Shown: positions 1 to 62,916 of the stretch, one piece after another
How the letters are laid out: each line of letters opens with the position of its first letter
Position numbering within the stretch: the stretch's first letter is position 1
NCBI GenBank assembly: GCA_016180645.1
Contig: JACPAV010000005.1
Location: 124,001 to 186,916, forward strand
Length of the DNA: 62,916 nucleotides
DNA from: Nitrospirota bacterium
GTDB lineage: Bacteria; JACPQY01
Direction: 5' to 3'
The notes under the pieces: model-generated
What the model was told of the DNA's origin: nothing
What the model saw: only the letters and a program-made list of their open reading frames with translations
Database searches by the model: none
Program-made: the position numbers and the translations under genes

Positions 1-73
1 GCGGTTGAAACGGCACGCCTGGAGAGCGTGTAGGGATTAACGTCTCTCGTGGGTTCAAATCCCACCCTCTCCG
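1..73 (+). tRNA. tRNA-Ser(GGA), 5' end truncated by window edge
   Basis: Anticodon stem CACGC-CTGGAGA-GCGTG, long variable arm, T-loop GGTTCAAATCC, acceptor 3' strand CCTCTCCG; CCA not encoded. Confidence 0.92.
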
Positions 74-125
74 CATTCCATCAGTACTTACACCGGTTGA
101 AATCCCGGCCCGAACGCGTTAAGAA

Positions 126-314
126 GTGCGCATGGAAGACGTCATCCCGACCGAACTGAAGTGCCCGTTTTGCCAAGGCATGTTTGTCATCTCCGGTCTC
201 GCCCTCGACGAGGATCAGAGCATCTACTGCAAGTGCGGCCACTGCGGCAAGAAAGTTCAGTTCGCCAAAGTCGAACACCACGAATTGAAGTCCACTCCTA
301 CCAAGAAGAAGTAG
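126..314 (+). CDS. Small zinc-ribbon-like protein
   Basis: CPFC...CGHC knuckle pair in a 62-aa ORF; start may be ATG 132. Confidence 0.65.
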   Translation: MRMEDVIPTELKCPFCQGMFVISGLALDEDQSIYCKCGHCGKKVQFAKVEHHELKSTPTKKK

Positions 315-387
315 GTGGTGAAATTCCGATTGGATTCCGAGGCTGATTTCTTGTTGGCAATGGTGACTCAGATGATCCCCCTCCATA

Positions 388-2028
388 ATGGGTAGCATTC
401 ACGGCGGACTCATCGTCGCCAAGGCCCTGAAATCTATCGGCACGGAGTGCCTGTTCACCCTCTGCGGCGGGCATATTCAGAATATCTACGACGGATGCCT
501 CACCCTCGGAATCCGGGTCGTCGATTTTCGCCACGAACAGGCCGCGGCCCACGCCGCCGATGGATGGTCCCGCGCCACCGGGAAGCCGGGCGTGGTCGCC
601 GTGACAGCCGGTCCGGGTGTAACCGATGCCGTTACCGGGGTGGCCAACGCCTGGCGGGCCCAAAGCCCCATGATCGTCATCGGCGGCCAGGGGCCGAAAT
701 CCATGCAGGACAAGGGATCTCTCCAGGAGATGGACCACGTTGAACTCATGCGGTCCATTACGAAGTGGTCGGTGTCCGTTCCAGAAACACGCCGCCTCGG
801 TGAATATGTGCTTCATGCCTACCGGGTGGCCCTCTCCGGAGTACCCGGGCCCGTCTTCCTCGAAATGCCCATCGACATCCTGATGAACTACGCCGAGGAA
901 GCCGAGACCGGAATCCCCGATCGCCCCCCCGAAGTCCCTCCCATGGGACCCGATCCCGCTCAGGTGGAACGCGCCGCCGAGCTGATTCGGACGGCCCAGA
1001 ATCCCGTCGCCCTCATCGGAAGTCAGTTGGCCTGGTCGCGTCGCCGTGACATCGCCCCCGAATTCTGCGAGACGCTCCACATCCCCGCGTTTCTGAATGG
1101 GATGGCCCGCGGGGCCCTGCGCCCGGACCATCCCTGGTTCTTCCATCTCTGCCGCCGCCAGGCCCTGGAAAAGGCGGACGTCGTTCTGGTCTTCGGAACC
1201 CCGCTCGATTTTCGGCTGGATTATGGTCGAGTTCTCGGTGAGAAAGCAAAGATTGTTCAAGTAGACCTTGAAGGTAAGGAACTCGGTCGAAACCGTCCGC
1301 TCGACCTCGCCATACTCGGTGACACGGGGCTTGTCATGGATGGACTACTGCGCACCCTGGGCTCCCGCAAAGACGGCGCCCCGAATCACGGCTGGATCGA
1401 GTATCTCCGGCAAGCCGAGACCAAGGCCTGGGAGAAAATGAAGCCCGAGATGGAGTCGAATGACGTACCGGTGAATCCCCTCCGCTTTTCGAATGAACTG
1501 AGGAAATTTGTCGATGAAAACACCGTGCTGATCGGCGATGGAGGCGACATCGTGGGTACCGCAGCAAAGATGAATTTCCCGTACAAGATGGGGCAATGGA
1601 TGGATCCCGGCCCGCTCGGAACGCTGGGCGTCGGCCCCTCTTTCGCGATGGCCGCCAAGCTCGCGAATCCCGAAGCACGGGTCATGATCGTATACGGAGA
1701 CGGCTCATTCGGACTCAATGGATTCGAATATGAGGCTGCCATCCGCCAGAAGATTCCTTTTGTGGGCGTGATGGGCAACGATGCCGCATGGATGCAGATC
1801 CACCGCGGCCAGGAAATGATCTTCGGCGCCGATCGAACCGTGGCCACCAAGCTCGATTTCACCCGGTATGATCGGATCGTGGAGGCCATGGGAGGTCACG
1901 GAGAGTACGTCGAAAAACCGGCCGGGATCGGTCCCGCCATCGAACGATCTCTCGCCTCGGGAAAACCCGCGCTCGTGAACGTGAAAATCGGCCGCAGCGA
2001 ATTCCGGAGGGGATCGCTCAGTGTGTGA
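388..2028 (+). CDS. Thiamine-diphosphate-dependent enzyme (acetolactate synthase / 2-hydroxyacyl-CoA lyase-like)
   Basis: RHEQAAAHAADG, TAGPGVT, GDGSFG...N ThDP-binding motif. Confidence 0.92.
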   Translation: MGSIHGGLIVAKALKSIGTECLFTLCGGHIQNIYDGCLTLGIRVVDFRHEQAAAHAADGWSRATGKPGVVAVTAGPGVTDAVTGVANAWRAQSPMIVIGGQGPKSMQDKGSLQEMDHVELMRSITKWSVSVPETRRLGEYVLHAYRVALSGVPGPVFLEMPIDILMNYAEEAETGIPDRPPEVPPMGPDPAQVERAAELIRTAQNPVALIGSQLAWSRRRDIAPEFCETLHIPAFLNGMARGALRPDHPWFFHLCRRQALEKADVVLVFGTPLDFRLDYGRVLGEKAKIVQVDLEGKELGRNRPLDLAILGDTGLVMDGLLRTLGSRKDGAPNHGWIEYLRQAETKAWEKMKPEMESNDVPVNPLRFSNELRKFVDENTVLIGDGGDIVGTAAKMNFPYKMGQWMDPGPLGTLGVGPSFAMAAKLANPEARVMIVYGDGSFGLNGFEYEAAIRQKIPFVGVMGNDAAWMQIHRGQEMIFGADRTVATKLDFTRYDRIVEAMGGHGEYVEKPAGIGPAIERSLASGKPALVNVKIGRSEFRRGSLSV

Positions 2029-2064
2029 CGTACGAGAGATGGGAGGCGGGAGGCGGGAGGCGAC

Positions 2065-2637
2065 ATGGCTGTTCCGTTGATGCTGCCTACTCCCCGGGAT
2101 ACCGTCGTGGTCGTCATCGATGCGCAGGAGCGTCTGATGCCTGCGATGCACGCCGATCTCAGGGATCGCGCCCTTAAACACATGCAGGCCCTTCTCAAGG
2201 CTTCCGCCGTTCACCAGGTCCCGGTCGTTTGCACTGAGCAGTATCCCAAGGGCCTGGGAGCTACGCTCCCGGAGATTCGTTCCCTGATGGAGCCCTACGA
2301 CCCCATCGTCAAGACCGCTTTCAGTTGCTGCGATGTCGAGCCTTTCACGCGCAAACTCGAATCACTCAACCGTCCCAATATCGCCGTGATGGGCATGGAA
2401 ACCCACGTCTGCGTTTACCAGACCGTCGTGGGCTTGCTCCAACGCGGCTACAAGCCTCTCCTGCTATCCGATGCCGTCTGCTCTCGGAAAATGATCGACT
2501 ACGAGACGAGCGTGGAGCAAATGCGGGAGGATGGCGCCACGATCAGCACAACGGAAACTCTGCTCTTCTCCTGGACGCGCGAGGCCGGTTCGGAGGCCTT
2601 CAAGAAAATCTCACTCATCGTCCGCGATTTGAGCTGA
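2065..2637 (+). CDS. Isochorismatase family hydrolase
   Basis: VIDAQERL, TEQYPKGLG, KTAFSC, GMETHVCV motifs. Confidence 0.9.
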   Translation: MAVPLMLPTPRDTVVVVIDAQERLMPAMHADLRDRALKHMQALLKASAVHQVPVVCTEQYPKGLGATLPEIRSLMEPYDPIVKTAFSCCDVEPFTRKLESLNRPNIAVMGMETHVCVYQTVVGLLQRGYKPLLLSDAVCSRKMIDYETSVEQMREDGATISTTETLLFSWTREAGSEAFKKISLIVRDLS

Positions 2638-4339
2638 CCCCCGGGTCGCCTCCGTCCCCTCCGCCGGTACGTTCAGCGACAACAAATGCCTTTGCGTTCT
2701 TGCCGCAGCTGAACCCTGCATCTTCCGGCGCCGGCACGTAGGGCAGGCGCTGGCGCTGGAACTCCTCCAAGGCCCAACACGTCCGCCTCCAACCTTTTTC
2801 CCTGATCGCGTCCAGGACCACGATGATCCGATCCGGGGTTTGGTCCTCCACGATCCTTCGGATTTCCGCTTCGGGTGTCGATGGCCTCCATCCCGCGCGG
2901 AATATTCGTATCCCCGGCCCGTGCGAAAACAGCTGGATATCCCCGGCAAAGACATTCTTCCCGGCGGCGTGAAAGGCTGCAATGAAATCGCTGCCGAACA
3001 CGCCGACCGTTTGCGACGAGTCGATCGTCCGCAGTAGCCGCTTGAACGCCGCCTCGATCTCCGTCTTCGAGGCTGAGGACAACCGGATGCCACGCGCTCC
3101 CGGGATCTCCAGAACCGCATCGTACGCGCCGCGAACGGGATGGTCTCGCGCCGGGAACAGCGCTGAAGCGGAAAAAGGCACGAGCCGAAGCAGGGCCGGG
3201 CAGATGGCCCCGAGGAGGATCCCTCCCCCTACCCATCGGCCCCAAGAACCGATCCTTCCCGATCCCCACCGTCGTGCCCCGCGGAACATCGACTCGATCA
3301 CCACGACCAGAAGGAGCGCCGTTGGCGCGCGCGCCACGGTTGTCGCCATCTGCCTGCCCGCGAACAGGAATTCCACGTCCGCAAGGATCGCCGCTCCAAG
3401 CAGGATCAGCATCGTGTCCGTGCGGCCCCGCTCACGCCCCGCGGACAGTCCTCCCGCCACCAGGATCGTCCCTGCGACCAAGGCCGTCATATCCAGGCCG
3501 ACCAGGAGGGCCTCCAAAACGTCCGAGAACCGGTCGTCCGGAAGACCCCCCCGCAACACGGCCGCTTTCAGGGTGAGCAACGCAGACCCGAGATTCTCCA
3601 GGGGACCGAGGGGATGAAAGGTCATTCTTTCCGTGTACACGGGGTAGGGATAGAGGCGTCCGACCATGACATCCCATCCCGCCTGGGATCCGATGGTCGC
3701 GTAGACAACCGTTGTGATCCCCGTTGCGACCACCGCAAACACCGCGACATGGCCCCACCCAATCTCCCCCCCACGCCTCCACGTCAAGCAAGCGATGAGG
3801 GCCGCCGCCCCGGCGAACAGACCCACGCCCAGCGGCAGGGGCTTCGACAGCAGCCCAACCGCCGCGACCGCCGCCAGGGCGAGGACCTTGCCGGGCCGTG
3901 GCCTCTTGGCATACGACGCCAGCAGGGCCGCCGCGGCCAGGAAGGCCGCAACCGCAAGATGATGATTGTATGTCGCCCGGGGCGGGAGGAACGCCCGCCC
4001 CGCCAGCAGGGCCGCCAACACGCTCCACCACGGTCCCATCAACCCACGGCAAGACGCGTACGCCGCGCCGTAGCCGATGGTTGCAAAGCCTACCGCCACC
4101 AGCCGCACATTCAGGATCTCGTACGCCGCTCCCGTCAGCGAGAAAACCCACTGGAGCAGATACGGATACAGGGGCCCGTACATCCAGTCGATCTCCGAAT
4201 AAAGTCCGAAACCCCATCCAAGTCGCTGGACCGTGATCAGATCGCGGAATTCTTCGCCTCCGAGGTGGGTTCGGCACAGGGTAATATGGAATGCGAGATG
4301 AAGAGCCAGCCCCACGAAGAAGGGCGTACACCGCTTCAC
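2615..4339 (-). CDS. Polytopic membrane protein, GT-C (ArnT/PMT-like) glycosyltransferase candidate
   Basis: About 10 hydrophobic segments; acidic first loop EEFRD followed by G..LYSEIDWMYGPLYPY; conserved K in GLLSKP. Confidence 0.65.
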   Translation of the reverse strand: MKRCTPFFVGLALHLAFHITLCRTHLGGEEFRDLITVQRLGWGFGLYSEIDWMYGPLYPYLLQWVFSLTGAAYEILNVRLVAVGFATIGYGAAYASCRGLMGPWWSVLAALLAGRAFLPPRATYNHHLAVAAFLAAAALLASYAKRPRPGKVLALAAVAAVGLLSKPLPLGVGLFAGAAALIACLTWRRGGEIGWGHVAVFAVVATGITTVVYATIGSQAGWDVMVGRLYPYPVYTERMTFHPLGPLENLGSALLTLKAAVLRGGLPDDRFSDVLEALLVGLDMTALVAGTILVAGGLSAGRERGRTDTMLILLGAAILADVEFLFAGRQMATTVARAPTALLLVVVIESMFRGARRWGSGRIGSWGRWVGGGILLGAICPALLRLVPFSASALFPARDHPVRGAYDAVLEIPGARGIRLSSASKTEIEAAFKRLLRTIDSSQTVGVFGSDFIAAFHAAGKNVFAGDIQLFSHGPGIRIFRAGWRPSTPEAEIRRIVEDQTPDRIIVVLDAIREKGWRRTCWALEEFQRQRLPYVPAPEDAGFSCGKNAKAFVVAERTGGGDGGDPGVSSNRGR

Positions 4340-4363
4340 GGTCGCCCGTGGAGATACGAGAAC

Positions 4364-5221
4364 CTAGGACAGATCTACGTCGCCCCGGAATCGATCCAGT
4401 TCGGCCACCGCGGTGCTGAAGACCGACGCCTTCGGCGCCTGTTTGTGCACCGCATCCCCCACCTTGCGCATCCACGTCAGCTCGTCTTCGACCATGGGCC
4501 CCTTCTCGAGAGCATCGACGGCCGATTTCATCTGATCGTGATTGGCCGGGCCGCTCATCACCACGTCGATCGCCGGATTCGACAGCGCAAAACGATAGCA
4601 ATCCGTCGCTGTCGGCACGGGTACGGAATCCGGCAGCCCCTTGGGACGCTTGAGCAGGGTTCCCCATCGTGTCGTTGTGTAGGTTACCAATCCCGGCCCG
4701 CCCTTTTTCACCTGGGGAAATATTTCCTTCTCGGCGCCTCGATGAGCGGCATTGTATCGGATGTGGAGGATGTCAAAGAGGCCCTTCTCCAGAATGGTGG
4801 CTCCGTACGGGCGGTGATGGGATGAGAGCGCGAGGCAACGTACCTTTCCCTTCTCCACCAGGCGCGCAGCGGAATCCCGGATCCGCTCCGGAGGCTGGCG
4901 ATTCCACCATCCGAGGAGGAGCACGTCCGCGCTATCGAGTTTCAAAGAACGAAGCGCCCGGTCCACGCTCCATTCCATCAACTTCGCCACACGCGAGTAG
5001 CTCTGGACCACTACGACCATCCGATCGCGGTGCTTGGCGGACAGACTCCGCACGCCATCCCGGAACCCGGATCGTCTCGCCGATCCCCAGTAGAAGTAGT
5101 TCACGCCGCGCTCAAACGCCCATTCGAGGTCTCGCGCCCCCACACCGTAGCTCGACGCCACGCCCAGGCGGCCGACTTTCATTCCCGTTCTTCCCAAAAC
5201 AGCTTCTTTTCCGTTCTTCAT
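4364..5221 (-). CDS. Aldo/keto reductase
   Basis: LGRTGMKVGRLG start, SLKLDSADVLLL, EKGKVR, RYN, RFALSNP; ATG 5221 overlaps the upstream stop (ATGA). Confidence 0.85.
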   Translation of the reverse strand: MKNGKEAVLGRTGMKVGRLGVASSYGVGARDLEWAFERGVNYFYWGSARRSGFRDGVRSLSAKHRDRMVVVVQSYSRVAKLMEWSVDRALRSLKLDSADVLLLGWWNRQPPERIRDSAARLVEKGKVRCLALSSHHRPYGATILEKGLFDILHIRYNAAHRGAEKEIFPQVKKGGPGLVTYTTTRWGTLLKRPKGLPDSVPVPTATDCYRFALSNPAIDVVMSGPANHDQMKSAVDALEKGPMVEDELTWMRKVGDAVHKQAPKASVFSTAVAELDRFRGDVDLS

Positions 5222-6556
5222 AGGCGGGAGTCTAGCAGACCGAAAACCATTCTCAAATAGGCCGTCGGCACACGGCCGGCCGGTTGGAAGAACAGAGGCA
5301 TGGCGAGCCGCTCCCTCCATCCCCCGATATCCCCTCGGAAGGCCGCATCTCTCAAGAAATCCAGCCGGCCGGCGAGCGGAAGATCCTCCTGCACAACGGC
5401 CTGCAATGGCGCCGGGTACCGTACCTCCCACCAGCGGGCCACCTGGCTCAGAGCGAACGCCGTGATCCCGGCCATTCTGAACCGCCGCACGTCATCTGCC
5501 CAAGCCTTCCACTCCACTCGATCCCTCACGGCGCGGAAAACATACATCACATCCACGAAATCCGAGAGCATCGAGAAAGAGTTGGTGAAGGCGTGAAGGA
5601 TGATGTGCAGGAAGGTCATCTCGGGGCTTAGCCGATGCCCCTTGAGGTCCGCGTTCTTCCACACGTCGTATTCAGCAAGGTCGAAATCGAATCGCGCGTG
5701 CAGTCCGAACTTCTCGGCGCAGAGTCCCCAGTGGAGATCGACCGGGGGCACCCGCGACCCGTTTGATCGGTGCGAGAAAGTCGCCTCATGGAATCGATTC
5801 AGCTCCGGCAGGGGGTGGAGAGGCAAGTAGCCCAGATCGCGGAGGATATCGGCGGCCTTGGGAACATCCTCGCGGTAAACCAGCAAATCGACATCCCCCG
5901 TCGGCCGGCATCCCAAATCGGGAAAGGCCAACTCGCAGAGACCTACGCCCTTGAGCGCCAAGCACGGCACGTGCCGCCGCGCCATGAACCGGGTTACTCG
6001 TTCTTCCGCGGCCAGGATAAAAAGATTCTTCGCCAGGGTGGTCCTCCGGACGGCCTGCGGAGTCGGCTGGAGGCGGCCACCGGCCCTGAGAATGCCACTC
6101 GCGATCTGCCGGGCAATCAGCGGTTGAACACGCTGCCGTCCGGCCGTATTCCATTTGTCCAGCTCCACCACCGACCCCCGCTGTGGATCGACTGCAAGGA
6201 GTGTCAGGAGCGACCTAGAGCCTATCCCAAAACGTTTCGCGGACCCTGAAGGGCCCGCTACGGAGAAATCGCTTTTCCGCTGTAGTGGAGCCTTTAGGCT
6301 CCGCGAAGCCCGCTCCGGTTCCGTCAGGTTTTGGGATAGGCTTCTAGCTCGACTTTTGCCATTTTTTGAAAGGTTCATGTTGGTCATGATGCGTAGGGGA
6401 GGGTCTTCAGACCCTCCCGACAAGAGGGAGCATCTGAAGATGCTCCCCTACTTTCTCAAAATTCACGGCGTGGAAATGGCCTTCCCTCGTGAAGTGATGT
6501 TCACACAGCATGGAAAAATGGCAAAAGTCGAGCTTAGGGTCATCCTCGGCTGCCAT
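5218..6556 (-). CDS. Nucleotidyltransferase family protein (NTP_transf_5-like, RiPP-associated); 5' end interrupted by inserted elements
   Basis: LKGVGL, RPTGDVDLLV, VDLHW motifs; removing 6219-6537 joins ATG 6556 in frame (MAAEDDPRSLLTL...); the surviving frame could start at ATG 6387 or 6378. Confidence 0.8.
6219..6347. mobile_element. MITE-like element 1
   Basis: Perfect 15-bp inverted repeat AGCCTATCCCAAAAC (6219-6233) / GTTTTGGGATAGGCT (6328-6342), CTAG on both flanks, internal GTAG hairpin. Confidence 0.7.
6346..6537. mobile_element. MITE-like element 2 carrying a REP doublet
   Basis: Perfect 21-bp inverted repeat AGCTCGACTTTTGCCATTTTT (6346-6366) / 6514-6534; TAG at both ends. Confidence 0.72.
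6393..6451. repeat. GTAG-type REP doublet, copy 1
   Basis: GTAGGGGAGGGTCTTCAGACCCTCCC...GGGAGCATCTGAAGATGCTCCCCTAC; identical reverse-complement copy at 28660-28718. Confidence 0.85.
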
Positions 6557-6562
6557 TGGGCA

Positions 6563-6571
6563 AGTCTATCA
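6563..6571 (-). promoter_or_regulatory. Extended -10 promoter (TGaTAGACT), leftward
   Basis: Hexamer ends 6 nt before ATG 6556, the geometry of a leaderless transcript. Confidence 0.5.
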
Positions 6572-6607
6572 CACACCGCCCCGGGCCGATTGGCTTGGCC
6601 TCAACGC

Positions 6608-6616
6608 TGCTATAAT
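6608..6616 (+). promoter_or_regulatory. Extended -10 promoter (TGcTATAAT), rightward
   Basis: Perfect consensus in a high-GC context, upstream of the methyltransferase-kinase-cyclase operon. Confidence 0.62.
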
Positions 6617-6747
6617 CCCCGCGTGACCCCGCACCCACCTCAATGGAAAAGTGGACAAGTGGACGAGTGCGCGCACATCACGGATGGCCGCTGCTTCACC
6701 GCCCGATCACCCGGACACTGGGCCACCTCCAAAAGGATAGCTGCAAA

Positions 6748-7875
6748 GTGACAGGGGATCTGCTCAACCACCATCGGGAATATCTCGATGACCGCATCGC
6801 GCAAGCCCTGTACCGGAGGGCCATTCGTCGAATCGTTCGACCGGGCGATGTCGTTGTCGACCTCGGAGCGGGCACGGGCATCCACTCCATGGAGGCGTGT
6901 AGAGCGGGGGCGAGGAAGGTGTATGCCCTGGAGTGTGGAGACATGGCCGTGCTTGCGAGGGACATCATCGGCGAATCACCGTTCAGCCGTCGAATCTCCG
7001 TCATTCACGAGCACTCCTCATTCGTGCGGCTGCGGGAAAAAGCGGACGTCATCATTTCCTACCTCGGCCCCAGCGACCTCGTTCGGTCGCTCCCGCCGGC
7101 CCGCGCGCGCTTCCTGCGCCGGGGTGGGCGAACCATTCCCTCCCACCTCCGGTTCCGGTTCGGCCCCGTGGAGGCGCCGGACGTCTACGCGGCGCGAATT
7201 GATGCCTGGAGAAGGCGGAGGGGCGCGGATTTCACGGCCGCGCGCCGATGCGCGGCCAACACGGCCCACACGACCCATTGGCTTCCCTCCCACTTTCTCT
7301 CTCGACCTCGCCCCGCGTTCACCCTCCCGTTGGATCCAGGCGTCCACCGGCCCTGGAAATCCAACGGCACATTCGTTTCCGCGCGCGACGGAACGCTCCA
7401 CGGGATCGGGCTCTGGTTCGAGTTCCGGTTGGCCCGGGGGATCTGGCTCTCCACGCGACCCCCGCTCCGGCTGTCACCCGCCGTCCACAGGCACGCCTTT
7501 CTCCCGCTCGAACGGCCGCTGCCGGTGCGGGCCGGGGAGCGCCTGCGGCTCCGTCTGACTCTCCTGCCCGGATTTGAGTGGATGTGGAGATGGAGCGTCC
7601 ATTCCTCATCTCATGCGCTTGCCGATCAGTCGTCCTTGGATGGCCTGCTCCTTTCAGCGGATCGAATTCAGGCCGCCGAGGGCTCCGCCCGCACAAGGCT
7701 GAACGCCCGCGGTCAAATAACACAGTTCGTGCTTGAGAGGTGCCGGAAAGGCCACACCCTGGATCAGATCACCGCGGCCTTGAGCCGCCGCCCTATGACC
7801 CTCTCGGGCAACCGCCGGGAGGCGCTCGACGTCACCCGAAACATTCTCGCCGATTTTGCCCGGCGCCCCAGGTGA
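6748..7875 (+). CDS. SAM-dependent methyltransferase, PRMT-like fold, with C-terminal winged-helix/RRE-like extension
   Basis: HREYLDD...YRRAI, VVDLGAGTG, ARKVYALE, GGRTIP, LHGIGLWF; GTG 6748 with AAGGA upstream. Confidence 0.8.
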   Translation: MTGDLLNHHREYLDDRIAQALYRRAIRRIVRPGDVVVDLGAGTGIHSMEACRAGARKVYALECGDMAVLARDIIGESPFSRRISVIHEHSSFVRLREKADVIISYLGPSDLVRSLPPARARFLRRGGRTIPSHLRFRFGPVEAPDVYAARIDAWRRRRGADFTAARRCAANTAHTTHWLPSHFLSRPRPAFTLPLDPGVHRPWKSNGTFVSARDGTLHGIGLWFEFRLARGIWLSTRPPLRLSPAVHRHAFLPLERPLPVRAGERLRLRLTLLPGFEWMWRWSVHSSSHALADQSSLDGLLLSADRIQAAEGSARTRLNARGQITQFVLERCRKGHTLDQITAALSRRPMTLSGNRREALDVTRNILADFARRPR

Positions 7876-8714
7876 AGCCGGAAACCGGGGTCCTGCTTCG
7901 CGAACTGGACTCGAACGGGGAGGTCTCCTTCGAGGCTCGGGAAGGCCGGGGAGGGTACCGACTCCGATGGCCCCGGCTCGCCACCGTCCACATCACGAAG
8001 CGCAAGCAGCGAGTCACCGTGATCCCCGAGCGGGGATCCCCCCGCGCCTCGCTTGCTCCCATCCGCCGCATCGCCCGGGCGTATGCGGTCAGCCTCGGCG
8101 GCAGGCAGCCTCTCCACGCCACCGTGCTCACCGGTCACGGGGGAACGCTCGCCCTCCTCGGGACGCCCGGCGCGGGAAAATCGACACTGGCTCTGGCCAT
8201 GCTCGACGAAGGTTGGCGCCTGGTCACTGACGATGTGCTGTTCTACCGGACGCATTCCCGCGCGATCCGACCCGTTCTGCGTCTCCCGATGCTGAAGGTC
8301 AGGCCCGACGGCATCGCGCCGTTCCCGAAGTTCCCCTCGATCCCGCCCCTGAGGCTCCGCGGCAAGCCGCGCTACGATCCTCGTTACGGAAAACTGATGA
8401 TTCCCCTTCCGAAAATCTCTCACGGCGGAAAGATCGATGTGTTTGTTCGCCTGCGCCGCTCGCGCAAGGGGCACATCAGCGGCCGGAGGCTCTCACCGTC
8501 CCAATCCACCTTGAACCTCATCGTCGCCATGTTCAATGGAGCTCTGCGCCCCCGTCGCGTCCGTATCCGGCAAATCCTGGAGGCCGCATCCCTCGCCTCC
8601 AAGGTGCCCGTGTGGGAGCTCCGATATCCGACGGGAAAGAGACATCTGAAACGCGTGCCGGAGGCGCTGCAAGGCATCCTGCGACAAACTCAAGAGGGCC
8701 GAAGCCGGGACTGA
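7872..8714 (+). CDS. HPr-kinase-like (lasso peptide kinase family) protein K1
   Basis: LHATVL, Walker A GTPGAGKST, LVTDD; GTG overlaps the upstream TGA. Confidence 0.85.
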   Translation: MKPETGVLLRELDSNGEVSFEAREGRGGYRLRWPRLATVHITKRKQRVTVIPERGSPRASLAPIRRIARAYAVSLGGRQPLHATVLTGHGGTLALLGTPGAGKSTLALAMLDEGWRLVTDDVLFYRTHSRAIRPVLRLPMLKVRPDGIAPFPKFPSIPPLRLRGKPRYDPRYGKLMIPLPKISHGGKIDVFVRLRRSRKGHISGRRLSPSQSTLNLIVAMFNGALRPRRVRIRQILEAASLASKVPVWELRYPTGKRHLKRVPEALQGILRQTQEGRSRD

Positions 8715-8720
8715 CCACGC

Positions 8721-10385
8721 ATGGGCGGGATCTGCGGCATCCTCAACGCTACCGGCCACGCCTCGACCGGGGATCTGCACACGATGCTGTTCATGCTCTC
8801 CCACCGCGGCATCGGCGCTCCCGGCGCGTGGTCCTCCACCCCCGCGGCGCTCGGTCATTGGGATTCTCACACCCTTGACCCGGAACGTCGGGGGGTCCAG
8901 CCCTTTCACGACGGTTCCAACGGCCCTTGCATCGTCTTCGATGGGCGCCTCGACCACCGGGATGCCTTGCTGTCCGATCTGTGCCTCGATCGCGCAACGG
9001 ACGTTGAACTCGCGCTGGCCGCCTACTTGCGTTGGGGAGACGATGCATGGACGCATCTCCTCGGCGACTTCGCGCTGGCCCTCTGGGACCCGCGCGAGGA
9101 CTGCCTGCTACTGGCGAGGGACCCCGTCGGCGTCAGGCCTCTCTTTTACTCCGTTTGCCCGACCCGATTCGTTTTCGCCTCGGAGGCCAAAGCGATTCTG
9201 GCTATGACGGATGTCGTTCGCGCTCCGGATCCGGAGAGCATGGCGGAACTGAAGCGATATCGTTTCCGCCGTCATGAGTACACGTTTTTCCAAGGTATCC
9301 TCCGGGTGCGCCCCGGCCAGAGGCTCAGAGTCGACCGGCGAGGCATCGACCGGCGCGCATTCTGGAAGCCCGTGTGCTCCCCTCGCCCGAACGGCATGGA
9401 GCCGGAGGAGGCCCACAACCAATTCAGAAGACTCTTCATCGAGGCGGTGCGAGACCGGCTTCCGGCCCGCGGAACGGCGGCGATCATGCTGTCCGGAGGT
9501 TTGGACTCCTCTTCCATTGCGGTGGCCGCCTCCCATGCCCGCGGTCTGAAGACGACCGGCTGCCCCGCGCGTCTGGAAGCCTACACGCTGCTCTGGAAGG
9601 ATGGAGAGGACGAACGACGCCTGAGCCGGATCGCGGCCGAGAAGGCCGGCCTCCACGTATCCCCTGTGATGTTGGACGATGTGGAACTCGATCCCACCCC
9701 CGCGTTGGTCTTCGAACACGAGACGCCGCTTCTCAACCCCATCGACCAGGTCTACGGCAAGCTGTACCGCGCGGCGGCCGCAGCCGGTCATCGCATCCTT
9801 CTGAACGGAGAATGGGGAGATGACCTCCTCCACGGCGGGGCCTTCCTGGCCGACCTTCTCGTCTCGGGGCGCTGGAAGGCATTCGCAAGGCAGATCCGGG
9901 GTTTCCGCGACAACGAGGGGATCCCCATTCGCTCGATGTTGCGCTACCTCCTCGAATGCCTTCTCCTGCCGCGCCGGGATACCCCGAAATTCGCCACCCA
10001 CGCTCAAGAGCAAATCTACGAAGCGGTCTTTGTCCCTCTCAAACTGCTGGCCATCGAGAACCTCGAACGCGGGGCCGCCGCGCATGGCATCGAAATCAGA
10101 CTTCCCTATCTGGATCTCCGGCTCATCGAATTCCTGTTTCGGGTCCCCGGCGAATGGCTCGCTGAGGAAGGAATCGGCAAACAACCGCTTCGGAAAGGTT
10201 TGGCCGACCTGCTGCCCGGGGAGATTTCCGGACAGCCCCGCAAAGACAATACGCCCTTGTTCCGCGTGCCCTCGACCTTCCCGGCGTCAGGACGGGAGGG
10301 CGATATGAGAGCCTACTCTTCCGCCTGGTCCGCCAAGGCGGAAAGCGAATGGCGATCCGTCTGGTTCGGCCGGCCGGCTAAGTAG
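8721..10385 (+). CDS. Asparagine-synthetase-like lasso cyclase C1
   Basis: HRG, DGRLD, GDFALALWD, ARDPVGVRPL, PP-loop LSGGLDSS, RLPYLD; no Cys at position 2. Confidence 0.85.
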   Translation: MGGICGILNATGHASTGDLHTMLFMLSHRGIGAPGAWSSTPAALGHWDSHTLDPERRGVQPFHDGSNGPCIVFDGRLDHRDALLSDLCLDRATDVELALAAYLRWGDDAWTHLLGDFALALWDPREDCLLLARDPVGVRPLFYSVCPTRFVFASEAKAILAMTDVVRAPDPESMAELKRYRFRRHEYTFFQGILRVRPGQRLRVDRRGIDRRAFWKPVCSPRPNGMEPEEAHNQFRRLFIEAVRDRLPARGTAAIMLSGGLDSSSIAVAASHARGLKTTGCPARLEAYTLLWKDGEDERRLSRIAAEKAGLHVSPVMLDDVELDPTPALVFEHETPLLNPIDQVYGKLYRAAAAAGHRILLNGEWGDDLLHGGAFLADLLVSGRWKAFARQIRGFRDNEGIPIRSMLRYLLECLLLPRRDTPKFATHAQEQIYEAVFVPLKLLAIENLERGAAAHGIEIRLPYLDLRLIEFLFRVPGEWLAEEGIGKQPLRKGLADLLPGEISGQPRKDNTPLFRVPSTFPASGREGDMRAYSSAWSAKAESEWRSVWFGRPAK

Positions 10386-10437
10386 CAGAGCGTTCAGGCT
10401 CTGCAAGCAGATGCGCGCAAAGACTCTTGTGCGCATC
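10385..10437. terminator. Two tandem hairpins between convergent C1 and precursor A1
   Basis: GCAGAGC/GCTCTGC (10385-10404) and GATGCGCGCAA/TTGTGCGCATC (10410-10437); no clear U tract. Confidence 0.45.
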
Positions 10438-10438
10438 C

Positions 10439-10633
10439 TTAGTTATGGTTGCTGAAGGCGGTCTTGTTCGTCGGATCTTTTTCGATGGATCCCCCTCCCC
10501 CGCGCGTCAACGCCGTCAGATCGCCGTATTCAATCAGCCGTGGAGCGGCGTAGCGTTGCCGAAGGCCGGTTGGACCGGCACTCCGGAGGGATCCAACGCC
10601 TGTGCCCTTCGAGCGTCTCCGCTTTTGAACCAT
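10439..10633 (-). CDS. Lasso peptide precursor A1 (64 aa)
   Basis: Leader YAAPRLIEYGDLTALTR (YxxPxL...G...T-2); core GGGGSIEKDPTNKTAFSNHN with acceptors E7/D9; GGAGG upstream. Confidence 0.88.
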   Translation of the reverse strand: MVQKRRRSKGTGVGSLRSAGPTGLRQRYAAPRLIEYGDLTALTRGGGGSIEKDPTNKTAFSNHN

Positions 10634-12330
10634 GCTTCCTCCCAAGAGTTTCTCGCTGCCGCCCGCCAGAGCCTCATGGCCCCGCCGGGAGTTCCGTTCT
10701 TGTAGCCACATTCGGCCAGTTTGTTCGCCCAGAAAGCCGTGGCCACCGCCTTGCTGCGCCGCGCCGCGGTTCGCTCCGGAAGGATGCCTCTCAAACCCTC
10801 ACGAAGGAGCCGTTTCCCAACCCCTGCCCGAATCCGCATCCCGGCAGGCATCCTGAATACCAGTTCGACCAAACGCCGGTCCAGAAAAGGAAAACAAACT
10901 TCCACCCCTTGATACGCGGCGCCCATGTCGAACGATTCCAGCGTCATCGTATGGTAGCAGCCGAAGAGGGAGCCGTAAAGTTCCCTTTGATTGCACGTGG
11001 GGAAGACCGGACCTCCGGTGTTGGGCAGAAGCAGATACCGGAGCGCCCGCATCAACGCCGCCCTCCAATTCCCGACGTCGCTTTCCCCGATCCGTCGGAT
11101 CTCCCGGTAGAACTCCACCGGCCGGCCGGCCCGGATCAGGTCCCCAAGAAAACTCATGCCGGCCATCATCTGATCGCCCCAGAATCCGGTGAACACCCTT
11201 CGCGCGCCCCGCTTCGCCGCCGCCCCGAACATGCCGACGTAAAGATTCGGATCCTGCACCTCCACGAACGGCGACTCCAATTCGACCGCAAGCCGGTCCA
11301 GATGGTCCGTCGGCCGGATATCGTCCGCGTCCACCACCGCATTCGGAAGCTTCAGACACGCCGCGGCCGGCCCAAAATGTTCCCTCTCATTCTCAAACGC
11401 GCCAAAAACGACCGACTGTGTGTGCAGGCGGGATCGGTCCTCACCTTGTGCCACGTGCGAAGCGGCAGCGGCGATGGAGGTGGAGTCCAAGCCTCCCGAA
11501 AGCGTGAAGACAACGTTTCCCTCCTTGGGAATTCTCCGCCGAACGCCCTCCACAAATACCTTTCGGAAACGGCTCAACCACGCGGACTCGCTCAAACCTC
11601 CCATGGGCGGCCCGTGGGGAGGAACCCAATACGTCTCGCACCGCAAACGGTCCTCCTCTACGCGCATTCGCTCTCCGGGCAGAACGCGCCGTATCCCCTC
11701 GAAGAAACTGTTCTCCAGTGCTCGGAACTTGAACCGCTCGTATTCCGCCATTTTCAGTTCGCTTGGCCGGCACGGGACCCCCGGCACGGCCAGAATGGCT
11801 TTGGCTTCCGACGCGAAGATGAATCTTCGCCCATCCCGATAGTAGAAAAGAGGCTTGACCCCCAGGGGATCTCGGGCCAGCATGAGGCGGCCGCGTGGTC
11901 CATCCCACACCGCCAGAGCGAAATCCCCGAACAGCCACTTGGGGAGGTCCCACTCGAACTGCCGATACGCCGCCGCCAGCGCGCCTTCGGTGGTTCTCCT
12001 CAGATCCGCCGACGAGGCGGCCGTGTTCGAGCGGCGCGGGAAACCCTCATGCCCGCGTGCGCTGCCTTCGCGCCCTCGCCCCGCCGCGCGGCTGATCACA
12101 TCCACGTTGTCGATCCGGCCGTCCATCACCATACTGACCCCATCGGAGCTCAGCGGGCGGAAGGTCGTCTCATCGACCACCATGAGGGCGTGGACGAGTC
12201 CAACGGGGCCATCGCGAACGATCTTCAACCCGTCGGGCGCCCGGTGCCGAAGGGCATACCCCATCCGCTCCAAATGATCCGCGGGAGCCCCGCGGCCGTC
12301 CACCTGGAGAATACCGGCTATGCCGCTCAC
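10534..12330 (-). CDS. Asparagine-synthetase-like lasso cyclase C2
   Basis: GTG start (M)SGIAGIL, HRAPDG, DGRIDN, LSGGLDST, FPFLDRRLVE. Confidence 0.87.
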   Translation of the reverse strand: MSGIAGILQVDGRGAPADHLERMGYALRHRAPDGLKIVRDGPVGLVHALMVVDETTFRPLSSDGVSMVMDGRIDNVDVISRAAGRGREGSARGHEGFPRRSNTAASSADLRRTTEGALAAAYRQFEWDLPKWLFGDFALAVWDGPRGRLMLARDPLGVKPLFYYRDGRRFIFASEAKAILAVPGVPCRPSELKMAEYERFKFRALENSFFEGIRRVLPGERMRVEEDRLRCETYWVPPHGPPMGGLSESAWLSRFRKVFVEGVRRRIPKEGNVVFTLSGGLDSTSIAAAASHVAQGEDRSRLHTQSVVFGAFENEREHFGPAAACLKLPNAVVDADDIRPTDHLDRLAVELESPFVEVQDPNLYVGMFGAAAKRGARRVFTGFWGDQMMAGMSFLGDLIRAGRPVEFYREIRRIGESDVGNWRAALMRALRYLLLPNTGGPVFPTCNQRELYGSLFGCYHTMTLESFDMGAAYQGVEVCFPFLDRRLVELVFRMPAGMRIRAGVGKRLLREGLRGILPERTAARRSKAVATAFWANKLAECGYKNGTPGGAMRLWRAAARNSWEEAWFKSGDARRAQALDPSGVPVQPAFGNATPLHG

Positions 12331-12361
12331 AACACCCCCATCGCCACTGGATTCGAAAGAA

Positions 12362-12655
12362 CTATCGGAGGCGAACCAACCCCTTGCCCGCAAGCGTCCG
12401 CGCCAGCGTGAGGATGTCGCGTTGGGCCCGCTCCGCCGTTACGCGGTAGTTCCGCAACAGTCTCCTGCCGATCGCCTCAACGGCCTCCCCGCGCGCGATC
12501 CCTTTCCATATCAGCGCCGCGGCATCTTGGAGACCGTAATACCTTCCCTTCCGGAGGTCCAGAAGAACGATTTCTCCTCCCACTTCGCGCCAGACCACAT
12601 CCGGGGAGATCATCGCCCGCGATCCTACGCTGATTCTCCTTTTGTGATGCGCCAT
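12362..12655 (-). CDS. Lasso B1 / PqqD-family RiPP recognition element
   Basis: WREVGGEIVLLDLRKGRYYGL...IW...L...GLV pattern. Confidence 0.9.
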   Translation of the reverse strand: MAHHKRRISVGSRAMISPDVVWREVGGEIVLLDLRKGRYYGLQDAAALIWKGIARGEAVEAIGRRLLRNYRVTAERAQRDILTLARTLAGKGLVRLR

Positions 12656-13147
12656 TCAGACCGCGCTCGTATTCAGGCGGCTGCCGGCGCGCAGCCGGCT
12701 GCCCTTGAGGGTTTCGCGCGAGGAGGACGCGGCGACTGCCAGAAGGGGCTTCACTCGGCCGAACCGTCCGGCCCGCATCACGTCACGGCTCCCCTCCCGC
12801 ACCCAGGCATGCCCGTGCAGTCGACCTCTCTCCGGCCTCGCTGAGAGTCGCAACTCGACTCCAGGCGCCCCTCCCAAGAGCCAGTAGGCCGACAGTGCCC
12901 GGCGAAGGCAGGAACGCTCCCCCGGCACGAGGGGGTCCACCCTTTCAATCCAATGCGTGACCGCCGCAACATCCGAATCGACCGGTGCAGCGTGGTCGGC
13001 CCGCCATTGCAAGGCCCGGAGAATGATTTTGAAGGACACGACTCGGAGGGCCAGTTCGCAGACTCCCACGGCGGCGAGAGCGCGCACCGCGCGTCGCCTC
13101 TCGCGGGCTTCCAGGCGCCGGAAGCGCTGAAGCCGACCACGGCTCAT
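12656..13147 (-). CDS. Lasso B2 leader peptidase (transglutaminase-like)
   Basis: SCLRRAL catalytic Cys, HAW motif; ATG 13147 overlaps the ABC stop. Confidence 0.88.
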   Translation of the reverse strand: MSRGRLQRFRRLEARERRRAVRALAAVGVCELALRVVSFKIILRALQWRADHAAPVDSDVAAVTHWIERVDPLVPGERSCLRRALSAYWLLGGAPGVELRLSARPERGRLHGHAWVREGSRDVMRAGRFGRVKPLLAVAASSSRETLKGSRLRAGSRLNTSAV

Positions 13148-14925
13148 GCCGATGATCGCGCCAGTGCGATCGGCCGAGTCTGGCGTTCCTCGGCCCGGAC
13201 ATGCAGCATCCACAGGTGGTGATAAAGCCCTCCACGCGCCAGGAGATCGTCATGCGTCCCTTGTTCGATGATTCGGCCTGCATCCATCGCGAGAATAATA
13301 TCCGCGTGTCGGATCGTGCTCAAGCGATGCGCCACGGCGAGAACGGTCCTCCCCCTCCCCCATTCGGCGATCGCGTCCTGCACTCGCCGGTCCGTCTCGC
13401 TGTCCAGAGCGGACGTCGCTTCATCCAGAAGGAGAACCCGGGGGTCCTTCAGAACGGCCCGCGCGATGGCAATCCGCTGCCGCTCTCCCCCGGAAAGCAT
13501 CACCCCCCTCTGTCCGATCACGGTGTCCAGCCCTCGCGGCAGCGCCCGGATGAATTCCGTGACGCACGCGATTCGACAGGCATCCTCAATCTCTTTCTCG
13601 GTGGCGTCCAGCTTTCCATAACAAAGGTTTTCGCTCACCGTTCCCCCAAAGAGGATCGTCTCTTGAGGAACCCACGCGATCTGGCGATACAGACTTTCCT
13701 TCCGAACCGTCCGAATATCCTCGCCGTCCATCTCGATGCTCCCCGCGGACGGTTCGTAGAACCCGTGGATCAGTTGGATGAGAGTACTCTTCCCCCCGCC
13801 CGTCGGACCGACGACCGCCGCCACGCTCCCCGCCGGAATGTCCAGGCTCACGCCTCGAAGCACCGGGGGACCGTCGGGGTAGGAAAACTCGACCTCCCTC
13901 ACACGAATTCGACCTCGCAGGCGTGGAAGGGCTCTCGCTTCGGTCGGCTTCGTCGGGTCTCCCGGTGTCTCCAGGAGCGAGAGCACACGCTCCGAGGCGC
14001 CTTGCGCCTCCTTCAGACGACCCACAAGGCTGGTGGCGGTGATGAAGGGTCCCATGAGGAGACCGCCATACAGGGCGAAGGCCACCAGATCTCCCGCGCT
14101 CATCCCCCCCTCGATGACCTGCACACCTCCGTACCACACCATCCCCGCCGCTCCCATCACCCCCAGGAGCGTCAGCCCCGGGGCCAGGATGGCATTCACC
14201 GCCGCCCTGCGGAGAGCAAATCGGACCCCTTCCCACACTTGGGTCCCGAACCGTTCCGCCTCGAATTCTTCCCGTTGGAACGATCGCACGGCGCGGATGG
14301 AGGAGAGCGCTTCCTCCGCGGTGGAAAGCGCCTCGGCCGAGCGATCATGGTAGTCGCGCGAGAGCCGCCGCATTCTCCGGCCGGACCACTTCGCCGCCAC
14401 CACAACGGCCGGGACGACCGCCAGAACCCAGAGCGAGAGGCGCGCGTTGAGATAGATCAGCAGGGCCGTCGCCCCCGAGAACGTTACCGCATGCCTGGCC
14501 AACTCCGAAGGCACGGTTTCCAGGAAGCTCTGGAGGGCGCCCACGTCGTTGGAGAGGCGCGACACGAGCTCTCCCGTCTTGTGACGCGAGAAATAGTCGA
14601 ACGGTTGCGCCTCCAACCGCTCGAAGAGCCGGACCTTGAGCCGCGCGCCCACCCGCTGCCCGAACCGAACAACCAAGTAGGCATGACCCACTCCGAATCC
14701 GGCCTGGAGAATGTAGAGGGCGCCGACCACGGCCATCACGCCGGGAAGCGCGGCGAGATTCTTCTCCGAGGCGATGACATCCACCAAGCGCCTGGCCTGC
14801 CACAAAAGAACCAGATTCGCGCCGGCGCCGAGCATCTGCAGGGCCGACGCCGCCAAAAGGGAGGGGGTCTCGGGCCGAACGAACGGAACGAGACTGCGCA
14901 GAAATCCCGGCAAACTTCCGGTCAA
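13144..14925 (-). CDS. ABC exporter, fused permease/ATPase
   Basis: TM domain, GPTGGGKST, LSGGERQR, LLLDEATSALD. Confidence 0.95.
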   Translation of the reverse strand: MTGSLPGFLRSLVPFVRPETPSLLAASALQMLGAGANLVLLWQARRLVDVIASEKNLAALPGVMAVVGALYILQAGFGVGHAYLVVRFGQRVGARLKVRLFERLEAQPFDYFSRHKTGELVSRLSNDVGALQSFLETVPSELARHAVTFSGATALLIYLNARLSLWVLAVVPAVVVAAKWSGRRMRRLSRDYHDRSAEALSTAEEALSSIRAVRSFQREEFEAERFGTQVWEGVRFALRRAAVNAILAPGLTLLGVMGAAGMVWYGGVQVIEGGMSAGDLVAFALYGGLLMGPFITATSLVGRLKEAQGASERVLSLLETPGDPTKPTEARALPRLRGRIRVREVEFSYPDGPPVLRGVSLDIPAGSVAAVVGPTGGGKSTLIQLIHGFYEPSAGSIEMDGEDIRTVRKESLYRQIAWVPQETILFGGTVSENLCYGKLDATEKEIEDACRIACVTEFIRALPRGLDTVIGQRGVMLSGGERQRIAIARAVLKDPRVLLLDEATSALDSETDRRVQDAIAEWGRGRTVLAVAHRLSTIRHADIILAMDAGRIIEQGTHDDLLARGGLYHHLWMLHVRAEERQTRPIALARSSA

Positions 14926-15095
14926 TCTCGGGTCTTGACGCAGCTCGCGTTCCCAACCGTGCGGCAGGTGAAACCCGGAGATCGCGAGGAGTCACAGACG
15001 ATCGCCAACGCCTCGACCATCTTGCTGTAGACGAGTTCGGGTTTCTTATACGGCTTCCGGCCTATCGGTGATTTCCGATCTTGATTCTTCATCAT
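14922..15095 (-). CDS. RiPP precursor A3 (57 aa, Cys-containing; not in ORF track)
   Basis: Hand translation MMKNQDRKSPIGRKPYKKPELVYSKMVEALAIVCDSSRSPGFTCRTVGNASCVKTRD; YxxPxL leader; starts 13 nt after the rSAM stop and its TGA overlaps the ABC TTG. Confidence 0.85.
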   Translation of the reverse strand: MMKNQDRKSPIGRKPYKKPELVYSKMVEALAIVCDSSRSPGFTCRTVGNASCVKTRD

Positions 15096-15108
15096 TCGAT
15101 CCCTTCGG

Positions 15109-16245
15109 TTATCCGGCTGTTGAATTGTCGCATGTTACCTGTCCGCAGGAACATTCGCTGCGGTTTCCAGATCCCTCCGTCAGCCCCGCGGCTCGCAGGG
15201 GAGCTGAGGTCCTCCCCTCTTTGCTCTGAACGGCCTGATACACAACCTCCGCCTGCTCACAACAGGTCGGCGAAGGCCCCTTGAGATCCCCGGTCTCCAG
15301 ATGGGCCACGCCGGTGCATCGGCTGCAATAATCCTTCACGGAGCAACTCCGGCAGGTTTTCAGGTCCCCGAATCGAAGCGCGCGGATCTGCTTCAACTGT
15401 TCTTCTCCCCACAGATCTCCGAAGGAGCGTTCCCGCAGGTTTCCGATGGCCACCCGCATCGCCACACACGGCATGAGATCTCCATAGGGAGAAATGTACG
15501 CGGAAGACGACCCCGCGCCGCACAGCGGATCGTCATTCTGATAGTCCCTGAGCACAAACTCTTCCGCAAATCCGGGGGTTGTCTCCTTGATGAAGCAGGC
15601 GAGCTCCGGAGGCATGAGACGGAGGCTTTGCGGCGATCGGTCGCCGTTGTCCTTCGGCACGATCGAAAGATCGCTTCGCAACTTTGCGCCGATCTTTTCC
15701 CCCAAGGCCATGACGTCATGGTACTGATCCTGATTCTGTTTCATGATCGGCATGTTCATGTACGTTCGGACGCCCCGTTCATTCAAGAGGCGAATTCCCC
15801 GCACGGACTTCTCGAATGAACCCTTCCTGAGCGTGATCGAATCGTGAATGTCCGGATGCGCTCCATAGATGCTCACCAGAACCGCGAGGGGCTTCCAAGA
15901 GGCGATTTCGTCGGCCAGCGTTCCGTTCACCATGGTCGCAGTCGTCAGCAGGCGAAGGGCGAAGCCCAGTTCGCGCGATCGCCGGGCGATCTCGATGAAA
16001 TCTCGCCGCATGAAGATCTCCCCCCCGCTGAATGTGATGAACAGCGTGCCCGCACTCGCGAGCCCCTCCAACACGCCATACACCTGATCCGTCGTCAATT
16101 CCGGCCGGTCCATGACCACGCGGTAGCAATGCACGCAGTCCAGGTGACACACGTTCGTGACGTCCCAGTGCACGGTGAGAGGGATGGCACGCTCATGCGC
16201 CTTGTCCAGAATCGTCTCGTAGTAGTCCAGAGTCTTCACGGCCAT
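15109..16245 (-). CDS. Radical SAM/SPASM peptide maturase
   Basis: CHLDCVHC, SGGE, SPASM CGAG...ISPYGDLMPC...CRSC...YCSRC. Confidence 0.92.
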   Translation of the reverse strand: MAVKTLDYYETILDKAHERAIPLTVHWDVTNVCHLDCVHCYRVVMDRPELTTDQVYGVLEGLASAGTLFITFSGGEIFMRRDFIEIARRSRELGFALRLLTTATMVNGTLADEIASWKPLAVLVSIYGAHPDIHDSITLRKGSFEKSVRGIRLLNERGVRTYMNMPIMKQNQDQYHDVMALGEKIGAKLRSDLSIVPKDNGDRSPQSLRLMPPELACFIKETTPGFAEEFVLRDYQNDDPLCGAGSSSAYISPYGDLMPCVAMRVAIGNLRERSFGDLWGEEQLKQIRALRFGDLKTCRSCSVKDYCSRCTGVAHLETGDLKGPSPTCCEQAEVVYQAVQSKEGRTSAPLRAAGLTEGSGNRSECSCGQVTCDNSTAG

Positions 16246-16246
16246 G

Positions 16247-16537
16247 TCATGTGCCCCCTTCGGCAACCAGGAGTTTCTTGGAGGTAAGGGTGGCCAGCAG
16301 TTCTTCCACGTCTTTCAGCGCCGTCTCCGCGTCCACCTCGAAGGCGTCGCTGAGTCGTTGGGCCATGGCGCCGGCCGTCATCGAACCGTCCGCCAGCGAC
16401 CACACAAAACTTCCCGTCTCGTTCAGGATGTGAACCTCCTGTGTCGAAGGATCGACGATCACGGCTTCTCCGTCCACGATCCGATGCGCCACATCGGGGG
16501 AGCGGCGGATCGTGGCTACGCCATTCCCCGCGCTCAT
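16247..16537 (-). CDS. PqqD family protein (second RRE)
   Basis: RIVDGEAVIV...LNETGSFVWSLADG...DVEELL. Confidence 0.9.
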   Translation of the reverse strand: MSAGNGVATIRRSPDVAHRIVDGEAVIVDPSTQEVHILNETGSFVWSLADGSMTAGAMAQRLSDAFEVDAETALKDVEELLATLTSKKLLVAEGGT

Positions 16538-17262
16538 GCCGTGGCCTCCTCGAGAAACGGCTCGATGAGGTCACTCAAGTTCAGCGTCAACTTGAAGGCC
16601 GGTACCCGTTCCAGAAACCGCAGCATCCGTTCCATCAATTGGTCCGGAGTCACCGCGGCGCCTTCCACCTGGGGGCGCAGGAGGAGGTCCGCCACGGCGC
16701 GCGCGGGCGAGAGTCTTTCGCGCCTGGATTTCTCCCCTTGCGCGAGCACAAATACCGCGTGGACGGGGTACCTTGGACCCTCCAGCGCCACGGGGGCCCA
16801 GGCCAGAGGACGTGAGTCCGTGAGCCCGTGAGCCCGTGAGCCGGAAGGATGGATGCAGACCAGGTCGTCGTGGAGAATGGGCCGGGCGAGGCGCGAAAGC
16901 GTGGTGGTCTTCCCCGCTCCGGAAGGGCCGCAGAAGAGGGTGGCTTCACCGTTCTTCATGGCGGCTCCGGCATGCAGGACGAAACCGCCCTCCCTATATG
17001 CAAGCACGGTCCTCACGATCCGAAAGGCGTTCGTGCGCCCGAAGGGCTCAAATCCCGGCTGCACGTTGAACTTCGCCAAACCGGCCTCCCAGTCCATCCG
17101 GCCCGCATAGTGCTCGGTCTGAACGACGAGCGAATGGGTTGAATCTTGAATGACCGGGATGGCCGCCCCCGAATCCGGCTCGGCCGAGATCACGATCTGC
17201 ACGGCCCCTGCCCTCGTACCCTGCTCCGAATCAAACCCTCTCACCTCCCATGGCACCATCAT
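16534..17262 (-). CDS. HPr-kinase-related P-loop protein K3 (rSAM-associated type)
   Basis: VLHAGAA, GPSGAGKTT, ILHDD. Confidence 0.75.
   Translation of the reverse strand: MMVPWEVRGFDSEQGTRAGAVQIVISAEPDSGAAIPVIQDSTHSLVVQTEHYAGRMDWEAGLAKFNVQPGFEPFGRTNAFRIVRTVLAYREGGFVLHAGAAMKNGEATLFCGPSGAGKTTTLSRLARPILHDDLVCIHPSGSRAHGLTDSRPLAWAPVALEGPRYPVHAVFVLAQGEKSRRERLSPARAVADLLLRPQVEGAAVTPDQLMERMLRFLERVPAFKLTLNLSDLIEPFLEEATA
16811..16842. repeat. Intragenic 8-bp tandem repeat (CGTGAGYC) x4
   Basis: cgtgagtc cgtgagcc cgtgagcc cgtgagcc. Confidence 0.85.
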
Positions 17263-17443
17263 AGGAGAAGATCACCCCGGTGTCCAACCATGGATGGTGC
17301 GGCACCGATCCTGCCAAGCGAGCCAGGGAAGGCGAGCGCTGAAGATCGGGGCCAGCCATGGATGGTGCGGTACTTGGCGATACAAGGCAGACAGGAAGTC
17401 TGCCCTTTCAACTCTCTCGACCCGGTTGTGTTATCCCTCTCCC

Positions 17444-18271
17444 ATGCGGTATTCAAGCTCGATGCCGGGAGTCTCAAGCAACGGGAGCAAGCGCGTGCTG
17501 GCCCGCCACAGGTTTCCCAGCGGCCGGATTGGATTCGAGGCCTTCGAAAACCGGCAGCGATACGAACTCCGGTGGGCGGGGGCTGCGCGCGCCCTTGTGC
17601 CGAAAACCGGCCTACGCGCGCGGGTCATTCCGCAGCCCAACGCCCGCCCCATCACGCTGGCGGTACTCCGGCATATCGTGGCGGCCTATGCATCGAGCCT
17701 GAGGGGAGTGGAATCCCTGCACGCCACGGTCGTGTCGAATCATCATGGCGCGATCGCTCTACTGGGACCCTCAGGTGAAGGAAAATCGACGCTCGCGCGC
17801 CACTTCATGATGCGGGGTTGGACCCTGCACACGGACGACATCCTCTACCTCAGATTCTCCCAACGTTCCGTGTGGCCTGCCCGCCGCCGCGCCTGGTTCA
17901 AGGTCGCCCCGGAGTCAGCGCTCCGTGCGCGCGGGGACCGGGACTATGACCCGAACTTCGGAAAGCGAATTACCCTTCTCCCGCCTCCTAAAGCGGCCAA
18001 GCCCATTCGGGCCTTCATTCGGTTGAGCCGCCGGCGCGCTTGCCGAATTCATGCCACACCCGTGAGCCCATCCCAAGCAGCCCTCCACCTCATGGCCAAC
18101 GCCTACAACGACATTCTTTGCCCACCCCCCGTCCTGGCGCGTCAGTTCCGTTGGTCCGCCCGGCTGGCCCAAGCGGTCCCGCTCTGGCAGCTCGAGTACC
18201 CGTCGGGCACACGCCACCTGGGTCGAATCGAGCTGTCCTTGGCGAACCTGCTCAAAAGCCTCCCACGGTGA
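17444..18271 (+). CDS. HPr-kinase-like protein K2 (paralog of K1); start uncertain (17444 or 17462)
   Basis: YELRW, LHATVV, GPSGEGKST, LHTDD, YDPNFGK, LEYPSG; colinear with K1. Confidence 0.83.
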   Translation: MRYSSSMPGVSSNGSKRVLARHRFPSGRIGFEAFENRQRYELRWAGAARALVPKTGLRARVIPQPNARPITLAVLRHIVAAYASSLRGVESLHATVVSNHHGAIALLGPSGEGKSTLARHFMMRGWTLHTDDILYLRFSQRSVWPARRRAWFKVAPESALRARGDRDYDPNFGKRITLLPPPKAAKPIRAFIRLSRRRACRIHATPVSPSQAALHLMANAYNDILCPPPVLARQFRWSARLAQAVPLWQLEYPSGTRHLGRIELSLANLLKSLPR

Positions 18272-19902
18272 CCGGAATCTGCGGGCTTCTCAGTCCCCGC
18301 CCTGAACAGGCCTCGGGGAAACTTTGGAACATGCTGTTCATGCTCAGCCATCGAGGAAACGGCATTCCTCAAATGATCCATCGGCCCCCGGCGGCTTTGG
18401 GCTTGCTTTCGCAAGACGCAACATCCAACAGAATATCTTTGCGGAGCCGTACGACATGCCTCTTCGACGGTCGCCTGGACAACCGTCGGGAGATGCAATC
18501 GGCCTTGAACACGCATGGAGCGACGGATGCCGACGTCGTTGGCGCCGCGTACGACCGGTGGGGACCCTACGCATTCCGAAAATTGAGGGGAGAATACGCG
18601 CTGGCACTCTGGGACCCGGAAAACCGGCGCCTGTATCTCGCGCGAGACCCGGTCGGTCTGCGCCCCCTCTACTATGCCTGCTCGCACGACACCCTCTCCT
18701 TCGCCACCGAGGCCAAGGCCCTGCTCAGCCTGCCTGACCTTCCTCGAAAGCCGGACACGGAGCGACTCCATGAAATGAACACAGGACGCTACCGATCAAG
18801 CGACCGAACCTTCTTCGAGGGCGTCCAAAGAATCGTCCCCGGCGAGTTCCTTCAGGCGACCCGGGAAGGAGTTGCGCGCGGGCGGCTGTGGGACCCCGAT
18901 CTCCGATCATCCGTCCGTTTTCCCTCCCCCGAAGGCTATCGCGCACAATTCCGCGAGCTGTTCTTCAACGCCGTGCGGCGGTGCATGCCGCGAAAGGGAA
19001 CCGTGGGCGTTCTCCTGTCGGGAGGCATCGATTCTTCCTCTGTAACCGCCGTTGCCGCCGAAATCGCGCGCCGTGAAGGATCGGGCGTTTCGGTCGAAGC
19101 CTTCTCGCTCTATTCCGACCGCTTCCCCGACGAGCGACTCTATTGCGAGGAGGTCGTTCGGACGGCCGGAATCCGGGGCCACGCCATTCGAGCCGACGAC
19201 ATCAGTCTTTCGCATGATCTGTCACAGCGGCTCTTTGAACAGGAAATCCCGCCCGTTCCGCCCGAAGCCAATCTTTTTGACCGCGTATACAAAGAGGCCG
19301 CCCGCCGAGGAGTGCGGGTGTTACTGAGCGGCCACTGGGGAGACCAGGTCATGCTGAGCCACGCTTTGCTCGCGGATCTCCTTGCCTCGGGTAGGTGGTT
19401 CGAAGCCTGGAAATATGTGCGCGGCTACCGTCGCCAGGATCGCGCCGCGGCAGGCCCCCTCCTCCGGTGCGCGGCGTCCTTTCTCGTCCTGCGACGACGA
19501 AGCACGCCGGACTTCCCCAGCCGCGCGCAAAAAGAGGTCTATGAAAACGTCTTCGAGCCGGTCAACGTGCTCTTCCGCGAAGCTCTTGAGCTCGCATCCG
19601 CCCACCGTGGCCTTCGGTTTCAGATGCCGTTTCTCGACCTCGACCTGATCGAATTCGTCTTGGCGATACCCGCCACGCAGCGGGTCAGCAACGGCGTCGG
19701 AAAACAACTGCTGAGGGAATCCCTGTCCGATCTCCTGCCCGCCAGGGTGCGCGAGCGAAAGGACAAACGGGACTACACGCTGTCCATTCCGCCCAGGCTT
19801 GCCCAAGCCGGATTCAGCGGCGACACCCCCGACGACCTTTCGGAGCACTGGTTCCGGCATGCGCGGGAGCAGTGGTCCAAAGCATGGTTCGACAACCCCT
19901 GA
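18268..19902 (+). CDS. Asparagine-synthetase-like lasso cyclase C3 (paralog of C1)
   Basis: GTG start (M)TGICG, MLFMLSHRG shared with C1, LSGGIDSS, MPFLD. Confidence 0.85.
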   Translation: MTGICGLLSPRPEQASGKLWNMLFMLSHRGNGIPQMIHRPPAALGLLSQDATSNRISLRSRTTCLFDGRLDNRREMQSALNTHGATDADVVGAAYDRWGPYAFRKLRGEYALALWDPENRRLYLARDPVGLRPLYYACSHDTLSFATEAKALLSLPDLPRKPDTERLHEMNTGRYRSSDRTFFEGVQRIVPGEFLQATREGVARGRLWDPDLRSSVRFPSPEGYRAQFRELFFNAVRRCMPRKGTVGVLLSGGIDSSSVTAVAAEIARREGSGVSVEAFSLYSDRFPDERLYCEEVVRTAGIRGHAIRADDISLSHDLSQRLFEQEIPPVPPEANLFDRVYKEAARRGVRVLLSGHWGDQVMLSHALLADLLASGRWFEAWKYVRGYRRQDRAAAGPLLRCAASFLVLRRRSTPDFPSRAQKEVYENVFEPVNVLFREALELASAHRGLRFQMPFLDLDLIEFVLAIPATQRVSNGVGKQLLRESLSDLLPARVRERKDKRDYTLSIPPRLAQAGFSGDTPDDLSEHWFRHAREQWSKAWFDNP

Positions 19903-19956
19903 TCGATCCTGCCCCCGGTCCGTGATCGCATTATCCTCCGATGGAACGCTCCTGCA

Positions 19957-20097
19957 TCAATCCGACCCCGTGGCCCTGGTTTTGTTCGTTTCACTCTTAA
20001 CCGTCCCCTTGGCCTTCGTCAGTGTCCGAAGGTCGCCATAGGCGATGAGGCGTGGCGCCTTGTAGGTTCTTCGCCGCTTCCTTTTGTTCCGAACCAT
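19957..20097 (-). CDS. Lasso peptide precursor A2 (46 aa)
   Basis: MVRNKRKRRRTYKAPRLIAYGDLRTLTK leader; core AKGTVKSETNKTRATGSD with E8 acceptor; GGAGG upstream. Confidence 0.88.
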   Translation of the reverse strand: MVRNKRKRRRTYKAPRLIAYGDLRTLTKAKGTVKSETNKTRATGSD

Positions 20098-21746
20098 ATC
20101 TCCTCCCAACGTTCTCTCGTGAAAGCCCTCCAAGGCCTCATGGCTCTCCCCACGGGCCGGCGTGGGAGCCCGGCTTCTTCCTGCATGGCCTCCCAGAAAT
20201 CGGTCCAATCGCCCTTGCCCTTTCGGCTGGCGATGAAATCCGGGAGGATGCCGGCCAAGCCATCCCTCATCAATCTTTTTCCGATCCCATCGCGCACCCG
20301 CTCTTCCGCCGGAACGGCGAACGCAAACTCCACCAGGCGCCTGTCGAGGAACGGATACCGCACCTCGATCCCGCGGAACGCGGCGCCCAGATCGGCCGAC
20401 TCGAGGGCCATCAGATTGTACAAGCCAAACAGGGCGGAATGCAATTCCCTCTGATTGCACGTGGGGTAGAAATGCCCGCCCAAGCCGGGAAGCACAAGAA
20501 ACCGCAACATCCGGCGGAGGCTTTCAAGCGTGCCGCCCGTGTAGGTGCGGCTGAGAATACGGAATTCCTTCCAAAGCGCCCCCCACTGCCCCGAGCGGAG
20601 CAGATCACCCAGGTAGCCGGTCCCCATCATGGCCTCGTCGCCCCAGAGACCCACCAGCAGAACGCGGCCGAGATCCGCCGCGCGTCGAAACAATCCCTCG
20701 TAGTAGTTGGGGTCGTACACTTCCACAAAAGGCGTTTCAAGTTCATACGCCAGTCTATCCACATGCTCTCTCAACCTGAAGGCTGAAGCATCCACCACGA
20801 TATTCGGCAGGTTCCACATCTCGGCCAGCTTCCCGAAATAGCGGGACTCATCCGGAAAACGCCCGGGCACGCCTGAAATCGTGTGCAGCCCAAGCCCATG
20901 CCCCCCCTGTCCATCCGCCCCGCGCTTCGCGTGGAGGGCGGCCGCCGTGATGGACGTGGAATCCAGGCCACCCGAAAGCGTGACCACCATGTCTCCCTTT
21001 CCGGGCATCCTGCACCGGACGGCCTCCATGAACAGCTTTCTGAATCGCCTGAGATACACGCGACGCCCGTCGAGCCTGATCGGTTCGCACGTTGGCGGAT
21101 GCCAGTACGAGGCGCGGAGGATCCTGCCTTTTTCTATCCCAATCGCCTCCGCCGGGAGAACCCTCCGAATGCCTTCGTAGAAGGTGAAATCCATGCCTCG
21201 AAACCGAAAGCGGTCATACTCCTCGAGCCTGGATTCGCACGGCCGACAAGGAACTCCGTCCACCGCCAGAATCGCCTTTGCCTCGGACGCAAAGATGAAC
21301 CGTCTCTCCTCCACCCTGTAGAAGACCGGCTTCACCCCGGCCGGATCCCGCACAAGCAACAATCTCTCCCGATTTGCATCCCAAATCGCGATCGCGAAGT
21401 CGCCCAGGAGCCACCGGGGGAAGTTCTCTCCCCAGCGCCCATATGCGCTCCAAACCACTTCCTCCGTCGTCTCCGCCCGATCCCCGAAGCGCCTGCGCAG
21501 AACCTTCTTCAAAAGGTCCGCATTGTCGATTCGGCCGTCCATGACCAGAGTGATCCCATCCCGCGAGATCGGACGCGGCGTGGTCCCGTCCACCTTCACC
21601 ATGAGATGACCGAGGCCCGCCTCCCCCCCCGCGAAGACGGATGAACCGTCCGGTCCACGATGGGCGAGAGCGTCCAGCATCGGTTGCAGGTTCATCTCGC
21701 CCACGAGCGTTCCGTCGAAATGCAGAATCCCGGCTATGCCGCTCAT
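20019..21746 (-). CDS. Asparagine-synthetase-like lasso cyclase C4 (paralog of C2)
   Basis: MSGIAGIL, HRGPDG, LSGGLDST, PTCNQREL shared with C2, YPFLDRRLVE. Confidence 0.87.
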   Translation of the reverse strand: MSGIAGILHFDGTLVGEMNLQPMLDALAHRGPDGSSVFAGGEAGLGHLMVKVDGTTPRPISRDGITLVMDGRIDNADLLKKVLRRRFGDRAETTEEVVWSAYGRWGENFPRWLLGDFAIAIWDANRERLLLVRDPAGVKPVFYRVEERRFIFASEAKAILAVDGVPCRPCESRLEEYDRFRFRGMDFTFYEGIRRVLPAEAIGIEKGRILRASYWHPPTCEPIRLDGRRVYLRRFRKLFMEAVRCRMPGKGDMVVTLSGGLDSTSITAAALHAKRGADGQGGHGLGLHTISGVPGRFPDESRYFGKLAEMWNLPNIVVDASAFRLREHVDRLAYELETPFVEVYDPNYYEGLFRRAADLGRVLLVGLWGDEAMMGTGYLGDLLRSGQWGALWKEFRILSRTYTGGTLESLRRMLRFLVLPGLGGHFYPTCNQRELHSALFGLYNLMALESADLGAAFRGIEVRYPFLDRRLVEFAFAVPAEERVRDGIGKRLMRDGLAGILPDFIASRKGKGDWTDFWEAMQEEAGLPRRPVGRAMRPWRAFTRERWEEIWFGTKGSGEEPTRRHASSPMATFGH

Positions 21747-21832
21747 CGAGGAAGTTCGCTCTTTCGGGGCGGTTCGGGGAACGATCCGCGATCAGTCTGA
21801 TGCGGACTCTTCAGCATCCACGAACGCCATGA

Positions 21833-24160
21833 TCAGGCGGCTGGAGGACCTCCCTGAGGGGCCCTCACCGAAGAACCGCCCTTGGCCGCTCCCGGCTCCG
21901 CCGGATCGGATCCTTTCCGCTTCTTGCGGAATCCTTTCCACCACACCCTCCCCGCCCGCGCCATCTCTTTCGCGCCATCACGCGCCCGCTCCTGCCATCT
22001 CTTGTCCTCGAAGTCGGCCTCTGGAACGTAACGGTAGTACTGGTAGCGATACTGGTACCGCGAATAAAAGTACGGCCCATGATAGTCCACGTCGTTCAGC
22101 ACGATTCCAATGATGTTCCCCTTCGCATTCCGAAGCTGATCGATCGTCCGCATGAGAAGATCCCGCGAGGTCTTCCCGATCCGATAGACCAGCAGGATCC
22201 CGTCCACGTGCGGCGCGAGCACGGTGGAGTCCGCCACGGGCATCGTCGGCGGGCAATCCACAATCACGGTCTCGAAGGTTTCCTTCAGCTCCTTGAGAAT
22301 CCCTCGTTGCATGAGCAGGTCCAGCGTGGTGGGCGGATGCACGGTGGTCGGTCCGGCGTTCAGAATGTGGAAATTGTCCAGCCCCGGACTCATCTCCAGC
22401 GTCTTAAGGTCCAGTCCATTGGCCAGGAAGTGTTCCACCCCCTTCACGCACTGCCGCCAGTCGACCCCCTCCGAAGCCACATTGGTCAACCCGACATCGT
22501 TCTCGATGGGGAAGATCTTGTGCATCGTCGGCCTCCGGGTATTCCCCTCCACCAACACCGTTTTCGAGTTTCCCTGGGCAAACGAAAGCGCGAGGTTCGA
22601 CGTGACAAACGACTTGCCCTCCTGCGGCGTGGCGCTCGTGACCAGAATGACCCGCAGGTTTTCTTTCCGCCGAAGCACCATGCGCAGGCTCTGGAAATGC
22701 TCGCTCACCGGCGACTTCGGCCAATGATGCACGACCATGGTGGTGGCATACGTCAAATCCGGCGCGATCATCCTTTTCCGCAAACGCCTCTCCTGCTCAA
22801 TCGTTTCCTGAAGGTTGAAGTGCGGCACGATGGCCAGCACGGGCAACTTGAGAAACGACTCCACCTCGTGAACGGTGTCAAGCGAGAAGTCGAACGATTC
22901 CCGCAGAAACGCGAGTCCCATCCCGAGAATCAAGCCCACCGCCATCATCGAAAACACCGGCAGGAGGGATACCCTCTGCACCGGTGCGGTCGGCGTCACC
23001 GCCAGTTCGACGATCCGCACGTTGGTACTCTGCATCGTCCCGCCGAGCTGGGCCTGCTGGTACGCCTCGTCGGCGTGGTCGATCATGGCCTGGAGCCGTG
23101 CCACCTGCCGCTCCAGCCGCCCCAGCTCGATCTGTGACTCAAGGAACAGGGCGTTCTTCCCTTCCAGATCCAGCCTGTCCTGGACCCATCGGTTCTCCCT
23201 CTCCTCCACTTCACGAAGGGCATGATCCAAAAGTTCAAAGAGCTGTCTCGCGAGCGACCGGATATGGTCCTCCGCGAAACGGATGTCCGGGTGGGACGCC
23301 GTGAGCAGGATTTCCTTTTCCCGTTTCTCCAGGAGGGCCGATACGAGCGATCCTCGGATACGCTCGTACTCGGCGGGTGCGCCGGTCCACTCGAAAGACG
23401 GCACCGTTTCCCGCTCCATGAGATCCTCACGTTGAAGGAGATCCATCAGCTCCGAGATCCGTCGCCGTCGTTGGGCCAAGTCTGAGAGCCCATCCTCGAC
23501 TTCGGTCATCCGCCGCAGGTTGACCTCGACGTTCTTCTCCACGCCGAGAATCCCGTGTTCGCGCCGAAAACGGCTTACCGCCTCCTCCGCGGTCTTGAGC
23601 ATGACCTCCATCGCTTCCTGGCTCTTGCTGCTCACCAGCCGGGTCTCGCGGCTCTTCTCGGCCGCCCGCTCGAGCCGGTAGTCCTTGAACGCCGTCGCCA
23701 CCCCGTTGGCCATATCCCGGGCCTCGCGCGGGTCGGAGCTCACCGCCAGGATGTCCAGGATTCGCGTCGAGGCGCGCTGCCTGGCCGTTATCCGGTCCTG
23801 AAGCTTGTGCAGAATGGCCAACATCTTCTCGTCCTGGAGCGCCTGCTCAACACCGATGTCCGCCGGGATGCTCCCGATCCTCTTCGCCATGGACAGCATC
23901 ACCGGCAAACTCGTGATGACATGAATCTCCGTCGCGATCTCAACGGACTCATCCAGGTAAACGTAGGAATTCACGTTGAAGGGCGCCTGTTCGAACTCGA
24001 TGGTGGACCGCGCCCGGAATTGGGCGGTCTGTTTTCGCATGAACGCAAGACCCACCAACATGGAAACGCCGGCCGTAAGGGCGATGATCCACTTCCGCTT
24101 CCGGAACACCCGGAAGACGTCCGGGAGCGTCTGAACCCTCGCTGAGGGAATGTCCGTCAT
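21833..24160 (-). CDS. Polysaccharide co-polymerase / tyrosine autokinase (Wzc/GumC family)
   Basis: Two TM helices around a coiled-coil region, SATPQEGKS, VDCPP, Tyr cluster YFYSRYQYRYQYYRY. Confidence 0.9.
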   Translation of the reverse strand: MTDIPSARVQTLPDVFRVFRKRKWIIALTAGVSMLVGLAFMRKQTAQFRARSTIEFEQAPFNVNSYVYLDESVEIATEIHVITSLPVMLSMAKRIGSIPADIGVEQALQDEKMLAILHKLQDRITARQRASTRILDILAVSSDPREARDMANGVATAFKDYRLERAAEKSRETRLVSSKSQEAMEVMLKTAEEAVSRFRREHGILGVEKNVEVNLRRMTEVEDGLSDLAQRRRRISELMDLLQREDLMERETVPSFEWTGAPAEYERIRGSLVSALLEKREKEILLTASHPDIRFAEDHIRSLARQLFELLDHALREVEERENRWVQDRLDLEGKNALFLESQIELGRLERQVARLQAMIDHADEAYQQAQLGGTMQSTNVRIVELAVTPTAPVQRVSLLPVFSMMAVGLILGMGLAFLRESFDFSLDTVHEVESFLKLPVLAIVPHFNLQETIEQERRLRKRMIAPDLTYATTMVVHHWPKSPVSEHFQSLRMVLRRKENLRVILVTSATPQEGKSFVTSNLALSFAQGNSKTVLVEGNTRRPTMHKIFPIENDVGLTNVASEGVDWRQCVKGVEHFLANGLDLKTLEMSPGLDNFHILNAGPTTVHPPTTLDLLMQRGILKELKETFETVIVDCPPTMPVADSTVLAPHVDGILLVYRIGKTSRDLLMRTIDQLRNAKGNIIGIVLNDVDYHGPYFYSRYQYRYQYYRYVPEADFEDKRWQERARDGAKEMARAGRVWWKGFRKKRKGSDPAEPGAAKGGSSVRAPQGGPPAA

Positions 24161-24210
24161 GTCCCTATGACCGGAAGCCCTTCAACGCCTTGAGAAAGGC
24201 TTTCGGAGGA

Positions 24211-25254
24211 TCACTTCTCTTTCTCTGGGCCGGGTGCCGCGACGTGCTTCCCGTCGTCCGAAACGGCCGGCGAATCCTGCACCTGCTCCTTGATGTAAAG
24301 CATCGGGCTCCGCTTCAGGTCGAGAACCTTCACCGCGGAAAGGCGCGCCACCGGCTCGCCCACCAATTCGACCACCGGCTTGAGAGGATTCGCCGAACTG
24401 GTCTTTAAGACCCGCGCCAGTTTCTCGTTCGACAACCGCACGAGAGTTCCAGGTGGATACGGTGTGATCCGGCGCAGGGCGGCAATCCAGACGTCTTTGG
24501 GAAACTTCTCCTTCCCCTCCGAAACGAGAATCTGAAATCCCTCATAGAAGGATTTTGGCTTCCGGTACGGGCGGAAGTGCGTGATGCTCTCGATCGTATC
24601 GCAGAAGCCGATGATCCGCGCATAGGTGTCGATCTCGTCGCCTTTGAGCTGCTGGGGATACCCGGTCCCGTCCTGCCGTTCCTGCTCCTGATAAACCAGC
24701 CGCGCAAACGCATCGCTCAGTTGCGATCCTTCCAACAACCTCCGGCCCTCCGTGGGATGGCTTTCAACGATGCGCCGTTCGCGCTCGGTCAGCGGCCGCG
24801 GCATGTCGATCAGGTCGGCCGGCAGCTCGCACATCCCGATGTCGTGGAGCAGCGCCCCGGCCCCGAGTATCAGGTTGTCCCGCCCCCGAACGTCCAGTTC
24901 GAAGCCCAAGGCCATGGACAGAATGCCCACGTTGAGCGAATGTTCGGCGATGAAATCTCCCTGGTACGCGGCCACGTCGTACTGAAAGACCTTTTCGATC
25001 CACAGCTCGGGGCGGCTCTCCATGTCGGTAAGAACATCGGTCAGGAGATTGAACAAATACGGCTCGTCAAAACTGCGCTGATTCTTCAGCCTGTCCAGAA
25101 TTTTCTGGAATTCCTCCTTCAGACCCAAGTACTTGGAACGAACCATCTCCCGCTGTTCCTTCATCGCAGCGGAAAGCTCGTTCAAAGCCAGATCGCCGGC
25201 CGGCAAAACGGGACTCATCCGGTGCATAATACCTTCTCTCACCCTCCTTCGCAA
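24211..25254 (-). CDS. HD-GYP domain protein; start may be ATG 25227
   Basis: HSLNV, LLHDIG, ERQDGTGYP, RPYR, YPPGTLVRLS. Confidence 0.85.
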   Translation of the reverse strand: MRRRVREGIMHRMSPVLPAGDLALNELSAAMKEQREMVRSKYLGLKEEFQKILDRLKNQRSFDEPYLFNLLTDVLTDMESRPELWIEKVFQYDVAAYQGDFIAEHSLNVGILSMALGFELDVRGRDNLILGAGALLHDIGMCELPADLIDMPRPLTERERRIVESHPTEGRRLLEGSQLSDAFARLVYQEQERQDGTGYPQQLKGDEIDTYARIIGFCDTIESITHFRPYRKPKSFYEGFQILVSEGKEKFPKDVWIAALRRITPYPPGTLVRLSNEKLARVLKTSSANPLKPVVELVGEPVARLSAVKVLDLKRSPMLYIKEQVQDSPAVSDDGKHVAAPGPEKEK

Positions 25255-25452
25255 ACGATCCCCACACTCTGGGTGTCACGATGCTCGAAATGCCCCTCGC
25301 CGGAAGACCCAACCCACCCACGTTTGCCTCCCTGGGGCGGGGGTTTGACCCCCGTCAGGTTTCCACTTGACAAAATACCCCATGGCGACTATGAATGGAC
25401 AAAACTTTGTTATTCAGGTAACCTATTTTTGTCCGATTTGGAGGGAGGCTCG

Positions 25453-27486
25453 ATGAAATCAGCGCTTCGAAACCTGCTAGGATTGTTCTTGATCGCCACC
25501 GCATTCACCGGCGCCGTCTGCGGAACCGAGACGCCGCCGGACAGCGGTGACATCGAAAAACTCGTTTCCAAACTTTATGTCAATTCGAATGACGCCCAAG
25601 CCCAGCAGGATCTTCTAAAAGCGCTGGCCACCGCGAAATCGGACATCTGCACCACCGACAAGGACGGCAATGGCGTGGTCCCCGCGATGGACGTGGTCAA
25701 TCTGGCCAAGTCGCGGATCAGCAATGCGCCGATCGAAAAGCCGGCGAGCACGAGCGCGACCTCCGATGCCGCGGCCAAAACCAACACGGAACTGTTCCTC
25801 GAGAGAATCTCCGCCGTCTGTCCCGAGCATAAGGCTGAAGCCAATTTCACCAAGACCATGTTCAAGGTCGGCCAAGCCATCGCTCCCATCTCGGATCTCC
25901 TGGGCCTCACTTCCGTCTTCTCCGGCGGAGGTACGCCCGACATCAACAAGCTCATCGGTCCCATCACCGGCATCCTCACTCCCGAAACCCCCTGCGCGGA
26001 CAAAGGGCTCGCCCAGTGCGGCAAAGAAATGTCCGACGCCGTGGACGCCATGGGCGCGGACATCAGCGCCAAGACCTACGAGCTCACGGACGTGACGGTC
26101 ACCGTGGACACGACCACCGCCAACCTCAGCGGCAAGTATAATGAAGCGACGCTGCGCACGATCGGCGCGGTGGGATCCATGGTCCACGGCCTCTTCTACT
26201 TCCTCGCCGCCCACGTGGATCTCACGGCACTCCTCCCGGAAATCACTCCCCTGATTCCTCTCTTCACCGGCGGCGGCCTCGGCTTCGATACGGCCGGCCA
26301 AATTCTCACCACGGTCGACGCCTTGGACGGGGTGATCGTAAAGGTCCTCGAAGGTCCGATTGACCCGACCACGCGCGCCGTCAGCTCGGCCGGTTCCGAA
26401 AAACTGGCGACCTCGCGCGACAGCACGGCCCAGGCCATCAAGTGGATCAATGAAGACGGCAAGTCCAAGCCCGTCATCATCACCGCCGTCGAACAGAGCA
26501 AGGAAGACGGCCTCGGTGTCCGTTTCTACGATGACAACGGCAACGCCACCCTCGATGGATGCGACGAAATCCAGGTCAACCTGGGCTTCGTGTCGCAATT
26601 CCTCAGCGACTTCTACATGACCGCGAACGCCGAAGGCTGCACCGGCGGCGTGAGGTCCAGCTCTTTCGAGTTGCCCGCCAAGTCCGGCGACAAGAACATC
26701 GATTACACCAAGCTCTTTTCAGGGGCAGCCGCAACCCTCTCCCAGTTCCAGAGCGCCGTGTCCAACAAGAGCCTGCCCATCGCGGCACGCGACCTCAATA
26801 CGATCCTTGTGGCCGTCGGCGAAGATGAGATCAAGGATGTCTTCCAGATCTATCCCGGCGTCGTCTTCGAGTCCGGCCTGAGCTTCATGACACCCGGCAA
26901 ACCCGGCACGGCTGCCGGCAAAGCCAGCGCCCTCAAGGACTACTTCGAAATGGAAATCAGCGCGGATGCCCCGGCCTGTCCGGATGGGAAGACCAAGGAC
27001 GGCGCGTTTGTCTGCAAGAGCAAGGACGGCAAGTCCGACCAATCGAAGCTCATCTCCCGGGGCGACGCCGATCATTTCGGCGGCGCGGTGACCAAGGACA
27101 GCATCTACGTCACCGAGAAGCTCCTGGATGTGAATGCAAAGAAAGCGGACGACACCTTCCGCGCGGCCGAGGGCGGCGGTTTCCTGCCCTACCTCCTCTT
27201 CAAGAACGCCGACCTCAAGGGCTTCGCGAAGGTCTCCAACACTCTGATCACCGAAATGACCACCGCTGTCGCCGACGCCGAGGCGGACGGCATCTGCAAG
27301 AGGAAAATCGCGCAGACATCCGGGAGCATGGTGCCCGTCGATGCCCGGTTCATGAATGCGCTGATCAACTTCGGCCTCGTTCAGTCCATGGCCTGCGGAG
27401 TAGACAGCCAGCTCGGCGGCCTGCTCGGCGGCATGGATATTTCAAGCGGCCTCTCCATTCCGGGCCTGACGGCGAGCGCCCGATAA
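25453..27486 (+). CDS. Large secreted protein, probable lipoprotein, function unknown (677 aa)
   Basis: GGGAGG RBS before ATG 25453; signal peptide ending GAVC; strong GC3 codon bias. Confidence 0.75.
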   Translation: MKSALRNLLGLFLIATAFTGAVCGTETPPDSGDIEKLVSKLYVNSNDAQAQQDLLKALATAKSDICTTDKDGNGVVPAMDVVNLAKSRISNAPIEKPASTSATSDAAAKTNTELFLERISAVCPEHKAEANFTKTMFKVGQAIAPISDLLGLTSVFSGGGTPDINKLIGPITGILTPETPCADKGLAQCGKEMSDAVDAMGADISAKTYELTDVTVTVDTTTANLSGKYNEATLRTIGAVGSMVHGLFYFLAAHVDLTALLPEITPLIPLFTGGGLGFDTAGQILTTVDALDGVIVKVLEGPIDPTTRAVSSAGSEKLATSRDSTAQAIKWINEDGKSKPVIITAVEQSKEDGLGVRFYDDNGNATLDGCDEIQVNLGFVSQFLSDFYMTANAEGCTGGVRSSSFELPAKSGDKNIDYTKLFSGAAATLSQFQSAVSNKSLPIAARDLNTILVAVGEDEIKDVFQIYPGVVFESGLSFMTPGKPGTAAGKASALKDYFEMEISADAPACPDGKTKDGAFVCKSKDGKSDQSKLISRGDADHFGGAVTKDSIYVTEKLLDVNAKKADDTFRAAEGGGFLPYLLFKNADLKGFAKVSNTLITEMTTAVADAEADGICKRKIAQTSGSMVPVDARFMNALINFGLVQSMACGVDSQLGGLLGGMDISSGLSIPGLTASAR

Positions 27487-27610
27487 CCCGAGGGGAAGCT
27501 ACAGAAGTCAGTCATCCCACCCTGGCCCCGGCTCAAGCGTGCCCCTCCGCTGCCGGGGCCTGGCCCCTTCCCGCCACGGGACGTGGCGCGTGAAGCCTGA
27601 ATCGTAAATC

Positions 27611-28591
27611 GTGAATCGAAAATCGAGAACCCGACCCTTCCTCGCTCTCCTCGGCGTGCTTGCCACGCCGCTGTTACCGATTCTCGATTCTCGATTCTCG
27701 TCCTCGACGTCCGCCTCGGAGGCTCGCACGATCGACACCATAGTGGCCGTAGTCAACGGCGAACCGATCACCTACTACGATCTGAAAACAACTTATGCCT
27801 TCGCCCAGGGTGAAGCGGCTCCCGCCCAGCCCAATCCACGAGATCCCACCAGCCGCCCCCTGCGCGCATTCCTCGAACAGCTCATCAACGACAAGATCAT
27901 CGCCCAGGAGGTTGCCAAGCGGGGAATCCGCGTCACGGAGGAAGAGGTCGCCGAGCAGATTCGTCACATCCGCCGGCAAAACAACCTGACGGAAGAGGCC
28001 TTCCGGATGGCCCTCCAGGACCAGGGCATCACGTTCGATATCTACCGCGAGAAAATGGCCGAAGAAATGCGGAAAGGGCGGCTCATCGAAATGGACGTGC
28101 GGTCGCAGATCGACATTACGGACACGATGATCCAGGCCTACTTCGCCCAGCACCAGTCCGATCTCGCCGTGCCCGGCAAAGTCACCCTTTCCAAAATCCT
28201 CCTCAGGAAAGGATCCGCCCGCGTTGCCGAGGTGACCCAAGCGATCAAGGCCGGGAAGGACTTTCAAGAATTGGCCCGAGGCTACTCGGAGGATTCCGTT
28301 ACGGCCTCCCGCGGCGGCCGTGAGAGGCCGAAGGATCTCTCCGACCTGCACCCGCTCATCCGCGAAAAAGTGTCCACCGCGGGCCCAGGAGACATTCTCG
28401 GCCCTCTCGAAATCGACAAGGACGTTTACTTCCTCCGGGTCGAGGATCTCCAACAGAAACGAACGCCGGTGCTCGAAGACGCGCGCGACTCCATTCACCG
28501 GAAGCTCACTCAAGATCAAGTCTACGACAAGCTCCAGGTCTGGATCGACCAGCTTCGCTCCCGCTCGGTGATCGAAGTCTCCTGGGATTGA
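27611..28591 (+). CDS. SurA/PpiC-type peptidyl-prolyl isomerase chaperone
   Basis: IVAVVNGEPIT, LEQLI, FQELARGYSED...GG parvulin motif. Confidence 0.85.
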   Translation: MNRKSRTRPFLALLGVLATPLLPILDSRFSSSTSASEARTIDTIVAVVNGEPITYYDLKTTYAFAQGEAAPAQPNPRDPTSRPLRAFLEQLINDKIIAQEVAKRGIRVTEEEVAEQIRHIRRQNNLTEEAFRMALQDQGITFDIYREKMAEEMRKGRLIEMDVRSQIDITDTMIQAYFAQHQSDLAVPGKVTLSKILLRKGSARVAEVTQAIKAGKDFQELARGYSEDSVTASRGGRERPKDLSDLHPLIREKVSTAGPGDILGPLEIDKDVYFLRVEDLQQKRTPVLEDARDSIHRKLTQDQVYDKLQVWIDQLRSRSVIEVSWD

Positions 28592-28659
28592 CCCTCCTCT
28601 ATCGAGGCTAAGCCCCTCTATAGTGACCCGTCTCCCACTATAGAGGCTTAGCAGGAGGC

Positions 28660-28760
28660 GTAGGGGAGCATCTTCAGATGCTCCCTCTTGTCGGGAGGGT
28701 CTGAAGACCCTCCCCTACTTGCTCCCTCTTCTTGTGAGGGCCTGAAGGCCCTCCCCTACG
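28660..28760. repeat. GTAG-type REP doublet copy 2 plus a third partial REP
   Basis: 28660-28718 is the reverse complement of 6393-6451; followed by GAGGGCCTGAAGGCCCTCCCCTAC. Confidence 0.85.
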
Positions 28761-28857
28761 AAGCTTCTCCTGACCGCCGATCCCTGATTCCTAGCCCCGC
28801 ATCTGACCTCCGTCATGTTTGTAATAGCCTCCCCTGTGATGATCTAATGGTGTGACC

Positions 28858-29670
28858 ATGCACGACACGGACCTCTTTCTCGCCGCCGGCGTCTGCTATG
28901 CCCTGGGTACCGTCGGCTACCTCCTCTACCTCGCGAAACTCTCGGTTTCGATGAAAACGCTGGGGTTCGGCGGCGTCCTCGCCGGACTCATCGTACAGCT
29001 CGTGGCCTTCGCCTGGAGGTTTTCTGCTCTGGGCTACCTTCCGATTGCCAGCTTCTACGAGGCCATCGCGTTCTTTCTTTGGTGCCTCCTGGCCATGCTC
29101 GCGGTTTTCCACACGCGCTACAACCTCGCCATCCTGGGCTCGTTTCTGTCGCCGCTGGCCCTGATCTTTCTCGTCCTCGGCGCCACCGCCCACAAGGGGC
29201 CATCACAGGTCCAGATGCCCAGCAATCCCCTCTTCCCTTTTCACGTGGTTCTCTCCTTCCTCGGCGAGGCCGTTTTTACCATCGCCTGCGCCGCGTCCGT
29301 CATGTATCTCATCCAGGAGCGCCAGCTCAAACGCAAACACTTCGGCCCCATCTACCAGCGCCTTCCCTCCCTCTCCATGATTGAACAGCTCAACGCCCAG
29401 TGCCTCTACAGCGGATTTGTGCTCCTCTCGGTCGGGGTGGCCCTCGGATTCATCATGGCCCGTCAGGAGTGGGGGCAGTTCTGGACGTGGGACCCCAAGC
29501 TGGTCTTCAGCACCGCCCTGTGGGCGCTCATCGCCTTGGCCCTCATTACTCGCCGCCTCCAGGGTTGGACGGGACGACGGTCCGCCGTCTTTATCCTCTT
29601 CACCTTCGTGGCCGTCCTGATGACCTTCATGGGCGTCAATTTCATGAGCGACCGTCACCGCTTCGGGTAA
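28858..29670 (+). CDS. ccsA: Cytochrome c biogenesis protein CcsA/HemX family
   Basis: Multi-TM, YLIQERQLK, RLPSL, WTWDPK. Confidence 0.85.
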   Translation: MHDTDLFLAAGVCYALGTVGYLLYLAKLSVSMKTLGFGGVLAGLIVQLVAFAWRFSALGYLPIASFYEAIAFFLWCLLAMLAVFHTRYNLAILGSFLSPLALIFLVLGATAHKGPSQVQMPSNPLFPFHVVLSFLGEAVFTIACAASVMYLIQERQLKRKHFGPIYQRLPSLSMIEQLNAQCLYSGFVLLSVGVALGFIMARQEWGQFWTWDPKLVFSTALWALIALALITRRLQGWTGRRSAVFILFTFVAVLMTFMGVNFMSDRHRFG

Positions 29671-29671
29671 G

Positions 29672-30994
29672 GTGGAGCTGTCTCTTCTGCTCGTCGGCAT
29701 CAATCACAAGACCTCGGACATCGAGATCCGCGAGAAGCTCTATTTCACCGAGGACCGCGCCCGATCCTTCCTCCGAACCCTGCCCGCCGACCTTCCTTCG
29801 GCGAAGGAAAGCGTCCTCATCTCCACGTGCAATCGCACGGAATGCTATTTCATGACGAGCCATTCTGATGACACCGCTTCCGCGCTGCTCCGTCGGCTCG
29901 GCAACGGAATACCCCGCATCGAGGAGCTCTTGAACGGCTCCGCCTATCGTTGGTCCGGACTGCAAGCCATGGAGCACCTGTTCTCCGTCACCTCCAGCCT
30001 CGATTCCATGCTCCCCGGAGAGACCCAGATCACCGGCCAAGTGCGCGACGCCTATCGATGGGCCCACGAGGAAGGAACCGTGGGCTACTACATGCACAAG
30101 ACCTTCCAGAAGGCCCTTCAAGTGGCCAAGCGCGTCCGGCGTGAAACCCGAATCGGCGAGAACGTGGTCAGCCTGAGTCATGCCGCCGTCGAACTGGCCC
30201 GAAAAGTGTTCGCGGACTTCTCCGAACGCACGCTTCTCGTTATCGGAACGGGAGAAATGGGGGAATTGGCCGCCCATCAGGCGAGGAAGCAGCAGGTGAA
30301 GAAATTGATCGTCACGAGCCGCACCGAGCAACGCGCGGCTGCGCTCGCTTCTCAAACCGGCGGCATCCCACACTCGATCACCGAGTTGGAAAGCCTTCTT
30401 CGGGAGTGCGACCTCGTCATTGCCTCCGCGGCCGCCCCCGAGCCGATGGTCACGACGGAGATGGTCCGCCGCATCCTTCCCCACCGAAGGGGCCGGACGC
30501 TGGTGCTGATCGATCTCGGCATGCCGCGCAACATCCAAGCCGATATCCACACCCTGGAAAACGTATACGTGTACGATCTCGACGATCTCCAGCAGATCAT
30601 TCACGACAGCCTGACGCTCCGCCAGGAGGAAGCGGCCAAGGGCCGACTTATCGTGCACGAGGCGGCAGAATCCTTCATGGGCCAGTTTCATTCGCAGGAT
30701 ATCGAACAGGTCATCGTCTTCTTCCGCCAGAAGCTGGAGGCCATCGGCAAGAAGGAACTTGATCGATTCCTCCCCAAAATGGATGGCCTTTCGCCGGAGC
30801 AGAAGGAACTCGTCCAAAACGTCACGCATAACATCGTCCAGAAGGTTCTCCACGAGCCGATCACCCGCTTGAAACAGGAATCTTCCCAAGGATCCGGTCT
30901 GGGCGGTCCCGATGCACCCAGCTCACGCGAGACGGCTTCGAAGGACTGGCTCAAGGAGGCGCTCGTGGAACTGTTCAACCTCAAGCCTTCGTGA
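29672..30994 (+). CDS. hemA: Glutamyl-tRNA reductase
   Basis: GINHKT, STCNRTE, SLDSM.GETQI, GTGEMG, DLGMPRNI. Confidence 0.95.
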   Translation: MELSLLLVGINHKTSDIEIREKLYFTEDRARSFLRTLPADLPSAKESVLISTCNRTECYFMTSHSDDTASALLRRLGNGIPRIEELLNGSAYRWSGLQAMEHLFSVTSSLDSMLPGETQITGQVRDAYRWAHEEGTVGYYMHKTFQKALQVAKRVRRETRIGENVVSLSHAAVELARKVFADFSERTLLVIGTGEMGELAAHQARKQQVKKLIVTSRTEQRAAALASQTGGIPHSITELESLLRECDLVIASAAAPEPMVTTEMVRRILPHRRGRTLVLIDLGMPRNIQADIHTLENVYVYDLDDLQQIIHDSLTLRQEEAAKGRLIVHEAAESFMGQFHSQDIEQVIVFFRQKLEAIGKKELDRFLPKMDGLSPEQKELVQNVTHNIVQKVLHEPITRLKQESSQGSGLGGPDAPSSRETASKDWLKEALVELFNLKPS

Positions 30995-31953
30995 CCCCGT
31001 CCACCGTTCTCATCGGAACCCGTGGGAGCACCCTTGCCCTCACCCAAAGCCGTGCGCTGATCGAACGCATTCAGGCGAAGTTCCCTCACATTCGATTTGA
31101 ACTGAAGGTAATCAAGACACAATCGGATCGCATGCCGGACGTCCCCTTGAGCGAATTCGGCGGAAAGGGACTGTTCATCAAGGAAATCGAGGAGGCCCTG
31201 CTGCGACACGAGATCGCCCTCGGCATCCACAGCCTCAAGGACATGACCGCCGAGACCACCGCCGGCCTCGGGATTCTGGGCGTAACCGAACGCGAAGATC
31301 CGCGCGACTGCGTGATTTCGTACGGACGCCGTCTCTTCCGGGACTTGCCGAAAGGAGCCCGCGTTGGCACATCCAGTTTGAGACGAACCCTGCTGGCCCA
31401 TGCGCTGAGGCCCGATGTGCAATACGTTCCCCTGCGGGGCAACGTGGATACGAGAATTCGCAAGGCCGCATCGGGCGAAGTCGACGCCGTCATCCTCGCC
31501 TTTGCTGCTCTGAAGCGGCTGGGCCGCCAGGATGAAGCCACCGAGTGGTTCGATCCGGAAACCTTCATCCCCGCCGCGGGACAAGGACGGCTGGCCGTGG
31601 AGGGACGCGTCGGCGATCCCGATGCCCTCGCCTGGGCGAAGGCCGTCGATGATCCTTCAGAACACCTCTGCTGGAAGGCTGAGCAGGCTTTTCTCTTGAG
31701 GCTCGAAGGCGGCTGCAAGATTCCGCTCGGCTCACACGCCATCCTGCGCGACGGCAGGATCTTCTTGCGCGTCGTGAAGGGGACTCAGATCGGCGAGCCT
31801 TTGTACCGTGCAGAAGGGTGGGGTTCGGCGGACGAGCCGGAAGCCCTCGGAATACGGCTGGCCGAAGACGTCCTCCGCCAGGAACCATCGAGGCTAAGCC
31901 TCGATGGCGGCTATCGAGGCTTAGCCTCGATAGCCGGGAAGCCACGTGGCTAG
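30991..31953 (+). CDS. hemC: Hydroxymethylbilane synthase
   Basis: GTRGSTLALTQ, GGKGLFIKE, HSLKD, LRGNVDTR, LEGGC. Confidence 0.95.
   Translation: MTPSTVLIGTRGSTLALTQSRALIERIQAKFPHIRFELKVIKTQSDRMPDVPLSEFGGKGLFIKEIEEALLRHEIALGIHSLKDMTAETTAGLGILGVTEREDPRDCVISYGRRLFRDLPKGARVGTSSLRRTLLAHALRPDVQYVPLRGNVDTRIRKAASGEVDAVILAFAALKRLGRQDEATEWFDPETFIPAAGQGRLAVEGRVGDPDALAWAKAVDDPSEHLCWKAEQAFLLRLEGGCKIPLGSHAILRDGRIFLRVVKGTQIGEPLYRAEGWGSADEPEALGIRLAEDVLRQEPSRLSLDGGYRGLASIAGKPRG
31887..31935. repeat. Tandem ATCGAGGCTWAGCCTCGAT palindromes in the hemC 3' end
   Basis: Two palindromic copies; related sequence at about 28598-28652. Confidence 0.7.
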
Positions 31954-33544
31954 ACCGCCGGCAGGACGCCGCAGCGGTTCCGGAAGCGACCAGGACGGTC
32001 GACCCGGCCCGCCCGGCAAAGTCTACCTCGTCGGCGCCGGACCCGGTGACCCAGGGCTCATTACCCTGAAGGGGATGGAATGCATCCGAAAAGCCGATGT
32101 GGTTCTCTACGATGCACTCATCCCCCAATCGCTTTTGGCCGGTGCGCCACCCCACGCCAAGCTGGTCTACGTGGGCAAACGATCAGGTCCCGGTCCGCGC
32201 GTGCAGGAGAAACGCCAGCAGACGGCCGAGAACCTGATGATCCGCCACGCGCGTCGGGGAGGGACTGTCGTGAGGCTCAAGGGAGGCGACCCCTTCGTGT
32301 TCGGTCGAGGAGGCGAGGAGGCCGAAACGCTCCGCCGCCATCGGATTCCCGTCGAATTCGTTCCCGGCGTCACCTCGGCAATTGCCGCCCCGGCGGCGGC
32401 CGGAATTCCCGTGACACACAGGCAGCATGCCTCCTCGGTCCTCTTCCTCACAGGCCATGAGGACGGCGGAAAACCTCTTTCTCACCAACACCTGCGAATG
32501 CTCGCCGGGTTCGACGGTACCCTTGTGCTCCTCATGGCGCTCCGGGCGCTCCCGGATCTGGTCAAAGATTTGATCGAAGCCGGTAAGTCCCCGGACACAC
32601 CCTCCGCCGCCATTCAATGGGGCACGACCCCCATGCAGAAATCGGCATTCGCCCCTCTTGGCCGGCTCCCTGCGGAAGTCAGCCGCATGGGCATTGGCCG
32701 CCCTTGTGTCATCGTCATCGGTCCCGTCACACGTCTTGCAACCCGTTTGCGGTGGCTGGAGTCCAAGCCGCTCTTCGGAAAAACCATTCTCGTCACCCGC
32801 CCCATGGACCAGTCCACCGCCCTCATGGCCTCGCTGGAGGACGCGGGAGCCCGTGTCCTCGCCTGCCCCACGATTCGGATTGAACCGCTCGCCATCGGGG
32901 CCGCTCTCCGCCAGGCGTTCCGGTCCCTCGACAAGTACAATTACATCATTTTCACCAGCGCGAATGGCGTGCGCCTTTTCTTCGATCGGCTGGCGAAATC
33001 CAAGCGCGACATCCGGGACCTCCACCGCGCCCATACCGTGGCCATCGGACCGGAAACGGCCAAGGCCCTCCAGTCCACAGGGATCCACACGGATGTGCTT
33101 GCCGACGATTTCATCGCCGAGGGAATCCTGTCCAAGCTCAAGGGACCCCACATCGCCGGGAGCCGCATCCTCATCCCAAGGGCAATCGAAGCACGTGAGG
33201 TGCTTCCGGAAACCTTGCGCCGCAGGGGCGCCCGCGTCGATATCGTTCCCCTCTATCGGGCCATTCCCGAACCGGGTCTTCGGTCGCGCATACGCGGAAT
33301 CTTCGACACCGAATCCATCGACTGCGTCACCTTCACCAGTTCCTCCACGGCGACCCACTTCTTTACGCATGCGCCGCCATCTCTCCTCACCCGCCGTCCG
33401 CGATTCCTCGCGGGATCGATCGGTCCCATCACAACCCGCACCATCCGCTCGCACTACTCCGGTCCGATCCTCACCGCCTCCGTCCACACCGCCCAGGGGC
33501 TTGTCGACGCCCTCATTCGGCGGTTTCGGAAACGCCGCCCATGA
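31946..33544 (+). CDS. cobA: Uroporphyrinogen-III C-methyltransferase / synthase fusion (CobA-HemD)
   Basis: VGAGPGDPGL, RLKGGDPFVFGRGGEE, then PLFGKTILVTRP, FTSANGV, FTSSST. Confidence 0.93.
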   Translation: MARPPAGRRSGSGSDQDGRPGPPGKVYLVGAGPGDPGLITLKGMECIRKADVVLYDALIPQSLLAGAPPHAKLVYVGKRSGPGPRVQEKRQQTAENLMIRHARRGGTVVRLKGGDPFVFGRGGEEAETLRRHRIPVEFVPGVTSAIAAPAAAGIPVTHRQHASSVLFLTGHEDGGKPLSHQHLRMLAGFDGTLVLLMALRALPDLVKDLIEAGKSPDTPSAAIQWGTTPMQKSAFAPLGRLPAEVSRMGIGRPCVIVIGPVTRLATRLRWLESKPLFGKTILVTRPMDQSTALMASLEDAGARVLACPTIRIEPLAIGAALRQAFRSLDKYNYIIFTSANGVRLFFDRLAKSKRDIRDLHRAHTVAIGPETAKALQSTGIHTDVLADDFIAEGILSKLKGPHIAGSRILIPRAIEAREVLPETLRRRGARVDIVPLYRAIPEPGLRSRIRGIFDTESIDCVTFTSSSTATHFFTHAPPSLLTRRPRFLAGSIGPITTRTIRSHYSGPILTASVHTAQGLVDALIRRFRKRRP

Positions 33545-33605
33545 CCCCGCGCCGCTCCTTCTTCCTTTCGACTCACGATTTACGATTCACGACTCACGTC
33601 TTGAA

Positions 33606-34544
33606 ATGAGCCTCCACAAACGCAAACAAGTCCTCCTCACCTTCGATAGTTTCGGCGACCTCCCCACCCTCGCGCATATCGCGTTTCAAGTCATCGCCGT
33701 CGTCAGCCAGGATAACAGCTCGATGCGCGACGTGGCCCGCCTCGTCATGCAGGATCCGCCTCTCGCGGGCCGTGTCCTCCGCGTGGCCAATTCCGTCTAC
33801 TATGGGCTTCGACAACCCGTCAGTTCCATCTCGCAGGCCCTCGTGGTGCTCGGCCTCAACCGGATCAAGGAAATCGTCTCCGGGATCGCGATTCTAAGCT
33901 TATTCCCCACCGTACCAGGAGAGCCGGTATTCGACCGCGCCCGCTTCTGGAACCACTCCGTAGCCACCGCGTTTGTCTCGCGCTATCTCTCCCAGCTCGG
34001 GCGAATCAAGCTCCAGGGTGAAGAGTTCGCCGCCGGCCTCCTCCATGACTTGGGTCTCATCTTCTTCGACCAGTATTTCCACTACGACATCATCGCGGCC
34101 CTCGCCCTCCAGGAAAAACAGAAGCTTCCCCTTTCCCAGGCGGAAACCCGCATCCTCGGCCTCACCCATCCCGAGGCTGGGGCCATGCTGGCCGAACGGT
34201 GGAAACTGCCGGCATCGCTCGTGGATGCGATCCATTTCCACCATGAGCCTTGGAAAGCGAAAATCGAACCCACCCTGGCCGCCTTGGTCCGGATGGCGGA
34301 ACTGATGGCCACGGGTCGCGGCGTCGGATTTGACGAGGCTGAAAAATCCAAGAATCCCCTCGTCGATCCCGCCTGGCAGATCCTCACCCGTCAGCATCCC
34401 GTTTTCGCCAAACTGGACCAGCGCGAGGTCATCGCCCAGTTGGATGAAGTGCTCCAGAAAGCCCAGGAGTTTGTGCGGCTGGTTCAGACCGTGGCGTCTG
34501 AACCGCCTCCCCCCGGCGATGACCTGCTCACCCTCCCGGCCTGA
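33606..34544 (+). CDS. HDOD domain signalling protein
   Basis: LPTL, DPPLAGRVLRVANS, FWNHS, AGLLHDLG, WKLP. Confidence 0.88.
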   Translation: MSLHKRKQVLLTFDSFGDLPTLAHIAFQVIAVVSQDNSSMRDVARLVMQDPPLAGRVLRVANSVYYGLRQPVSSISQALVVLGLNRIKEIVSGIAILSLFPTVPGEPVFDRARFWNHSVATAFVSRYLSQLGRIKLQGEEFAAGLLHDLGLIFFDQYFHYDIIAALALQEKQKLPLSQAETRILGLTHPEAGAMLAERWKLPASLVDAIHFHHEPWKAKIEPTLAALVRMAELMATGRGVGFDEAEKSKNPLVDPAWQILTRQHPVFAKLDQREVIAQLDEVLQKAQEFVRLVQTVASEPPPPGDDLLTLPA

Positions 34545-34623
34545 CCCCACCACCTGCAACAGGCGGCGGAGCGGCCTCCCGATCCCTCGGCTCGCCAGGC
34601 GGGCCGATTGCAGGTGGTGGGGT
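34544..34623. terminator. 16-bp perfect inverted repeat between convergent genes (terminator or small element)
   Basis: ACCCCACCACCTGCAA / TTGCAGGTGGTGGGGT with a 48-nt loop. Confidence 0.5.
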
Positions 34624-34632
34624 GATCCCTCC

Positions 34633-35142
34633 CTAAGCTTCCTTCGCCGCCTCCCCGGGCAGATGTGGCGCACCCGTATCGTAGGTCCGGTATTCGAAAA
34701 GGAATTCGATCTCAACCGCGGATCCCAAGGGCAACTCGGCCACGCCCACGGAAACCCGCGCGTGCTTTCCCCGGTTGCCCAAAACCTGCACGAGAAGGTC
34801 CGACGCGCCGTTCACCACCTTCGCGATCTCGGTGAAATCGGGCGCCGACCGGACGTAGCCCGCCACTTTCACCGTTCGCCTGACCTGTTCCAGATTTCCG
34901 AACTCTTGCTGAAAAATCCCCAATGCGTTCAGAGCGCACAGACGCGCCGCTTTCGTAGCGTCTTCAACGGATACGTCCAGTCCGACGCGCCCCTTGCACG
35001 TCAGCTTTCCATCTTCCATGGGAAGCTGCCCGGAAACAAATACGAATCGGCCCGCCTTCATGGCCGCCACGTAGTTGCCCACCGGCTTCGGCGGGCTCGG
35101 GAGAGCAATGCCCGCCTTTTTCAGGCGCTCTTCGATGGTCAC
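34633..35142 (-). CDS. RidA/YjgF family protein
   Basis: GNYV, VSGQLP, NGASDL, HARVSVGVAELP. Confidence 0.9.
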   Translation of the reverse strand: MTIEERLKKAGIALPSPPKPVGNYVAAMKAGRFVFVSGQLPMEDGKLTCKGRVGLDVSVEDATKAARLCALNALGIFQQEFGNLEQVRRTVKVAGYVRSAPDFTEIAKVVNGASDLLVQVLGNRGKHARVSVGVAELPLGSAVEIEFLFEYRTYDTGAPHLPGEAAKEA

Positions 35143-36212
35143 GCCACCGCCACTCTCCCTCCGGAATCGTCTTTCATCGCCTGGGCGATGCTTTGTACAT
35201 ACGGAGCCTTCAACACCCCCCGATCCGTCATAATCGCCGAAATCAAATCATTTGGCGTTACATCAAACGCAGGATTGAAAACCTTCACCTTCCGGGGGGC
35301 TATCCGTCGACTCCCCACCCACTCCACCTCCCGCCTGGATCGCTCTTCGATTGGAATCTCTCGGCCATCGCGGATCTCTACGTCAAACGTCGTCAACGGC
35401 GCCGCGACATAGAATGGAATTCCCAGGCGTTTTGCGGCGCATGCAACACCGAATGTTCCGATCTTGTTGGCGGTATCCCCGTTCGCCGCGATACGATCCG
35501 CTCCCACGATGGCCAGATCGATCTTTCGATCCCTCATCACCGAGGCCGCCGCGCCGTCGACGATCAACGTCACCGGAATCCCATGCCTCTCCAACTCCCA
35601 GCAGGTCAGTCGCGCTCCCTGGAAAAGCGGGCGCGTTTCGTCGGCAAAGACTTCCACCTTCTTCCCTCGTCTCGAAGCTTCGATCACCACGCCCAACGCC
35701 GTGCCAAAGCTCCCCGTGGCCAATGGCCCCGTATTGCAATGGGTCAGAATGCGCGCCTCCGTGGGTACCAGATCCGCTCCCGCCAGACCGATCCGCCGGT
35801 TGCTTTCCTCCTCAATTCCCACAAGACGTTCCGCCTCTTCCAAAATGGCCGCTCGAACTTCGGGCGCGGCCGCGCTCGCCAGCTCGCTCAGTTTCTTCCG
35901 CATCGCTTCCATCGCCCAGAAGAGATTTCTCGCGGTCGGGCGGGTCCGGGCCAGGCGCTCCACGGCCTCCAGGATGGACTTCCGGACGCGCGCCCCATCC
36001 CCGCCTTTCGACTTCCATGCCGCCAAAGCCACGCCCCACGCACCGGCCACCCCGATCGCAGGCGCGCCACGAACCGCCAACGTTTCGATCGCCCGGGCCA
36101 CCTGTTCCACGGAATTGCATTTGAGGATTCGCACCCGATCCGGCAAGGCCCGTTGGTCGAGCAATCTCACCACACCCTTCCTGAATGAAATGATTGGCGG
36201 ATACCGCTTCAC
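35139..36212 (-). CDS. mtnA: S-methyl-5-thioribose-1-phosphate isomerase
   Basis: LDQRALP, VRGAPAIG, THCNTG, DETRP, NKIGT, NPAFDVTP. Confidence 0.95.
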   Translation of the reverse strand: MKRYPPIISFRKGVVRLLDQRALPDRVRILKCNSVEQVARAIETLAVRGAPAIGVAGAWGVALAAWKSKGGDGARVRKSILEAVERLARTRPTARNLFWAMEAMRKKLSELASAAAPEVRAAILEEAERLVGIEEESNRRIGLAGADLVPTEARILTHCNTGPLATGSFGTALGVVIEASRRGKKVEVFADETRPLFQGARLTCWELERHGIPVTLIVDGAAASVMRDRKIDLAIVGADRIAANGDTANKIGTFGVACAAKRLGIPFYVAAPLTTFDVEIRDGREIPIEERSRREVEWVGSRRIAPRKVKVFNPAFDVTPNDLISAIMTDRGVLKAPYVQSIAQAMKDDSGGRVAVA

Positions 36213-36216
36213 GAAC

Positions 36217-37515
36217 TTATGCCTTAGCCTCTCCCATGTCTCGGAACGCCTTTTCCCACCTTTTCAGTGCCCCCGCAAGGATCTTCTTTGTGTGGAAGGG
36301 AGACACAAAACATGCCTCAAACGGTGAGGGTGGCACATACAGCCCGTTCGCAAGCGCGGCGTGAAAGAAACGGGAGAACGCCGGTCGATCACACGCCAAG
36401 GCGTCCTCATAGCTCACCACCGGCCTCGGTGAGAAGAACAGCGTGAACATGCCGCACACCCAGGGAACCTGCACCTCGTATCCATGAGATTCCGCCAGCT
36501 TCGCCAGCGCCCCGGCGAATTTCTGCGTCGTTTTCTCCAGAGCGAGATAAGGCTTTCGCGTGGCAAGCCAGTCCACCGCCGCCGCCCCACACGCCATGGC
36601 GGCCCGGTTTCCGGCCAGCGTGCCCGCTTGGTACACGGGGCCCAGCGGCGCAACACATTCCATGATGTCTTTCCCGCCGCCATAGGCGCCCACCGGAAGC
36701 CCCCCCCCCATGATCTTCCCCAAGCACACCAGATCCGGCCGGATCCCCGACCACTCCACGGCCCCCCCGTGCCGCACGCGAAAGCCCGAGATCACCTCGT
36801 CGAAAATCAGAACCGTCCCGTGCTCAGAGGTCATCCGGCGGATTTCCCGCAGAAAGCCGTCCCGAGGACGTACCAGACCCATGTTGGCCGCGATTGGTTC
36901 GACGATCACGGCGGCAATTTCTCTCCCTTCCGCCGCAAACAGCCGCCTGAGGGCTTCGACGTCGTTGTACGGCACCACGCGGGTTTCCGCCACGAACGAC
37001 GCGGGCACTCCGCTCGAATCTGGAAGCGAAAGGGTCGCCGCTCCGGACCCGGCCTTGGCGAGCAGCCCGTCTGAGTGACCGTGGTAGCACCCGGCAAATT
37101 TCACGATCCGACTCCGACCGGTAAAACCACGCGCCGCTCGAACCGCCGACATGGTGGCTTCCGTCCCGGAATTCACAAACCGGATAAGCTCCAACATCGG
37201 GAAGGCCTTCCGAATGGACCGCGCGAGATGGATTTCCTCCGGCACGGGAGCGCCGAGCACGGTCCCGCGACGGGCGGCCGCCGTCACCGCCTTCGTCAAA
37301 AGCGGATTCGCATGTCCCAGAAAGACCGCCCCATAGGATTGGACGAAATCGATGTACCGGTTTCCATCGACATCCCACACCCAGGGTCCCCTGCCCCGCT
37401 CAATGAAGACGGGATTTCCGCCCACGGATTTGAACGCACGCACCGGGCTCGACACCCCGCCCACCAGAAGCGCGGAGGCTTCGCGAAAGAGTCGGTCGGA
37501 CTTCGACGTCTTCAC
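36217..37515 (-). CDS. hemL: Glutamate-1-semialdehyde 2,1-aminomutase
   Basis: GGVSSPVRAF, NSGTEATM, FDEVISGFR, GKIMGGGLP, VYQAGTL. Confidence 0.95.
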   Translation of the reverse strand: MKTSKSDRLFREASALLVGGVSSPVRAFKSVGGNPVFIERGRGPWVWDVDGNRYIDFVQSYGAVFLGHANPLLTKAVTAAARRGTVLGAPVPEEIHLARSIRKAFPMLELIRFVNSGTEATMSAVRAARGFTGRSRIVKFAGCYHGHSDGLLAKAGSGAATLSLPDSSGVPASFVAETRVVPYNDVEALRRLFAAEGREIAAVIVEPIAANMGLVRPRDGFLREIRRMTSEHGTVLIFDEVISGFRVRHGGAVEWSGIRPDLVCLGKIMGGGLPVGAYGGGKDIMECVAPLGPVYQAGTLAGNRAAMACGAAAVDWLATRKPYLALEKTTQKFAGALAKLAESHGYEVQVPWVCGMFTLFFSPRPVVSYEDALACDRPAFSRFFHAALANGLYVPPSPFEACFVSPFHTKKILAGALKRWEKAFRDMGEAKA

Positions 37516-37524
37516 GACCGTCGC

Positions 37525-38382
37525 TTACAAGTCCCGATGCATCACCGACACCGGCCAACCCGCCTTTCGCAATCCGGCTGCCATTTCCTCAACGACCGCC
37601 ACGGAGCGGTGTTTTCCACCCGTGCATCCAAAAGCGATCGTCAGGTACGATTTTCCCTCTCGCTCATAACGGGGCAGGAGAAAATGGAGGAGACTGCTCG
37701 TGCGCTCCAGAAACTCAGTCCAACCCTGGTCCTGCCGCAGAAATCCCTTCACCTCATCCGTCCGGCCGTCCATGTCTCTCAAACCTTCCTGAAAAAAGGG
37801 ATTCGAGAGAAATCGCACATCGACCACCAGATCGCTGTCTTGCGGAACTCCATTCCTGTAGCCGAAGGACTTGAGATTGACGCGGAGGCGGTCCTTCCCC
37901 TTCGGCGCTCCAAACCGCTGAGTGACAAATTCCCGAAGCTGGTGGACCGTATACTCCGAGGTGTCCAAGACCATATCCGCCAAGTCCCGGAACGCCTTCA
38001 ACTGCCGCCGTTCGGCATCGATGCCCTCTTGGACGCTCCCTTCCGGGGAGAAGGGGTGCTTGCGTCGGGTCTCCGAGAATCGACGGATCAGGGCTTCGTC
38101 TCGCGAGTCCAGAAAAAGGATCTCCAAACGTGGCGCGCGTTCCTTGATCTCCCCAATGGTCTTGTCCAAGCCTGCGAGAAAGCCCCGTTCTCTGCCGTCG
38201 ATGGTCAACGCGAGCTTTTCCACCTCCCCCGTCGTCTGCTCAAACAAGTCGATCAGTTTGGGAAGCAGCACGCCGGGGATGTTGTCGACGCAGTAGTAAC
38301 CGGAGTCTTCCAACGCCTTGCTCGCCGTGGATTTCCCCGAGCCCGACAGCCCGGTGACGACAACGATCCGGAGATCACTCAC
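37525..38382 (-). CDS. rapZ: RNase adapter RapZ
   Basis: TGLSGSGKS, ETRRKHP, SFGY, DVRFLSNP, GCTGGKHRSV. Confidence 0.93.
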   Translation of the reverse strand: MSDLRIVVVTGLSGSGKSTASKALEDSGYYCVDNIPGVLLPKLIDLFEQTTGEVEKLALTIDGRERGFLAGLDKTIGEIKERAPRLEILFLDSRDEALIRRFSETRRKHPFSPEGSVQEGIDAERRQLKAFRDLADMVLDTSEYTVHQLREFVTQRFGAPKGKDRLRVNLKSFGYRNGVPQDSDLVVDVRFLSNPFFQEGLRDMDGRTDEVKGFLRQDQGWTEFLERTSSLLHFLLPRYEREGKSYLTIAFGCTGGKHRSVAVVEEMAAGLRKAGWPVSVMHRDL

Positions 38383-38406
38383 TCTTCTGGCCGAAGGGAT
38401 CGCTGT

Positions 38407-38733
38407 TCAGGCGGTCTCCGCATCTTTCTCCCGATGGTGATCCTGTACCTTTTCCTTGCGCTTCTGGAGCTGAATGCGAATCTTATGAAGGGCCTCCGTC
38501 ACCGATTCAACGGCTGAGTGACCCCGGCCGCTGCCTGTGACGTGTCCACCCTTCGACCGAAGGGTGACCGACGCCAGGACTCGGCCGCGCTCTTCGGAAA
38601 TGGAGGCGTCCAGGTGAGGCTCCTCATTGCCGCCCCGGGACTTCAAGAGAAACTTCCGGAATCGCTCCAGGTGATCCGTGATGAGGGCTTCCACCGTGGG
38701 ATCCGGTTCAACCTTGCGGTAATGAATGTTCAT
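38407..38733 (-). CDS. hpf: Ribosome hibernation factor (HPF/RaiA-like), divergent
   Basis: Downstream of rpoN; MNIHYR..., EALHKIRIQLQKRKEK pattern. Confidence 0.7.
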   Translation of the reverse strand: MNIHYRKVEPDPTVEALITDHLERFRKFLLKSRGGNEEPHLDASISEERGRVLASVTLRSKGGHVTGSGRGHSAVESVTEALHKIRIQLQKRKEKVQDHHREKDAETA

Positions 38734-38809
38734 CCCCCACCTATCCTTTCAGTGCTTTCGGATGTGAGAGCCGGTTGTCGCCATCTCCGCGGAGGCGGCC
38801 ACCCATCGA

Positions 38810-40276
38810 CTACCTCTGCTTTCTCTGGAAGGCCGGCGGGATGCCCGCCTGCTCGCGATACTTGGCCACGGTCCTGCGAGAGATGTTGATTCCCTTTGCG
38901 CGCAGGTGTTTGGCGATTTCCATGTCCGACAGGGGCCGCCGCTTGTTCTCGTTCTCCAACAATATCATGAAATCGTGCTTGATGGATTCGGTGGAGATAC
39001 TCGTTCCCTGACGGGTCACCATCCCCGTCGAGAAGAACTCCTTCAATCGCAGGACGCCCTGCGGGGTTTCCGCATACTTGTTGCTCGTGACCCGGCTGAC
39101 GGTCGATTCGTGGACACCTACCTCACGCGCGATATCCCTCAGGGTCAGGGGCTTCAGAAAGCCCACGCCGTGATCCAGGAAATCCCGTTGAAACTTGACC
39201 AACGCGGTGGCGACCTTGAAGATCGTCTTTTGGCGCTGGTCGATGCTCTTGATCAACCAGAGGGCGGACCGGATCTTGTCTTTCACATACATCTTCTCTT
39301 TTTCGCCCAGGTCCCGACGTTGCGCGAGCGCGCGGTAGATGGGATTGATGACCACCGTCGGCACGCCCTGATTGTTCAGCCGGATCTCGTAGTCGTTGCC
39401 CACTTTCTCGATCGTGAGGTCCGGCGTCACGTAGGGTGCTTCTTCATTGGAGAAGGACCTCCCCGGCTTGGGATTGAGCCCCTTGATCAGGGTGAGCGCG
39501 TTTTGCGCCTCGCGGAGGGAAATATCGAGGGCCTTCGAGAGTCCCTTCGGATCGTTCTTGGCCACAAAGTCAAGACCTTCGGTGACCGCCCGCACGTACG
39601 CGGGACGGTCCACACCCATCTGACGAATCTGAATCAACAGGCATTCCTTCAGGTCCCTCGCCCCGACGCCGGCAGGATCAAGGGTTTGGATGACTCTCAG
39701 GGCCTCCTGCATGACCCCGGGGTCCATCTGGTTCTGTCCGGCCAAAGACTGGATATCCTCATCCAAGTATCCGTTGTCGTCCAGATTGCCCACGATGATT
39801 TCGGCGGCCCGGTACACCTCGGCGGATAGTTTGTTCAGTCCGAGCTGCCAAACCAGGTGATCTCTCAGGTTCCCCTCGCGCGAAACGATGTTCTCGTAAC
39901 TCGGACGATCGGCGGTCCCCGCGAAATCGGGGATCCGGACGTCGGATTCCCGGGCGACATTTTCCAGATACAGGTCGTCGGAACCTTCCGCCTTGGTCTC
40001 CTTCACCGGTGCCTCGATCGACTCCGGGTCGAAGGCATCGGAGGGCTTGGTGGTGGTGCCCGCCCCATCGGGCTTCCCGGTTTCCAGGCGCTCTCCTTCG
40101 AGCTTGTTTTCCTGGATCGTCACTTCTTCCAAGGCCGGATTCGCCTCCAATTCCGCCTTCAAGTATTCCTCGAGATCCAACCTCGGCATCTGGAGGAGCT
40201 TGAGAGAAAGCTGGAGCTGCGGAACCAGGATGAGCTGCTGGCTCAGCCTGAGTTCCTGCTTGATGTCAAGTCCCAT
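38810..40276 (-). CDS. rpoN: RNA polymerase sigma-54 factor
   Basis: QLQLSLKLLQ, DPAGVGAR, HESTVSR, RpoN box SRRTVAKYR. Confidence 0.96.
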   Translation of the reverse strand: MGLDIKQELRLSQQLILVPQLQLSLKLLQMPRLDLEEYLKAELEANPALEEVTIQENKLEGERLETGKPDGAGTTTKPSDAFDPESIEAPVKETKAEGSDDLYLENVARESDVRIPDFAGTADRPSYENIVSREGNLRDHLVWQLGLNKLSAEVYRAAEIIVGNLDDNGYLDEDIQSLAGQNQMDPGVMQEALRVIQTLDPAGVGARDLKECLLIQIRQMGVDRPAYVRAVTEGLDFVAKNDPKGLSKALDISLREAQNALTLIKGLNPKPGRSFSNEEAPYVTPDLTIEKVGNDYEIRLNNQGVPTVVINPIYRALAQRRDLGEKEKMYVKDKIRSALWLIKSIDQRQKTIFKVATALVKFQRDFLDHGVGFLKPLTLRDIAREVGVHESTVSRVTSNKYAETPQGVLRLKEFFSTGMVTRQGTSISTESIKHDFMILLENENKRRPLSDMEIAKHLRAKGINISRRTVAKYREQAGIPPAFQRKQR

Positions 40277-40284
40277 GCAGTCTC

Positions 40285-41028
40285 CTAGAAACGAAACGTC
40301 GGGCCGAGGTAAAATTGCTTGGCCGCTTCGCTGGCGGCGATTCGGGACGGCGGCCCGTCCTCCAGAATCTTCCCCTGGTGGATCAGATACGCGCGATCGC
40401 ACACTTCCAGCGTGTCCCGCACGTTATGGTCGGACAGGATGATCCCCACGCCCTTTGAAGCGATGTACTTGATGAGCTGTTGAATCTCGCCGACGGTGAT
40501 CGGATCGATGCCGGAGAACGGTTCATCCAGAAGAAAAAAGAGCGGCTCGAGGGCGAAGGCCCTTGCGATCTCCACCCTACGGCGCTCCCCTCCGGAGAGC
40601 ACCATGGCCTTCTTGTCTTCCAGGTGGGTAATTCGGAATTCATCCATGACCGAGTAAAGTTTCTCGCGGCGCTTGCGGGAGTTCAGGGGAAGAATCTCCA
40701 ATGTCGCCAGAATGTTCTCGGCCACGCTCATCTTTCGGAACACGGAAGGCTCTTGGGGCAGATAGAGGAGGCCGTACTGGGCGCGGCGGTGAATCGGGAG
40801 ACGCGTGATTTCCGTGGAGTCCAGCCAGATGCCTCCGGCGTCCGGCTTCACGAGACCGGTCATCATGTGAAAGGTCGTCGTCTTTCCTGCGCCGTTGGGA
40901 CCCAGGAGCCCCACGATTTCGCCCGGCCCGACGTTGACATTGACGCCATCCACTACGCGCCGCTTCCGGTAGCTCTTGACGAGGCCCTCCGTGCGAAGCT
41001 TCTTCGAGTGGGTTCGCGATTCTTTCAC
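40285..41028 (-). CDS. lptB: LPS export ABC ATPase; start GTG 41028 or ATG 41133
   Basis: LLGPNGAGKTT, YLPQEPSVFRK, LSGGERRRVEIAR, DHNVRDTL, YLG.F. Confidence 0.95.
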   Translation of the reverse strand: MKESRTHSKKLRTEGLVKSYRKRRVVDGVNVNVGPGEIVGLLGPNGAGKTTTFHMMTGLVKPDAGGIWLDSTEITRLPIHRRAQYGLLYLPQEPSVFRKMSVAENILATLEILPLNSRKRREKLYSVMDEFRITHLEDKKAMVLSGGERRRVEIARAFALEPLFFLLDEPFSGIDPITVGEIQQLIKYIASKGVGIILSDHNVRDTLEVCDRAYLIHQGKILEDGPPSRIAASEAAKQFYLGPTFRF

Positions 41029-41119
41029 AATCCCCCCACCCCAGCCCTCTCCCGCAAAGGGCGCAACGCGGCCCGGGGCCGGGTGAGGGCCGCCTGCCGG
41101 CACACTCTCCGTCTGTTGG

Positions 41120-41938
41120 CTATTGCCGGACATCTTTCTCCGGAACGATCGTCTGGACCGGCTGCTTGTCCGAGCCCAGGACGACCATCTTCTTGTCGCT
41201 GAGGGTGACCAGCACCTTGTCACCGGCGGAAATCTTGTCCCCCTGGTGGATTCGCGGCTCCCCCGTCAGGACGATCTCTCCGTTCTTCTTGTCGTACACC
41301 CCCTCTTTCCCCTCTCCCCAGGTTGTCGGATCCTTCCGATCGATGACTTTGACCGAGCCTTTGCCGGTAAAACCCAGGATCTCGTGGGTCTTGGGGTCGT
41401 AGTTCGCGTCCATGGTTTCGGCCTTGACGAAATAGTCCGCCGTGGTGGCCACGACGTTCCCCTCGAAAGTCGCCTTATTGTCCTTCTCATGGGCCGTCAT
41501 CCGGTCGGACTTGATTTCGATTTTCTCCGTCTTTTTCTCGCCGACCGTCGGCTCCGGCGCCACGTTCACATCGGCCACCGTGAGCACGCCACCGGATAAT
41601 TCGAATACGTCTACGGGGCGATCGACACGCCCCGTCGGGGCGCGACTTTCGAGGCTTTCGGAATCGTTGAGGCGCGAATCGACGTGGACGGCGGTGAATT
41701 CGATGTGGTCCCAAGACTCGTCCGCCACCGCTTCATCCGCCCGGATGTCCCAGTCCAACTTTCCATCCCTGAACACACTCATGCGCACACCTTCGAGGTG
41801 CCGGTCGGTTGGGGATCTGACCTCGATGGGTGACCGGACGCTCGCGTCTTCTTCCCGGGCCAGTTTCACTACCGCCCACGAGATCCAGCCGAGGACGGCC
41901 AGCGATCCCAGGAGGTAGGCCAACACGCGAAATCGCAC
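41120..41938 (-). CDS. LptC-LptA fusion-like LPS transport protein
   Basis: N-terminal TM, LptC-like WDIRADEA segment, then LptA-like IEIKSD...ATFEGNV...IVLTGEPRIHQG; directly upstream of lptB. Confidence 0.75.
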   Translation of the reverse strand: MRFRVLAYLLGSLAVLGWISWAVVKLAREEDASVRSPIEVRSPTDRHLEGVRMSVFRDGKLDWDIRADEAVADESWDHIEFTAVHVDSRLNDSESLESRAPTGRVDRPVDVFELSGGVLTVADVNVAPEPTVGEKKTEKIEIKSDRMTAHEKDNKATFEGNVVATTADYFVKAETMDANYDPKTHEILGFTGKGSVKVIDRKDPTTWGEGKEGVYDKKNGEIVLTGEPRIHQGDKISAGDKVLVTLSDKKMVVLGSDKQPVQTIVPEKDVRQ

Positions 41939-42086
41939 ACGTTCACGTTAACACCAATCGCCCGGAGAGTAAAGAAAATGACCCGGTTTTGGCCCTCCGA
42001 TTGCTATAGCAACGGATGCCAATCCGAAATCAGCAAGATCGGTGCCGTTAGGTGACCTTGGATTCCCAACGCCGGGCCGGCCGGAC

Positions 42087-43064
42087 CTAGCGTTGCGGCA
42101 GCTCCTTGTGGGCCGGAACCACCCCGAGGCCATCCGCCTCCCTCACCGCACGAAAAACCGCCTCGGAGGCTACGTGGGCGGCCGCCGCCCCCACGTTCTT
42201 GACGTCGCACCCGTCCTTCCGGAGCGAGAATGCCATGACCACGTCTCCATCGACTGGCGTCTGGAAGGGCCGGATCACCCTCGCCAGACCCGTGGAGGCC
42301 ATCCGCGCCACGACCCCCAGTTCGGATTTCGACAGATCGGCATCGGTCGCGATAAGGAGAAGCGTCGTGTGCTGGCCGTGGATCAGATCCTCCCTCACAA
42401 GGCCGCCCCGAAGGGCGGCCTCGGTGTCCAGGAATCCCCCCCCGGGAGTCCTGGCGCCCGCCACGAGGCGCCCGGAGCCGGGGTCGAAGATGTCGCCGAA
42501 GGCATTGACCACTACAAGCGCGCCCACACGAATTCCCGGCGCGATCTCGCAAAAGGCCGACCCCACCCCTCCCTTGCACGCCGAGAGGAATCCATTGAAT
42601 TTCCCCACGGTCGCGCCCGTCCCCGCGCCCACACTTCCCTCTTGGACGCGACCGTCCGATGCCGACACACATGCCTGGTAGGCCAGATCCGGTGAAGGCC
42701 GCTCCATCCCCCCCGACCGGGCGATACTGAATGGAACATCGAAAATGACGGAAGTGGGGACCACGGGGATTCTCGCCAGCTTGAGGTCCAACCCGACACC
42801 CTTCTCCTCCAGGTAGCGTACGACGCCCCCCGCAGCATCCAGGCCGAATGCACTTCCGCCGCTAAAAAGAACCGCGTGCGCTTCCCCCCCCGTGTGGTGG
42901 GGAAACAGGCCATCGACCTGCCTCGTGCTCGTCGCCCCTCCCAACAACAGAATGGAGCCGAGGGCCGGCTGATCGAACAGAATCACCGTCAACCCCGATC
43001 CCCCCTTCGGTGTTGACGCATGCCCGACCCGGATCCCCCCCAGACCGGTCAGGGTGTCGTTCAC
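42087..43064 (-). CDS. Peptidase family S58 (DmpA/P1-like)
   Basis: GGSAFGL, GSVGAGTGA, KGGVGSA, VVNAFGD, HTT, DGD. Confidence 0.88.
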   Translation of the reverse strand: MNDTLTGLGGIRVGHASTPKGGSGLTVILFDQPALGSILLLGGATSTRQVDGLFPHHTGGEAHAVLFSGGSAFGLDAAGGVVRYLEEKGVGLDLKLARIPVVPTSVIFDVPFSIARSGGMERPSPDLAYQACVSASDGRVQEGSVGAGTGATVGKFNGFLSACKGGVGSAFCEIAPGIRVGALVVVNAFGDIFDPGSGRLVAGARTPGGGFLDTEAALRGGLVREDLIHGQHTTLLLIATDADLSKSELGVVARMASTGLARVIRPFQTPVDGDVVMAFSLRKDGCDVKNVGAAAAHVASEAVFRAVREADGLGVVPAHKELPQR

Positions 43065-43783
43065 TTCGGTTCCGGAGGCAGGATCCCTTCGCCCAACTTT
43101 CCCCGCGCCTCCAGAGAAGCCACGCCCGCCCTGGCCTTGGAGATCAGGTTGTCGATTTCGGGCCGGTCCATCTGATCCGAGTAGTCCGCCGCCAGTTGGT
43201 CCAACCTGTACAGTGCCGCGCGGTATTCCCCCCGCCGGAGGTAAAACTTGGCCACATACAATTCATACTCGGCGGCCCGCTTCCGAAGCTTGCCCAGTCG
43301 TTCCGAGGCCTGGCCCGCAAATTCGCTTGCGCCGTACTGTTGGACGACGTGCCGGTACTGGTCGATCGCGTTCAGCGTGGCCGTGGGGTCTCGGTCCATC
43401 GAGAGCATATCTTCCTCGTACGATCGACCGATCATGAAAGCGGCATGCGGGACCTTCGGATGACTCGGGTGCATCCGGATGAACTCCTCATACCCCACCA
43501 CCGCTTCCGAGAACTTCCGGTCCTTGAAATACACCTCCCCGATCATGAGCCTGGACAGCGAGGCATACTCGCTGTAGGGATAGTCGTCGACGATCCGTTT
43601 GAAATTGTCCAGCGCGCGCTCATAGTCCGGTAGGGCCGGCAGAAACCAGAGCTTGGTGCCTTCCACCCAGCGCATCGCCTCGTCGTACAATTCCTGCGCG
43701 GTCTTTTCCTTCTTCTCCTGAGTCGCCGCGCAGGACAGTCCTAGAGCGGCGCCTATCCATACCGCCGCCATCCACGTCTTCAT
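43061..43783 (-). CDS. bamD: Outer membrane assembly lipoprotein BamD
   Basis: Lipobox LGLSC, TPRs, YPYSEY, HPSHP, DRDPT, VAKFY. Confidence 0.88.
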   Translation of the reverse strand: MKTWMAAVWIGAALGLSCAATQEKKEKTAQELYDEAMRWVEGTKLWFLPALPDYERALDNFKRIVDDYPYSEYASLSRLMIGEVYFKDRKFSEAVVGYEEFIRMHPSHPKVPHAAFMIGRSYEEDMLSMDRDPTATLNAIDQYRHVVQQYGASEFAGQASERLGKLRKRAAEYELYVAKFYLRRGEYRAALYRLDQLAADYSDQMDRPEIDNLISKARAGVASLEARGKLGEGILPPEPK

Positions 43784-44727
43784 CCCACGCTCCCATTCAC
43801 GTACCACGCGTGCGTCTTTCTGAGGCCCTCTCGAACGGCCACCCGAGGCCGATATCCCAGAATTCGCCGTGCCGCAACGATAGAGGCCAGGGAATCCTTC
43901 ACGTCCCCAGGCCGGATCGGACCATGAATGGGGCGCACGACGGCGCCCGTGATACGACGGACGGCATCCGCCAGATCATTCACGCTGATCCGCTTCCCCC
44001 CGGCTATGTTGAACACCGTTCCCCCGAGCCTCCTCTCCGTCATGCCTGCCCGGACAATGCCCCTCACGCAATCCTCCACAAAGGTGAAATCGCGAGTCTG
44101 GCGTCCGTCCCCGTGGATCGTAGGACTTCGACCGGCGAGAAAGGCCGCGAAGAAGCGGGGAATGACCGCGGCATAGGCGGAGTGAGGGTCTTGCCTCGGT
44201 CCATACACGTTAAAGAAGCGAAGGGCGACCGTATCCAGGCCATAGAGAGCTGAAAATATCCGGCCATACAACTCTCCCATGAGTTTCGTGATGGCGTACG
44301 GAGAGCGTGGTAGAGGAACCATGTCCTCCCTTTTGGGCAGGGTGCGTATGTCCCCATAGACGGAGGAGCTGGATGCAAGAACAACGCGGTCCACCTTCGC
44401 CTCCCGTGCCGCCAGCAACACGTTGAGCGTTCCCGTTGCGTTCACCTCGTGGGACGTTTTCGGGTCCGCCACCGAGCGGGGAACCGACCCGAGGGCCGCG
44501 AGATGATAGGCCACCGCCACTCCAGCCATGGATTTCTTCACATCGGCGAGCTTCCGGATGTCTCCCCGAAGGATCTCTACGCGGCTTCCCACTCCGGCGA
44601 GATTTCTCCGCGTTCCGGTGGAAAAATCGTCGAGCATTCTGACGCGGACCCCTTTCTTCGCCAGTTCCTCCACCAGGTGGGAGCCGATGAACCCGGCGCC
44701 ACCGGTCACGAGCACGGCGTTAGACAT
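43780..44727 (-). CDS. NAD-dependent nucleotide-sugar epimerase (WbpP-like)
   Basis: TGGAGFIGS, SVPRS, SSSSVYG, YAITK, FNVYGPRQDP. Confidence 0.92.
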   Translation of the reverse strand: MSNAVLVTGGAGFIGSHLVEELAKKGVRVRMLDDFSTGTRRNLAGVGSRVEILRGDIRKLADVKKSMAGVAVAYHLAALGSVPRSVADPKTSHEVNATGTLNVLLAAREAKVDRVVLASSSSVYGDIRTLPKREDMVPLPRSPYAITKLMGELYGRIFSALYGLDTVALRFFNVYGPRQDPHSAYAAVIPRFFAAFLAGRSPTIHGDGRQTRDFTFVEDCVRGIVRAGMTERRLGGTVFNIAGGKRISVNDLADAVRRITGAVVRPIHGPIRPGDVKDSLASIVAARRILGYRPRVAVREGLRKTHAWYVNGSVG

Positions 44728-44867
44728 GTATCGCAAGAGTCCTTGATCCACTCGCCGTGCGGTAGGCCCAAACAGGGCCGTACGTACCCTGTTGAGCCTG
44801 GATACATCTCCGTGAAAACTTGCAGAACTTCATCAACAGGGTACGAGAGCCCGGATGCCGCTCGCCT

Positions 44868-46175
44868 TCAAAGTTTGACAACCTTGGAACGGCCGGGGAT
44901 GGACTTCGTCGCATTCCGGGTATCCATCACCAGCCTGGCGGAGCGCACAACGAAGTTCCAATCGAAGGCATCGTGATCCGTTCCAATGACCACACAATCC
45001 GCGCGGCCCAGCCGCGCCCGATTCAACGGGACCGAATGAAGGACGTGTCCGCCCACGCCGAGCTTCGGAACGTGGGGATCGTGGTAGCTCACCCGTGCCC
45101 CCTTCCGCAGCAGCAGGGAAAGAATGTCCAGGCACGGGGATTCCCGCAAATCGCCGATATTTTTCTTGTAACTCACGCCCAGCATGAGGATATCCGCGCC
45201 TCGCACGGCCTTCGAGCGCCGGTTAAGCGCATCCACCACTTTTTCCACGACATACTCCGGCATTTTCGTGTTGATCTCCGTGGCCAGCTCGATAAACCGC
45301 GCGGAGTAGTTCAGCGTTTTCAGCTTCCACAAAAGATACTGGGGGTCCACCGGAATGCAGTGCCCACCCAACCCCGGTCCCGGATAAAACGGCATAAAGC
45401 CGAAAGGCTTGGTCGCCGCCGCGCCGATCACCTCCCACGTGTCCAGTCCAAGATGGTTGCACATGATGGCGATCTCGTTGACCAAGCCCACGTTCACGGC
45501 GCGAAACGTATTCTCCAACAGCTTCGTCATCTCCGCCGCCCGCGTGGAACTCACCGGATGGACGGTCTCCACGATCGTTTCATAGAGAGCGCGAACCGCC
45601 CGGGAGCAGGAGGGCGTGATCCCGGCAACGATCTTGGGCGTATTTCTCAGGCCGTAGGACTTGTTTCCCGGATCAATGCGCTCCGGGGAAAACCCCAGAA
45701 AGAAATCCCGCCCCACTCGAAGCCCCGATTGGGCCAGCACGGGGAGCGCGACCTCGTCCGTCGTGCCGGGGTAGGTCGTGCTTTCCAGAACCACCAACTG
45801 GCCCTTGTGAAGATGATCCCGGATGTTCCCGATGGCCTGAAGGATGAACGACATATCCGGATCACGCGTTTTCGAGAGGGGCGTGGGGACGCAAACGATG
45901 GCCGCGTCGAGCTTCGCGAGACCGGAAAAGTCCATGGTCGCCTTCAGCTTCCTCGATCGGACCAGGACGGAGAGCCGTTCCGAATCCACATCCTGCACGT
46001 AGGATCGTCCACCACGGATCCGCGCAATTTTTTCCCGATCCACGTCGAATCCGGTGACCGCAAAACCCTCCTCGGCGTATTCCACGGCGAGAGGAAGGCC
46101 GACGTACCCCAACCCGAGAACTCCGATCCGGGCCTCGCGGTTCCGGATGCGCAGAAGGAGTTGGTCCAGAATCAT
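44868..46175 (-). CDS. UDP-N-acetylhexosamine 6-dehydrogenase (WbpA/WbpO-like)
   Basis: GLGYVGLP, CVPTP, ESTTYPG, KLLENTFR, GGHCIPVDP. Confidence 0.92.
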   Translation of the reverse strand: MILDQLLLRIRNREARIGVLGLGYVGLPLAVEYAEEGFAVTGFDVDREKIARIRGGRSYVQDVDSERLSVLVRSRKLKATMDFSGLAKLDAAIVCVPTPLSKTRDPDMSFILQAIGNIRDHLHKGQLVVLESTTYPGTTDEVALPVLAQSGLRVGRDFFLGFSPERIDPGNKSYGLRNTPKIVAGITPSCSRAVRALYETIVETVHPVSSTRAAEMTKLLENTFRAVNVGLVNEIAIMCNHLGLDTWEVIGAAATKPFGFMPFYPGPGLGGHCIPVDPQYLLWKLKTLNYSARFIELATEINTKMPEYVVEKVVDALNRRSKAVRGADILMLGVSYKKNIGDLRESPCLDILSLLLRKGARVSYHDPHVPKLGVGGHVLHSVPLNRARLGRADCVVIGTDHDAFDWNFVVRSARLVMDTRNATKSIPGRSKVVKL

Positions 46176-46254
46176 CAGGGATGTAGGCCGATGGGCAGGC
46201 GCCGGTGGCCCCGAAGACTAATCAGACGCGCCGTGGGGCGTCCACCGACTGAAC

Positions 46255-46650
46255 TCAGCCGAGTCCCGCCTGGCGGCCGGGCATTTGGAGAACGTGGGCT
46301 TTCTCGATGGGACGATTGTGCGCATTCACGTAGACGAGCCGCGGTTCATGCCTCAGGGCCTCCGCTTCCTCGTATTCCGCATAGCTGGCGATGATGATCA
46401 AATCGTCTTTCTCCACTCTTCGGGCCGCCGCGCCATTCACAACGATCTGCCCCGAACCCGCCGCACCGGGGATGACATACGTGGTGAACCGTTCGCCGTT
46501 GTTGATGTCATATACATCCACCTGTTCGAACGAGACCAAGTCCGCCTGTTTCATCAGGTCTGCGTCTACCGTGATACTTCCCTCGTACGCGATGTTCTTG
46601 TCCGTCACCGACGCACGATGCACTTTCGACTTAAGTAAGGTCCGCTTCAT
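46255..46650 (-). CDS. panD: Aspartate 1-decarboxylase
   Basis: KVHRA, YEGSITVD, NGERFTTY, NGAAA. Confidence 0.96.
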   Translation of the reverse strand: MKRTLLKSKVHRASVTDKNIAYEGSITVDADLMKQADLVSFEQVDVYDINNGERFTTYVIPGAAGSGQIVVNGAAARRVEKDDLIIIASYAEYEEAEALRHEPRLVYVNAHNRPIEKAHVLQMPGRQAGLG

Positions 46651-46670
46651 GGGTACCTCCTTTTAATTGA

Positions 46671-47510
46671 TTATCTTAGCACGATATTGTCGATGAGTCT
46701 TGTATCTCCCGCCCACACCGCTGCCAAGAGAACCGTGCCCGGGCGCACCACCGCTTCCGGCCGGAGCGTTCGGCCCGAGCGGGCTTCAACGTAGTCTACT
46801 CGCAGGCCGTCCGCTTCGAGTTTTCCCCGAACTTCCACGGCCACTTTTCCGGCATCGACCAAACCCCGGCGGGCGATTTCCCGCGCCTCCCGGAGTGCCC
46901 TTGCCAAGGACTTCGCCCGTTCCCGCGCTTCCGGTGAGAGGTACGCGTTCCGCGAACTCATGGCGAGGCCGTCAACTTCCCGCACGGTCGGATACTCGAT
47001 AATCCTCACGGGGATGCTCAGGTCCTCCACCATGCGTTGAATGACTCTCACCTGCTGGAAGTCTTTTCGGCCAAAGAGGGCCACGTCCGGCTGAACGATA
47101 TTGAAGAGCTTCGCCACCACCGTGGCCACGCCCCGGAAGTGACCGGGACGGGATCGGCCACAAAGACCCTCGGAGATTTTCTCGACCTCAACGTGCGTCT
47201 GGAAGCCTTCGGGATAGAACCGATCTTCCCCGGGCGCGAAGAGGACATCCACTCCCTCCTTCCGCAAGAGGGCGGCGTCCCGACGATGCTCCCGGGGGTA
47301 TCGGCCCAAATCCTCGCCCCTCCCGAACTGGAGTGGATTCACGAAAATGCTGACCACGGCCCGGTCCGCGATCGAACGCGCCCTTCGCACAAGCGCCAGA
47401 TGCCCGGCGTGGAGGGCGCCCATGGTGGGCACAAAGCCGATGCTTTTCCCGCGCCGGCGCTGGTCCAGCGCCCACTTCTGCATCGCGCCGTTGGACCGAA
47501 TCGTTCTCAT
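46671..47510 (-). CDS. panC: Pantoate-beta-alanine ligase
   Basis: VPTMGALHAGH, RPGHFRGV, KDFQQ, MSSRN, RLIDN. Confidence 0.96.
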   Translation of the reverse strand: MRTIRSNGAMQKWALDQRRRGKSIGFVPTMGALHAGHLALVRRARSIADRAVVSIFVNPLQFGRGEDLGRYPREHRRDAALLRKEGVDVLFAPGEDRFYPEGFQTHVEVEKISEGLCGRSRPGHFRGVATVVAKLFNIVQPDVALFGRKDFQQVRVIQRMVEDLSIPVRIIEYPTVREVDGLAMSSRNAYLSPEARERAKSLARALREAREIARRGLVDAGKVAVEVRGKLEADGLRVDYVEARSGRTLRPEAVVRPGTVLLAAVWAGDTRLIDNIVLR

Positions 47511-47559
47511 GTTCTTCTCCCCCTCTCGCCTCTCACCTCTCGCCTCACGCCTCTCGGCC

Positions 47560-48363
47560 TCAAAACGAATTTTCCGGACCCGGAAAGCGGCCCGAACGAA
47601 CGTCGTCCGCATATTCGCGCACGGCTTGACCGACCTCCTTGCCGAGCTCCGCATACCGTTTCACAAACTTGGGAGAAAAATCCTGAAAGAGGCCCAGCAG
47701 ATCGTAGATCACAAGAACCTGGCCATCGCACCCGGCACCGGCCCCGATGCCGATCGTCGGGATCTTGAGCCGCCGGGTTACTTCGGAGGCCAGCGCTGAA
47801 GGCACACCTTCGAGGACCACACTGAATGCCCCCGACTCTTGCACGGCTTCCGCGTCCTCGATAATGCGAGCGCGATCAGGTTCAGCCCGTCCCTGAACCT
47901 TGTAGCCGCCCATCTGATGGATCGATTGAGGCGTCAACCCGACGTGTCCCATCACCGGAATTCCAAGTTCAGTCAGTCGGCGGATCGTGGGCGCAATCGC
48001 CCGCCCTCCTTCGAGTTTGACCGCCTCTGCTCCACCCTCTTTCAGTGCCCTGCCGCAATTTCTGACGGCCTCTTCCAAGCCGGCTTGGTAGGACAGAAAG
48101 GGCATGTCCATAACCAACAGCGCCCTCTTCCGACCTCTGGCCACGGCCCTCGTATGATAAAGCATTTCCTCCATAGTCACAGGTAAGGTACTGGAATATC
48201 CTGAGAATACTGATCCAACAGAATCACCGACAAGAAGAATATCCACCCCTGCCTCATCCAGTATTCTCGCCATTGTGTAGTCGTAGGCGGTGAGGACGAC
48301 GATTTTCTTCTGCTCCGTCTTGAGTCGGAGAATTCCGGGAGCGGTGATCTTTTCGTTTTCCAT
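47560..48363 (-). CDS. panB: 3-methyl-2-oxobutanoate hydroxymethyltransferase
   Basis: TAYD, LVGDS, VKLEGG, GLTPQS, GIGAG, DGQVLV. Confidence 0.96.
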   Translation of the reverse strand: MENEKITAPGILRLKTEQKKIVVLTAYDYTMARILDEAGVDILLVGDSVGSVFSGYSSTLPVTMEEMLYHTRAVARGRKRALLVMDMPFLSYQAGLEEAVRNCGRALKEGGAEAVKLEGGRAIAPTIRRLTELGIPVMGHVGLTPQSIHQMGGYKVQGRAEPDRARIIEDAEAVQESGAFSVVLEGVPSALASEVTRRLKIPTIGIGAGAGCDGQVLVIYDLLGLFQDFSPKFVKRYAELGKEVGQAVREYADDVRSGRFPGPENSF

Positions 48364-48440
48364 CGGTTCGTCTCAGCCCCGCGCCCGACGTGGCGCATGG
48401 GTCCAAGCGATATGAAGACTATGCTAGACTTCAAGCCGGC

Positions 48441-48794
48441 ATGAGTCAAGTTTCCGGGGTTTCCTCAGAAGTGATGGAACTATCGCGCACCCTCGCTCCA
48501 CATTTCCCGTGGGATCCCAGAGTCGGCGATACGTATCACTGCGGTGGAGCATTGCGAATGGTATGGCAGCTCCCCGCACCCTGCCACAAGAGCGACTTCC
48601 GAATTCTGGGACTCTACGAGGCGAAGGCGTGGCTGAGGGAACGCGGATTCCAGGACATCGAAATCGAACACCACGGATCCAAATGGACGATCACGGCCTG
48701 CGACCACCCCGCTGGATCTCCCCTCACCGCCGCGGGCGGATCGGATGTCGAAGCCGCCCTGCGCTTGGTCCTTCAGGTCCTGGGCTCTGTTTGA
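48441..48794 (+). CDS. Hypothetical protein; start uncertain
   Basis: Only ORF filling the gap divergent from panB; plausible composition. Confidence 0.5.
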   Translation: MSQVSGVSSEVMELSRTLAPHFPWDPRVGDTYHCGGALRMVWQLPAPCHKSDFRILGLYEAKAWLRERGFQDIEIEHHGSKWTITACDHPAGSPLTAAGGSDVEAALRLVLQVLGSV

Positions 48795-48809
48795 GAACGT
48801 ATTTCCGTG

Positions 48810-48975
48810 GTAGCCGCAGGCTTTAGCCTGCGTCCGAAGACGCACCCGTAAAGGCCATGTTCCATGCCGTGCCGTCCGTGGCACGGCGACATATCATGGC
48901 CCCATACCGTCCTCGGCAAGGGGGTGCGACTACCAAGCCCGCGTCCTGACCGCAGCCTGAAGGCTGCGGCGATAA
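48810..48975. repeat. REP cluster with nested palindrome
   Basis: GTAGCCGCAGGCTTTAGCCTGCG; CGCACCC...GGGTGCGACTAC; CCGCAGCCTGAAGGCTGCGG. Confidence 0.7.
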
Positions 48976-48983
48976 CAACCGCC

Positions 48984-49802
48984 TTATCGTTTCTTCGGGG
49001 CGGAGGGCGTCAGCGAATCGACGAATCGCGCAAGCTTCTGCACTTCAAGCATGTACGACCTGAACAGGGGCGCCGCCTCACGCTTCGTCGGATCGATTCG
49101 CTCCAAGCGATACTCCCAAGCCTTGCGCACGGCATCGAGGTGAAACCCCACGGCTTTTTCCAGTTCCGAGATCACCAGGTCTCCGTCGACTTGAAGTTCC
49201 TGGTGGCCGAGCCAGACGAGATATCGGCAAACGCGCACCAGCATCCCACCCGATTTCCGAAGCGTCTGTAGCAGGATCTTCGGCTCGGTCCCCGCCTCCA
49301 GCAATACACGCTGGAGCATCAGGAGGGTCCCCTTGAGTTCGCGCTCGCACTGTCGACGCACCGATTCATTCGAAGGGATCAGCCGCTCAAAAGGATCTTC
49401 TCCCCACAGGATTCTCCGCTTGATCGACATCTCCAGCAGCTCGATGGGATACGTGTCCAGTGCCCCGCTCATGTAGGATCTGTCAAGCAAGAGCGGCGAT
49501 ACCACGCGGAGTTTCCGCCAATCGCTCACGTAAGGAGTTAATCTGGCCACGTGCTCAAATTGCACCTCTTCAAGCACCAACAGCAGGTGAAGCTCGGATC
49601 TCTTGGGATGAAAGTATCCCCGCGCCGCGCTGCCGAACAGCACGATACTCTTTAGATCTACCGGGAAGAGATTGCGTACCGTCCGGACGCACTGTTGAAG
49701 GGTCCTCTCGTGTTCCGCCGGAAGACCGGCCGATGGCCCGCTCGCTCCCGTCGCCATGATCCCGGAACTGTACACGTCCCTGTCTGAGATTGCCACGGCC
49801 AT
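48984..49802 (-). CDS. Nucleotidyltransferase-domain protein (Pol beta superfamily); start uncertain
   Basis: SIVLFGSAARG, DTYPIE, LWGEDP, RRQCERELK. Confidence 0.75.
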   Translation of the reverse strand: MAVAISDRDVYSSGIMATGASGPSAGLPAEHERTLQQCVRTVRNLFPVDLKSIVLFGSAARGYFHPKRSELHLLLVLEEVQFEHVARLTPYVSDWRKLRVVSPLLLDRSYMSGALDTYPIELLEMSIKRRILWGEDPFERLIPSNESVRRQCERELKGTLLMLQRVLLEAGTEPKILLQTLRKSGGMLVRVCRYLVWLGHQELQVDGDLVISELEKAVGFHLDAVRKAWEYRLERIDPTKREAAPLFRSYMLEVQKLARFVDSLTPSAPKKR

Positions 49803-49887
49803 TCTTGATGTGGATTCTGGACTTCAGGGGTCCTTGACGTTCTGAGGCCAAACCAGTAGACTACCACCCGCTTCAACGGGAGGTTCT

Positions 49888-50760
49888 ATGGGTTCGGAAA
49901 AATTGGCCGTCATCGGATGCGGCACGATGGGTTCGGGCATCGCCATTCTGTGCGCGGATGCCGGGCTGGACACGACTGTGGTGGAATCCACGCAGTCGCG
50001 CGCGCGGGAGGGCATGAAACGCATCGATGCCTACTTCGCGCAGAGCGTGGCGAAAGGAAAGGCCACCGAGCAGGAGAAACGAGACCGCATCGACCGAATT
50101 CACCCCACTTCGGAGCTGGGGCAGACCGCGGAATGCGATTTCATCATCGAGGCCGTCCCCGAGGATCTTGTCATGAAGAAGCGGCTCTTCGGAGAGCTTC
50201 ACCACATCTGCAAGAAAGACGCTCTCCTGCTGACCAATACCTCGACCCTGTCGATCACGGCGATCGCCTCCGGGTGCGGCCGGCCGGACAAGGTCGCCGG
50301 CATGCACTTCTGCAACCCCGCCCCGATCATGCCGATGATCGAAATTGCGCGCGGCCTTCACACCAGCAATGAAACCTTCGATCGGGTCAAATCCCTCTGC
50401 TCGAGCCTTGGAAAGAAGTTTGTTGTCGCCAAAGACACTCCCGGTTTCCTGACCAACTTCTTTCTCGTCTCATTCGTGCTCGACGCCGTCCGGCTTCTGG
50501 AGGGCGGCATGGCCTCGGCGCAGGATATCGACAAGGCGTGCAAGCTGGGCTTGGGCCATCCGATGGGCCCCTTTGAGCTGATGGACACCGCGGGACTCGA
50601 CATCACCTGCACGGTGGCTGAATCCCTGTACGACCAGACGAAGGACACCCGATACGTTCCCCCCGCCCTGCTGCGACAGATGGTGGATGCCGGCCTCCTC
50701 GGCCGCAAGTCGGGCCGCGGGTTCTACGAGTACGGTTCGTCCGGAATCTACGGGGCATAA
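49888..50760 (+). CDS. 3-hydroxyacyl(butyryl)-CoA dehydrogenase, copy 1
   Basis: GCGTMGSG, IEAVPE, NTSTL, MHFCNP, HPMGP, GRKSGRGFY. Confidence 0.92.
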   Translation: MGSEKLAVIGCGTMGSGIAILCADAGLDTTVVESTQSRAREGMKRIDAYFAQSVAKGKATEQEKRDRIDRIHPTSELGQTAECDFIIEAVPEDLVMKKRLFGELHHICKKDALLLTNTSTLSITAIASGCGRPDKVAGMHFCNPAPIMPMIEIARGLHTSNETFDRVKSLCSSLGKKFVVAKDTPGFLTNFFLVSFVLDAVRLLEGGMASAQDIDKACKLGLGHPMGPFELMDTAGLDITCTVAESLYDQTKDTRYVPPALLRQMVDAGLLGRKSGRGFYEYGSSGIYGA

Positions 50761-50773
50761 CCGGGACACCTCC

Positions 50774-51640
50774 ATGGCTAAGTTTGAAACCGTAGGCGTC
50801 ATCGGGAGCGGCACCATGGGCTCAGGAATCGCCCAACTCTGCGCTCAGGCGGGCATGTCGGTAAAAATGCTTCAGCGCAGCGCCGCCTCGCTCGAAAAAG
50901 GTGTGAAGCGGATCGACGATTTCCTTACAGGCAGTGTCAAGAAAGGAAAGATGACCGAAGATCAGAAAAAGGAAACCTTGGGACGCGTGTCCGGCACCAT
51001 GGAGATGAAAGACCTCGCCGGCTGCGATGTGTTCATCGAATGCACGTACGAAAACATGGAGCTCAAGCGCGAGATCTTCACGGCGATGGATGAGATTGCC
51101 AAGCCCAACGCCGTCCTTTCCACGACAACCTCTTCTCTCTCGATCAGCGAGATCGCTTCCTCAACCCGGATGCCGGGGCGTGTCATCGGGCTCCATTTCT
51201 TCAACCCCGCACCCATTATGAAGCTTGTGGAGGTCATCCGCGGGATCCAGACTTCTGAGGACACGGTGGAATCGGCCGTGGACTTCACGCGCCAGATCCG
51301 AAAGGAGCCCGTGGTCTGCAAGGACAGCCCAGCCTTCATCGTCAATCGTCTGCTCATCCCGATGCTCAATCAGGCGGTCCAGGCGTACGACGACGGTCTG
51401 GCCACACGAGAAGACATGGACGCCGCCGTCGAAATGGGGCTCGGTTATCCCTTGGGCCTTCTGAAACTGGCCGACCTGATCGGACTGGATATCTGCTGCA
51501 ACATGGCCCAAGGCCTGTACGACGGCTACCGGGAGGTCCGCTTTTCCCCCCCGCCGCTCATGAAGAGCATGGTCAAGGCCGGCCTCCTCGGCCGCAAGTC
51601 CGGCCGCGGTTTCTACTCCTACAACGGCAACAAGAAGTAG
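50774..51640 (+). CDS. 3-hydroxyacyl(butyryl)-CoA dehydrogenase, copy 2
   Basis: GSGTMGSG, LHFFNP, FIVNR, GRKSGRGFY. Confidence 0.92.
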   Translation: MAKFETVGVIGSGTMGSGIAQLCAQAGMSVKMLQRSAASLEKGVKRIDDFLTGSVKKGKMTEDQKKETLGRVSGTMEMKDLAGCDVFIECTYENMELKREIFTAMDEIAKPNAVLSTTTSSLSISEIASSTRMPGRVIGLHFFNPAPIMKLVEVIRGIQTSEDTVESAVDFTRQIRKEPVVCKDSPAFIVNRLLIPMLNQAVQAYDDGLATREDMDAAVEMGLGYPLGLLKLADLIGLDICCNMAQGLYDGYREVRFSPPPLMKSMVKAGLLGRKSGRGFYSYNGNKK

Positions 51641-51656
51641 GTGCCCGCCCGGCGAA

Positions 51657-54600
51657 TCATTCCGCCGTCAGCGAACGGCGTAGGATTCGCACCGCGAACC
51701 GAAGGTCCGGACCGCCCCGTGCCATGACCGCCTGAATTTTGTTTTCTGCCGTCTGGCGAAAGGCCTTGGCGGCGGCGGCATCTCCCTCCGATGCGGCCTG
51801 TCGGCTCAACGCGCAATCCAAGTGCCCTCGCTCGAGGTGGAGTAGATCCTTCAGCGACTCGTCGTGACCCGCCTCGGCCAGCTTCTCCGCTCCCTCGAAC
51901 GCCTCCCGGGAGCGCTCGATGTGACTTAATTCCGCCTCCGCCGTGCCCAAGTGACCCAGAGTGATGGCCTCCAGCCGGCGATCTCCGATTTCCCTCTGGA
52001 TGGCCAACGCCAATTGAAACAGCTCCCAAGCCTCTTCCGCGCCGCCCCGATCCAGATGCACCGTCCCCATGTCGCGCAGCACAATGCTCTCAAATCGCCT
52101 CGACCCCACCTCGCGGTGGATGGCGAGGGCGCGTTCCAAGTGGTGCCAGGCCGTCTCGTGATTTCCCTCATCGAATTCCAGGACCCCCAAATTCCCAATA
52201 ACAATCCCCTCGAATCTCCGATCGCCCACCTCACGGAGAATGGATAAGGCCAGATCGAAGCTCTCCCGCGCCTCGCGTCTCACCCCTTTCTCCATGTGGA
52301 GGTGACCGAGATTCCCGAGAGTAATGCCTTCCAATCGCCGGTTTCCAACTTCGCGGTGAATCCGAAGGGCTTCCGCGTACAGTGAAGCCGCTTCGTCCAA
52401 ACGCCCCTGATCCTGGGCCACAATCGCCACGTACCCGGTGACCGTACCCTCCATGCCCCTGTCGCCGGCCGCCTTCTGGTCGGCCAGCGCCCGCTCCAAA
52501 TACGGCTGCGCCTTGTCGATCTGCCCCAGATCCCGATACAGCGTTCCCAGATCGTACAACACCATCCCCTCGATGGACCGGTTCCCCACCTCTTTCGAGA
52601 TCTCCAAGGCATTTTCGAAGTCGGCCAATGCGTCCGTCAGGCGACCGCGCGCCCTTCTGGCCCGACCCCGCGACTCCAATAGCCTGGCTTTCAAGACCGG
52701 GTCCACGCCGGGAACGTTCATCATGCCGCGCGCGGAGTCCAGAATGGATAGGTGCGCATCGAAGGGCCCGCGCATCGAAAGGACCGGGTCGATAGCCAGG
52801 ACCGCCCTGAGTGCCTGGGATACACGTTCGGCGTTCAGGGTCGAGCCGACCAGTGCCCGCTTGTGGATGGCCATCAGGTTTTCCGACTCCAGCGCCAGAA
52901 ATCGCATGACCTTGATGCCGTCCGGCCCTTCGATCTTCCCGCCGATCTCCGATCCCATTTGAACGTAGTACTCCGCGTGGCGGTGAAGGGCTGCCTCGCT
53001 CCGTCCGGCTTCGGCCAGTTTCTCGGCGGCGTACTCCGCGATGCTCTCGTACAGACCGAACCTCAGCTCTCCGGGCAGACCGGCGGGTTCGAAGGAGCGC
53101 AGGAGCGACTTGTCACGGAGGGCCTGGATGACATCCAACACCCAAGGGGGTCCCGGGAATTCCCCGAGATCGATGATCGCCTCGGCCGCCTCCATCATGA
53201 ATCCTCCCTTGAAGACGGAGCACTGAGCGAGAGCGGACTTCTCCCACGGCTGAAGAAGATTCCACGACCAGTCGATGGCCCCTCGGAGGGTGGATTGACG
53301 GGAGGCCGCGTCCCGGTCTCCCCCCCCGAGGACCTCGAAGCGTCTCGGGAGACGTTGGAGCAGCTTGGCCGGCGTCAGAACACCCATCCGCGCCGCGGCC
53401 AGTTCGATGGCCAGTGGAATGCCATCCAAGTGTCGGACAATGGCCACCACGGCCGGCGCCTCATCGGCCGTCAGCGCGTAGTCCTGCCGGACGGCCCGAA
53501 CGCGATCGACAAACAGTTGCACCGCCTCCGATGCGGCGAATTCCGCATCCTCTTTCGGAAGACTCAGCGGTCCCAACGCATGGGTCATCTCACCCGGCAG
53601 CCGCAGTCGCTCTCTTGAGCTGATAAGGAACTGCGCGTCCGGGGAAAGTTCCAGCCACCGTCCCACCGTGGCCCGCGCGGACTCCACCACCTGTTCGAAA
53701 TTGTCGAGGATCAACAGGACCCGCCCACGCCCGGCCAGCGCCTGCCCCAACTGGTAAGCGGTTTCGGACGGCGACCGACCCGCCGCAATGGAAACGTTGA
53801 GGGCCTTCGCTACGGCCGTAAACACGCCGTCGACGCCCGTCGCCTCCGAGAGATCGCAGAACCACACGCCACCACCCCCATCGTGTGAAAAATGGTCCAA
53901 TTGAAGCAGACCGTATTGCGACGCCAGCCGGGTCTTCCCCGTGCCACCGGGACCGAGAATGGTGACGAGGCGTTCCCCGCCGGCGAAATACTCATGCAGC
54001 CTCTGTAGGTCCGGCTTCCGGCCGACGAAACGAGTCGGCGCGGCGGTCAGATTGGTTTTGCGAACTTCGGCCGTACGAAGAGGAGGGAATCGCCGCCCCG
54101 CAAGCGACTTGGGCATGATCTGGATGATCTGGATGACCTGTTCGGCGGATTCCAATCCCTTCAGACGGTACTCGCCCAAGTCCATGGTATGGGGCGATCC
54201 CAGGAGCGCGAGTTGGGCTTCGATCTCCTGCCAAACCCACCCGGTCACAACCACTTGGCCTCCGTGAGCAGCGGCAGCCACCCGCGCGGCACGGTTCACC
54301 ATCGGGCCGAAGTAATCCATCCGGCCCGTCACGGGATCCGGACGACATTCCGGCCGGCCGATGTGAACGCCCATCCGAAGACGCAGGCCGCTAAAGAGCC
54401 GTTCCCCATCGGGCTTGGCCTCTTCCCGCGCAGCCTCGTGGGCGAGGATCTCTGGAGGCCATTGAACAGCCGCCAGACCTTCCTGCGCGGCCAGGCACCA
54501 GCGGACCGCTTGGATCGCGCTTCCGAAAGCGACCATGAAGGAATCCCCTTCCGTCTTGACCTCATACCCCCCGCAGTCGGCCAGCGTCCGTCGCAGGAAC

Positions 54601-54743
54601 GTATTGTGGATTTCCAGCGCGGAACTCATCGCGCCGGGATATCGCTCCCAGAGCGATGTGGAGCCTTGAATATCGGTAAAGACGAGGGTGACGACGCCGG
54701 TCGGCGCCGACGGGGAACCGTGTTGTGAGTTTCCCTCAACCAT
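51657..54743 (-). CDS. Class III adenylate/guanylate cyclase + STAND ATPase + TPR protein
   Basis: FTDIQGST, TEGDSF, DYFGPMVNRAAR; GPGGTGKT, LDNFE, GIPLAIELAA; repeated E.GDRR.EG TPR units. Confidence 0.92.
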   Translation of the reverse strand: MVEGNSQHGSPSAPTGVVTLVFTDIQGSTSLWERYPGAMSSALEIHNTFLRRTLADCGGYEVKTEGDSFMVAFGSAIQAVRWCLAAQEGLAAVQWPPEILAHEAAREEAKPDGERLFSGLRLRMGVHIGRPECRPDPVTGRMDYFGPMVNRAARVAAAAHGGQVVVTGWVWQEIEAQLALLGSPHTMDLGEYRLKGLESAEQVIQIIQIMPKSLAGRRFPPLRTAEVRKTNLTAAPTRFVGRKPDLQRLHEYFAGGERLVTILGPGGTGKTRLASQYGLLQLDHFSHDGGGGVWFCDLSEATGVDGVFTAVAKALNVSIAAGRSPSETAYQLGQALAGRGRVLLILDNFEQVVESARATVGRWLELSPDAQFLISSRERLRLPGEMTHALGPLSLPKEDAEFAASEAVQLFVDRVRAVRQDYALTADEAPAVVAIVRHLDGIPLAIELAAARMGVLTPAKLLQRLPRRFEVLGGGDRDAASRQSTLRGAIDWSWNLLQPWEKSALAQCSVFKGGFMMEAAEAIIDLGEFPGPPWVLDVIQALRDKSLLRSFEPAGLPGELRFGLYESIAEYAAEKLAEAGRSEAALHRHAEYYVQMGSEIGGKIEGPDGIKVMRFLALESENLMAIHKRALVGSTLNAERVSQALRAVLAIDPVLSMRGPFDAHLSILDSARGMMNVPGVDPVLKARLLESRGRARRARGRLTDALADFENALEISKEVGNRSIEGMVLYDLGTLYRDLGQIDKAQPYLERALADQKAAGDRGMEGTVTGYVAIVAQDQGRLDEAASLYAEALRIHREVGNRRLEGITLGNLGHLHMEKGVRREARESFDLALSILREVGDRRFEGIVIGNLGVLEFDEGNHETAWHHLERALAIHREVGSRRFESIVLRDMGTVHLDRGGAEEAWELFQLALAIQREIGDRRLEAITLGHLGTAEAELSHIERSREAFEGAEKLAEAGHDESLKDLLHLERGHLDCALSRQAASEGDAAAAKAFRQTAENKIQAVMARGGPDLRFAVRILRRSLTAE

Positions 54744-54764
54744 CGGCTGGGAGCATGAACCCCG

Positions 54765-55544
54765 TCACGGCTTCCCCGCGGACCTCAGCCAGCGGATATA
54801 GGCCTTGATGGATTCGATATCTCCCTCGTCCAACACATCCTTGTAGGCCGGCATTTTGATCGTCTGGCGATTGAGAAAGAACCGGGCGAGCGGATTCCTT
54901 TCCAGGCGAGGGTTGGTCCCTTCCCGAATCCAGTGCTCCAGTTCGGCGTCATCCTTCACCAGTTCGTCGTAGTCCGCGCCGCTCCATGACGGGATGTACC
55001 CGGTGAGCGAGGATGGATTTCCTGGGGTCCCCTTTCCGCCCGGACCGTGACAACCGAAGCAACCGTGCTCCCGCGCCTCCTCGTAGCCCTCGTGCTCGGG
55101 AGTATCCTTCGAAGGCTCCTCCATCTCGGAAACGGCCTTGAAATATTTCACTAGATCTTCCAGTTGCCCGCAGCAGAGCTTCCCTTCGTAAGCGGGCATC
55201 TTGATGAGCATGCGCCTGCGATTCTCTTGGAACGCCGCGTCGTTTTCCTTGCGTTTGGGGTAGCCGTAGAGAATCCACTCGCGCAGATCCGCCTCGCTCT
55301 TTTCGTGGATGTACATCATCTGAGTTCCACCGACCCACGCCGGAACCTCCTGTTCCTCCGCGCCGGGATTCGCGATGCCTTGGAGGCCGCCGTCGCCGTG
55401 GCAGTTGAAGCAGCCCGCTTTCATCGCCACCCGCCGGCCCCGCTCAATCGGGGAGATGTTCCGGCACCTCACCCACCACAATCCCCCTCCAACAGCGACC
55501 AGAAGGACCGCCGCGGCCAGTCCGATTTTCTTCCTTCGACTCAC
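54765..55544 (-). CDS. Membrane-anchored diheme cytochrome c
   Basis: N-terminal TM; CFNCH and CFGCH, each followed by IKMPAY. Confidence 0.88.
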   Translation of the reverse strand: MSRRKKIGLAAAVLLVAVGGGLWWVRCRNISPIERGRRVAMKAGCFNCHGDGGLQGIANPGAEEQEVPAWVGGTQMMYIHEKSEADLREWILYGYPKRKENDAAFQENRRRMLIKMPAYEGKLCCGQLEDLVKYFKAVSEMEEPSKDTPEHEGYEEAREHGCFGCHGPGGKGTPGNPSSLTGYIPSWSGADYDELVKDDAELEHWIREGTNPRLERNPLARFFLNRQTIKMPAYKDVLDEGDIESIKAYIRWLRSAGKP

Positions 55545-55568
55545 GACTTGCGTCTCACGATTTACGCC

Positions 55569-55976
55569 TCAGTGTTTGTGTTCCCCACCCGATTCCTTTG
55601 ATTCCACCTTGGGCGCCGCCCCTTTCAGCTCCTTCACCGAATCCACGATGATGGCCGTCGCCCCTCCCTTTTCGATCCGTTCTCCCTTGATTTCCACGCG
55701 CTCCGCCGCCAGCTTCTTCACGTCGTCGAAGGCCGATTCATTGTCGTGGCTCGGCAGGAGCAGCAGGACCTTCTGGTCGTCCGTCAGCAGCGCCGCCGGA
55801 ATGCCTTTCCGCAGGCACGTCTGCGCGCACTTCTTGTGCCCCCTGCCTTTTTCGTTGTGAGTGAAATAGCAGGTGGAATCGATCACCTCCCCCTGAACGG
55901 TCACCTGCTCGCCCGCTATCACCACATTCGCACTTAGAATCATTCCAAGAACACCGTAAATGAACCAACGGTTCAT
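55569..55976 (-). CDS. Small secreted protein with C...H..CAxxC motif
   Basis: Signal peptide; GEVIDSTCY...HKKCAQTC. Confidence 0.75.
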   Translation of the reverse strand: MNRWFIYGVLGMILSANVVIAGEQVTVQGEVIDSTCYFTHNEKGRGHKKCAQTCLRKGIPAALLTDDQKVLLLLPSHDNESAFDDVKKLAAERVEIKGERIEKGGATAIIVDSVKELKGAAPKVESKESGGEHKH

Positions 55977-56002
55977 GAGTTTCTCCTTTCGTAACCCTTC
56001 AG

Positions 56003-56187
56003 CACCCCCCATCCTAACCTTCCCCCTCAAGGGGGGAAGGGATAAGTGAGAGTGCGCTTCCCTTTCTTTCTCCCTCCCCCTTCCAGCCTTCGCAGCCGGA
56101 GCTGCTCCCGCCTTCGCGAAGCCCGCTTCGGCGGGCGAAGGAAGGTCGGCGGAGTAGGCCGACGGGGAAGGGTCAGGGTGGAGGTGA
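56003..56187. repeat. Compound palindromic intergenic repeat
   Basis: CCTTCCCCC-TCAA-GGGGGGAAGG; CCTTCGC...CCCGC-TTCG-GCGGG-CGAAGG; related element at about 41032-41090. Confidence 0.6.
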
Positions 56188-56204
56188 ACGCTTATCTCCT
56201 TTCG

Positions 56205-58244
56205 TTACGACTGAGCTGCCAGGTGCTCCGCCAGCCGGTGGCCCAAGGCCATCGCCGTAAGTTGCGGCGGAACACCAATGGAATCAGGATACAGGCTGGT
56301 GTCGCACACGTAAACCCCTTTGACCCCGAACACCGCCCCATAGGGATCGGCCGCACCCTTGGTGGGATCCGAGCCGATTCCGCACGTAGACTGAGGATGG
56401 ACCGACACGTAGGGCACGGAACGCATGTCCACCTCGGCGATCCTCGTGATCTCCTCCGGCTTCTCGAGAATCGCTCCCTTCGGCATCGTCAGCATGACTT
56501 TCTTCGCGCCCGCAGCGAACAGCAATTTCGCACAGTGCACCCAGGATTCTCGAAGCGTCTCCAAGTCGCTCGGCGTGAGCGCATATTTTATTCGCGGTCG
56601 GCCTGCGCCGTGGACGCTCACCTGCCCTTCCGTCCGGTCGTGGATGAAGGGTGAGAGCGCCGCGACGTGCCGATATTGCGTCATGGCGTCCCGATGGAAT
56701 CGGCCGACACCGGGCACGATTCCGGAGAAAAGCATGGGGTGGCCGAAGGCCGAAACCACCACGTAGGATCCCTCGGGCCGCGGCTTGAAGAACTCCGTAA
56801 CCACGACGCTCTGGGGAAGTCCCCGCCATCCCTCGATCGGTTCATCGAAAAGGCCGGCCACGCTCGTCCCAGGGTGTAGATGGAGACCCGCTCCAATCCG
56901 TGGGTTGCTTGCCCCAAGCCCCGATCGAATCAGCAGCACCGGAGAGTCGATTCCCCCCGCGGAGACGATCACACGCTTGCAACGGATCTTCATGGTGCGT
57001 CCGGCCGCTGATTTCGCTTCGACCGCCACGACCGATCCACCTTCCACCGCGATCCGTTGCGCCCGGCAATTCGTGACGACCTTACCTCCATGGGCCACGA
57101 ACGAGGGGAGAAAGGCCACGGGAATATTGTTCTTACGATCATAGGCGCAGCCCAATTCGCAGAAGCCGCTCCCGAGACAGTCCGTCCGGTTATGCCTTGC
57201 CACCTCGAAAAGCCATCCCAGCTTTTGGGAGCCGCTCACCGCCACTTTGTTGTTGAGATTGACTTGGCTTTCGTCAATCCGAGTTACCCGGATCCGCGTT
57301 TCCACCGCCTGGTAGTGGCGCTCCATGCCGGCCACGCTCATGTCTTCCACTCCCGAACGGCGCCGCCAATCTTCGAAGATCCACTCCGGGGCGCGGTAGC
57401 AGAGGTTGATGTTATGGACGGTCGACCCGCCCACGCCGCGGCCCTGGATCACGTTGATCCGGCGGTCCGCCGTCTGCCGGAATCCGAATTCGTTGAACAA
57501 GCGCGGGATCATTTCTTCTTCCCGCTGATTCATTTGATCGCTTGTGACGTAGGCCCCCGCTTCCAGTGCGAGCACTTCCACTCCGCGGTCGGCCAGCTCC
57601 GTCGCCGCGACGCCGCCACCCGCGCCAAACCCAATCACGACCGTGTGGGCGTCCATCTCAGCCGGCGTTTCCGGATCATCCGCCGAGGACACGCCCGATG
57701 TCACCTTCACGGGAACATGGGGCATGGGAATGCGGCCGACCCACGGCCCGTCGTATCCGATTTCCGGCCACACCTCCTCACGCCCGTAGTGGGCCATGGC
57801 GCAGAGGGTGCGCAAAAGAACCATGAGCATTCGCCGCGAATCGATCCGGCTGTCGAGCCACCCCTCAAGAACTTCTTCCTGTTCTTCCCGCGTAAGCCGT
57901 CCAAAGGTCTTGAAGCGAAGCCCAAAGACAGGCTGATAATGGATCACCCGCGCCAGAATACTCACGACCTTGACGAGATCGATCTCCGTGCTTGGAAATA
58001 CTTTTCGAACCAATCGATCGACGCTCTCGGGATCGAAGGGCTTGTCCTGTGGACCGAGTCCCAGCAGCGCCGTTCCCACCACGGCCAGGACGCCATGGTG
58101 GCTGCCATCGCTCCCAGCCGCCTTTGGTCCATTCCCGCATGAGGCCGCCAGAAGCACTCCAAACGCGCTGTTGCTTCTTAGAAAGTCCCGACGCGTGAAC
58201 CGTTCGACTTCAGCCAGCGAAAGCAGATCTCTACCGTTCGACAC
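56205..58244 (-). CDS. GMC family oxidoreductase with N-terminal Tat-like/subunit-3-like domain
   Basis: TRRDFL, GFGAGG FAD motif, GVGGSTVHN, CLGSGFCELGC, HPQSTC. Confidence 0.88.
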   Translation of the reverse strand: MSNGRDLLSLAEVERFTRRDFLRSNSAFGVLLAASCGNGPKAAGSDGSHHGVLAVVGTALLGLGPQDKPFDPESVDRLVRKVFPSTEIDLVKVVSILARVIHYQPVFGLRFKTFGRLTREEQEEVLEGWLDSRIDSRRMLMVLLRTLCAMAHYGREEVWPEIGYDGPWVGRIPMPHVPVKVTSGVSSADDPETPAEMDAHTVVIGFGAGGGVAATELADRGVEVLALEAGAYVTSDQMNQREEEMIPRLFNEFGFRQTADRRINVIQGRGVGGSTVHNINLCYRAPEWIFEDWRRRSGVEDMSVAGMERHYQAVETRIRVTRIDESQVNLNNKVAVSGSQKLGWLFEVARHNRTDCLGSGFCELGCAYDRKNNIPVAFLPSFVAHGGKVVTNCRAQRIAVEGGSVVAVEAKSAAGRTMKIRCKRVIVSAGGIDSPVLLIRSGLGASNPRIGAGLHLHPGTSVAGLFDEPIEGWRGLPQSVVVTEFFKPRPEGSYVVVSAFGHPMLFSGIVPGVGRFHRDAMTQYRHVAALSPFIHDRTEGQVSVHGAGRPRIKYALTPSDLETLRESWVHCAKLLFAAGAKKVMLTMPKGAILEKPEEITRIAEVDMRSVPYVSVHPQSTCGIGSDPTKGAADPYGAVFGVKGVYVCDTSLYPDSIGVPPQLTAMALGHRLAEHLAAQS

Positions 58245-58414
58245 GACTCCGATTATAGGTGAATCCTGGCCGCCAAGTCAGCAAGATTATGAGACAGTCG
58301 ACCTTCTGACTTCTTCCCACCCGCGCCCGCGTCACGCCAAAAGTGGTGGCCTGCGCACCGGGTGAGGAGCGACGTAAGGATCGCAGGGATAGATTGCGTA
58401 GGCAGGACTCTCCC

Positions 58415-58443
58415 TTGACCTTAGTCACGCGACGCGTTATTAT
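58415..58443 (+). promoter_or_regulatory. Sigma-70 promoter of higBA with operator palindrome in the spacer
   Basis: TTGACC-17 nt-TATTAT; spacer contains imperfect palindrome GTCACGCG-A-CGCGTTAT. Confidence 0.72.
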
Positions 58444-58451
58444 TCACCGCA

Positions 58452-58730
58452 TTGATCAAGTCGTTCAAATGCGCCGACACGGAAGCTCTTACGAAAGGCC
58501 GGCGGGTCAAACGGTTTGTGAACATCGAGACCGTTGCCCGGCGCAAGCTTCGTCAACTCGAAATCGCAGGCCGGCTCGAAGACCTCCGCGTCCCGCCTGG
58601 AAACCGTCTGGAACCGCTCAGGGGCCATCGCGCGGGCCAGCACAATATTCGCGTGAATGATCAGCACCGCGTGTGCTTTCGCTGGACGGACGCGGGCGTC
58701 GAGGATGTGGAGATTGTCGATTACCATTAG
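58452..58730 (+). CDS. higB: HigB toxin (RelE/ParE family)
   Basis: MIKSF, DLRVPPGNRLE, IRVNDQ.R.CF.W, VEIVDYH. Confidence 0.93.
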   Translation: MIKSFKCADTEALTKGRRVKRFVNIETVARRKLRQLEIAGRLEDLRVPPGNRLEPLRGHRAGQHNIRVNDQHRVCFRWTDAGVEDVEIVDYH

Positions 58731-58742
58731 GGGAGGAATGGC

Positions 58743-59078
58743 ATGCGTAGACTCAGGCCTGTGACGCCCGGCGAGCTTCTGCGGGAGGAGTTCCTGAGGC
58801 CCATGGGGCTCAGTCAATACCGCTTGGCCAAGGAGATTGGGGTACCTGCTCAGCGAGTCGGCGAGATCGTGGCCGGCAGGCGGGCCGTCACAGCGGACAC
58901 CGATTTGCGTCTGTGCCGATTCTTCGGCCTGTCCAATGGCTACTGGTTGCGGGCGCAGGCGGCCTACGACACCGAGGTGGCGGAGAGAGTCCTCGGCCAT
59001 GCTTTGGCCAGGATCAAACCATGGGCAAAATCGGTGAACCGTGGAGAGCCGCAGGGCTTCCGTTCAACCGGCCCGTAG
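58743..59078 (+). CDS. higA: HigA antitoxin
   Basis: PGELLREEFL.PMGLSQYRLAK, RAVTADTDLRL, YWL..QA.YD. Confidence 0.93.
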   Translation: MRRLRPVTPGELLREEFLRPMGLSQYRLAKEIGVPAQRVGEIVAGRRAVTADTDLRLCRFFGLSNGYWLRAQAAYDTEVAERVLGHALARIKPWAKSVNRGEPQGFRSTGP

Positions 59079-60116
59079 TCCTGGGAGCTTGAAGCGCTCC
59101 CAATCAGTTTTCGGCGCAGTCAACTCAACTTCAAATCATCATCCTCTCGAACGGATTCAGGGCATTTCGACAGGCGCATCTCTCCGGTAGTGCCATCAGC
59201 GAATTTCATGGAGACTCGACCGCTCAAGAATGGAGGCCCGCCCTTGCCCATTCCACGACCGGGGTCATTGAGGCGCGGAGATCCACCGTGATACTGTACC
59301 CAGGAAACGGTCATGGCATTCCATCTGGTAACGCTGATTTTCGCGGGCGAAGTGCCGACGCTGAACGCCTATTCGCAGACGTGGGGCGATGAGTTCCGGA
59401 TCTCGGCCCTGACCGACATCAGGCAATCGGAATCCAGGCGGGAGAAGGGGCTAGGCGGCTCCCCCCTGTTCCGGATCGTCATCAATCTGATCCCGCCATT
59501 CCGACCCGAGCTTCTGGGCTCGCTCGCGAGCAAGATCGAAGAATCGCTCGTTCTCCCCGGGTCCGGCCAGGGTGACGCCGTAGAAATTGAAATCATCCTC
59601 CCCGACCTCACGGAGAAGATTCTTGTCCGTCCCAACCGCTACGAAGACCTTGAATCGATCCGTGCCGTCTGCCTGAAACTGCGCGGGTTCGTCGAGCCGC
59701 GTTAGTCGCGCAACCGTCGGGGCCGGGCGACGTACCTTCCCGAGTCAGCGGAAGTCTCGGGTCACAAATCGAAGGAAATCTGGGGACACCATACCTCTTT
59801 CGGTGAAAGGGGCTTCGAGGGTCGGGCCGGGGCCTAGGGCTTCGAGGGTCAGACATGGGGGTTGACAATGCGAGGATGGAGGCGAGCGGGAGGATGAGCA
59901 TCACCCTCGTTCCTTCTCTCGGCCCTTATGGCCTCGTGGAAGCTCGGGTACCGCATCCTGTCCAAGGGTCAGGTCTTGCGTTAGCAGATGGACTGTGAGT
60001 AATAGAAGGATCATTTCGTGGAATCACGCCCGCTCACATCGCCGCTCAGTAGTATCAAGTCAAGATTTGACCCCATAGCTTCCTGAATATTCTCGCCCTC
60101 TGACCCTCCAGTCCGG

Positions 60117-61565
60117 CTAGTTACTTTGGAAGTCATTGCCTTCGCCCACACAAACTTCGAGGTCCGTAATCTCGGAGTCGTGAACCGTGTCCAATAGGAA
60201 CGATTCACCGGAATCCAGATTGCTCAGCCACACGGAACTCGAGTGGCGAATCTGGGAGCAATCAGCAGAGGCACAGACGGTCGAGTTCACATGAATCACC
60301 TGCCTTCGATCCACCCACTGGTATGTGTCAATATTAACCCACCTTCTCCTTTCCGTCTCGCCAAACGGAAATTGGTATTCGAGGTGGGTCGCTCGCGAAT
60401 TTGGAGAAAGTATGTTCTTAATTACGTAGAAACTGGTGCCACGGCGATCATCCTTGAGAAATCCCAGTTGCATGCCTTCCGGCGCGAACTTTGGCTGCAA
60501 TGATTTCTCCACTACTGATTCCGCGCGGCCGTTCGCCAGATTGACGAGAACCGTATTCCACCCCACGAACGAATCGTACTCATCGTCCGCCTCCGTCGGG
60601 TTATTGGCATTAAAGGCGACAAAATTGCCGGATGGACTCCAAGTGATGGGTCGGTACCCATCAAAAATGAGAGTCCAAGGGTCAAGATTGTCCAGCGCGG
60701 GCCGAAGTCGTCTCTCGTTGACATCATAGAGCAGAATCTGTTCGACCCCATCACAGTGAGGTGGTATTGGAAGGGACTTGATTCCAACGGTACTTCCGTC
60801 CGGGGACCAAGCAGGGCTTCCAATATGCCCATCACACGGTTCACCTGTCCTGTTACGCGGCTGGAATATCAAATCGATCTGCCCGGTAAGCGGATTCAGG
60901 AGGTAAACGCCAATTTGCCCGGGATTTGCGTGTCCCGCGAGTGCGACATGACCACCCCGCGGAGACCATCTCATACTTTGAGTATTGAATCCTCCCGGAA
61001 CGGGCAAGACCGTTGAAGCATGATTTTCAGAAACGTCGCGTATCTCATCCATCCACCAAGAAGATTCGGTCGACAACGATTCGTCGACCCAGCTGGATGC
61101 CAGGACATCTCGGCAATCAGGGGAAACCGCAAACGCCGTCACTCTCTGGGAAAGCACTTGCCTCCGACCGGTGGATACGTCCAAGCGGACCAACTGCGCT
61201 TCCAATTGACTACGCAGAATATGAGGACCACCGTCATAGTACTGCACCCAATGTTTTTGGATATCGTATTGTGAAAGATAGAAAACTGACAAGGAGCGTC
61301 CTTCCGAATCTTTTACGCCAGGTCTCCAGAAGGTCGCCTCGGTGGAAGAATCTCCCTCGGACTTGGATTCACCATTGAAAGGCTTTTCCTCATCAGAGAT
61401 ACCCGCGTCCCGTCCGGAACTCTTGGAGCCTGCGTGGTCTCCCGGCAAGCCGCAGCCGATGTCCAAAAGAAGGGCAAATACATACAGGGGGCAGTTGAAA
61501 AAACCGCCGCTCAAGATCCTGACCGCTCGATCACGCATCCATGCGCTCCTCACTTGGTTCATCAT
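60117..61565 (-). CDS. TolB-like beta-propeller protein, probable lipoprotein
   Basis: Repeated VSPD/WSPRG/WSPDG/WSPSG/FAPEG blades; hydrophobic stretch ending IGC. Confidence 0.75.
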   Translation of the reverse strand: MMNQVRSAWMRDRAVRILSGGFFNCPLYVFALLLDIGCGLPGDHAGSKSSGRDAGISDEEKPFNGESKSEGDSSTEATFWRPGVKDSEGRSLSVFYLSQYDIQKHWVQYYDGGPHILRSQLEAQLVRLDVSTGRRQVLSQRVTAFAVSPDCRDVLASSWVDESLSTESSWWMDEIRDVSENHASTVLPVPGGFNTQSMRWSPRGGHVALAGHANPGQIGVYLLNPLTGQIDLIFQPRNRTGEPCDGHIGSPAWSPDGSTVGIKSLPIPPHCDGVEQILLYDVNERRLRPALDNLDPWTLIFDGYRPITWSPSGNFVAFNANNPTEADDEYDSFVGWNTVLVNLANGRAESVVEKSLQPKFAPEGMQLGFLKDDRRGTSFYVIKNILSPNSRATHLEYQFPFGETERRRWVNIDTYQWVDRRQVIHVNSTVCASADCSQIRHSSSVWLSNLDSGESFLLDTVHDSEITDLEVCVGEGNDFQSN

Positions 61566-61578
61566 AGCACGGTCGAAG

Positions 61579-62916
61579 TTACTTTATCAACTCACTCCTC
61601 TTGGCGCTGAAGCTCTTCACAACCAGGAAGTCCCGAGAACCGTTCTTGTTGCTGAAGGTGAACTCAAGTTTCGGGACAGTGAATAAATCATCGCCATCCC
61701 CGGCGACCCCGTTCCCGCCTGCGTCTAAAAAGTAAATCGGAATCACGAAGGACGGCGCGATTTGGACCCCTCCCCACGGGTAGAGACAGCGCGCCTGAGG
61801 AGCCTTGAATCTACGCGGTTGAGGCGACTGGGTGGGGATTTCCTCTACGCCCCGCCCCGCGGCATCCTGAAGCTTGCTACTGGGGTCCTCGCTCAAATCC
61901 ACCGCGATCACAAAGGAGGACATGGAAACATCCGTTATGTGATGCCTGAAATTCAGAACAACGGAATCAAGGAAAGCATGTTTCAGGTTAGGAATTGCCC
62001 CCTCTGGACGAACGACAATCAGCCGATCCTTCGTGTTGGTCAAACCAAACATTATGGTTTCCATCTCATTCGGATTCCGGGCTTCACCGTAGATCGTGAA
62101 GAATCCGCTGGTCGGGTTAAAATCCGTGAATGCGCTTTTCCCGTCCGAATCCGCGTTCGCGTACTGCTGGGCCGTGGGATACTCATCCACCCCCGACCAA
62201 GCGGTATTCGGGTGTGGAGGATTGAAAACTGTGAAACTTGATGGGTCCACATGTTCGACCATCGACCCCGTCTTGTCCCTTCCCGAATACGCAACAACCC
62301 GTGCGCTAAACAGCACGAAATCACTTGGGCCAGATGCGGGATTGGGCGCCAGCGTTGATGCGGCGATCCGTACCAGACCGGTGGGAACGAGGGGCGGCGC
62401 ACCTTGCGTCCACCAGTGAGTCGTAGTGGGGTTGTTCCCAACGAATACTTGAGGAGATGGGAATACAAGACTGTTGAGAACCTCCACAGACCCTACCGAA
62501 TCAATCCCCCAGTTCATTTCTAACCCCGTTGGGAAGCCTGAAGTCAGATCTTTCTTCTGCAGGCCTCCCACCTCCGCGCACAGTTCACTTACCGGAATCC
62601 TGATTTCGCCGCCGTCAATAAACGTGCTGTTGGGTCGCGATGCTATGGAAAACGAGAGTATCGCAAGCGGGCAGGCGCAGTCCGCGGGGCAAATGTGGCA
62701 TCTTTCCCCCGCTTCACAGACGCCGTTCCCGCAGACGGCCCCGGAGGGCGGGGGTGGCGGCGGTGGGCAACAGTCCTGCGCACAGGTCAAGCAACTCTCG
62801 CCCGTTTCGCAGATAATGTTTCCGCAGGCGGGGCAGCCCCGACACGAGTGGACAAGTCTGCCCGGGCGATCGAGCGCCACGGCATGGATCTTGCCTTTCC
62901 ACACAACGCCCGAAGG
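61579..62916 (-). CDS. Cys-rich-repeat extracellular protein, 5' end probably outside window
   Basis: Two CGN..CE.GE.C..C..DC repeats separated by poly-Pro; frame open to the window edge. Confidence 0.7.
   Translation of the reverse strand, partial: PSGVVWKGKIHAVALDRPGRLVHSCRGCPACGNIICETGESCLTCAQDCCPPPPPPPSGAVCGNGVCEAGERCHICPADCACPLAILSFSIASRPNSTFIDGGEIRIPVSELCAEVGGLQKKDLTSGFPTGLEMNWGIDSVGSVEVLNSLVFPSPQVFVGNNPTTTHWWTQGAPPLVPTGLVRIAASTLAPNPASGPSDFVLFSARVVAYSGRDKTGSMVEHVDPSSFTVFNPPHPNTAWSGVDEYPTAQQYANADSDGKSAFTDFNPTSGFFTIYGEARNPNEMETIMFGLTNTKDRLIVVRPEGAIPNLKHAFLDSVVLNFRHHITDVSMSSFVIAVDLSEDPSSKLQDAAGRGVEEIPTQSPQPRRFKAPQARCLYPWGGVQIAPSFVIPIYFLDAGGNGVAGDGDDLFTVPKLEFTFSNKNGSRDFLVVKSFSAKRSELIK

Follow-up and report, generated by a model that had tools for sequence, protein, structure and literature searches.

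Each lasso-peptide precursor in the DNA analysed here is accompanied by two paralogous cyclase-type enzymes, a pairing that may yield a peptide with two cross-links. The arrangement occurs twice within the 62,916-nucleotide stretch (the window), and a two-cyclase layout is also found in Acidobacteriota where, judged by sequence comparison, it evolved independently, that is, more than once. Both paralogues look catalytic, given the ATP/Mg motifs that they keep and the purifying selection acting on the Acidobacteriota pairs. Lasso peptides are defined by a single isopeptide ring from a single cyclase. Searches of full-text literature and reviews turned up no lasso precursor described as having two cyclases.

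Two modules of identical gene order

An earlier note on this DNA had described the same layout at 7872-12330 and 17444-21746, and gene coordinates and strands agree. In each module an HprK-like kinase and a type-1 enzyme gene on the plus strand converge on a precursor gene (64 codons for A1, 46 for A2) located 3' of the type-2 paralogue on the minus strand. The first module comprises K1 (7872..8714, plus strand), a predicted HprK-like lasso precursor kinase (TIGR04352, E 1.3e-12, under the cut-off); C1 (8721..10385, plus strand), a type-1 Cys-less Asn-synthetase-like enzyme of 554 aa; the 64-aa precursor A1 (10439..10633, minus strand), MVQKRRRSKGTGVGSLRSAGPTGLRQRYAAPRLIEYGDLTALTRGGGGSIEKDPTNKTAFSNHN; and C2 (10534..12330, minus strand), a type-2 Cys-less Asn-synthetase-like enzyme of 598 aa. 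A terminator-like hairpin with an 11-bp stem (10410..10437) lies between the convergent C1 and A1 stops. In the second module the stop of the HprK-like kinase gene K2 (17444..18271, plus strand) overlaps the GTG start of C3 (18268..19902, plus strand; type 1, 544 aa), and these genes face the 46-aa precursor A2 (19957..20097, minus strand), MVRNKRKRRRTYKAPRLIAYGDLRTLTKAKGTVKSETNKTRATGSD, and C4 (20019..21746, minus strand; type 2, 575 aa).

The remaining genes complete what is, as predicted from its gene content, a kinase-type lasso-peptide (RiPP) cluster. Upstream of K1, and ending in an overlap with its start (GTGA), is MT (6643..7875, plus strand), which encodes a PrmA/PRMT-like methyltransferase (Pfam PrmA, E 1.3e-7) with homologues that recur in related loci. 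Divergent from this MT-K1-C1 operon is NT (5218..6423, minus strand; start codon uncertain), a PF14907 nucleotidyltransferase of the lasso 'N' type (Pfam NTP_transf_5, E 3.7e-33), a family also present in the Acidobacteriota loci. Next to C2, all on the minus strand, lie genes for a PqqD-type leader-binding protein (B1, 12362..12655; NF033530, E 5.1e-14, 52.2 bits against a cut-off of 70), a transglutaminase-like leader peptidase (B2, 12656..13213; NF033537, 42 bits against a cut-off of 33, and PF13471, E 1.1e-10, 41.9 bits against a cut-off of 26) and an ABC exporter (D, 13144..14925; ABC_membrane and ABC_tran). The minus-strand gene string that holds the exporter starts with a radical SAM/SPASM gene (15109-16266), an ORF of 112 aa (16236-16574) and a gene for an ScmC-like P-loop protein (16534-17262) at its head. 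We considered the 112-aa ORF as a second PqqD and rejected it, since it has neither similarity to B1 nor a family match. Immediately upstream of C4, on the same strand, is a gene for a Wzc-like chain-length/tyrosine-autokinase protein (21833..24160, minus strand) with a GNVR domain (TIGR01007, 119 bits against a cut-off of 108).

The kinase, both enzyme types and the precursor have thus been doubled as a unit, whereas B1, B2 and D remain in one copy each; a genome search found B2 to be single-copy genome-wide. The two kinases share 40.2% identity (pairwise BLASTP), and H82, G97, G100, G102, K103, S104, D120 and D121 are invariant in all eight kinases aligned. The H...G..G.GKS...DD spacing of both is identical to that of characterised BsfK, and HprK-like kinases with this motif type are the precursor kinases of characterised lasso clusters (PMC10368454); a kinase role is predicted for K1 and K2 accordingly. 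A predicted complex of C1 with K1, run without controls, scored 0.20 against a mark of 0.32 and is weighed neither for nor against their association.

Both enzyme types belong with lasso-type cyclases

All four enzymes carry Pfam Asn_synthase and GATase_6/7 domains. Pairwise BLASTP identities of 39.5% for C1-C3 and 49.0% for C2-C4, against 31.2-36.7% across types, bear out the division into a C1/C3 and a C2/C4 type made in the earlier note. Its statements that all four keep the SGGxDS PP-loop and that none has Cys2 also hold: position 2 is Gly or Thr in type 1 and Ser in type 2, while the genome's own Asn synthases begin MCGIAG. C1-C4 therefore combine the two features of an Asn-synthetase-like cyclase, a PP-loop and no glutaminase Cys, and should be without glutaminase activity. 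Types 1 and 2 also keep GxWGD[DEQ] and the lysine of GKxxLR. The type-1 synthetase domain diverges faster, with a mean identity of 36.8% compared to 47.4% in type 2.

The best NCBIfam match of each enzyme is the lasso cyclase model NF033535 (273-329 bits, below the cut-off of 525). Scores also fell below the cut-offs for glutamine-hydrolysing asparagine synthase (TIGR01536; 194-227 bits against 267.1), the XrtA/PEP-CTERM EPS amidotransferase (TIGR03108; 120-143 against 816.9) and the albusnodin/ikarugamycin-type macrolactam cyclase (NF033561; 74-115 against 300). By comparison, the genome's own L094 and L095 pass TIGR01536 with 499 and 440 bits, and L094 scores 574 bits on TIGR03108. The phylogeny called for in the earlier note placed types 1 and 2 as sister clades within the lasso-type cyclases (SH-aLRT 100), in a tree that holds no experimentally characterised lasso cyclase. 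The genome's true Asn synthases fall outside the lasso-type clade, and the C1-C4 clade is separate from L094 with support of 100. Phylogeny and family scores thus reject C1/C3 as EPS amidotransferases, and C1/C3 do not group with Asn-synthase amidotransferases either. C2 and C4 are mutual closest relatives (support 98), with the type-2 copy of a second genome outside them.

Precursors and their cores

The ATG of A1 is preceded by GGAGG at a distance of 5 nt, and that of A2 is also preceded by GGAGG. C2 overlaps A1 by 100 nt and C4 overlaps A2 by 79 nt, in a different frame. The stretch coding for the WEExWF motif of C2/C4 doubles as the ribosome-binding site (GGAGG) and start codon (ATG) of the precursor. 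The type-1 enzymes end in a similar W..WF.

Both precursors have the features expected of lasso precursors, namely a YxxPxL...G leader, a small residue or Thr at -2 and a core Asp/Glu at positions 7-9. Indeed, the motif YxxPxLxxxG and a Thr at -2 are common to A1, A2 and the precursors of related loci; between A1 and A2 the leaders are alike and the cores differ. With the last 20 (A1) and last 18 (A2) residues taken as core, the residues listed in the earlier note (E7, K8, D9 and K13 in A1; K2, K6, E8, K11 and D18 in A2) are correct. A1 offers Glu7 and Asp9 as ring acceptors, and A2 only Glu8 within ring range. The core in the second genome, G001, likewise has a single acceptor in ring range, Glu8, with Ala at -2 when cut at fixed spacing. 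Cores are unusually conserved between phyla and often lie near Wzc-like polysaccharide genes.

The pairing recurs in other genomes

The GTDB phylum of the source genome consists of two genomes only, the second being G001 (84% complete), which carries one such two-cyclase module; B2 was not found beside it in this incomplete assembly. Genome-contig and metagenome scans found no type-1 relatives of more than 35% identity besides that of G001. A Wzc-like gene adjoins the G001 module as well, and 23 of 80 related genome loci have one no more than 10 kb away.

Acidobacteriota loci (e.g. L019, L029 and L038) likewise place two cyclase paralogues, Ca and Cb, around one precursor with the kinase coupled to one of them, and resemble the modules here in their core (x-K-G-G-x-x-x-D/E ... 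K-T) and Wzc-like neighbour. However, their order is B1-B2-Ca-A-Cb-K-MT-NT, with all genes on one strand and the precursor between the cyclases, whereas here the kinase and type-1 pair is convergent. Their duplication is also independent: a single ancient duplication common to both groups was rejected by AU tests whose groups were chosen after the tree had been inspected (p 1.8e-6 for type 1 with Ca, 3.7e-7 for type 1 with Cb). Ca and Cb were both present in all 17 metagenome loci uncut by a contig end, and the four loci with only one of them were all cut by contig ends. Within Acidobacteriota pairs dN/dS was 0.19-0.26 for Ca, which has Ser instead of Gly in GxWGD, and 0.16 for Cb. Being common in metagenomes of soil Acidobacteriota, the layout extends beyond a single rare lineage.

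A possible second amide bond

The ATP/Mg motifs in both types, their joint duplication and the independent recurrence in Acidobacteriota favour a second core-directed catalytic role. We tentatively propose, with somewhat less than even confidence, that each core peptide is a substrate of both paralogues, which together install two amide bonds at the expense of ATP. B1 would present the leader while the kinase phosphorylates a Ser/Thr of the core, the best candidate being the conserved Thr of the x-K-T / P-x-T motif, and B2 would then cleave off the leader. One paralogue would adenylate Glu7 or Asp9 of A1, or Glu8 of A2, closing the usual N-terminal isopeptide ring; tentatively this is the type-2 enzyme, whose gene belongs to the B1-B2 operon and immediately precedes that of the precursor. 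Type 1, translationally coupled to the kinase, would use ATP to activate a second carboxylate of this peptide and form a second amide bond, giving a product that is doubly cross-linked or otherwise doubly amidated. The roles of the two paralogues may also be the other way round. A precedent exists in microviridin biosynthesis, in which two paralogous ATP-dependent macrocyclases of the ATP-grasp superfamily, the ligases MdnB and MdnC, each install a different cross-link in one precursor, without a threaded topology.

The cores in G001, L021, L029 and L119 have a single acidic side chain, so that in them only the C-terminus could be activated as a second carboxylate; it is also the only carboxylate beyond the ring acceptor present in every two-cyclase core. 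A more specific proposal, which we consider distinctly unlikely, is a bicyclic 'double-ended' peptide, with an N-terminal ring of 7-9 residues from the alpha-amine to Glu/Asp and a mirror-image C-terminal ring joining the Lys of K-T to the C-terminal carboxylate. The putative second ring would span 8 residues in A1, in A2 and in 12 of the 15 different Acidobacteriota cores; in G001 it would comprise 7 residues and in one core 9. Of the Lys-to-carboxylate links suggested in the earlier note, a Lys-to-C-terminus ring is compatible with 14 of the 15 cores and has one counterexample, the two-cyclase locus L028, where P-R-T replaces the conserved Lys with Arg. The two-bond reading has further points against it. 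Closely related single-cyclase loci have very similar cores, with P-K-T in L103 and L124, which together with the P-R-T of L028 led us to reject the K-T lysine as diagnostic of the two-cyclase layout; none of the core features occurs in two-cyclase loci alone. Other multi-cyclase loci, with only Lys3 in the core (L167/L168) or no Lys at all (L046/L063), fit no common scheme for a second bond.

That one cyclase handles similar cores in related loci speaks for the main rival, in our view rather unlikely, in which both types derive from an ancestor that associated with itself and are now partners in an obligate hetero-oligomer producing only the single lasso isopeptide bond. Their sister relationship and constant co-occurrence (all three modules here and in G001, and the 17 uncut metagenome loci for Ca/Cb) are consistent with this, as is the fact that the solved relatives closest in sequence, Asn synthetases and a hydroxyamidotransferase, are deposited with at least two chains per entry; these relatives are dimers. 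However, a full ATP/Mg motif set in both subunits despite long divergence (39-49% identity within types) would be unusual for a structural subunit. The earlier note had offered a second amide or a heterodimer as the role of the second type; a core-directed catalytic role is favoured, and the computed results agree with either of the two. We give little credence to redundant or alternative cyclases, making the same ring or different ring sizes on one precursor, or with one copy differently regulated or decaying. The two acceptors of A1 and the faster evolution of the type-1 synthetase domain would fit, but A2 and G001 offer one acceptor each, both types are kept in both modules and in the two genomes that make up the phylum, and purifying selection acts on the independent pairs of Acidobacteriota.

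It is also improbable that one paralogue works as a tailoring amide ligase that couples the peptide to an external amine, whereby the C-terminus or an Asp/Glu would be amidated by ammonia or joined to another amine. The C-terminus is the sole spare carboxylate in several cores, the clusters often adjoin Wzc-like polysaccharide genes, and some AS-like enzymes are known to amidate peptide C-termini or convert them to nitriles, PesC taking ammonia (PMC13060819). TsrC, ScdTA and PesC are also Asn-synthetase-family enzymes tailoring a ribosomal peptide carboxylate, a likeness drawn from their published description (PMC13060819), but they use glutamine or ammonia, whereas the enzymes here are without Cys2 and branch with lasso-type cyclases rather than amidotransferases. 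Finally, the type-1 and kinase genes make up an operon of their own, opposite in strand to the precursor, and their products might serve a different substrate, another peptide or a polysaccharide, as mere neighbours of the lasso genes. This we regard as very improbable: no other ORF with the leader motif was found near K1, K2 or the G001 kinase, which led us to reject a second precursor beside K1/K2; the kinases are of the precursor-kinase motif type; and both Acidobacteriota paralogues flank the precursor on one strand.

Discussion

The clusters of paeninodin, pseudomycoidin and Bradymonas bsf (A, K, N, B1, B2, C, D) likewise have split B1/B2, an HprK-like kinase with the same motif spacing, a PF14907 nucleotidyltransferase, an ABC exporter, a YxxPxL leader and a Cys-less Asn-synthetase-like cyclase. 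However, they are described with one cyclase, in contrast to the two paralogues per precursor found here, where the K + C + C + A unit is also duplicated and a radical SAM/SPASM set and a Wzc-like gene are attached.

A conserved, repeatedly evolved pair of intact cyclases per precursor points to a second cross-link or a heteromeric cyclase. A second cross-link, if true, would provide a new scaffold in a peptide class much used for engineering, and a heteromeric cyclase would be a variant of an enzyme about whose structure and mechanism little is known as yet. The double-ended bicyclic peptide would represent a new RiPP topology that arose at least twice. Core conservation across phyla, together with the Wzc-like neighbours, points tentatively to a function in physiology, not antibiosis, for these peptides.

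Organisation of the cluster

The window (G+C about 62%) carries a single gene cluster at about 5.2-24.2 kb, with housekeeping genes on both sides (388-2028 encodes a TPP enzyme; SurA and haem genes follow past 27.6 kb). A long minus-strand string begins with a ScmC-like P-loop protein (16534-17262) and continues through a 112-aa ORF without a family match, a radical SAM/SPASM protein (15109-16266), an ABC exporter (13144-14925), the transglutaminase-like peptidase B2 (12656-13213), the PqqD protein B1 (12362-12655) and the type 2 cyclase C2 (10534-12330) to the precursor A1 (10439-10633). From the other side, genes for a PRMT/PrmA-like methyltransferase (6643-7875), the HprK-like kinase K1 (7872-8714) and the type 1 cyclase C1 (8721-10385) converge on this string, their stop/start pairs overlapping or almost abutting; a hairpin (10410-10437) separates the ends of C1 and A1. 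In the second module, K2 (17444-18271) and C3 (type 1, 18268-19902) oppose a minus-strand string of a Wzc-like chain-length/tyrosine-kinase gene (21833-24160), C4 (type 2, 20019-21746) and the precursor A2 (19957-20097).

The radical SAM/SPASM, 112-aa ORF and ScmC-like set (15109-17262) may provide a further peptide modification or be a separate RiPP cassette; a similar P-loop and radical SAM pair adjoins a lasso-type cyclase in locus L052. The Wzc-like gene, accompanied by an HD_5 gene (24211-25254), has no glycosyltransferase genes nearby within the window. A Wzc-like gene lies near the cluster in 23 of 80 related loci. The two genomes of the phylum both have one next to their kinase-type lasso genes (in the second, at L013 14729-16999), each time with the HD_5 gene, and so do many Acidobacteriota loci their own Wzc-like neighbour.

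Two types of cyclase

The earlier note had sorted the four cyclase-type proteins into two types, and BLASTP identities bear this out: 39.5% for C1-C3 and 49.0% for C2-C4, against 31-37% across types (K1-K2, 40%). All four contain Asn_synthase and GATase_6/7 domains, and the NCBIfam model that fits them best, the lasso cyclase NF033535, scores 273-329 bits, under the cut-off of 525 of this narrow model. Two further cut-offs are not reached either: that of the true Asn synthase model (194-227 bits versus 267) and that of TIGR03108, the EPS amidotransferase model (120-143 versus 817). In the alignment, SGGxDS, GxWGD[DEQ] and the GKxxLR Lys are kept by both types alike. The PP-loop and the absence of Cys2, likewise claimed previously, are common to all four. 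Type 1 proteins have Gly or Thr at position 2 and type 2 proteins Ser; the host's Asn synthases begin MCGIAG.

One proposed mark of type 2 needs a different reading. C2 extends 100 nt into A1 (10534-10633) and C4 79 nt into A2 (20019-20097), in a different frame, and the overlapping C-terminal tails are not conserved. The Shine-Dalgarno site and ATG of each precursor sit within the W-E-E-x-W-F codons. The motif is present as described, in part because these precursor signals are embedded there.

To place the types, 91 Asn-synthetase homologues were used (the four window proteins and 87 from related loci, rather than experimentally characterised lasso cyclases; quick IQ-TREE, LG+G4, 15 partial ORFs removed beforehand). 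C1, C3 and a copy from G001, the phylum's other genome, formed one clade (support 98), C2, C4 and the second G001 copy another (99), and types 1 and 2 together a single clade (100). The host's own Asn synthases, L094 and L095, which both exceed the Asn synthase cut-off and of which L094 is EPS-amidotransferase-like at 574 bits, lay in a separate clade (100). The grouping of C1 and C3 with EPS-modifying amidotransferases that the earlier note had raised was not found, and the tree and the family scores rule out type 1 as an EPS amidotransferase.

Distribution

The host's GTDB phylum is represented in the collection by two species genomes only. G001, 84% complete, has one module (L013 8623-13306, adjoining HD and Wzc-like genes), in which the kinase and type 1 converge on a precursor placed after type 2 and B1. 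Neither B2 nor an ABC exporter was found beside it in this 84% complete genome, and elsewhere PF13471 gave only a weak match. Its precursor apparently starts with GTG or CTG, not ATG, and by the fixed-spacing cut has Ala, not Thr, at position -2. With the type 1 alignment as query, genome and metagenome contigs yielded no close type 1 relatives besides G001 (≤35% identity). The same scans returned 160 wider-family loci, frequently combining a PqqD protein, cyclase, HprK-like kinase, PRMT-like methyltransferase, PF14907 nucleotidyltransferase and Wzc-like gene.

Among these, loci labelled Acidobacteriota have two cyclase paralogues, Ca and Cb, in the order B1-B2-Ca-A-Cb-kinase-methyltransferase-nucleotidyltransferase (complete by Pfam scan in L019; partial in L029 and L038, whose kinases come from the survey of related loci). 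In the tree, the 7 Ca rows group on their own (support 100), and the 5 Cb rows (support 100) branch from within the single-cyclase loci. A shared origin of the window's type 1 with either was rejected by AU tests on groups chosen after the tree was known (p-AU 1.8e-6 with Ca, 3.7e-7 with Cb); the paired layout evolved independently in the two lineages. Of the metagenome loci, 17 have both Ca and Cb, and the four with a single one (3 Ca, 1 Cb) all end at a contig boundary.

Other multi-cyclase layouts exist in the family: three tandem cyclases ahead of a single precursor and close to a JmjC-like gene (L022; L047 7707-13699), a tandem pair facing a convergent precursor (L167/L168), and two cyclases accompanied by three or four precursors (L046/L063). 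L120 (1-9640) has two complete single-cyclase modules (cyclase-precursor-kinase-methyltransferase) in tandem with different cores, so whole-module duplication also occurs without a second cyclase.

Precursors and cores

A GGAGG site precedes both A1 and A2, which share the leader motif Y-x-x-P-R-L-I-x-Y-G-D-L-x-x-L-T-x and differ in their cores; the Lys and acidic core residues previously listed for them are correct. With the core start set at a fixed distance past the leader glycine, family cores are strongly conserved between phyla: x-K-G-G-x-x-x-[DE], corresponding to an 8-residue ring, a Gly-rich stretch and P-x-T. The Thr of P-x-T, the best-conserved residue of the core tail, is a candidate kinase site (Thr14 in A1, Thr12 in A2); the kinases retain the catalytic motif and spacing reported for BsfK (PMC10368454). 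Many precursors end in Cys-Leu (L024, L037, L041, L045, L053, L056, L066, L088, L099, L108, L121, L137, L142, L143, L152 and L174), and the genome loci among them (L024 to L088) also have a PRMT/PrmA-like methyltransferase homologue; A1 and A2 lack this end despite the methyltransferase in the window.

Possible roles of the second cyclase

The kinase, both cyclase types and the precursor were duplicated together, and B1, B2 and the exporter are single-copy. Since these enzymes were co-duplicated with a diverging core while leader and leader-handling proteins stayed shared, we infer that they read the core and that the peptide itself is the most likely substrate of type 1; a different substrate for type 1 is very improbable. 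Each peptide would then have two intact enzymes for ATP-dependent carboxylate activation, which could form two amide bonds, one by each paralogue; this is the reading we favour, though it is uncertain. Tentatively, from operon position and slower evolution, type 2 would close the canonical ring; in Acidobacteriota, the kinase-adjacent Cb is the paralogue that groups with single cyclases.

Three other explanations compete with this reading. An obligate heteromer making one bond is rather unlikely. Redundancy of the paralogues is improbable: Ca and Cb are both under purifying selection (dN/dS 0.19-0.26 and 0.16, respectively, dS about 1). Equally improbable is an amidating or ligating tailoring enzyme.

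If two bonds are made, the paralogue that does not close the canonical ring might join the Lys of a K-T motif (Lys13 in A1, Lys11 in A2) to the C-terminal carboxylate. The cores of G001, L021, L029 and L119 have a single acidic side chain; should a second peptide carboxylate take part there, only the C-terminus could serve. P-K-T-[FW] occurs in 14 of 15 distinct Acidobacteriota two-cyclase cores, spanning 8 residues to the C-terminus in 12 and 9 in one (one uncounted); the corresponding stretch is 8 residues long in both A1 and A2 (N-K-T) and 7 in G001 (S-K-T). However, P-K-T is also found in the single-cyclase loci L103 and L124, the two-cyclase locus L028 reads P-R-T-F, and the idea does not accommodate the cores of L167/L168 and L046/L063. 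The precursors of L020 (frameshift in the leader) and L028 (partly masked) were not caught by the motif search and were read by hand.

A full-text literature search and a term search of reviews, supplements excepted, returned no description of two cyclases per lasso precursor. By every sequence criterion tested, the cluster belongs to the kinase-type lasso family, like the paeninodin, pseudomycoidin and bsf types, from which it differs in its paired cyclase paralogues for each precursor.

Follow-up and report, generated by a model that had tools for sequence, protein, structure and literature searches.

Lasso precursor genes with putative start sites inside the last conserved motif of cyclase genes in a Nitrospirota genome

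Two precursors, each between convergent cyclases

The window (the whole stretch of 62,916 nucleotides analyzed here, from a Nitrospirota bacterium) contains two small open reading frames on the minus strand, A1 (10439 to 10633, 64 amino acids from the ATG at 10633) and A2 (19957 to 20097, 46 amino acids from the ATG at 20097), which matched the lasso leader model NF033521 with 25.5 and 20.5 bits, respectively (curated cut-off, 19 bits). This model gave five matches in the whole genome, and only A1 and A2 exceeded the cut-off. Both have a YxxPxL leader and a Thr at position -2, with the series YAAPRL, YGDL, and LT-R in A1 (predicted core with Gly1 and Glu7/Asp9) and YKAPRL, YGDL, and LT-K in A2 (predicted core with Ala1 and Glu8). 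We took the cleavage sites to follow the Thr(-2) rule, and both predicted cores begin with a residue of the Gly/Ala/Ser/Cys set and present Asp or Glu at positions 7 to 9. The YxxPxL motif of lasso precursors is described in PMC13381572. A search with the precursors returned a single homolog (P0333), listed without genomic context, and promoter scans detected no promoter-like site just 5' of A1 or A2. Directly after the A1 stop there is an 11-pair hairpin (10410 to 10437, no strand assigned, z of -2.99), located between the converging A1 and C1 genes and likely acting as a terminator or 3' stabilizer; there is no counterpart after A2 (z of -0.64) or in the relative G001 (z of 0.22).

Each precursor overlaps the end of a cyclase gene of group Ca on the same strand and faces a convergent cyclase gene of group Cb. 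C2 (P0002; minus strand, 10534 to 12330, 598 amino acids from the GTG at 12330) ends in WEEAWF plus a 30-amino-acid tail over A1, and C4 (P0001; minus strand, 20019 to 21746, 575 amino acids) ends in WEEIWF plus a 23-amino-acid tail over A2. On the plus strand, C1 (8721 to 10385) converges with A1 and stops 5 amino acids past WRSVWF, and C3 (18268 to 19902) converges with A2 and stops 3 amino acids past WSKAWF. HPr-kinase-like proteins are encoded on the plus strand 5' of C1 (7740 to 8714, weak matches under the cut-offs) and 5' of C3 (17150 to 18271, given as the longest open reading frame; the true start is probably later). From the alignment, C3 likely starts at a GTG that overlaps the kinase stop (GTGA); overlaps of 4 nt are found in the cluster at 14922 to 14925 and 18268 to 18271.

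The cluster includes both an RRE (B1, PqqD family; minus strand, 12362 to 12655; PF05402, with NF033530 as the best match under its cut-off) and a transglutaminase-like leader peptidase (B2; minus strand, 12656 to 13213; 42 bits to NF033537 with a cut-off of 33, and PF13471 over its cut-off), the sole lasso-type B2 near the two modules. An ABC exporter (permease/ATPase) follows on the minus strand at 13144 to 14925. In its YxxPxL leader, Thr(-2), B1, B2, AsnB-fold cyclase, ABC exporter, kinase, and core (Gly/Ala start, Glu/Asp at 7 to 9), the locus resembles lasso clusters with split B1 (RRE)/B2, an HPr-type kinase, and a nucleotidyltransferase, an accessory set referred to as paeninodin-like. 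It differs from these clusters in having a convergently encoded pair of cyclase paralogs on the two sides of each precursor.

The best model for C1 to C4 was NF033535, with 274 to 329 bits against a cut-off of 525, and, compared with named lasso cyclases, their subfamily is devoid of two segments of ca. 55 and 40 amino acids. Its members have ca. 550 to 600 amino acids and formed their own clade (SH-aLRT of 100) in a quick version of the tree run with no bootstrap. SGGxDS and GxxGD are kept in 22 of 22 members, the N-terminal Cys is missing from C1, C2, and C4, and a PDB search gave AsnB-fold relatives only. A more unusual feature than the overlap is the convergent pair of short cyclases that flanks each precursor. 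It could represent an undescribed lasso subtype in which Ca and Cb, each with its ATP-binding motifs intact, are both required, for example as a heterodimer offsetting the lost segments or for a second amide/adenylation step, and whose products go unannotated, as the precursor RBS lies in the last Ca helix, but we regard this proposal as tentative and rather doubtful. No paper on lasso clusters with two cyclases or with overlapping frames was identified by title or abstract start, in a search that covered few subscription journals, and for lasso specialists it is the pairing of short cyclases that may be new.

Start sites on the Trp-x3-Trp codons

The minus-strand end of C2 reads TGG GAG GAA GCA TGG TTC (WEEAWF) and that of C4 reads TGG GAG GAG ATA TGG TTC (WEEIWF). 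Read one base out of frame, both give GGAGG-N4-ATG-GTT and open the A1 and A2 frames, confirming the original prediction that the WEExWF codons also read as an RBS and an ATG. The SDs (GGGAGG; 10638 to 10643 for A1 and 20102 to 20107 for A2, minus strand) derive from the Trp-Glu-Glu codons and lie 4 nt before the ATG. The predicted overlaps of 100 nt (A1/C2) and 79 nt (A2/C4), with YAAPRL and YKAPRL inside them, were likewise found. The two overlaps are not independent origins, because C2 and C4 are sister paralogs. An assembly slip as the cause of the absent stop after WF was ruled out by contigs of runs X2, X3, and X4 over the A1 overlap and of X2 and X3 over the A2 overlap, all with 0 differences, although the covering runs come from one study and X1 to X3 are possibly the source of the assembled DNA. 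Another X2 contig, 224 nt long, spans the A2 overlap without a gap and shows 32 differences.

A different explanation would be that the SD-ATG is a by-product of the protein constraint on W-E-E-x-W, with the precursors starting elsewhere in frame or being untranslated. In this register only Trp and Cys codons can hold a start codon, so the pattern is partly mechanical, the start on a Trp codon being forced by the reading register. Of the Trp codons, 64% (12,553 of 19,527) give ATG, GTG, or TTG, and 18% give ATG. The paralogs C1 and C3, which do not overlap a precursor, keep the Trp of WEExWF as well. Two further points in favor of this explanation are the CTG that G001 carries at the start position and the protein collection, where none of six tested A1/A2 start variants was present. 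However, a Glu after the first Trp is present in 9 of the 13 Ca proteins and in none of the nine Cb paralogs (a single two-group contrast, not 22 independent tests), and in the alignment full-length cyclases have mostly Leu, Phe, or Met there. GGAGG-N4-ATG occurs on only 26 of the 19,527 Trp codons in the approximate gene set of this genome, and its presence at A1 and A2 exceeds chance expectation. The ATG is created by rare A-ending codons, GCA in C2 (8% of the Ala codons in this genome) and ATA in C4 (3.6% of the Ile codons), and the probability of the codon choice given the amino acids is ca. 0.095 for C2 and 0.035 for C4. Moreover, the genome encodes B1, B2, and four cyclases, and A1 and A2 are its only lasso leaders over the cut-off; whichever start applies, the cyclase frames enclose the YxxP motifs. 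Taken with the weaker SDs of the alternative starts (see below), these observations make the by-product explanation highly improbable, and the A1 and A2 starts look selected.

The original prediction had also cautioned that a 4-nt spacing is short and that the starts should be verified. The spacing is indeed at the short end of the range, with 6 of 45 reference starts having a 4-nt spacer, but the starts are probably real, given the rare codons, these six cases, and the SD energies. The anti-SD of the genome is canonical, and both SDs reach -10.2 kcal/mol, surpassing ca. 86% of the 363 starts used as reference. Four in-frame alternatives upstream (10645, 10711, 20109, and 20133) have energies of only -3.0 to -7.5 kcal/mol and were rejected for their weaker SDs. 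We favor the reading, at a probability of roughly 0.72, that A1 and A2 are genuine genes for lasso precursors, each translated from an RBS of its own within the final conserved Trp-x3-Trp motif of the preceding cyclase, which would carry a neutral read-through tail.

Overlap in the relatives

The DNA of group Ca was available for 3 of its 13 genes (C2, C4, and G001), and the remainder were analyzed by back-translation. In G001 the overlap is present, with GGAGG-N4-CTG in place of the ATG, and TGGGAGG is identical in the three genes; the G001 precursor could instead start at an ATG further upstream, likewise on a Trp codon, whose SD is weaker. Among the Ca homologs known only as proteins, 8 of 10 tails could encode the leader motif, at 10 to 24 bits (0 to 3 of 300 shuffles), and 12 of 308 control tails scored at least 7 bits. 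In two of the eight positive tails the motif was in the other frame, and in the back-translation test the tails of P0004 and P0011 were incompatible with it. On known cases, the scoring gave C2 only 5.3 bits and missed G001, with the motif past the stop, at 0.4 bits. The overlap varies in length (49 to 100 nt where DNA was seen) and, in the tail test, in frame. Among 40 other genomes searched, the subfamily was found in G001 only, and when its alignment was run against genome and metagenome contigs, the matches listed were all full-length cyclases and AsnB.

The overlap, retained in four Ca subgroups according to the tail test and the tree, is general in this subfamily, but the exact ATG is not. 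The arrangement proposed as conserved holds for the overlap, which, when homologous cyclases are checked for codon choice and precursor, recurs in the G001 DNA and is compatible with 8 of 10 tails, but the step from WEExWF to ATG is not fixed, given the CTG of G001 and the two tails in the other frame. The layout probably goes back to a common Ca ancestor, with a duplication in this genome.

Translation of the overlapping genes and their detection

Because the precursor start sits in the Trp-x3-Trp motif, the cyclase would simply continue across the precursor, out of frame with it, until the first chance stop. Tails past WxxxW have 13 to 30 amino acids in 13 of 13 Ca and 1 to 6 in nine of nine Cb members; the mean expected for neutral read-through is ca. 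37 codons. The Ca tails do not align with one another, and such a tail, unconserved, would probably be functionless. Long unidirectional overlaps reportedly arise by 3' extension of the upstream gene and are usually uncoupled (PMC3887535, PMC10666635), and the Ca genes are alike in passing the conserved end of the family up to a chance stop. In contrast to those, the RBS and start here are on the conserved terminal motif rather than in former spacer, and the register is of the ATGA type, in which long overlaps are reportedly depleted (PMC10666635).

The original prediction held that the overlap couples precursor to cyclase expression, either, in our formulation, by cyclase ribosomes opening the precursor RBS as in MS2 coat-lysis or by backward reinitiation. 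The retention of the overlap in the four Ca subgroups would agree with coupling, and an RNA-unfolding model is said to fit longer overlaps, for example that of MS2 (-50 nt; PMC12548453). In published reporter work, however, reinitiation falls steeply with distance, and one study saw none at -25 nt (PMC12548453, PMC10666635). Termination-reinitiation pairs (-4/-1 nt overlaps) share with our case co-directional genes on one transcript, but their start reportedly falls between about -8 and +10 nt relative to the upstream stop (PMC10666635), and those of A1 and A2, at -100 and -79 nt, fall outside the measured range. Unlike in MS2, the downstream RBS is predicted not to be sequestered: there was no stable fold over the SDs (z of -0.75 and -1.20), long-range pairing being possible, and the opening energies are ordinary, 11.2 kcal/mol for A1 and 7.0 for A2 (median of 11.1 for reference starts and 14.4 in genes). 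In addition, both the length and the frame of the overlap vary, and long overlaps are also found in unrelated lasso loci. We consider coupling unlikely, and the overlap is mechanistically an ordinary gene overlap.

Independent initiation, which we prefer, would have ribosomes loading de novo at the precursor SD with no reinitiation, so that precursor and cyclase would share a transcript with translation set separately. A strong, open precursor SD combined with weaker cyclase starts might then supply substrate in excess of enzyme, as a RiPP cluster requires. Opening energies are higher at the C2 and C4 starts (13.4 kcal/mol), and C4 has no SD (-2.1 kcal/mol), but a weaker cyclase start is clear for C4 alone, because the C2 start region has a duplex energy of -11.7, mostly from G runs.

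A programmed frameshift near the cyclase end, producing a cyclase-precursor fusion, is extremely improbable. The precursor frame is open for 55 (A1), 142 (A2), and 47 (G001) codons 5' of the Trp start, as such a fusion would need, but runs of these lengths are common in the same register (46%, 15%, and 51% of 2,086 genes) and a frameshift is unnecessary given a good SD-ATG. We rejected it since the open frame contained no conserved slippery heptamer; none is shared, and A2 has none.

With 160 lasso loci as background, long cyclase-precursor overlaps were present in 6 of 58 unrelated cyclase-then-precursor loci. These full-length loci (L087/L132, L090, L093, L103, and L138) are alike in having the precursor directly after the cyclase, an overlap of at least 59 to 137 nt, and YxxP inside the cyclase frame; all six differ in using the other register, with starts 3' of the final Trp of the cyclase, not on it. 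We found no description of precursor overlap in lasso clusters by title or abstract start, again with few subscription journals covered.

The expectation that gene callers drop overlapped precursors was supported, as 1 of 8 long-overlap precursors was on record in protein collections compared to 5 of 5 free precursors. RiPPER reportedly discards open reading frames whose overlap with an annotated gene exceeds 20 nt (PMC6511847), and overlapped precursors are lost to it as well. Some "orphan" lasso cyclases probably carry a precursor under their own 3' end, because ca. 1 in 10 of the sampled loci (6 of 58) overlap, and a shifted-frame scan of cyclase tails would reveal such precursors, even from protein sequence. 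The L087 precursor carries an NCBI annotation as a lasso leader peptide protein.

Lasso precursors that start within cyclase genes

The cyclase genes C2 (12330-10534, minus strand) and C4 (21746-20019, minus strand) end in the motif WEEAWF plus a 30-aa tail and in WEEIWF plus a 23-aa tail, respectively. A one-base shift turns the letters of these motifs into GGAGG-N4-ATG-GTT, opening the lasso precursors A1 (10633-10439, minus strand; 64 aa) and A2 (20097-19957, minus strand; 46 aa), which overlap C2 by 100 nt and C4 by 79 nt. The overlap is real, and the sequence is exactly as the original prediction described it, with precursor starts sharing the letters of WEExWF. Both overlaps were recovered with 0 differences in contigs from four public sequencing runs, which belong to a single study; three of them may be the source of this same DNA. 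A1 and A2 passed the lasso-leader model NF033521, the only two above the cut-off among five matches in the genome, and the cluster contains an RRE (PqqD family), a B2 leader peptidase above the cut-off, an ABC exporter and HPr-type kinases. A 224-nt contig from run X2 (record 15), from a related strain or a paralog, matches the A2 overlap (19955-20151) with 32 differences and no gaps. Immediately 3' of the A1 stop, between the converging genes, lies an 11-pair hairpin (10410-10437; z = -2.99), with no counterpart after A2 or in G001, a related genome carrying the same cyclase subfamily.

The start positions are probably right. The 16S tail is canonical (contig C53 of this genome), and the Shine-Dalgarno (SD) score of both starts, -10.2 kcal/mol, beats ca. 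86% of 363 reference starts picked by a strict rule; four alternative in-frame starts all had weaker SDs. The 4-nt spacing had been flagged as short, which it is, yet it falls inside the reference range, since 6 of the 45 reference starts with GGAGG have the same spacer.

In this register, each precursor codon is made of the third base of a cyclase codon and the first two bases of the codon after it. By the genetic code, Trp and Cys codons (and TGA) are then the sole places where ATG, GTG or TTG can arise, so that, given a start within the ORF, the use of a Trp codon as ATG is a necessity. In fact, 64% of the Trp codons of this genome bear one of these three in this register, and the W..W...WF pattern is also found in the short paralogs C1 (8721..10385, plus strand) and C3 (18268..19902, plus strand), neither of which overlaps any gene. 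What is informative is the presence of the Glu codons and of an A-ending codon, which ATG formation requires ahead of Trp. By our own approximate gene set (3,311 ORFs), ATA makes up 3.6% of Ile codons (6% before TGG) and GCA 8% of Ala codons (17% before TGG), and the joint probability of these choices, GAG included, is ca. 0.003. Since C2 and C4 are sister paralogs (50% identity), their common layout reflects retention after duplication rather than two origins. In a single group contrast, Glu follows the first Trp in 9/13 tailed cyclases versus 0/9 short ones.

Distribution of the overlap

The four cyclases belong to a 22-sequence subfamily, which a quick tree places on a branch of its own, separate from the 20 full-length relatives included (SH-aLRT 100). 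It splits into a tailed group, Ca (n = 13, including C2 and C4; tails of 13 to 30 aa), and a short group, Cb (n = 9, including C1 and C3; tails of 1 to 6 aa), the latter a single branch. G001 was the only one of 40 genomes searched with this subfamily, and its gene order is that of the window (kinase, Cb, convergent precursor, Ca, RRE). No ATG, GTG or TTG lies between its Ca stop and YxxP, so the precursor (L021 11130-11348) must overlap Ca. TGGGAGG is invariant in C2, C4 and G001, but in G001 the codon at the start position is CTG. No lasso B2 was found at the G001 locus, nor above the cut-off elsewhere in this 84% complete genome, and the peptide does not match NF033521; from these two absences, the copy may be decaying. 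Two possible readings of this locus are a cluster in decay and a natural start at CTG.

The other 10 Ca members were assessed from protein sequence only, with a leader profile built from 75 motif windows of unrelated origin. Eight of their tails could encode YxxPxL in a shifted frame (10 to 24 bits; 0 to 3 of 300 shuffles), six in the window's register and two in the other, versus 12/308 control tails at 7 bits or more; those of P0004 and P0011 could not. P0005, P0007 and P0009 are close kin, so the eight represent ca. five lineages. The overlap thus appears to be a subfamily trait, and the proposed conservation holds for the overlap itself but not for frame, length or ATG, which vary.

Outside the subfamily, we compared at least 160 loci of full-length cyclase-like genes. 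Among the matches listed, 58 of 143 complete ORFs had a precursor motif just 3' of the cyclase; the last possible start was inside the cyclase ORF in 11 of these 58 and YxxP itself in 6 (five lineages; overlap of at least 59 to 137 nt), indicating that long overlaps recur across unrelated taxa. Unlike A1 and A2, these six lie in the alternative register, with starts beyond the last Trp, the outcome expected of plain stop loss. L087, L090, L093 and L132, which represent three unrelated lineages, share a distance of exactly 41 nt between the first base of the leader's Tyr codon and the end of the cyclase stop.

Translation and gene calling

The overlap had been proposed to couple precursor and cyclase expression, which our results do not support. 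Reinitiation works best between -4 and +3 nt; in one study it had disappeared at -25 nt (PMC12548453). Long overlaps, by published accounts (PMC10666635; PMC3887535), typically arise through stop loss and are uncoupled; given the overlap lengths, coupling by reinitiation is unlikely at A1 and A2. Coupling by RNA unfolding has a precedent at -50 nt in MS2 (PMC12548453) but requires a closed RBS, and it is not supported here: the predicted folds are unremarkable, with opening energies of 11.2 and 7.0 kcal/mol, like ordinary starts (median of 11.1, n = 150) and unlike gene interiors (14.4). With reinitiation unlikely and the RBS predicted open, we favor independent initiation at the strong precursor SD on a transcript shared with the cyclase. 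C4 has no SD at its own start, which would favor precursor over enzyme, if this ratio argument holds. The cyclase tail is putatively neutral read-through (expected mean of ca. 37 codons, observed 13 to 30). A frameshift fusion of cyclase and precursor found no support.

That gene callers drop overlapped precursors was borne out, with one exception. A1 and A2 (six start variants) and the G001 peptide (two variants) are all absent from a 15-billion-protein collection that holds C2, C4 and a 56-aa peptide (14922-15092) from this contig. Among unrelated loci, five of five free precursors were on record versus one of five with long overlaps (one start each, exact match needed), and pooled counts were 5/5 versus 1/8. 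NCBI does annotate one overlapped precursor, that of L087, so the loss is incomplete. RiPPER discards ORFs overlapping annotated genes by >20 nt (PMC6511847). The overlap is a variation on a well-known arrangement, of practical value for precursor mining. P0341 (819 aa) falls into one cluster with a lasso precursor of 50 aa (L038 type), which may reflect a fusion or an artifact of the clustering.

Paired cyclases and neighboring genes

At each locus read as DNA (8721-12330 and 18268-21746 in the window, 9462-12943 on G001:C86), two cyclase paralogs, one Ca and one Cb from their own clade, converge on one precursor. Three further Ca/Cb pairs on contigs of matching size (8159, 114070 and 4298) suggest the same layout. 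Both groups keep SGGxDS and GxxGD but lack segments of ca. 55 and 40 aa that named lasso cyclases possess, and all four window cyclases fall below the cut-off of the cyclase model NF033535. Neither the pairing nor the overlap was described in the literature searched, which lacked most subscription journals.

Between the lasso modules lies a separate RiPP-like unit (14922-17262, minus strand), comprising the 56-57-aa peptide (14922-15092; YKKP leader motif, three Cys), a radical SAM/SPASM enzyme (15109-16266), a PqqD/RRE of its own (16247-16537) and a ScmC-like kinase (16534-17262). With two RREs and three YxxP leaders at a single locus, the question of cross-talk arises, as studied in PMC13381572. 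A PF14907 nucleotidyltransferase (5218-6423, minus strand) and a PRMT-like methyltransferase (6643-7875, plus strand) adjoining module 1 are possible tailoring enzymes. Wzc/GNVR-like and HD-domain genes adjoin the lasso module in both genomes (21833-25254, minus strand, in the window; G001:C86 13706-16921, plus strand), in opposite orientation relative to it.

Follow-up and report, generated by a model that had tools for sequence, protein, structure and literature searches.

Genes and features at the A3 locus

The window, i.e. the whole stretch of 62,916 nucleotides from an uncultured groundwater Nitrospirota bacterium that was analysed, includes a run of overlapping minus-strand genes encoding a kinase-like protein (K3), a discrete PqqD-family protein, a radical SAM (rSAM)/SPASM enzyme and an MsbA-like ABC exporter (Table 1). 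This run has one sizeable gap of 186 nt, which is filled exactly by the small precursor ORF A3. The lasso genes B2 and B1 follow directly downstream of the exporter in the same strand run, to which lasso C and A1 also belong. A1 and A2 are lasso-leader peptides with scores of 25.5 and 20.4 against NF033521 (cut-off 19), a model without a match in A3; YxxPxL is carried by the leaders of all three. The cluster is flanked by an NTP_transf_5 gene and a Wzc-like gene. The A3 cassette is embedded in a supercluster of the phosphorylated-lasso type.

Table 1. Location of the A3 features and adjoining genes, in positions of the window.
Feature	Position	Strand	Basis or remark
Lasso B1 RRE	12362-12655	minus	PF05402
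Lasso B2 protease	12656-13213	minus	NF033537, 42 bits (cut-off 33)
MsbA-like ABC exporter, 593 aa, without peptidase domain	13144-14925	minus	PF00664 and PF00005
A3 precursor ORF	14922-15095	minus	57 codons from first ATG; family HMM, twin P0002, GC3
Cys-bearing C-terminal part of A3, C34 to D57	14925-14996	minus	Tyr-to-Cys offset and C-x9-C match family
Codon of C52	14940-14942	minus	
Codon of S51	14943-14945	minus	
Codon of C44	14964-14966	minus	
Codon of C34	14994-14996	minus	
Leader motif Y16-K-K-P19-E-L21, after K14-P15	15033-15050	minus	YxxPxL RRE-binding type; Y and P invariant in family alignments
Shine-Dalgarno-like GAAGGGA	15100-15106	minus	4 nt before first ATG, 7 nt before second ATG
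Radical SAM/SPASM enzyme, 385 aa	15109-16266	minus	Pfam PF04055 and PF13186
Discrete PqqD-family RRE, 96 aa	16247-16537	minus	Pfam PF05402, 1e-17
K3, kinase-like, PEPCK/HprK fold, 242 aa	16534-17262	minus	Structure model and Foldseek

The A3 frame translates into 57 residues, MMKNQDRKSPIGRKPYKKPELVYSKMVEALAIVCDSSRSPGFTCRTVGNASCVKTRD*, when read from the first ATG (15093-15095), which lies 13 nt beyond the rSAM stop codon TAA (15109-15111). A second ATG at 15090-15092 leaves 56 codons; it is better spaced from the Shine-Dalgarno-like run and corresponds to the start of P0002, a 56-residue twin of A3. At the other end, the stop codon TGA (14922-14924) overlaps a TTG (14923-14925) that is the earliest possible start of the ABC frame downstream of an in-frame stop, and translational coupling is therefore suggested. 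The initial annotation had described a minus-strand ORF of this length and placement, with a YxxPxL motif and the Cys spacing C-x9-C-x7-C (here C34, C44 and C52); direct translation and the coordinates agree with it on all of these points. Purine-rich upstream runs are present in five of the seven homologous peptide ORFs that were checked (L001, L003, L005, L021 and L020) and absent from L022, while L018 was shown on the strand without its upstream sequence.

The window is GC-rich (58-66%) and holds many long spurious ORFs, as would suit an interpretation of A3 as a chance open frame. This interpretation is effectively refuted by several lines of evidence. An HMM of 149 family representatives, from which A3 and P0002 had been left out, was run against the 95,056 six-frame segments of the genome and returned A3 as its best hit (E 1.2e-8), and the position of the gene is conserved. 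The GC3 of the frame is of the coding type (0.71, compared with 0.73-0.77 in the adjoining genes). Furthermore, P0002 is called as a gene elsewhere and shares 91% identity with A3; all five differences fall within the first 11 residues and none within the following 45, a placement to which our own arithmetic assigns a chance of approximately 1e-4. By its sequence, A3 is a genuine gene and not a chance ORF, and it is very probably a real precursor of the K3/PqqD/rSAM cassette. The stretch is present in four DNA runs of one groundwater study, none of which lists a difference within A3. From a relative there is one low-depth contig of 174 nt; its overlap with 14929-14980 shows four differences, too little for dN/dS-type use. 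A look-up of RNA data sets covering 13500-17300 of the window listed none.

A large family of Cys-containing peptides

A search of 1.84 billion proteins with the profile of the peptide alignment labelled A1 returned 605 cluster representatives at E ≤ 1e-3, with clusters defined at 50% identity. The family consensus is KKPYxKPxF..E.VFETxAL[AS]CGK..x9..C..S. The Y and P of YxxP are invariant in this alignment and in the peptide alignment labelled A2. Among the best 150 of the 605 representatives, YxxP is present in all 150, the terminal Ser in 149, Cys at Tyr+18 in 137 and C-x9-C in 112; the sole sequence in this set not terminated by Ser is the A3 twin P0002.

A3 carries the leader motif of the family, in which YxxP is preceded by K/R-P, as R13-K14-P15-Y16-K-K-P19. 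Its register is likewise that of the family, as 18 residues separate Y16 from C34, followed by C34-x9-C44. Unlike the Ser-terminated family, A3 ends in Asp: the counterpart of the terminal Ser in the alignment is S51, after which comes the six-residue tail CVKTRD. A3 also lacks the CGK motif, has VEA where the family has FET, and carries a third Cys, C52, beyond the two of the family. Within this large family of peptides, these features set A3 apart as an atypical member. Both this large, almost invariantly Ser-terminated family and the atypical place of A3 within it had gone unnoticed in the initial annotation.

The family has no matches to Pfam or NCBIfam models, and a search of 15 family peptides against both libraries at E ≤ 10 gave no meaningful match. 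For A3, no precursor model in NCBIfam was matched at E ≤ 0.01. At E ≤ 10, A3 matched a single library model, FlmA (NF052472; E 0.068, 13.3 bits, cut-off 30), and this was rejected as chance; the FlmA family is described in PMC12703449 as DD(I/V)LF-type arginase substrates. In the Protein Atlas, the nearest clusters are hypothetical proteins without names (score 0.92). A literature search, partly judged from titles and the starts of abstracts, found no paper on the family or on a kinase/PqqD/rSAM cassette.

In a genome collection searched with a pattern of nine alignment rows, 288 of 292 matches were confirmed as family, and 80 loci were retained. The family occurs in at least 288 species-level genomes, mostly of soil and peat Acidobacteriota. 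According to tblastn, the 80 peptide loci contain homologues of the rSAM enzyme (66), PqqD (65), K (64) and an S24/S26-like peptidase of the signal-peptidase-like type (67), and neither lasso C nor lasso B2 was detected at any of the 80. The order K-PqqD-rSAM-peptide, which is that of the window, is followed by the peptidase at seven of the 80 loci and additionally at L022. Five of the 14 loci without an rSAM homologue are cut within 1.8 kb downstream.

Starting from the rSAM enzyme, the peptide was found at four of seven loci in the genome collection, with two of the remaining three cut by contig ends. Eight rSAM matches were obtained in 41 genomes, with a peptide identified by HMM at four and by eye at one more. 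On metagenome contigs, many of them shorter than 2 kb, nine of 23 loci have the peptide. No relative of the window rSAM with more than 43% identity over a long stretch occurs among these 23 loci, and the A3 subtype therefore rests on one twin. Among the rSAM homologues without a nearby peptide are L004 (with full flanks), L016, L017 and L019; the first seed HMM found nothing in these four loci and missed the L018 peptide. In the genome of the window itself, a second rSAM gene is followed 15 nt on by a family peptide. Two further family peptides of this genome, labelled C11 and C23, have no rSAM gene within 8 kb. One family peptide of this genome, which bears the label C44 (not to be confused with the Cys residue of A3), keeps its terminal Ser; its neighbours show no kinase-type Pfam match, and no K homologue lies within 8 kb.

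The initial annotation had proposed A3 as the rSAM substrate, a proposal that would have been contradicted by a lack of conserved small ORFs beside homologous rSAM genes. The opposite was found: peptides adjoin rSAM homologues, and the association emerges from the rSAM side as well as from the peptide side.

In principle, A1 and A2 could be the lasso peptides on which the rSAM enzyme, PqqD and K3 act, with A3 as a bystander, as the shared strand run and the three YxxPxL leaders might suggest. The family loci, with no cyclase or B2 protease at any of the 80, argue against such an arrangement. Moreover, the nearest relatives of the rSAM enzyme are cassette enzymes adjoining A3-like peptides, and Cys is absent from the cores predicted for A1 and A2. 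Tailoring of A1 and A2 is consequently regarded as very improbable, and A3 is retained as the precursor belonging to the cassette.

Cassette enzymes and the predicted modification of A3

The rSAM enzyme contains CHLDCVHC near residue 40, keeping the CxxxCxxC motif, and the full set of SPASM Cys residues; it has no fused RRE. Its identity to the rSAM enzymes of the L001-L004 cassettes is 37-38%. No NCBIfam model is matched at its cut-off. The best scores (102-127 bits) fall to a mixture of heme-d1/heme-b enzymes, MftC, StsB, GeoRSP and ScmE, and therefore the type of reaction cannot be read from homology. Scores against maturase models are far below the respective cut-offs for StsB (109.8 versus 625 bits), AlbA (73 versus 850) and SkfB (69.5 versus 300), and those against the equivalog models MftC (115.5 versus 265) and PqqE (90.2 versus 381) are also below the cut-offs.

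The nearest NCBIfam model of the PqqD protein is the lasso PqqD (43 bits, cut-off 70). A predicted complex of PqqD and A3 scored 0.44, compared with 0.00 for the best of three controls. This constitutes weak support: of 80 solved complexes, 58 passed the mark, as did two of 110 mismatched pairs, and scores past the mark yet no higher than 0.60 were obtained for seven of the 80 solved complexes and for both passing mismatches. In these runs, which used our own alignments, contact agreement was at least 86% and partner pLDDT at least 52. Complexes of RREs with leader peptides are among the solved structures, and because of this the pass may come from likeness.

The K3 model has a pLDDT of 72.7, and Foldseek relates it to ATP-PEPCK (E 3e-7) and HprK/P (E 4e-5 to 3e-4). 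K3 keeps the P-loop, H97 and D132, retains 28 of 58 conserved columns and has lost the GTPFxGE motif. Within the kinase family of these cassettes, K3 is divergent.

The divergence of K3 could also be seen as a sign of decay, with A3 and its cassette being a remnant without a mature product. The same could be said of the missing S24/S26-like peptidase, of which the contig of the window has no homologue, and of the A3 type being a single C-terminal outlier among 150 representatives that has lost CGK. Against this stand four intact, tightly packed ORFs, an rSAM enzyme that keeps CxxxCxxC and the SPASM Cys residues, and a kinase fold that keeps P-loop, His and Asp. In addition, motif and core are unchanged in the twin P0002, which differs only at the far N-terminus, as purifying selection would give. 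A decaying cassette is an improbable explanation.

The proposed maturation of A3 comprises four steps. PqqD would first bind the leader around K-P-Y16-K-K-P19-E-L21 and present the peptide, as family conservation and the PqqD-type RREs of lasso peptides and LPP (see below) suggest. Subsequently, the rSAM/SPASM enzyme, itself lacking a recognition domain, would modify the C-terminal part. Thioether crosslinking of Cys is the leading guess for this chemistry, at about even chances, and is considered the most likely reaction because the two Cys residues (C34 and C44) are the only core positions conserved family-wide; C52 may give a third link. In a third step, K3 may phosphorylate a Ser. The candidate is S51, by its alignment with the terminal Ser of the family, and kinase action on this residue is possible. 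Finally, the leader would be removed and the product exported through the translationally coupled MsbA-like pump. For leader removal, B1 and B2 may serve as candidates only. The sole S24/S26-like peptidase homologue of the genome, on contig C31, was not taken as the protease of A3 because its neighbours (a polysaccharide-export-like gene, an ATPase and an HD-domain gene) are unlike a peptide cassette. As a joint statement, that A3 is the cognate substrate of K3, PqqD and the rSAM/SPASM enzyme, including Cys crosslinking, this proposal is judged somewhat more probable than its negation.

An alternative is that A3 is cognate and the rSAM enzyme performs other chemistry, such as a C-C or C-O crosslink, an epimerisation or an MftC-like reaction at the C-terminus, with the Cys residues forming a disulfide or serving as metal ligands. 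MftC, NirJ-type and AhbD-type enzymes score as high as sactisynthases, and PqqE is the second-best solved relative by sequence. The terminal residue, being the same in all but one of the best 150 representatives, is reminiscent of pathways whose target is the C-terminus. Furthermore, the C44-labelled peptide keeps its terminal Ser without a kinase nearby, and Ser may therefore matter to the rSAM enzyme itself. On the other hand, the terminal Ser is gone in A3, the best solved relative of the rSAM enzyme is the sactisynthase SkfB (E 1.7e-14), and in the remotest members (L021, L022, L018 and A3) the two Cys residues are the only core positions kept, while CGK, TQ and N vary. Other chemistry is accordingly considered rather unlikely, though well ahead of decay, and Cys crosslinking remains the preferred assignment.

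Relation to known systems and significance

The closest published system to the A3 family is that of the linear polyphosphorylated peptides (LPP), encoded by lppA-K-B-S-D-N in Paenibacillus alginolyticus (Popov et al., Nat Commun 2026, PMC13381572). In that paper, the leader consensus is YxxPxVLxHQxIxFETxxS, with cleavage after Thr and phosphorylation of Ser3, and the core gene set consists of an SpI-like peptidase, an RRE, a kinase resembling HprK, an NTP transferase and a pump resembling MsbA, and no further enzyme defines the class. LPP have long, variable cores, and the class is described as Bacillota-restricted (PMC13381572). Common to LPP and the A3 family is a leader YxxP followed by a FET motif. 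LPP clusters are also often found beside phosphorylated-lasso clusters and polysaccharide loci, as is the A3 cassette with its NTP_transf_5 and Wzc-like genes.

The differences concern peptide and gene set alike. Compared with the LPP consensus, VFET of the A3 family lies two residues nearer to Tyr, and Cys replaces the LPP Ser at Tyr+18. The A3 family has a short core that contains two invariant Cys residues and ends in Ser, in contrast to the long variable cores of LPP. An rSAM/SPASM enzyme is integral to the A3 cassette, whereas LPP is described without a radical SAM enzyme, and PMC13381572 contains none of the terms radical SAM, SPASM and Acidobacteri. Of the LPP gene set, the window has an RRE, a kinase fold, an ABC exporter and NTP_transf_5, without the peptidase. 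The exporter scores 503 bits against TIGR02204, under the cut-off of 780.

Phosphorylated lasso peptides are represented by BsfA/BsfK/BsfB1, a paeninodin-type system (Duan et al. 2023, PMC10368454). With these, the A3 cassette shares the YxxPxL leader, the PqqD-type RRE and the HprK-like kinase, and in the lasso system RRE and kinase act on Ser. Ser residues of LPP and Bsf precursors are phosphorylation targets of HprK-like kinases, which act together with a discrete RRE (PMC13381572 and PMC10368454), and the C-terminal Ser is the phosphorylation site for ThcoK and SyanK, as cited in PMC10368454. The A3 precursor itself is not of the lasso type, in line with the initial annotation, which had noted the absence of a lasso T(-2)/G...D/E core. 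Lasso precursors have Thr (rarely Ile or Val) at -2, a position occupied in A3 by A31 when Tyr is placed at -17. With cleavage before C34, I32 would be at -2, but no ring acceptor follows. A lasso core starts with G, A, S or C and has Asp or Glu at positions 7-9; neither CDSSRSPGF nor VCDSSRSPG of A3 has D or E there.

The initial annotation had placed A3 in the context of sactipeptides and ranthipeptides. The part of this assignment that holds is an rSAM/SPASM enzyme next to a Cys-containing precursor, whereas the closest published relatives are LPP. Like SkfB, AlbA and StsB, the cassette combines a full-SPASM rSAM enzyme with a small Cys-containing precursor. The recognition element of these sacti- and ranthipeptide enzymes is an N-terminal domain, in contrast to the separate PqqD protein of the A3 cassette. 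A kinase, and a signal-peptidase-like protease such as that of the A3 relatives, are not known as features of either class.

SynChlorMet (TIGR04248-TIGR04251; ScmC, ScmD, ScmE and ScmF) has the same gene order of a P-loop kinase-like protein, a PqqD-like protein and an rSAM/SPASM enzyme. K3, PqqD and rSAM score 27.9, 29.6 and 92.2 bits against ScmC, ScmD and ScmE, below the cut-offs of 125, 100 and 400, and the A3 cassette has one rSAM enzyme, unlike SynChlorMet. No paper using the name SynChlorMet was found in the searched literature.

A speculative and rather doubtful extension is that the locus is a natural fusion of two RRE-dependent pathways. The cassette would have lost its own protease and the terminal Ser and may now depend on lasso B1/B2 and the ABC exporter, giving a crosslinked, possibly phosphorylated three-Cys peptide of a class without a characterised member. 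If this is true, the three YxxPxL leaders (A1, A2 and A3) and two discrete RREs of one operon would have to be separated, or deliberately shared, through something else than the Tyr/Trp switch reported for Bacillota (Popov et al., PMC13381572).

The A3 family adds a radical SAM enzyme to the kinase/RRE/signal-peptidase toolkit first characterised in 2026 for LPP, and therefore predicts that its products form a new class, crosslinked and possibly phosphorylated. A3 is the most informative kind of outlier, located inside a lasso cluster, without the family protease and the terminal Ser, and with a third Cys. It makes testable how RREs discriminate between near-identical leaders, whether one RiPP class can use the leader protease of another, and what purpose the conserved terminal Ser serves.

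The A3 gene and its surroundings

A3 is a real gene and belongs to a peptide family tied to a cassette of a kinase-like gene (K), PqqD and rSAM. The initial annotation had placed a 57-aa ORF between the rSAM/SPASM and ABC genes, and its translation agrees with the residues quoted in that annotation. The spacer of 13 nt claimed between the rSAM stop (TAA, 15109-15111) and the first ATG of A3 (15093-15095) is present and contains GAAGGGA at 15100-15106; a second ATG follows back to back (15090-15092). At the other end, the TGA of A3 (14922-14924) overlaps, as proposed, the TTG of the ABC gene (14923-14925), which is the earliest usable start codon past an in-frame stop. Neighbouring cassette genes overlap or abut, by 4 nt for K3/PqqD and 20 nt for PqqD/rSAM, and the 186 nt between rSAM and ABC, otherwise the sole long gap, are filled exactly by A3. 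The A3 frame has a third-codon-position GC of 0.71, against 0.73-0.77 for the surrounding genes. The expected motifs are found as Y16-K-K-P19-E-L21 (YxxPxL) and C34-x9-C44-x7-C52 (C-x9-C-x7-C).

Features of the A3 cassette and the surrounding lasso cluster
Feature	Coordinates	Strand	Evidence
NTP_transf_5 nucleotidyltransferase	5218-6423	-	
Methyltransferase	6643-7875	+	
Lasso-cyclase homologue	8721-10385	+	
Lasso precursor A1	10439-10630		NF033521, above cut-off
Lasso cyclase	10534-12393	-	domain matches
Lasso B1	12362-12655	-	domain matches
Lasso B2	12656-13213	-	NF033537, above cut-off
MsbA-like ABC exporter, without peptidase domain	13144-14925	-	domain matches
A3	14922-15095	-	ORF and family evidence
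rSAM/SPASM enzyme	15109-16266	-	PF04055 and PF13186
Discrete PqqD protein	16247-16537	-	PF05402, 1e-17
K3, P-loop protein	16534-17262	-	P-loop-level matches
Next kinase gene, longest ORF	17150-18271	+	
Lasso-cyclase homologue	18040-19902	+	
Lasso precursor A2	19957-20100		NF033521, above cut-off
Lasso-cyclase homologue	20019-21746	-	
Wzc-like and HD_5 proteins	21833-25254		

The wider cluster includes three further lasso-cyclase homologues and two further HprK-related kinases, with the nucleotidyltransferase and the methyltransferase at its edge. NTP_transf_5 is the family that PMC13381572 names as LppN and also as an enzyme tailoring paeninodin. This wider gene set is the hallmark of phosphorylated-lasso-type clusters. 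A3 itself does not match the lasso leader model NF033521, and it was rejected as a lasso precursor because it lacks two defining lasso features, which bears out the earlier claim that it has no lasso core.

Several further features of the region were observed. For the four cyclase homologues within 7740-21746, the region has no more than two lasso-leader peptides (A1, A2), a single B1/B2 pair and three HprK-related proteins. Started at its only Met, lasso precursor A1 (10439-10633) would overlap the cyclase 3' end (10534) by approximately 100 nt in another frame, and its translation may instead begin at an internal GTG or TTG. Between K3 and the next kinase gene, taken as its longest ORF, there is a head-to-head overlap of 113 nt (17150-17262); the plus-strand gene probably starts later than 17150, which would leave a short promoter region between the divergent genes. 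Directly beside the peptide supercluster lie an HD-domain protein and a Wzc-like polysaccharide co-polymerase/tyrosine autokinase, an echo of the capsule-locus association reported for clusters of linear polyphosphorylated peptides (LPP) and paeninodin.

The peptide family and its cassette

A collection of 5.8 billion proteins contains one near-twin of A3, P0002, with 56 aa and 91% identity. All five differences fall within the first 11 residues, while the RRE motif and the entire Cys-bearing part are identical. Scoring 1.84 billion representative proteins with a profile of nine peptides (alignment A1, distinct from the lasso precursor) yielded 605 representatives at E ≤ 1e-3, of which 12 reach E ≤ 1e-10. 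Among the 150 best, the YxxP motif is present in all 150, a C-terminal Ser in 149 (the exception being the twin of A3), the first core Cys at Tyr+18 in 137, and the C-x9-C spacing in 112. The family consensus is KKPYxKPxFRxERVFETxAL[AS]CGK-x7-C-x6-S. A3 retains Tyr and Pro as well as the 18-residue offset and the x9 spacing, and has CDS where the family has CGK. Its S51 aligns with the last residue of the family; beyond S51 come six extra residues, CVKTRD, including the third Cys. A3 is atypical in being located inside a lasso operon with no family protease, and in having a third Cys and no terminal Ser.

An HMM was built from 149 representatives, omitting A3 and P0002 to avoid circularity, and run on the six-frame translation of the window's genome, all 95,056 segments of it. 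A3 is its best match genome-wide (E 1.2e-8), the 149 having come from a profile that included A3. Family peptides on contigs C11, C44 and C23 follow, and nothing else falls below E 0.4. Pfam and NCBIfam release 20 contain no matching model for 15 family peptides at E ≤ 10, except one chance match.

Similar peptides beside homologous rSAMs, as the initial annotation had called for, were found in the genome-contig, related-genome and metagenome samples. Among seven rSAM loci in genome contigs, four (L001, L003, L005, L007) have a small ORF with K-P-Y-x-K-P-x-[LFI] and a Cys pair, and the three complete ones all end in Ser. At L002 and L006 the contig ends on the relevant side, and L004 has a full cassette and no peptide within 6 kb. 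Eight rSAM matches were obtained in 41 related genomes: the HMM detects a peptide at four (A3, C44 of the same genome, G008, G015), a fifth (G023) has a similar small ORF found by eye, and no peptide was found at the remaining three. In metagenomes, 9 of 23 rSAM loci carry the peptide, many contigs being shorter than 2 kb. The reading of A3 as the rSAM substrate is thus supported at the gene and substrate level, as homologous peptides adjoin homologous rSAMs.

The second rSAM/SPASM enzyme of this genome (L020:7669-8978, on C44) is approximately 28-29% identical to that of the window. A 54-aa family peptide, ending ...CGKVSSDPGCVTDGFLDS, lies 15 nt downstream, with no K or PqqD homologue within 8 kb and no kinase- or PqqD-type Pfam match in the neighbours checked. 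The two further family peptides, C11:77321-77629(-) and C23:10139-11149(-), both have CGK and a terminal Ser, and neither lies within 8 kb of an rSAM homologue; as precursors, they may be served in trans. More distant small ORFs directly follow rSAM homologues at L018:7731-7916(-) (YAKPTV...C..C..C...S) and at L005:7120-7347(+) (YETPKL, four Cys, terminal Ser), where three rSAM genes are nearby. These look like sister families.

From the peptide side, the back-translated pattern VFETxALACG gave 292 matches in a one-genome-per-species collection, of which 288 were confirmed, mostly in Terriglobia and other Acidobacteriota, with some in Burkholderiales. By tblastn, the 80 loci kept contain homologues of rSAM (66), PqqD (65), K (64), the S24/S26-like family peptidase (67) and ABC (9). 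Fourteen lack the rSAM; five of these end less than 1.8 kb past the peptide, and the rest look like additional precursor copies that are unlinked. Most commonly the genes are arranged as peptide, peptidase, K, PqqD, rSAM. In seven loci (L032, L036, L037, L038, L039, L042, L045) the arrangement is K, PqqD, rSAM, peptide, peptidase, as in the window, where the slot of the peptidase is taken by the ABC gene, and L022 also has K, PqqD, rSAM, peptide. Neither the lasso cyclase nor B2 has a homologue at any of the 80 loci; the cassette therefore stands as a unit of its own, without need of lasso genes. Such independence speaks against a lasso-tailoring role of the window's rSAM.

Cassette enzymes and proposed maturation

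The cassette enzymes belong to the rSAM/SPASM, PqqD and HprK/PEPCK-fold kinase-like classes. Sequence searches with K3 gave P-loop-level matches only. Its structure model (19 homologues, mean pLDDT 72.7) matches ATP-dependent PEPCK (E 3e-7) and the HPr kinase/phosphorylase structures 1knx, 1ko7, 1kkl and 1jb1 (E 4e-5 to 3e-4), and the modelled fold is that of HprK/PEPCK kinases. K3 keeps the GxSGxGKTT loop, H97, D132 and 28 of 58 columns conserved in at least 80% of its homologues; compared with these, it lacks the GTPFxGE motif and approximately 30 N-terminal residues.

The nearest NCBIfam model of the PqqD protein is lasso B1, with 43 bits against a cut-off of 70. Complex prediction for PqqD and A3, run on custom alignments, scored 0.44 versus 0.00 for the best of three controls, with at least 86% contact agreement between runs and a partner pLDDT of at least 52. 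Of 80 solved complexes, 58 reach the mark used, as do 2 of 110 mismatches; at scores ≤ 0.60, only 7 of the 80 reached it, plus both passing mismatches, and the prediction is taken as weak support. The pass may be explained by likeness to solved RRE-leader complexes.

In the rSAM enzyme the CxxxCxxC region (CHLDCVHC, near residue 40) comes first, and a recognition domain of its own is therefore lacking. It reaches no curated NCBIfam cut-off, scoring highest with NirJ2 and AhbD (126), MftC (115), NirJ (113), StsB (110), TIGR04053 (106) and GeoRSP (102), with ScmE at 92. The sactisynthase SkfB (E 1.7e-14) and PqqE are its best relatives among solved structures. The C-terminal tail (residues ~340-385, 15109-15250) contains ECSCGQVTC and is not covered by relatives, as their alignments end at residues 339-367.

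By analogy to PQQ, mycofactocin, lasso and LPP systems, the PqqD protein would bind the KPYxKPxL leader and hand the peptide to the RRE-less rSAM. The most likely rSAM reaction, with about an even chance of being correct, would be Cys-based crosslinking to a sactionine- or ranthionine-type thioether; it is favoured because, of all core positions, only the two cysteines survive in the most distant members of the family alignments. The terminal Ser of the family and the HprK-fold kinase point to phosphorylation of that Ser by the kinase. HprK-like kinases and their RRE act on Ser3 of LppA and BsfA, and ThcoK and SyanK on a C-terminal Ser as cited by Duan et al. (PMC13381572, PMC10368454). In A3, the counterpart is the now internal S51, and its kinase has diverged.

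In the family, the leader is probably removed by the signal-peptidase-like protease, which might cut after FET, in analogy to LppS, whose cut follows the FET Thr, or else between the small-x-small AL[AS] and the Cys. No family peptidase homologue was found on the window's contig, so the A3 leader must be cut by other means: speculatively, by lasso B2/B1, encoded two genes downstream, or by an unlinked enzyme. The genome's only clear family-peptidase homologue lies approximately 5 kb from a PqqD homologue (L126:4261-10064, on C31), with genes for an ATPase, an HD-domain protein and a polysaccharide-export-like protein in between. The A3 product would be an RRE-dependent, rSAM-modified, probably phosphorylated RiPP.

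Relation to known systems

The closest published system is LPP (Popov et al. 2026, PMC13381572). LPP and the A3 family share an RRE, a kinase resembling HprK, an SpI-like leader protease, an MsbA-like pump and a YxxP...FET leader, and both are often near paeninodin-like lasso clusters and capsule loci. The A3 family differs in its rSAM/SPASM enzyme, its short, two-Cys, Ser-terminated core and its phyletic range, LPP being reported as restricted to Bacillota; the terms radical SAM, SPASM and Acidobacteria are absent from that article. The SynChlorMet cassette of NCBIfam has the same gene order, but the A3 cassette scores far below its cut-offs. Filing A3 under sacti- or ranthipeptides requires chemistry. 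The literature searched for the cassette, its broader part judged by title or abstract start, contains no description of the family. The family is large, and to it the A3 copy adds a hybrid context and an atypical core.
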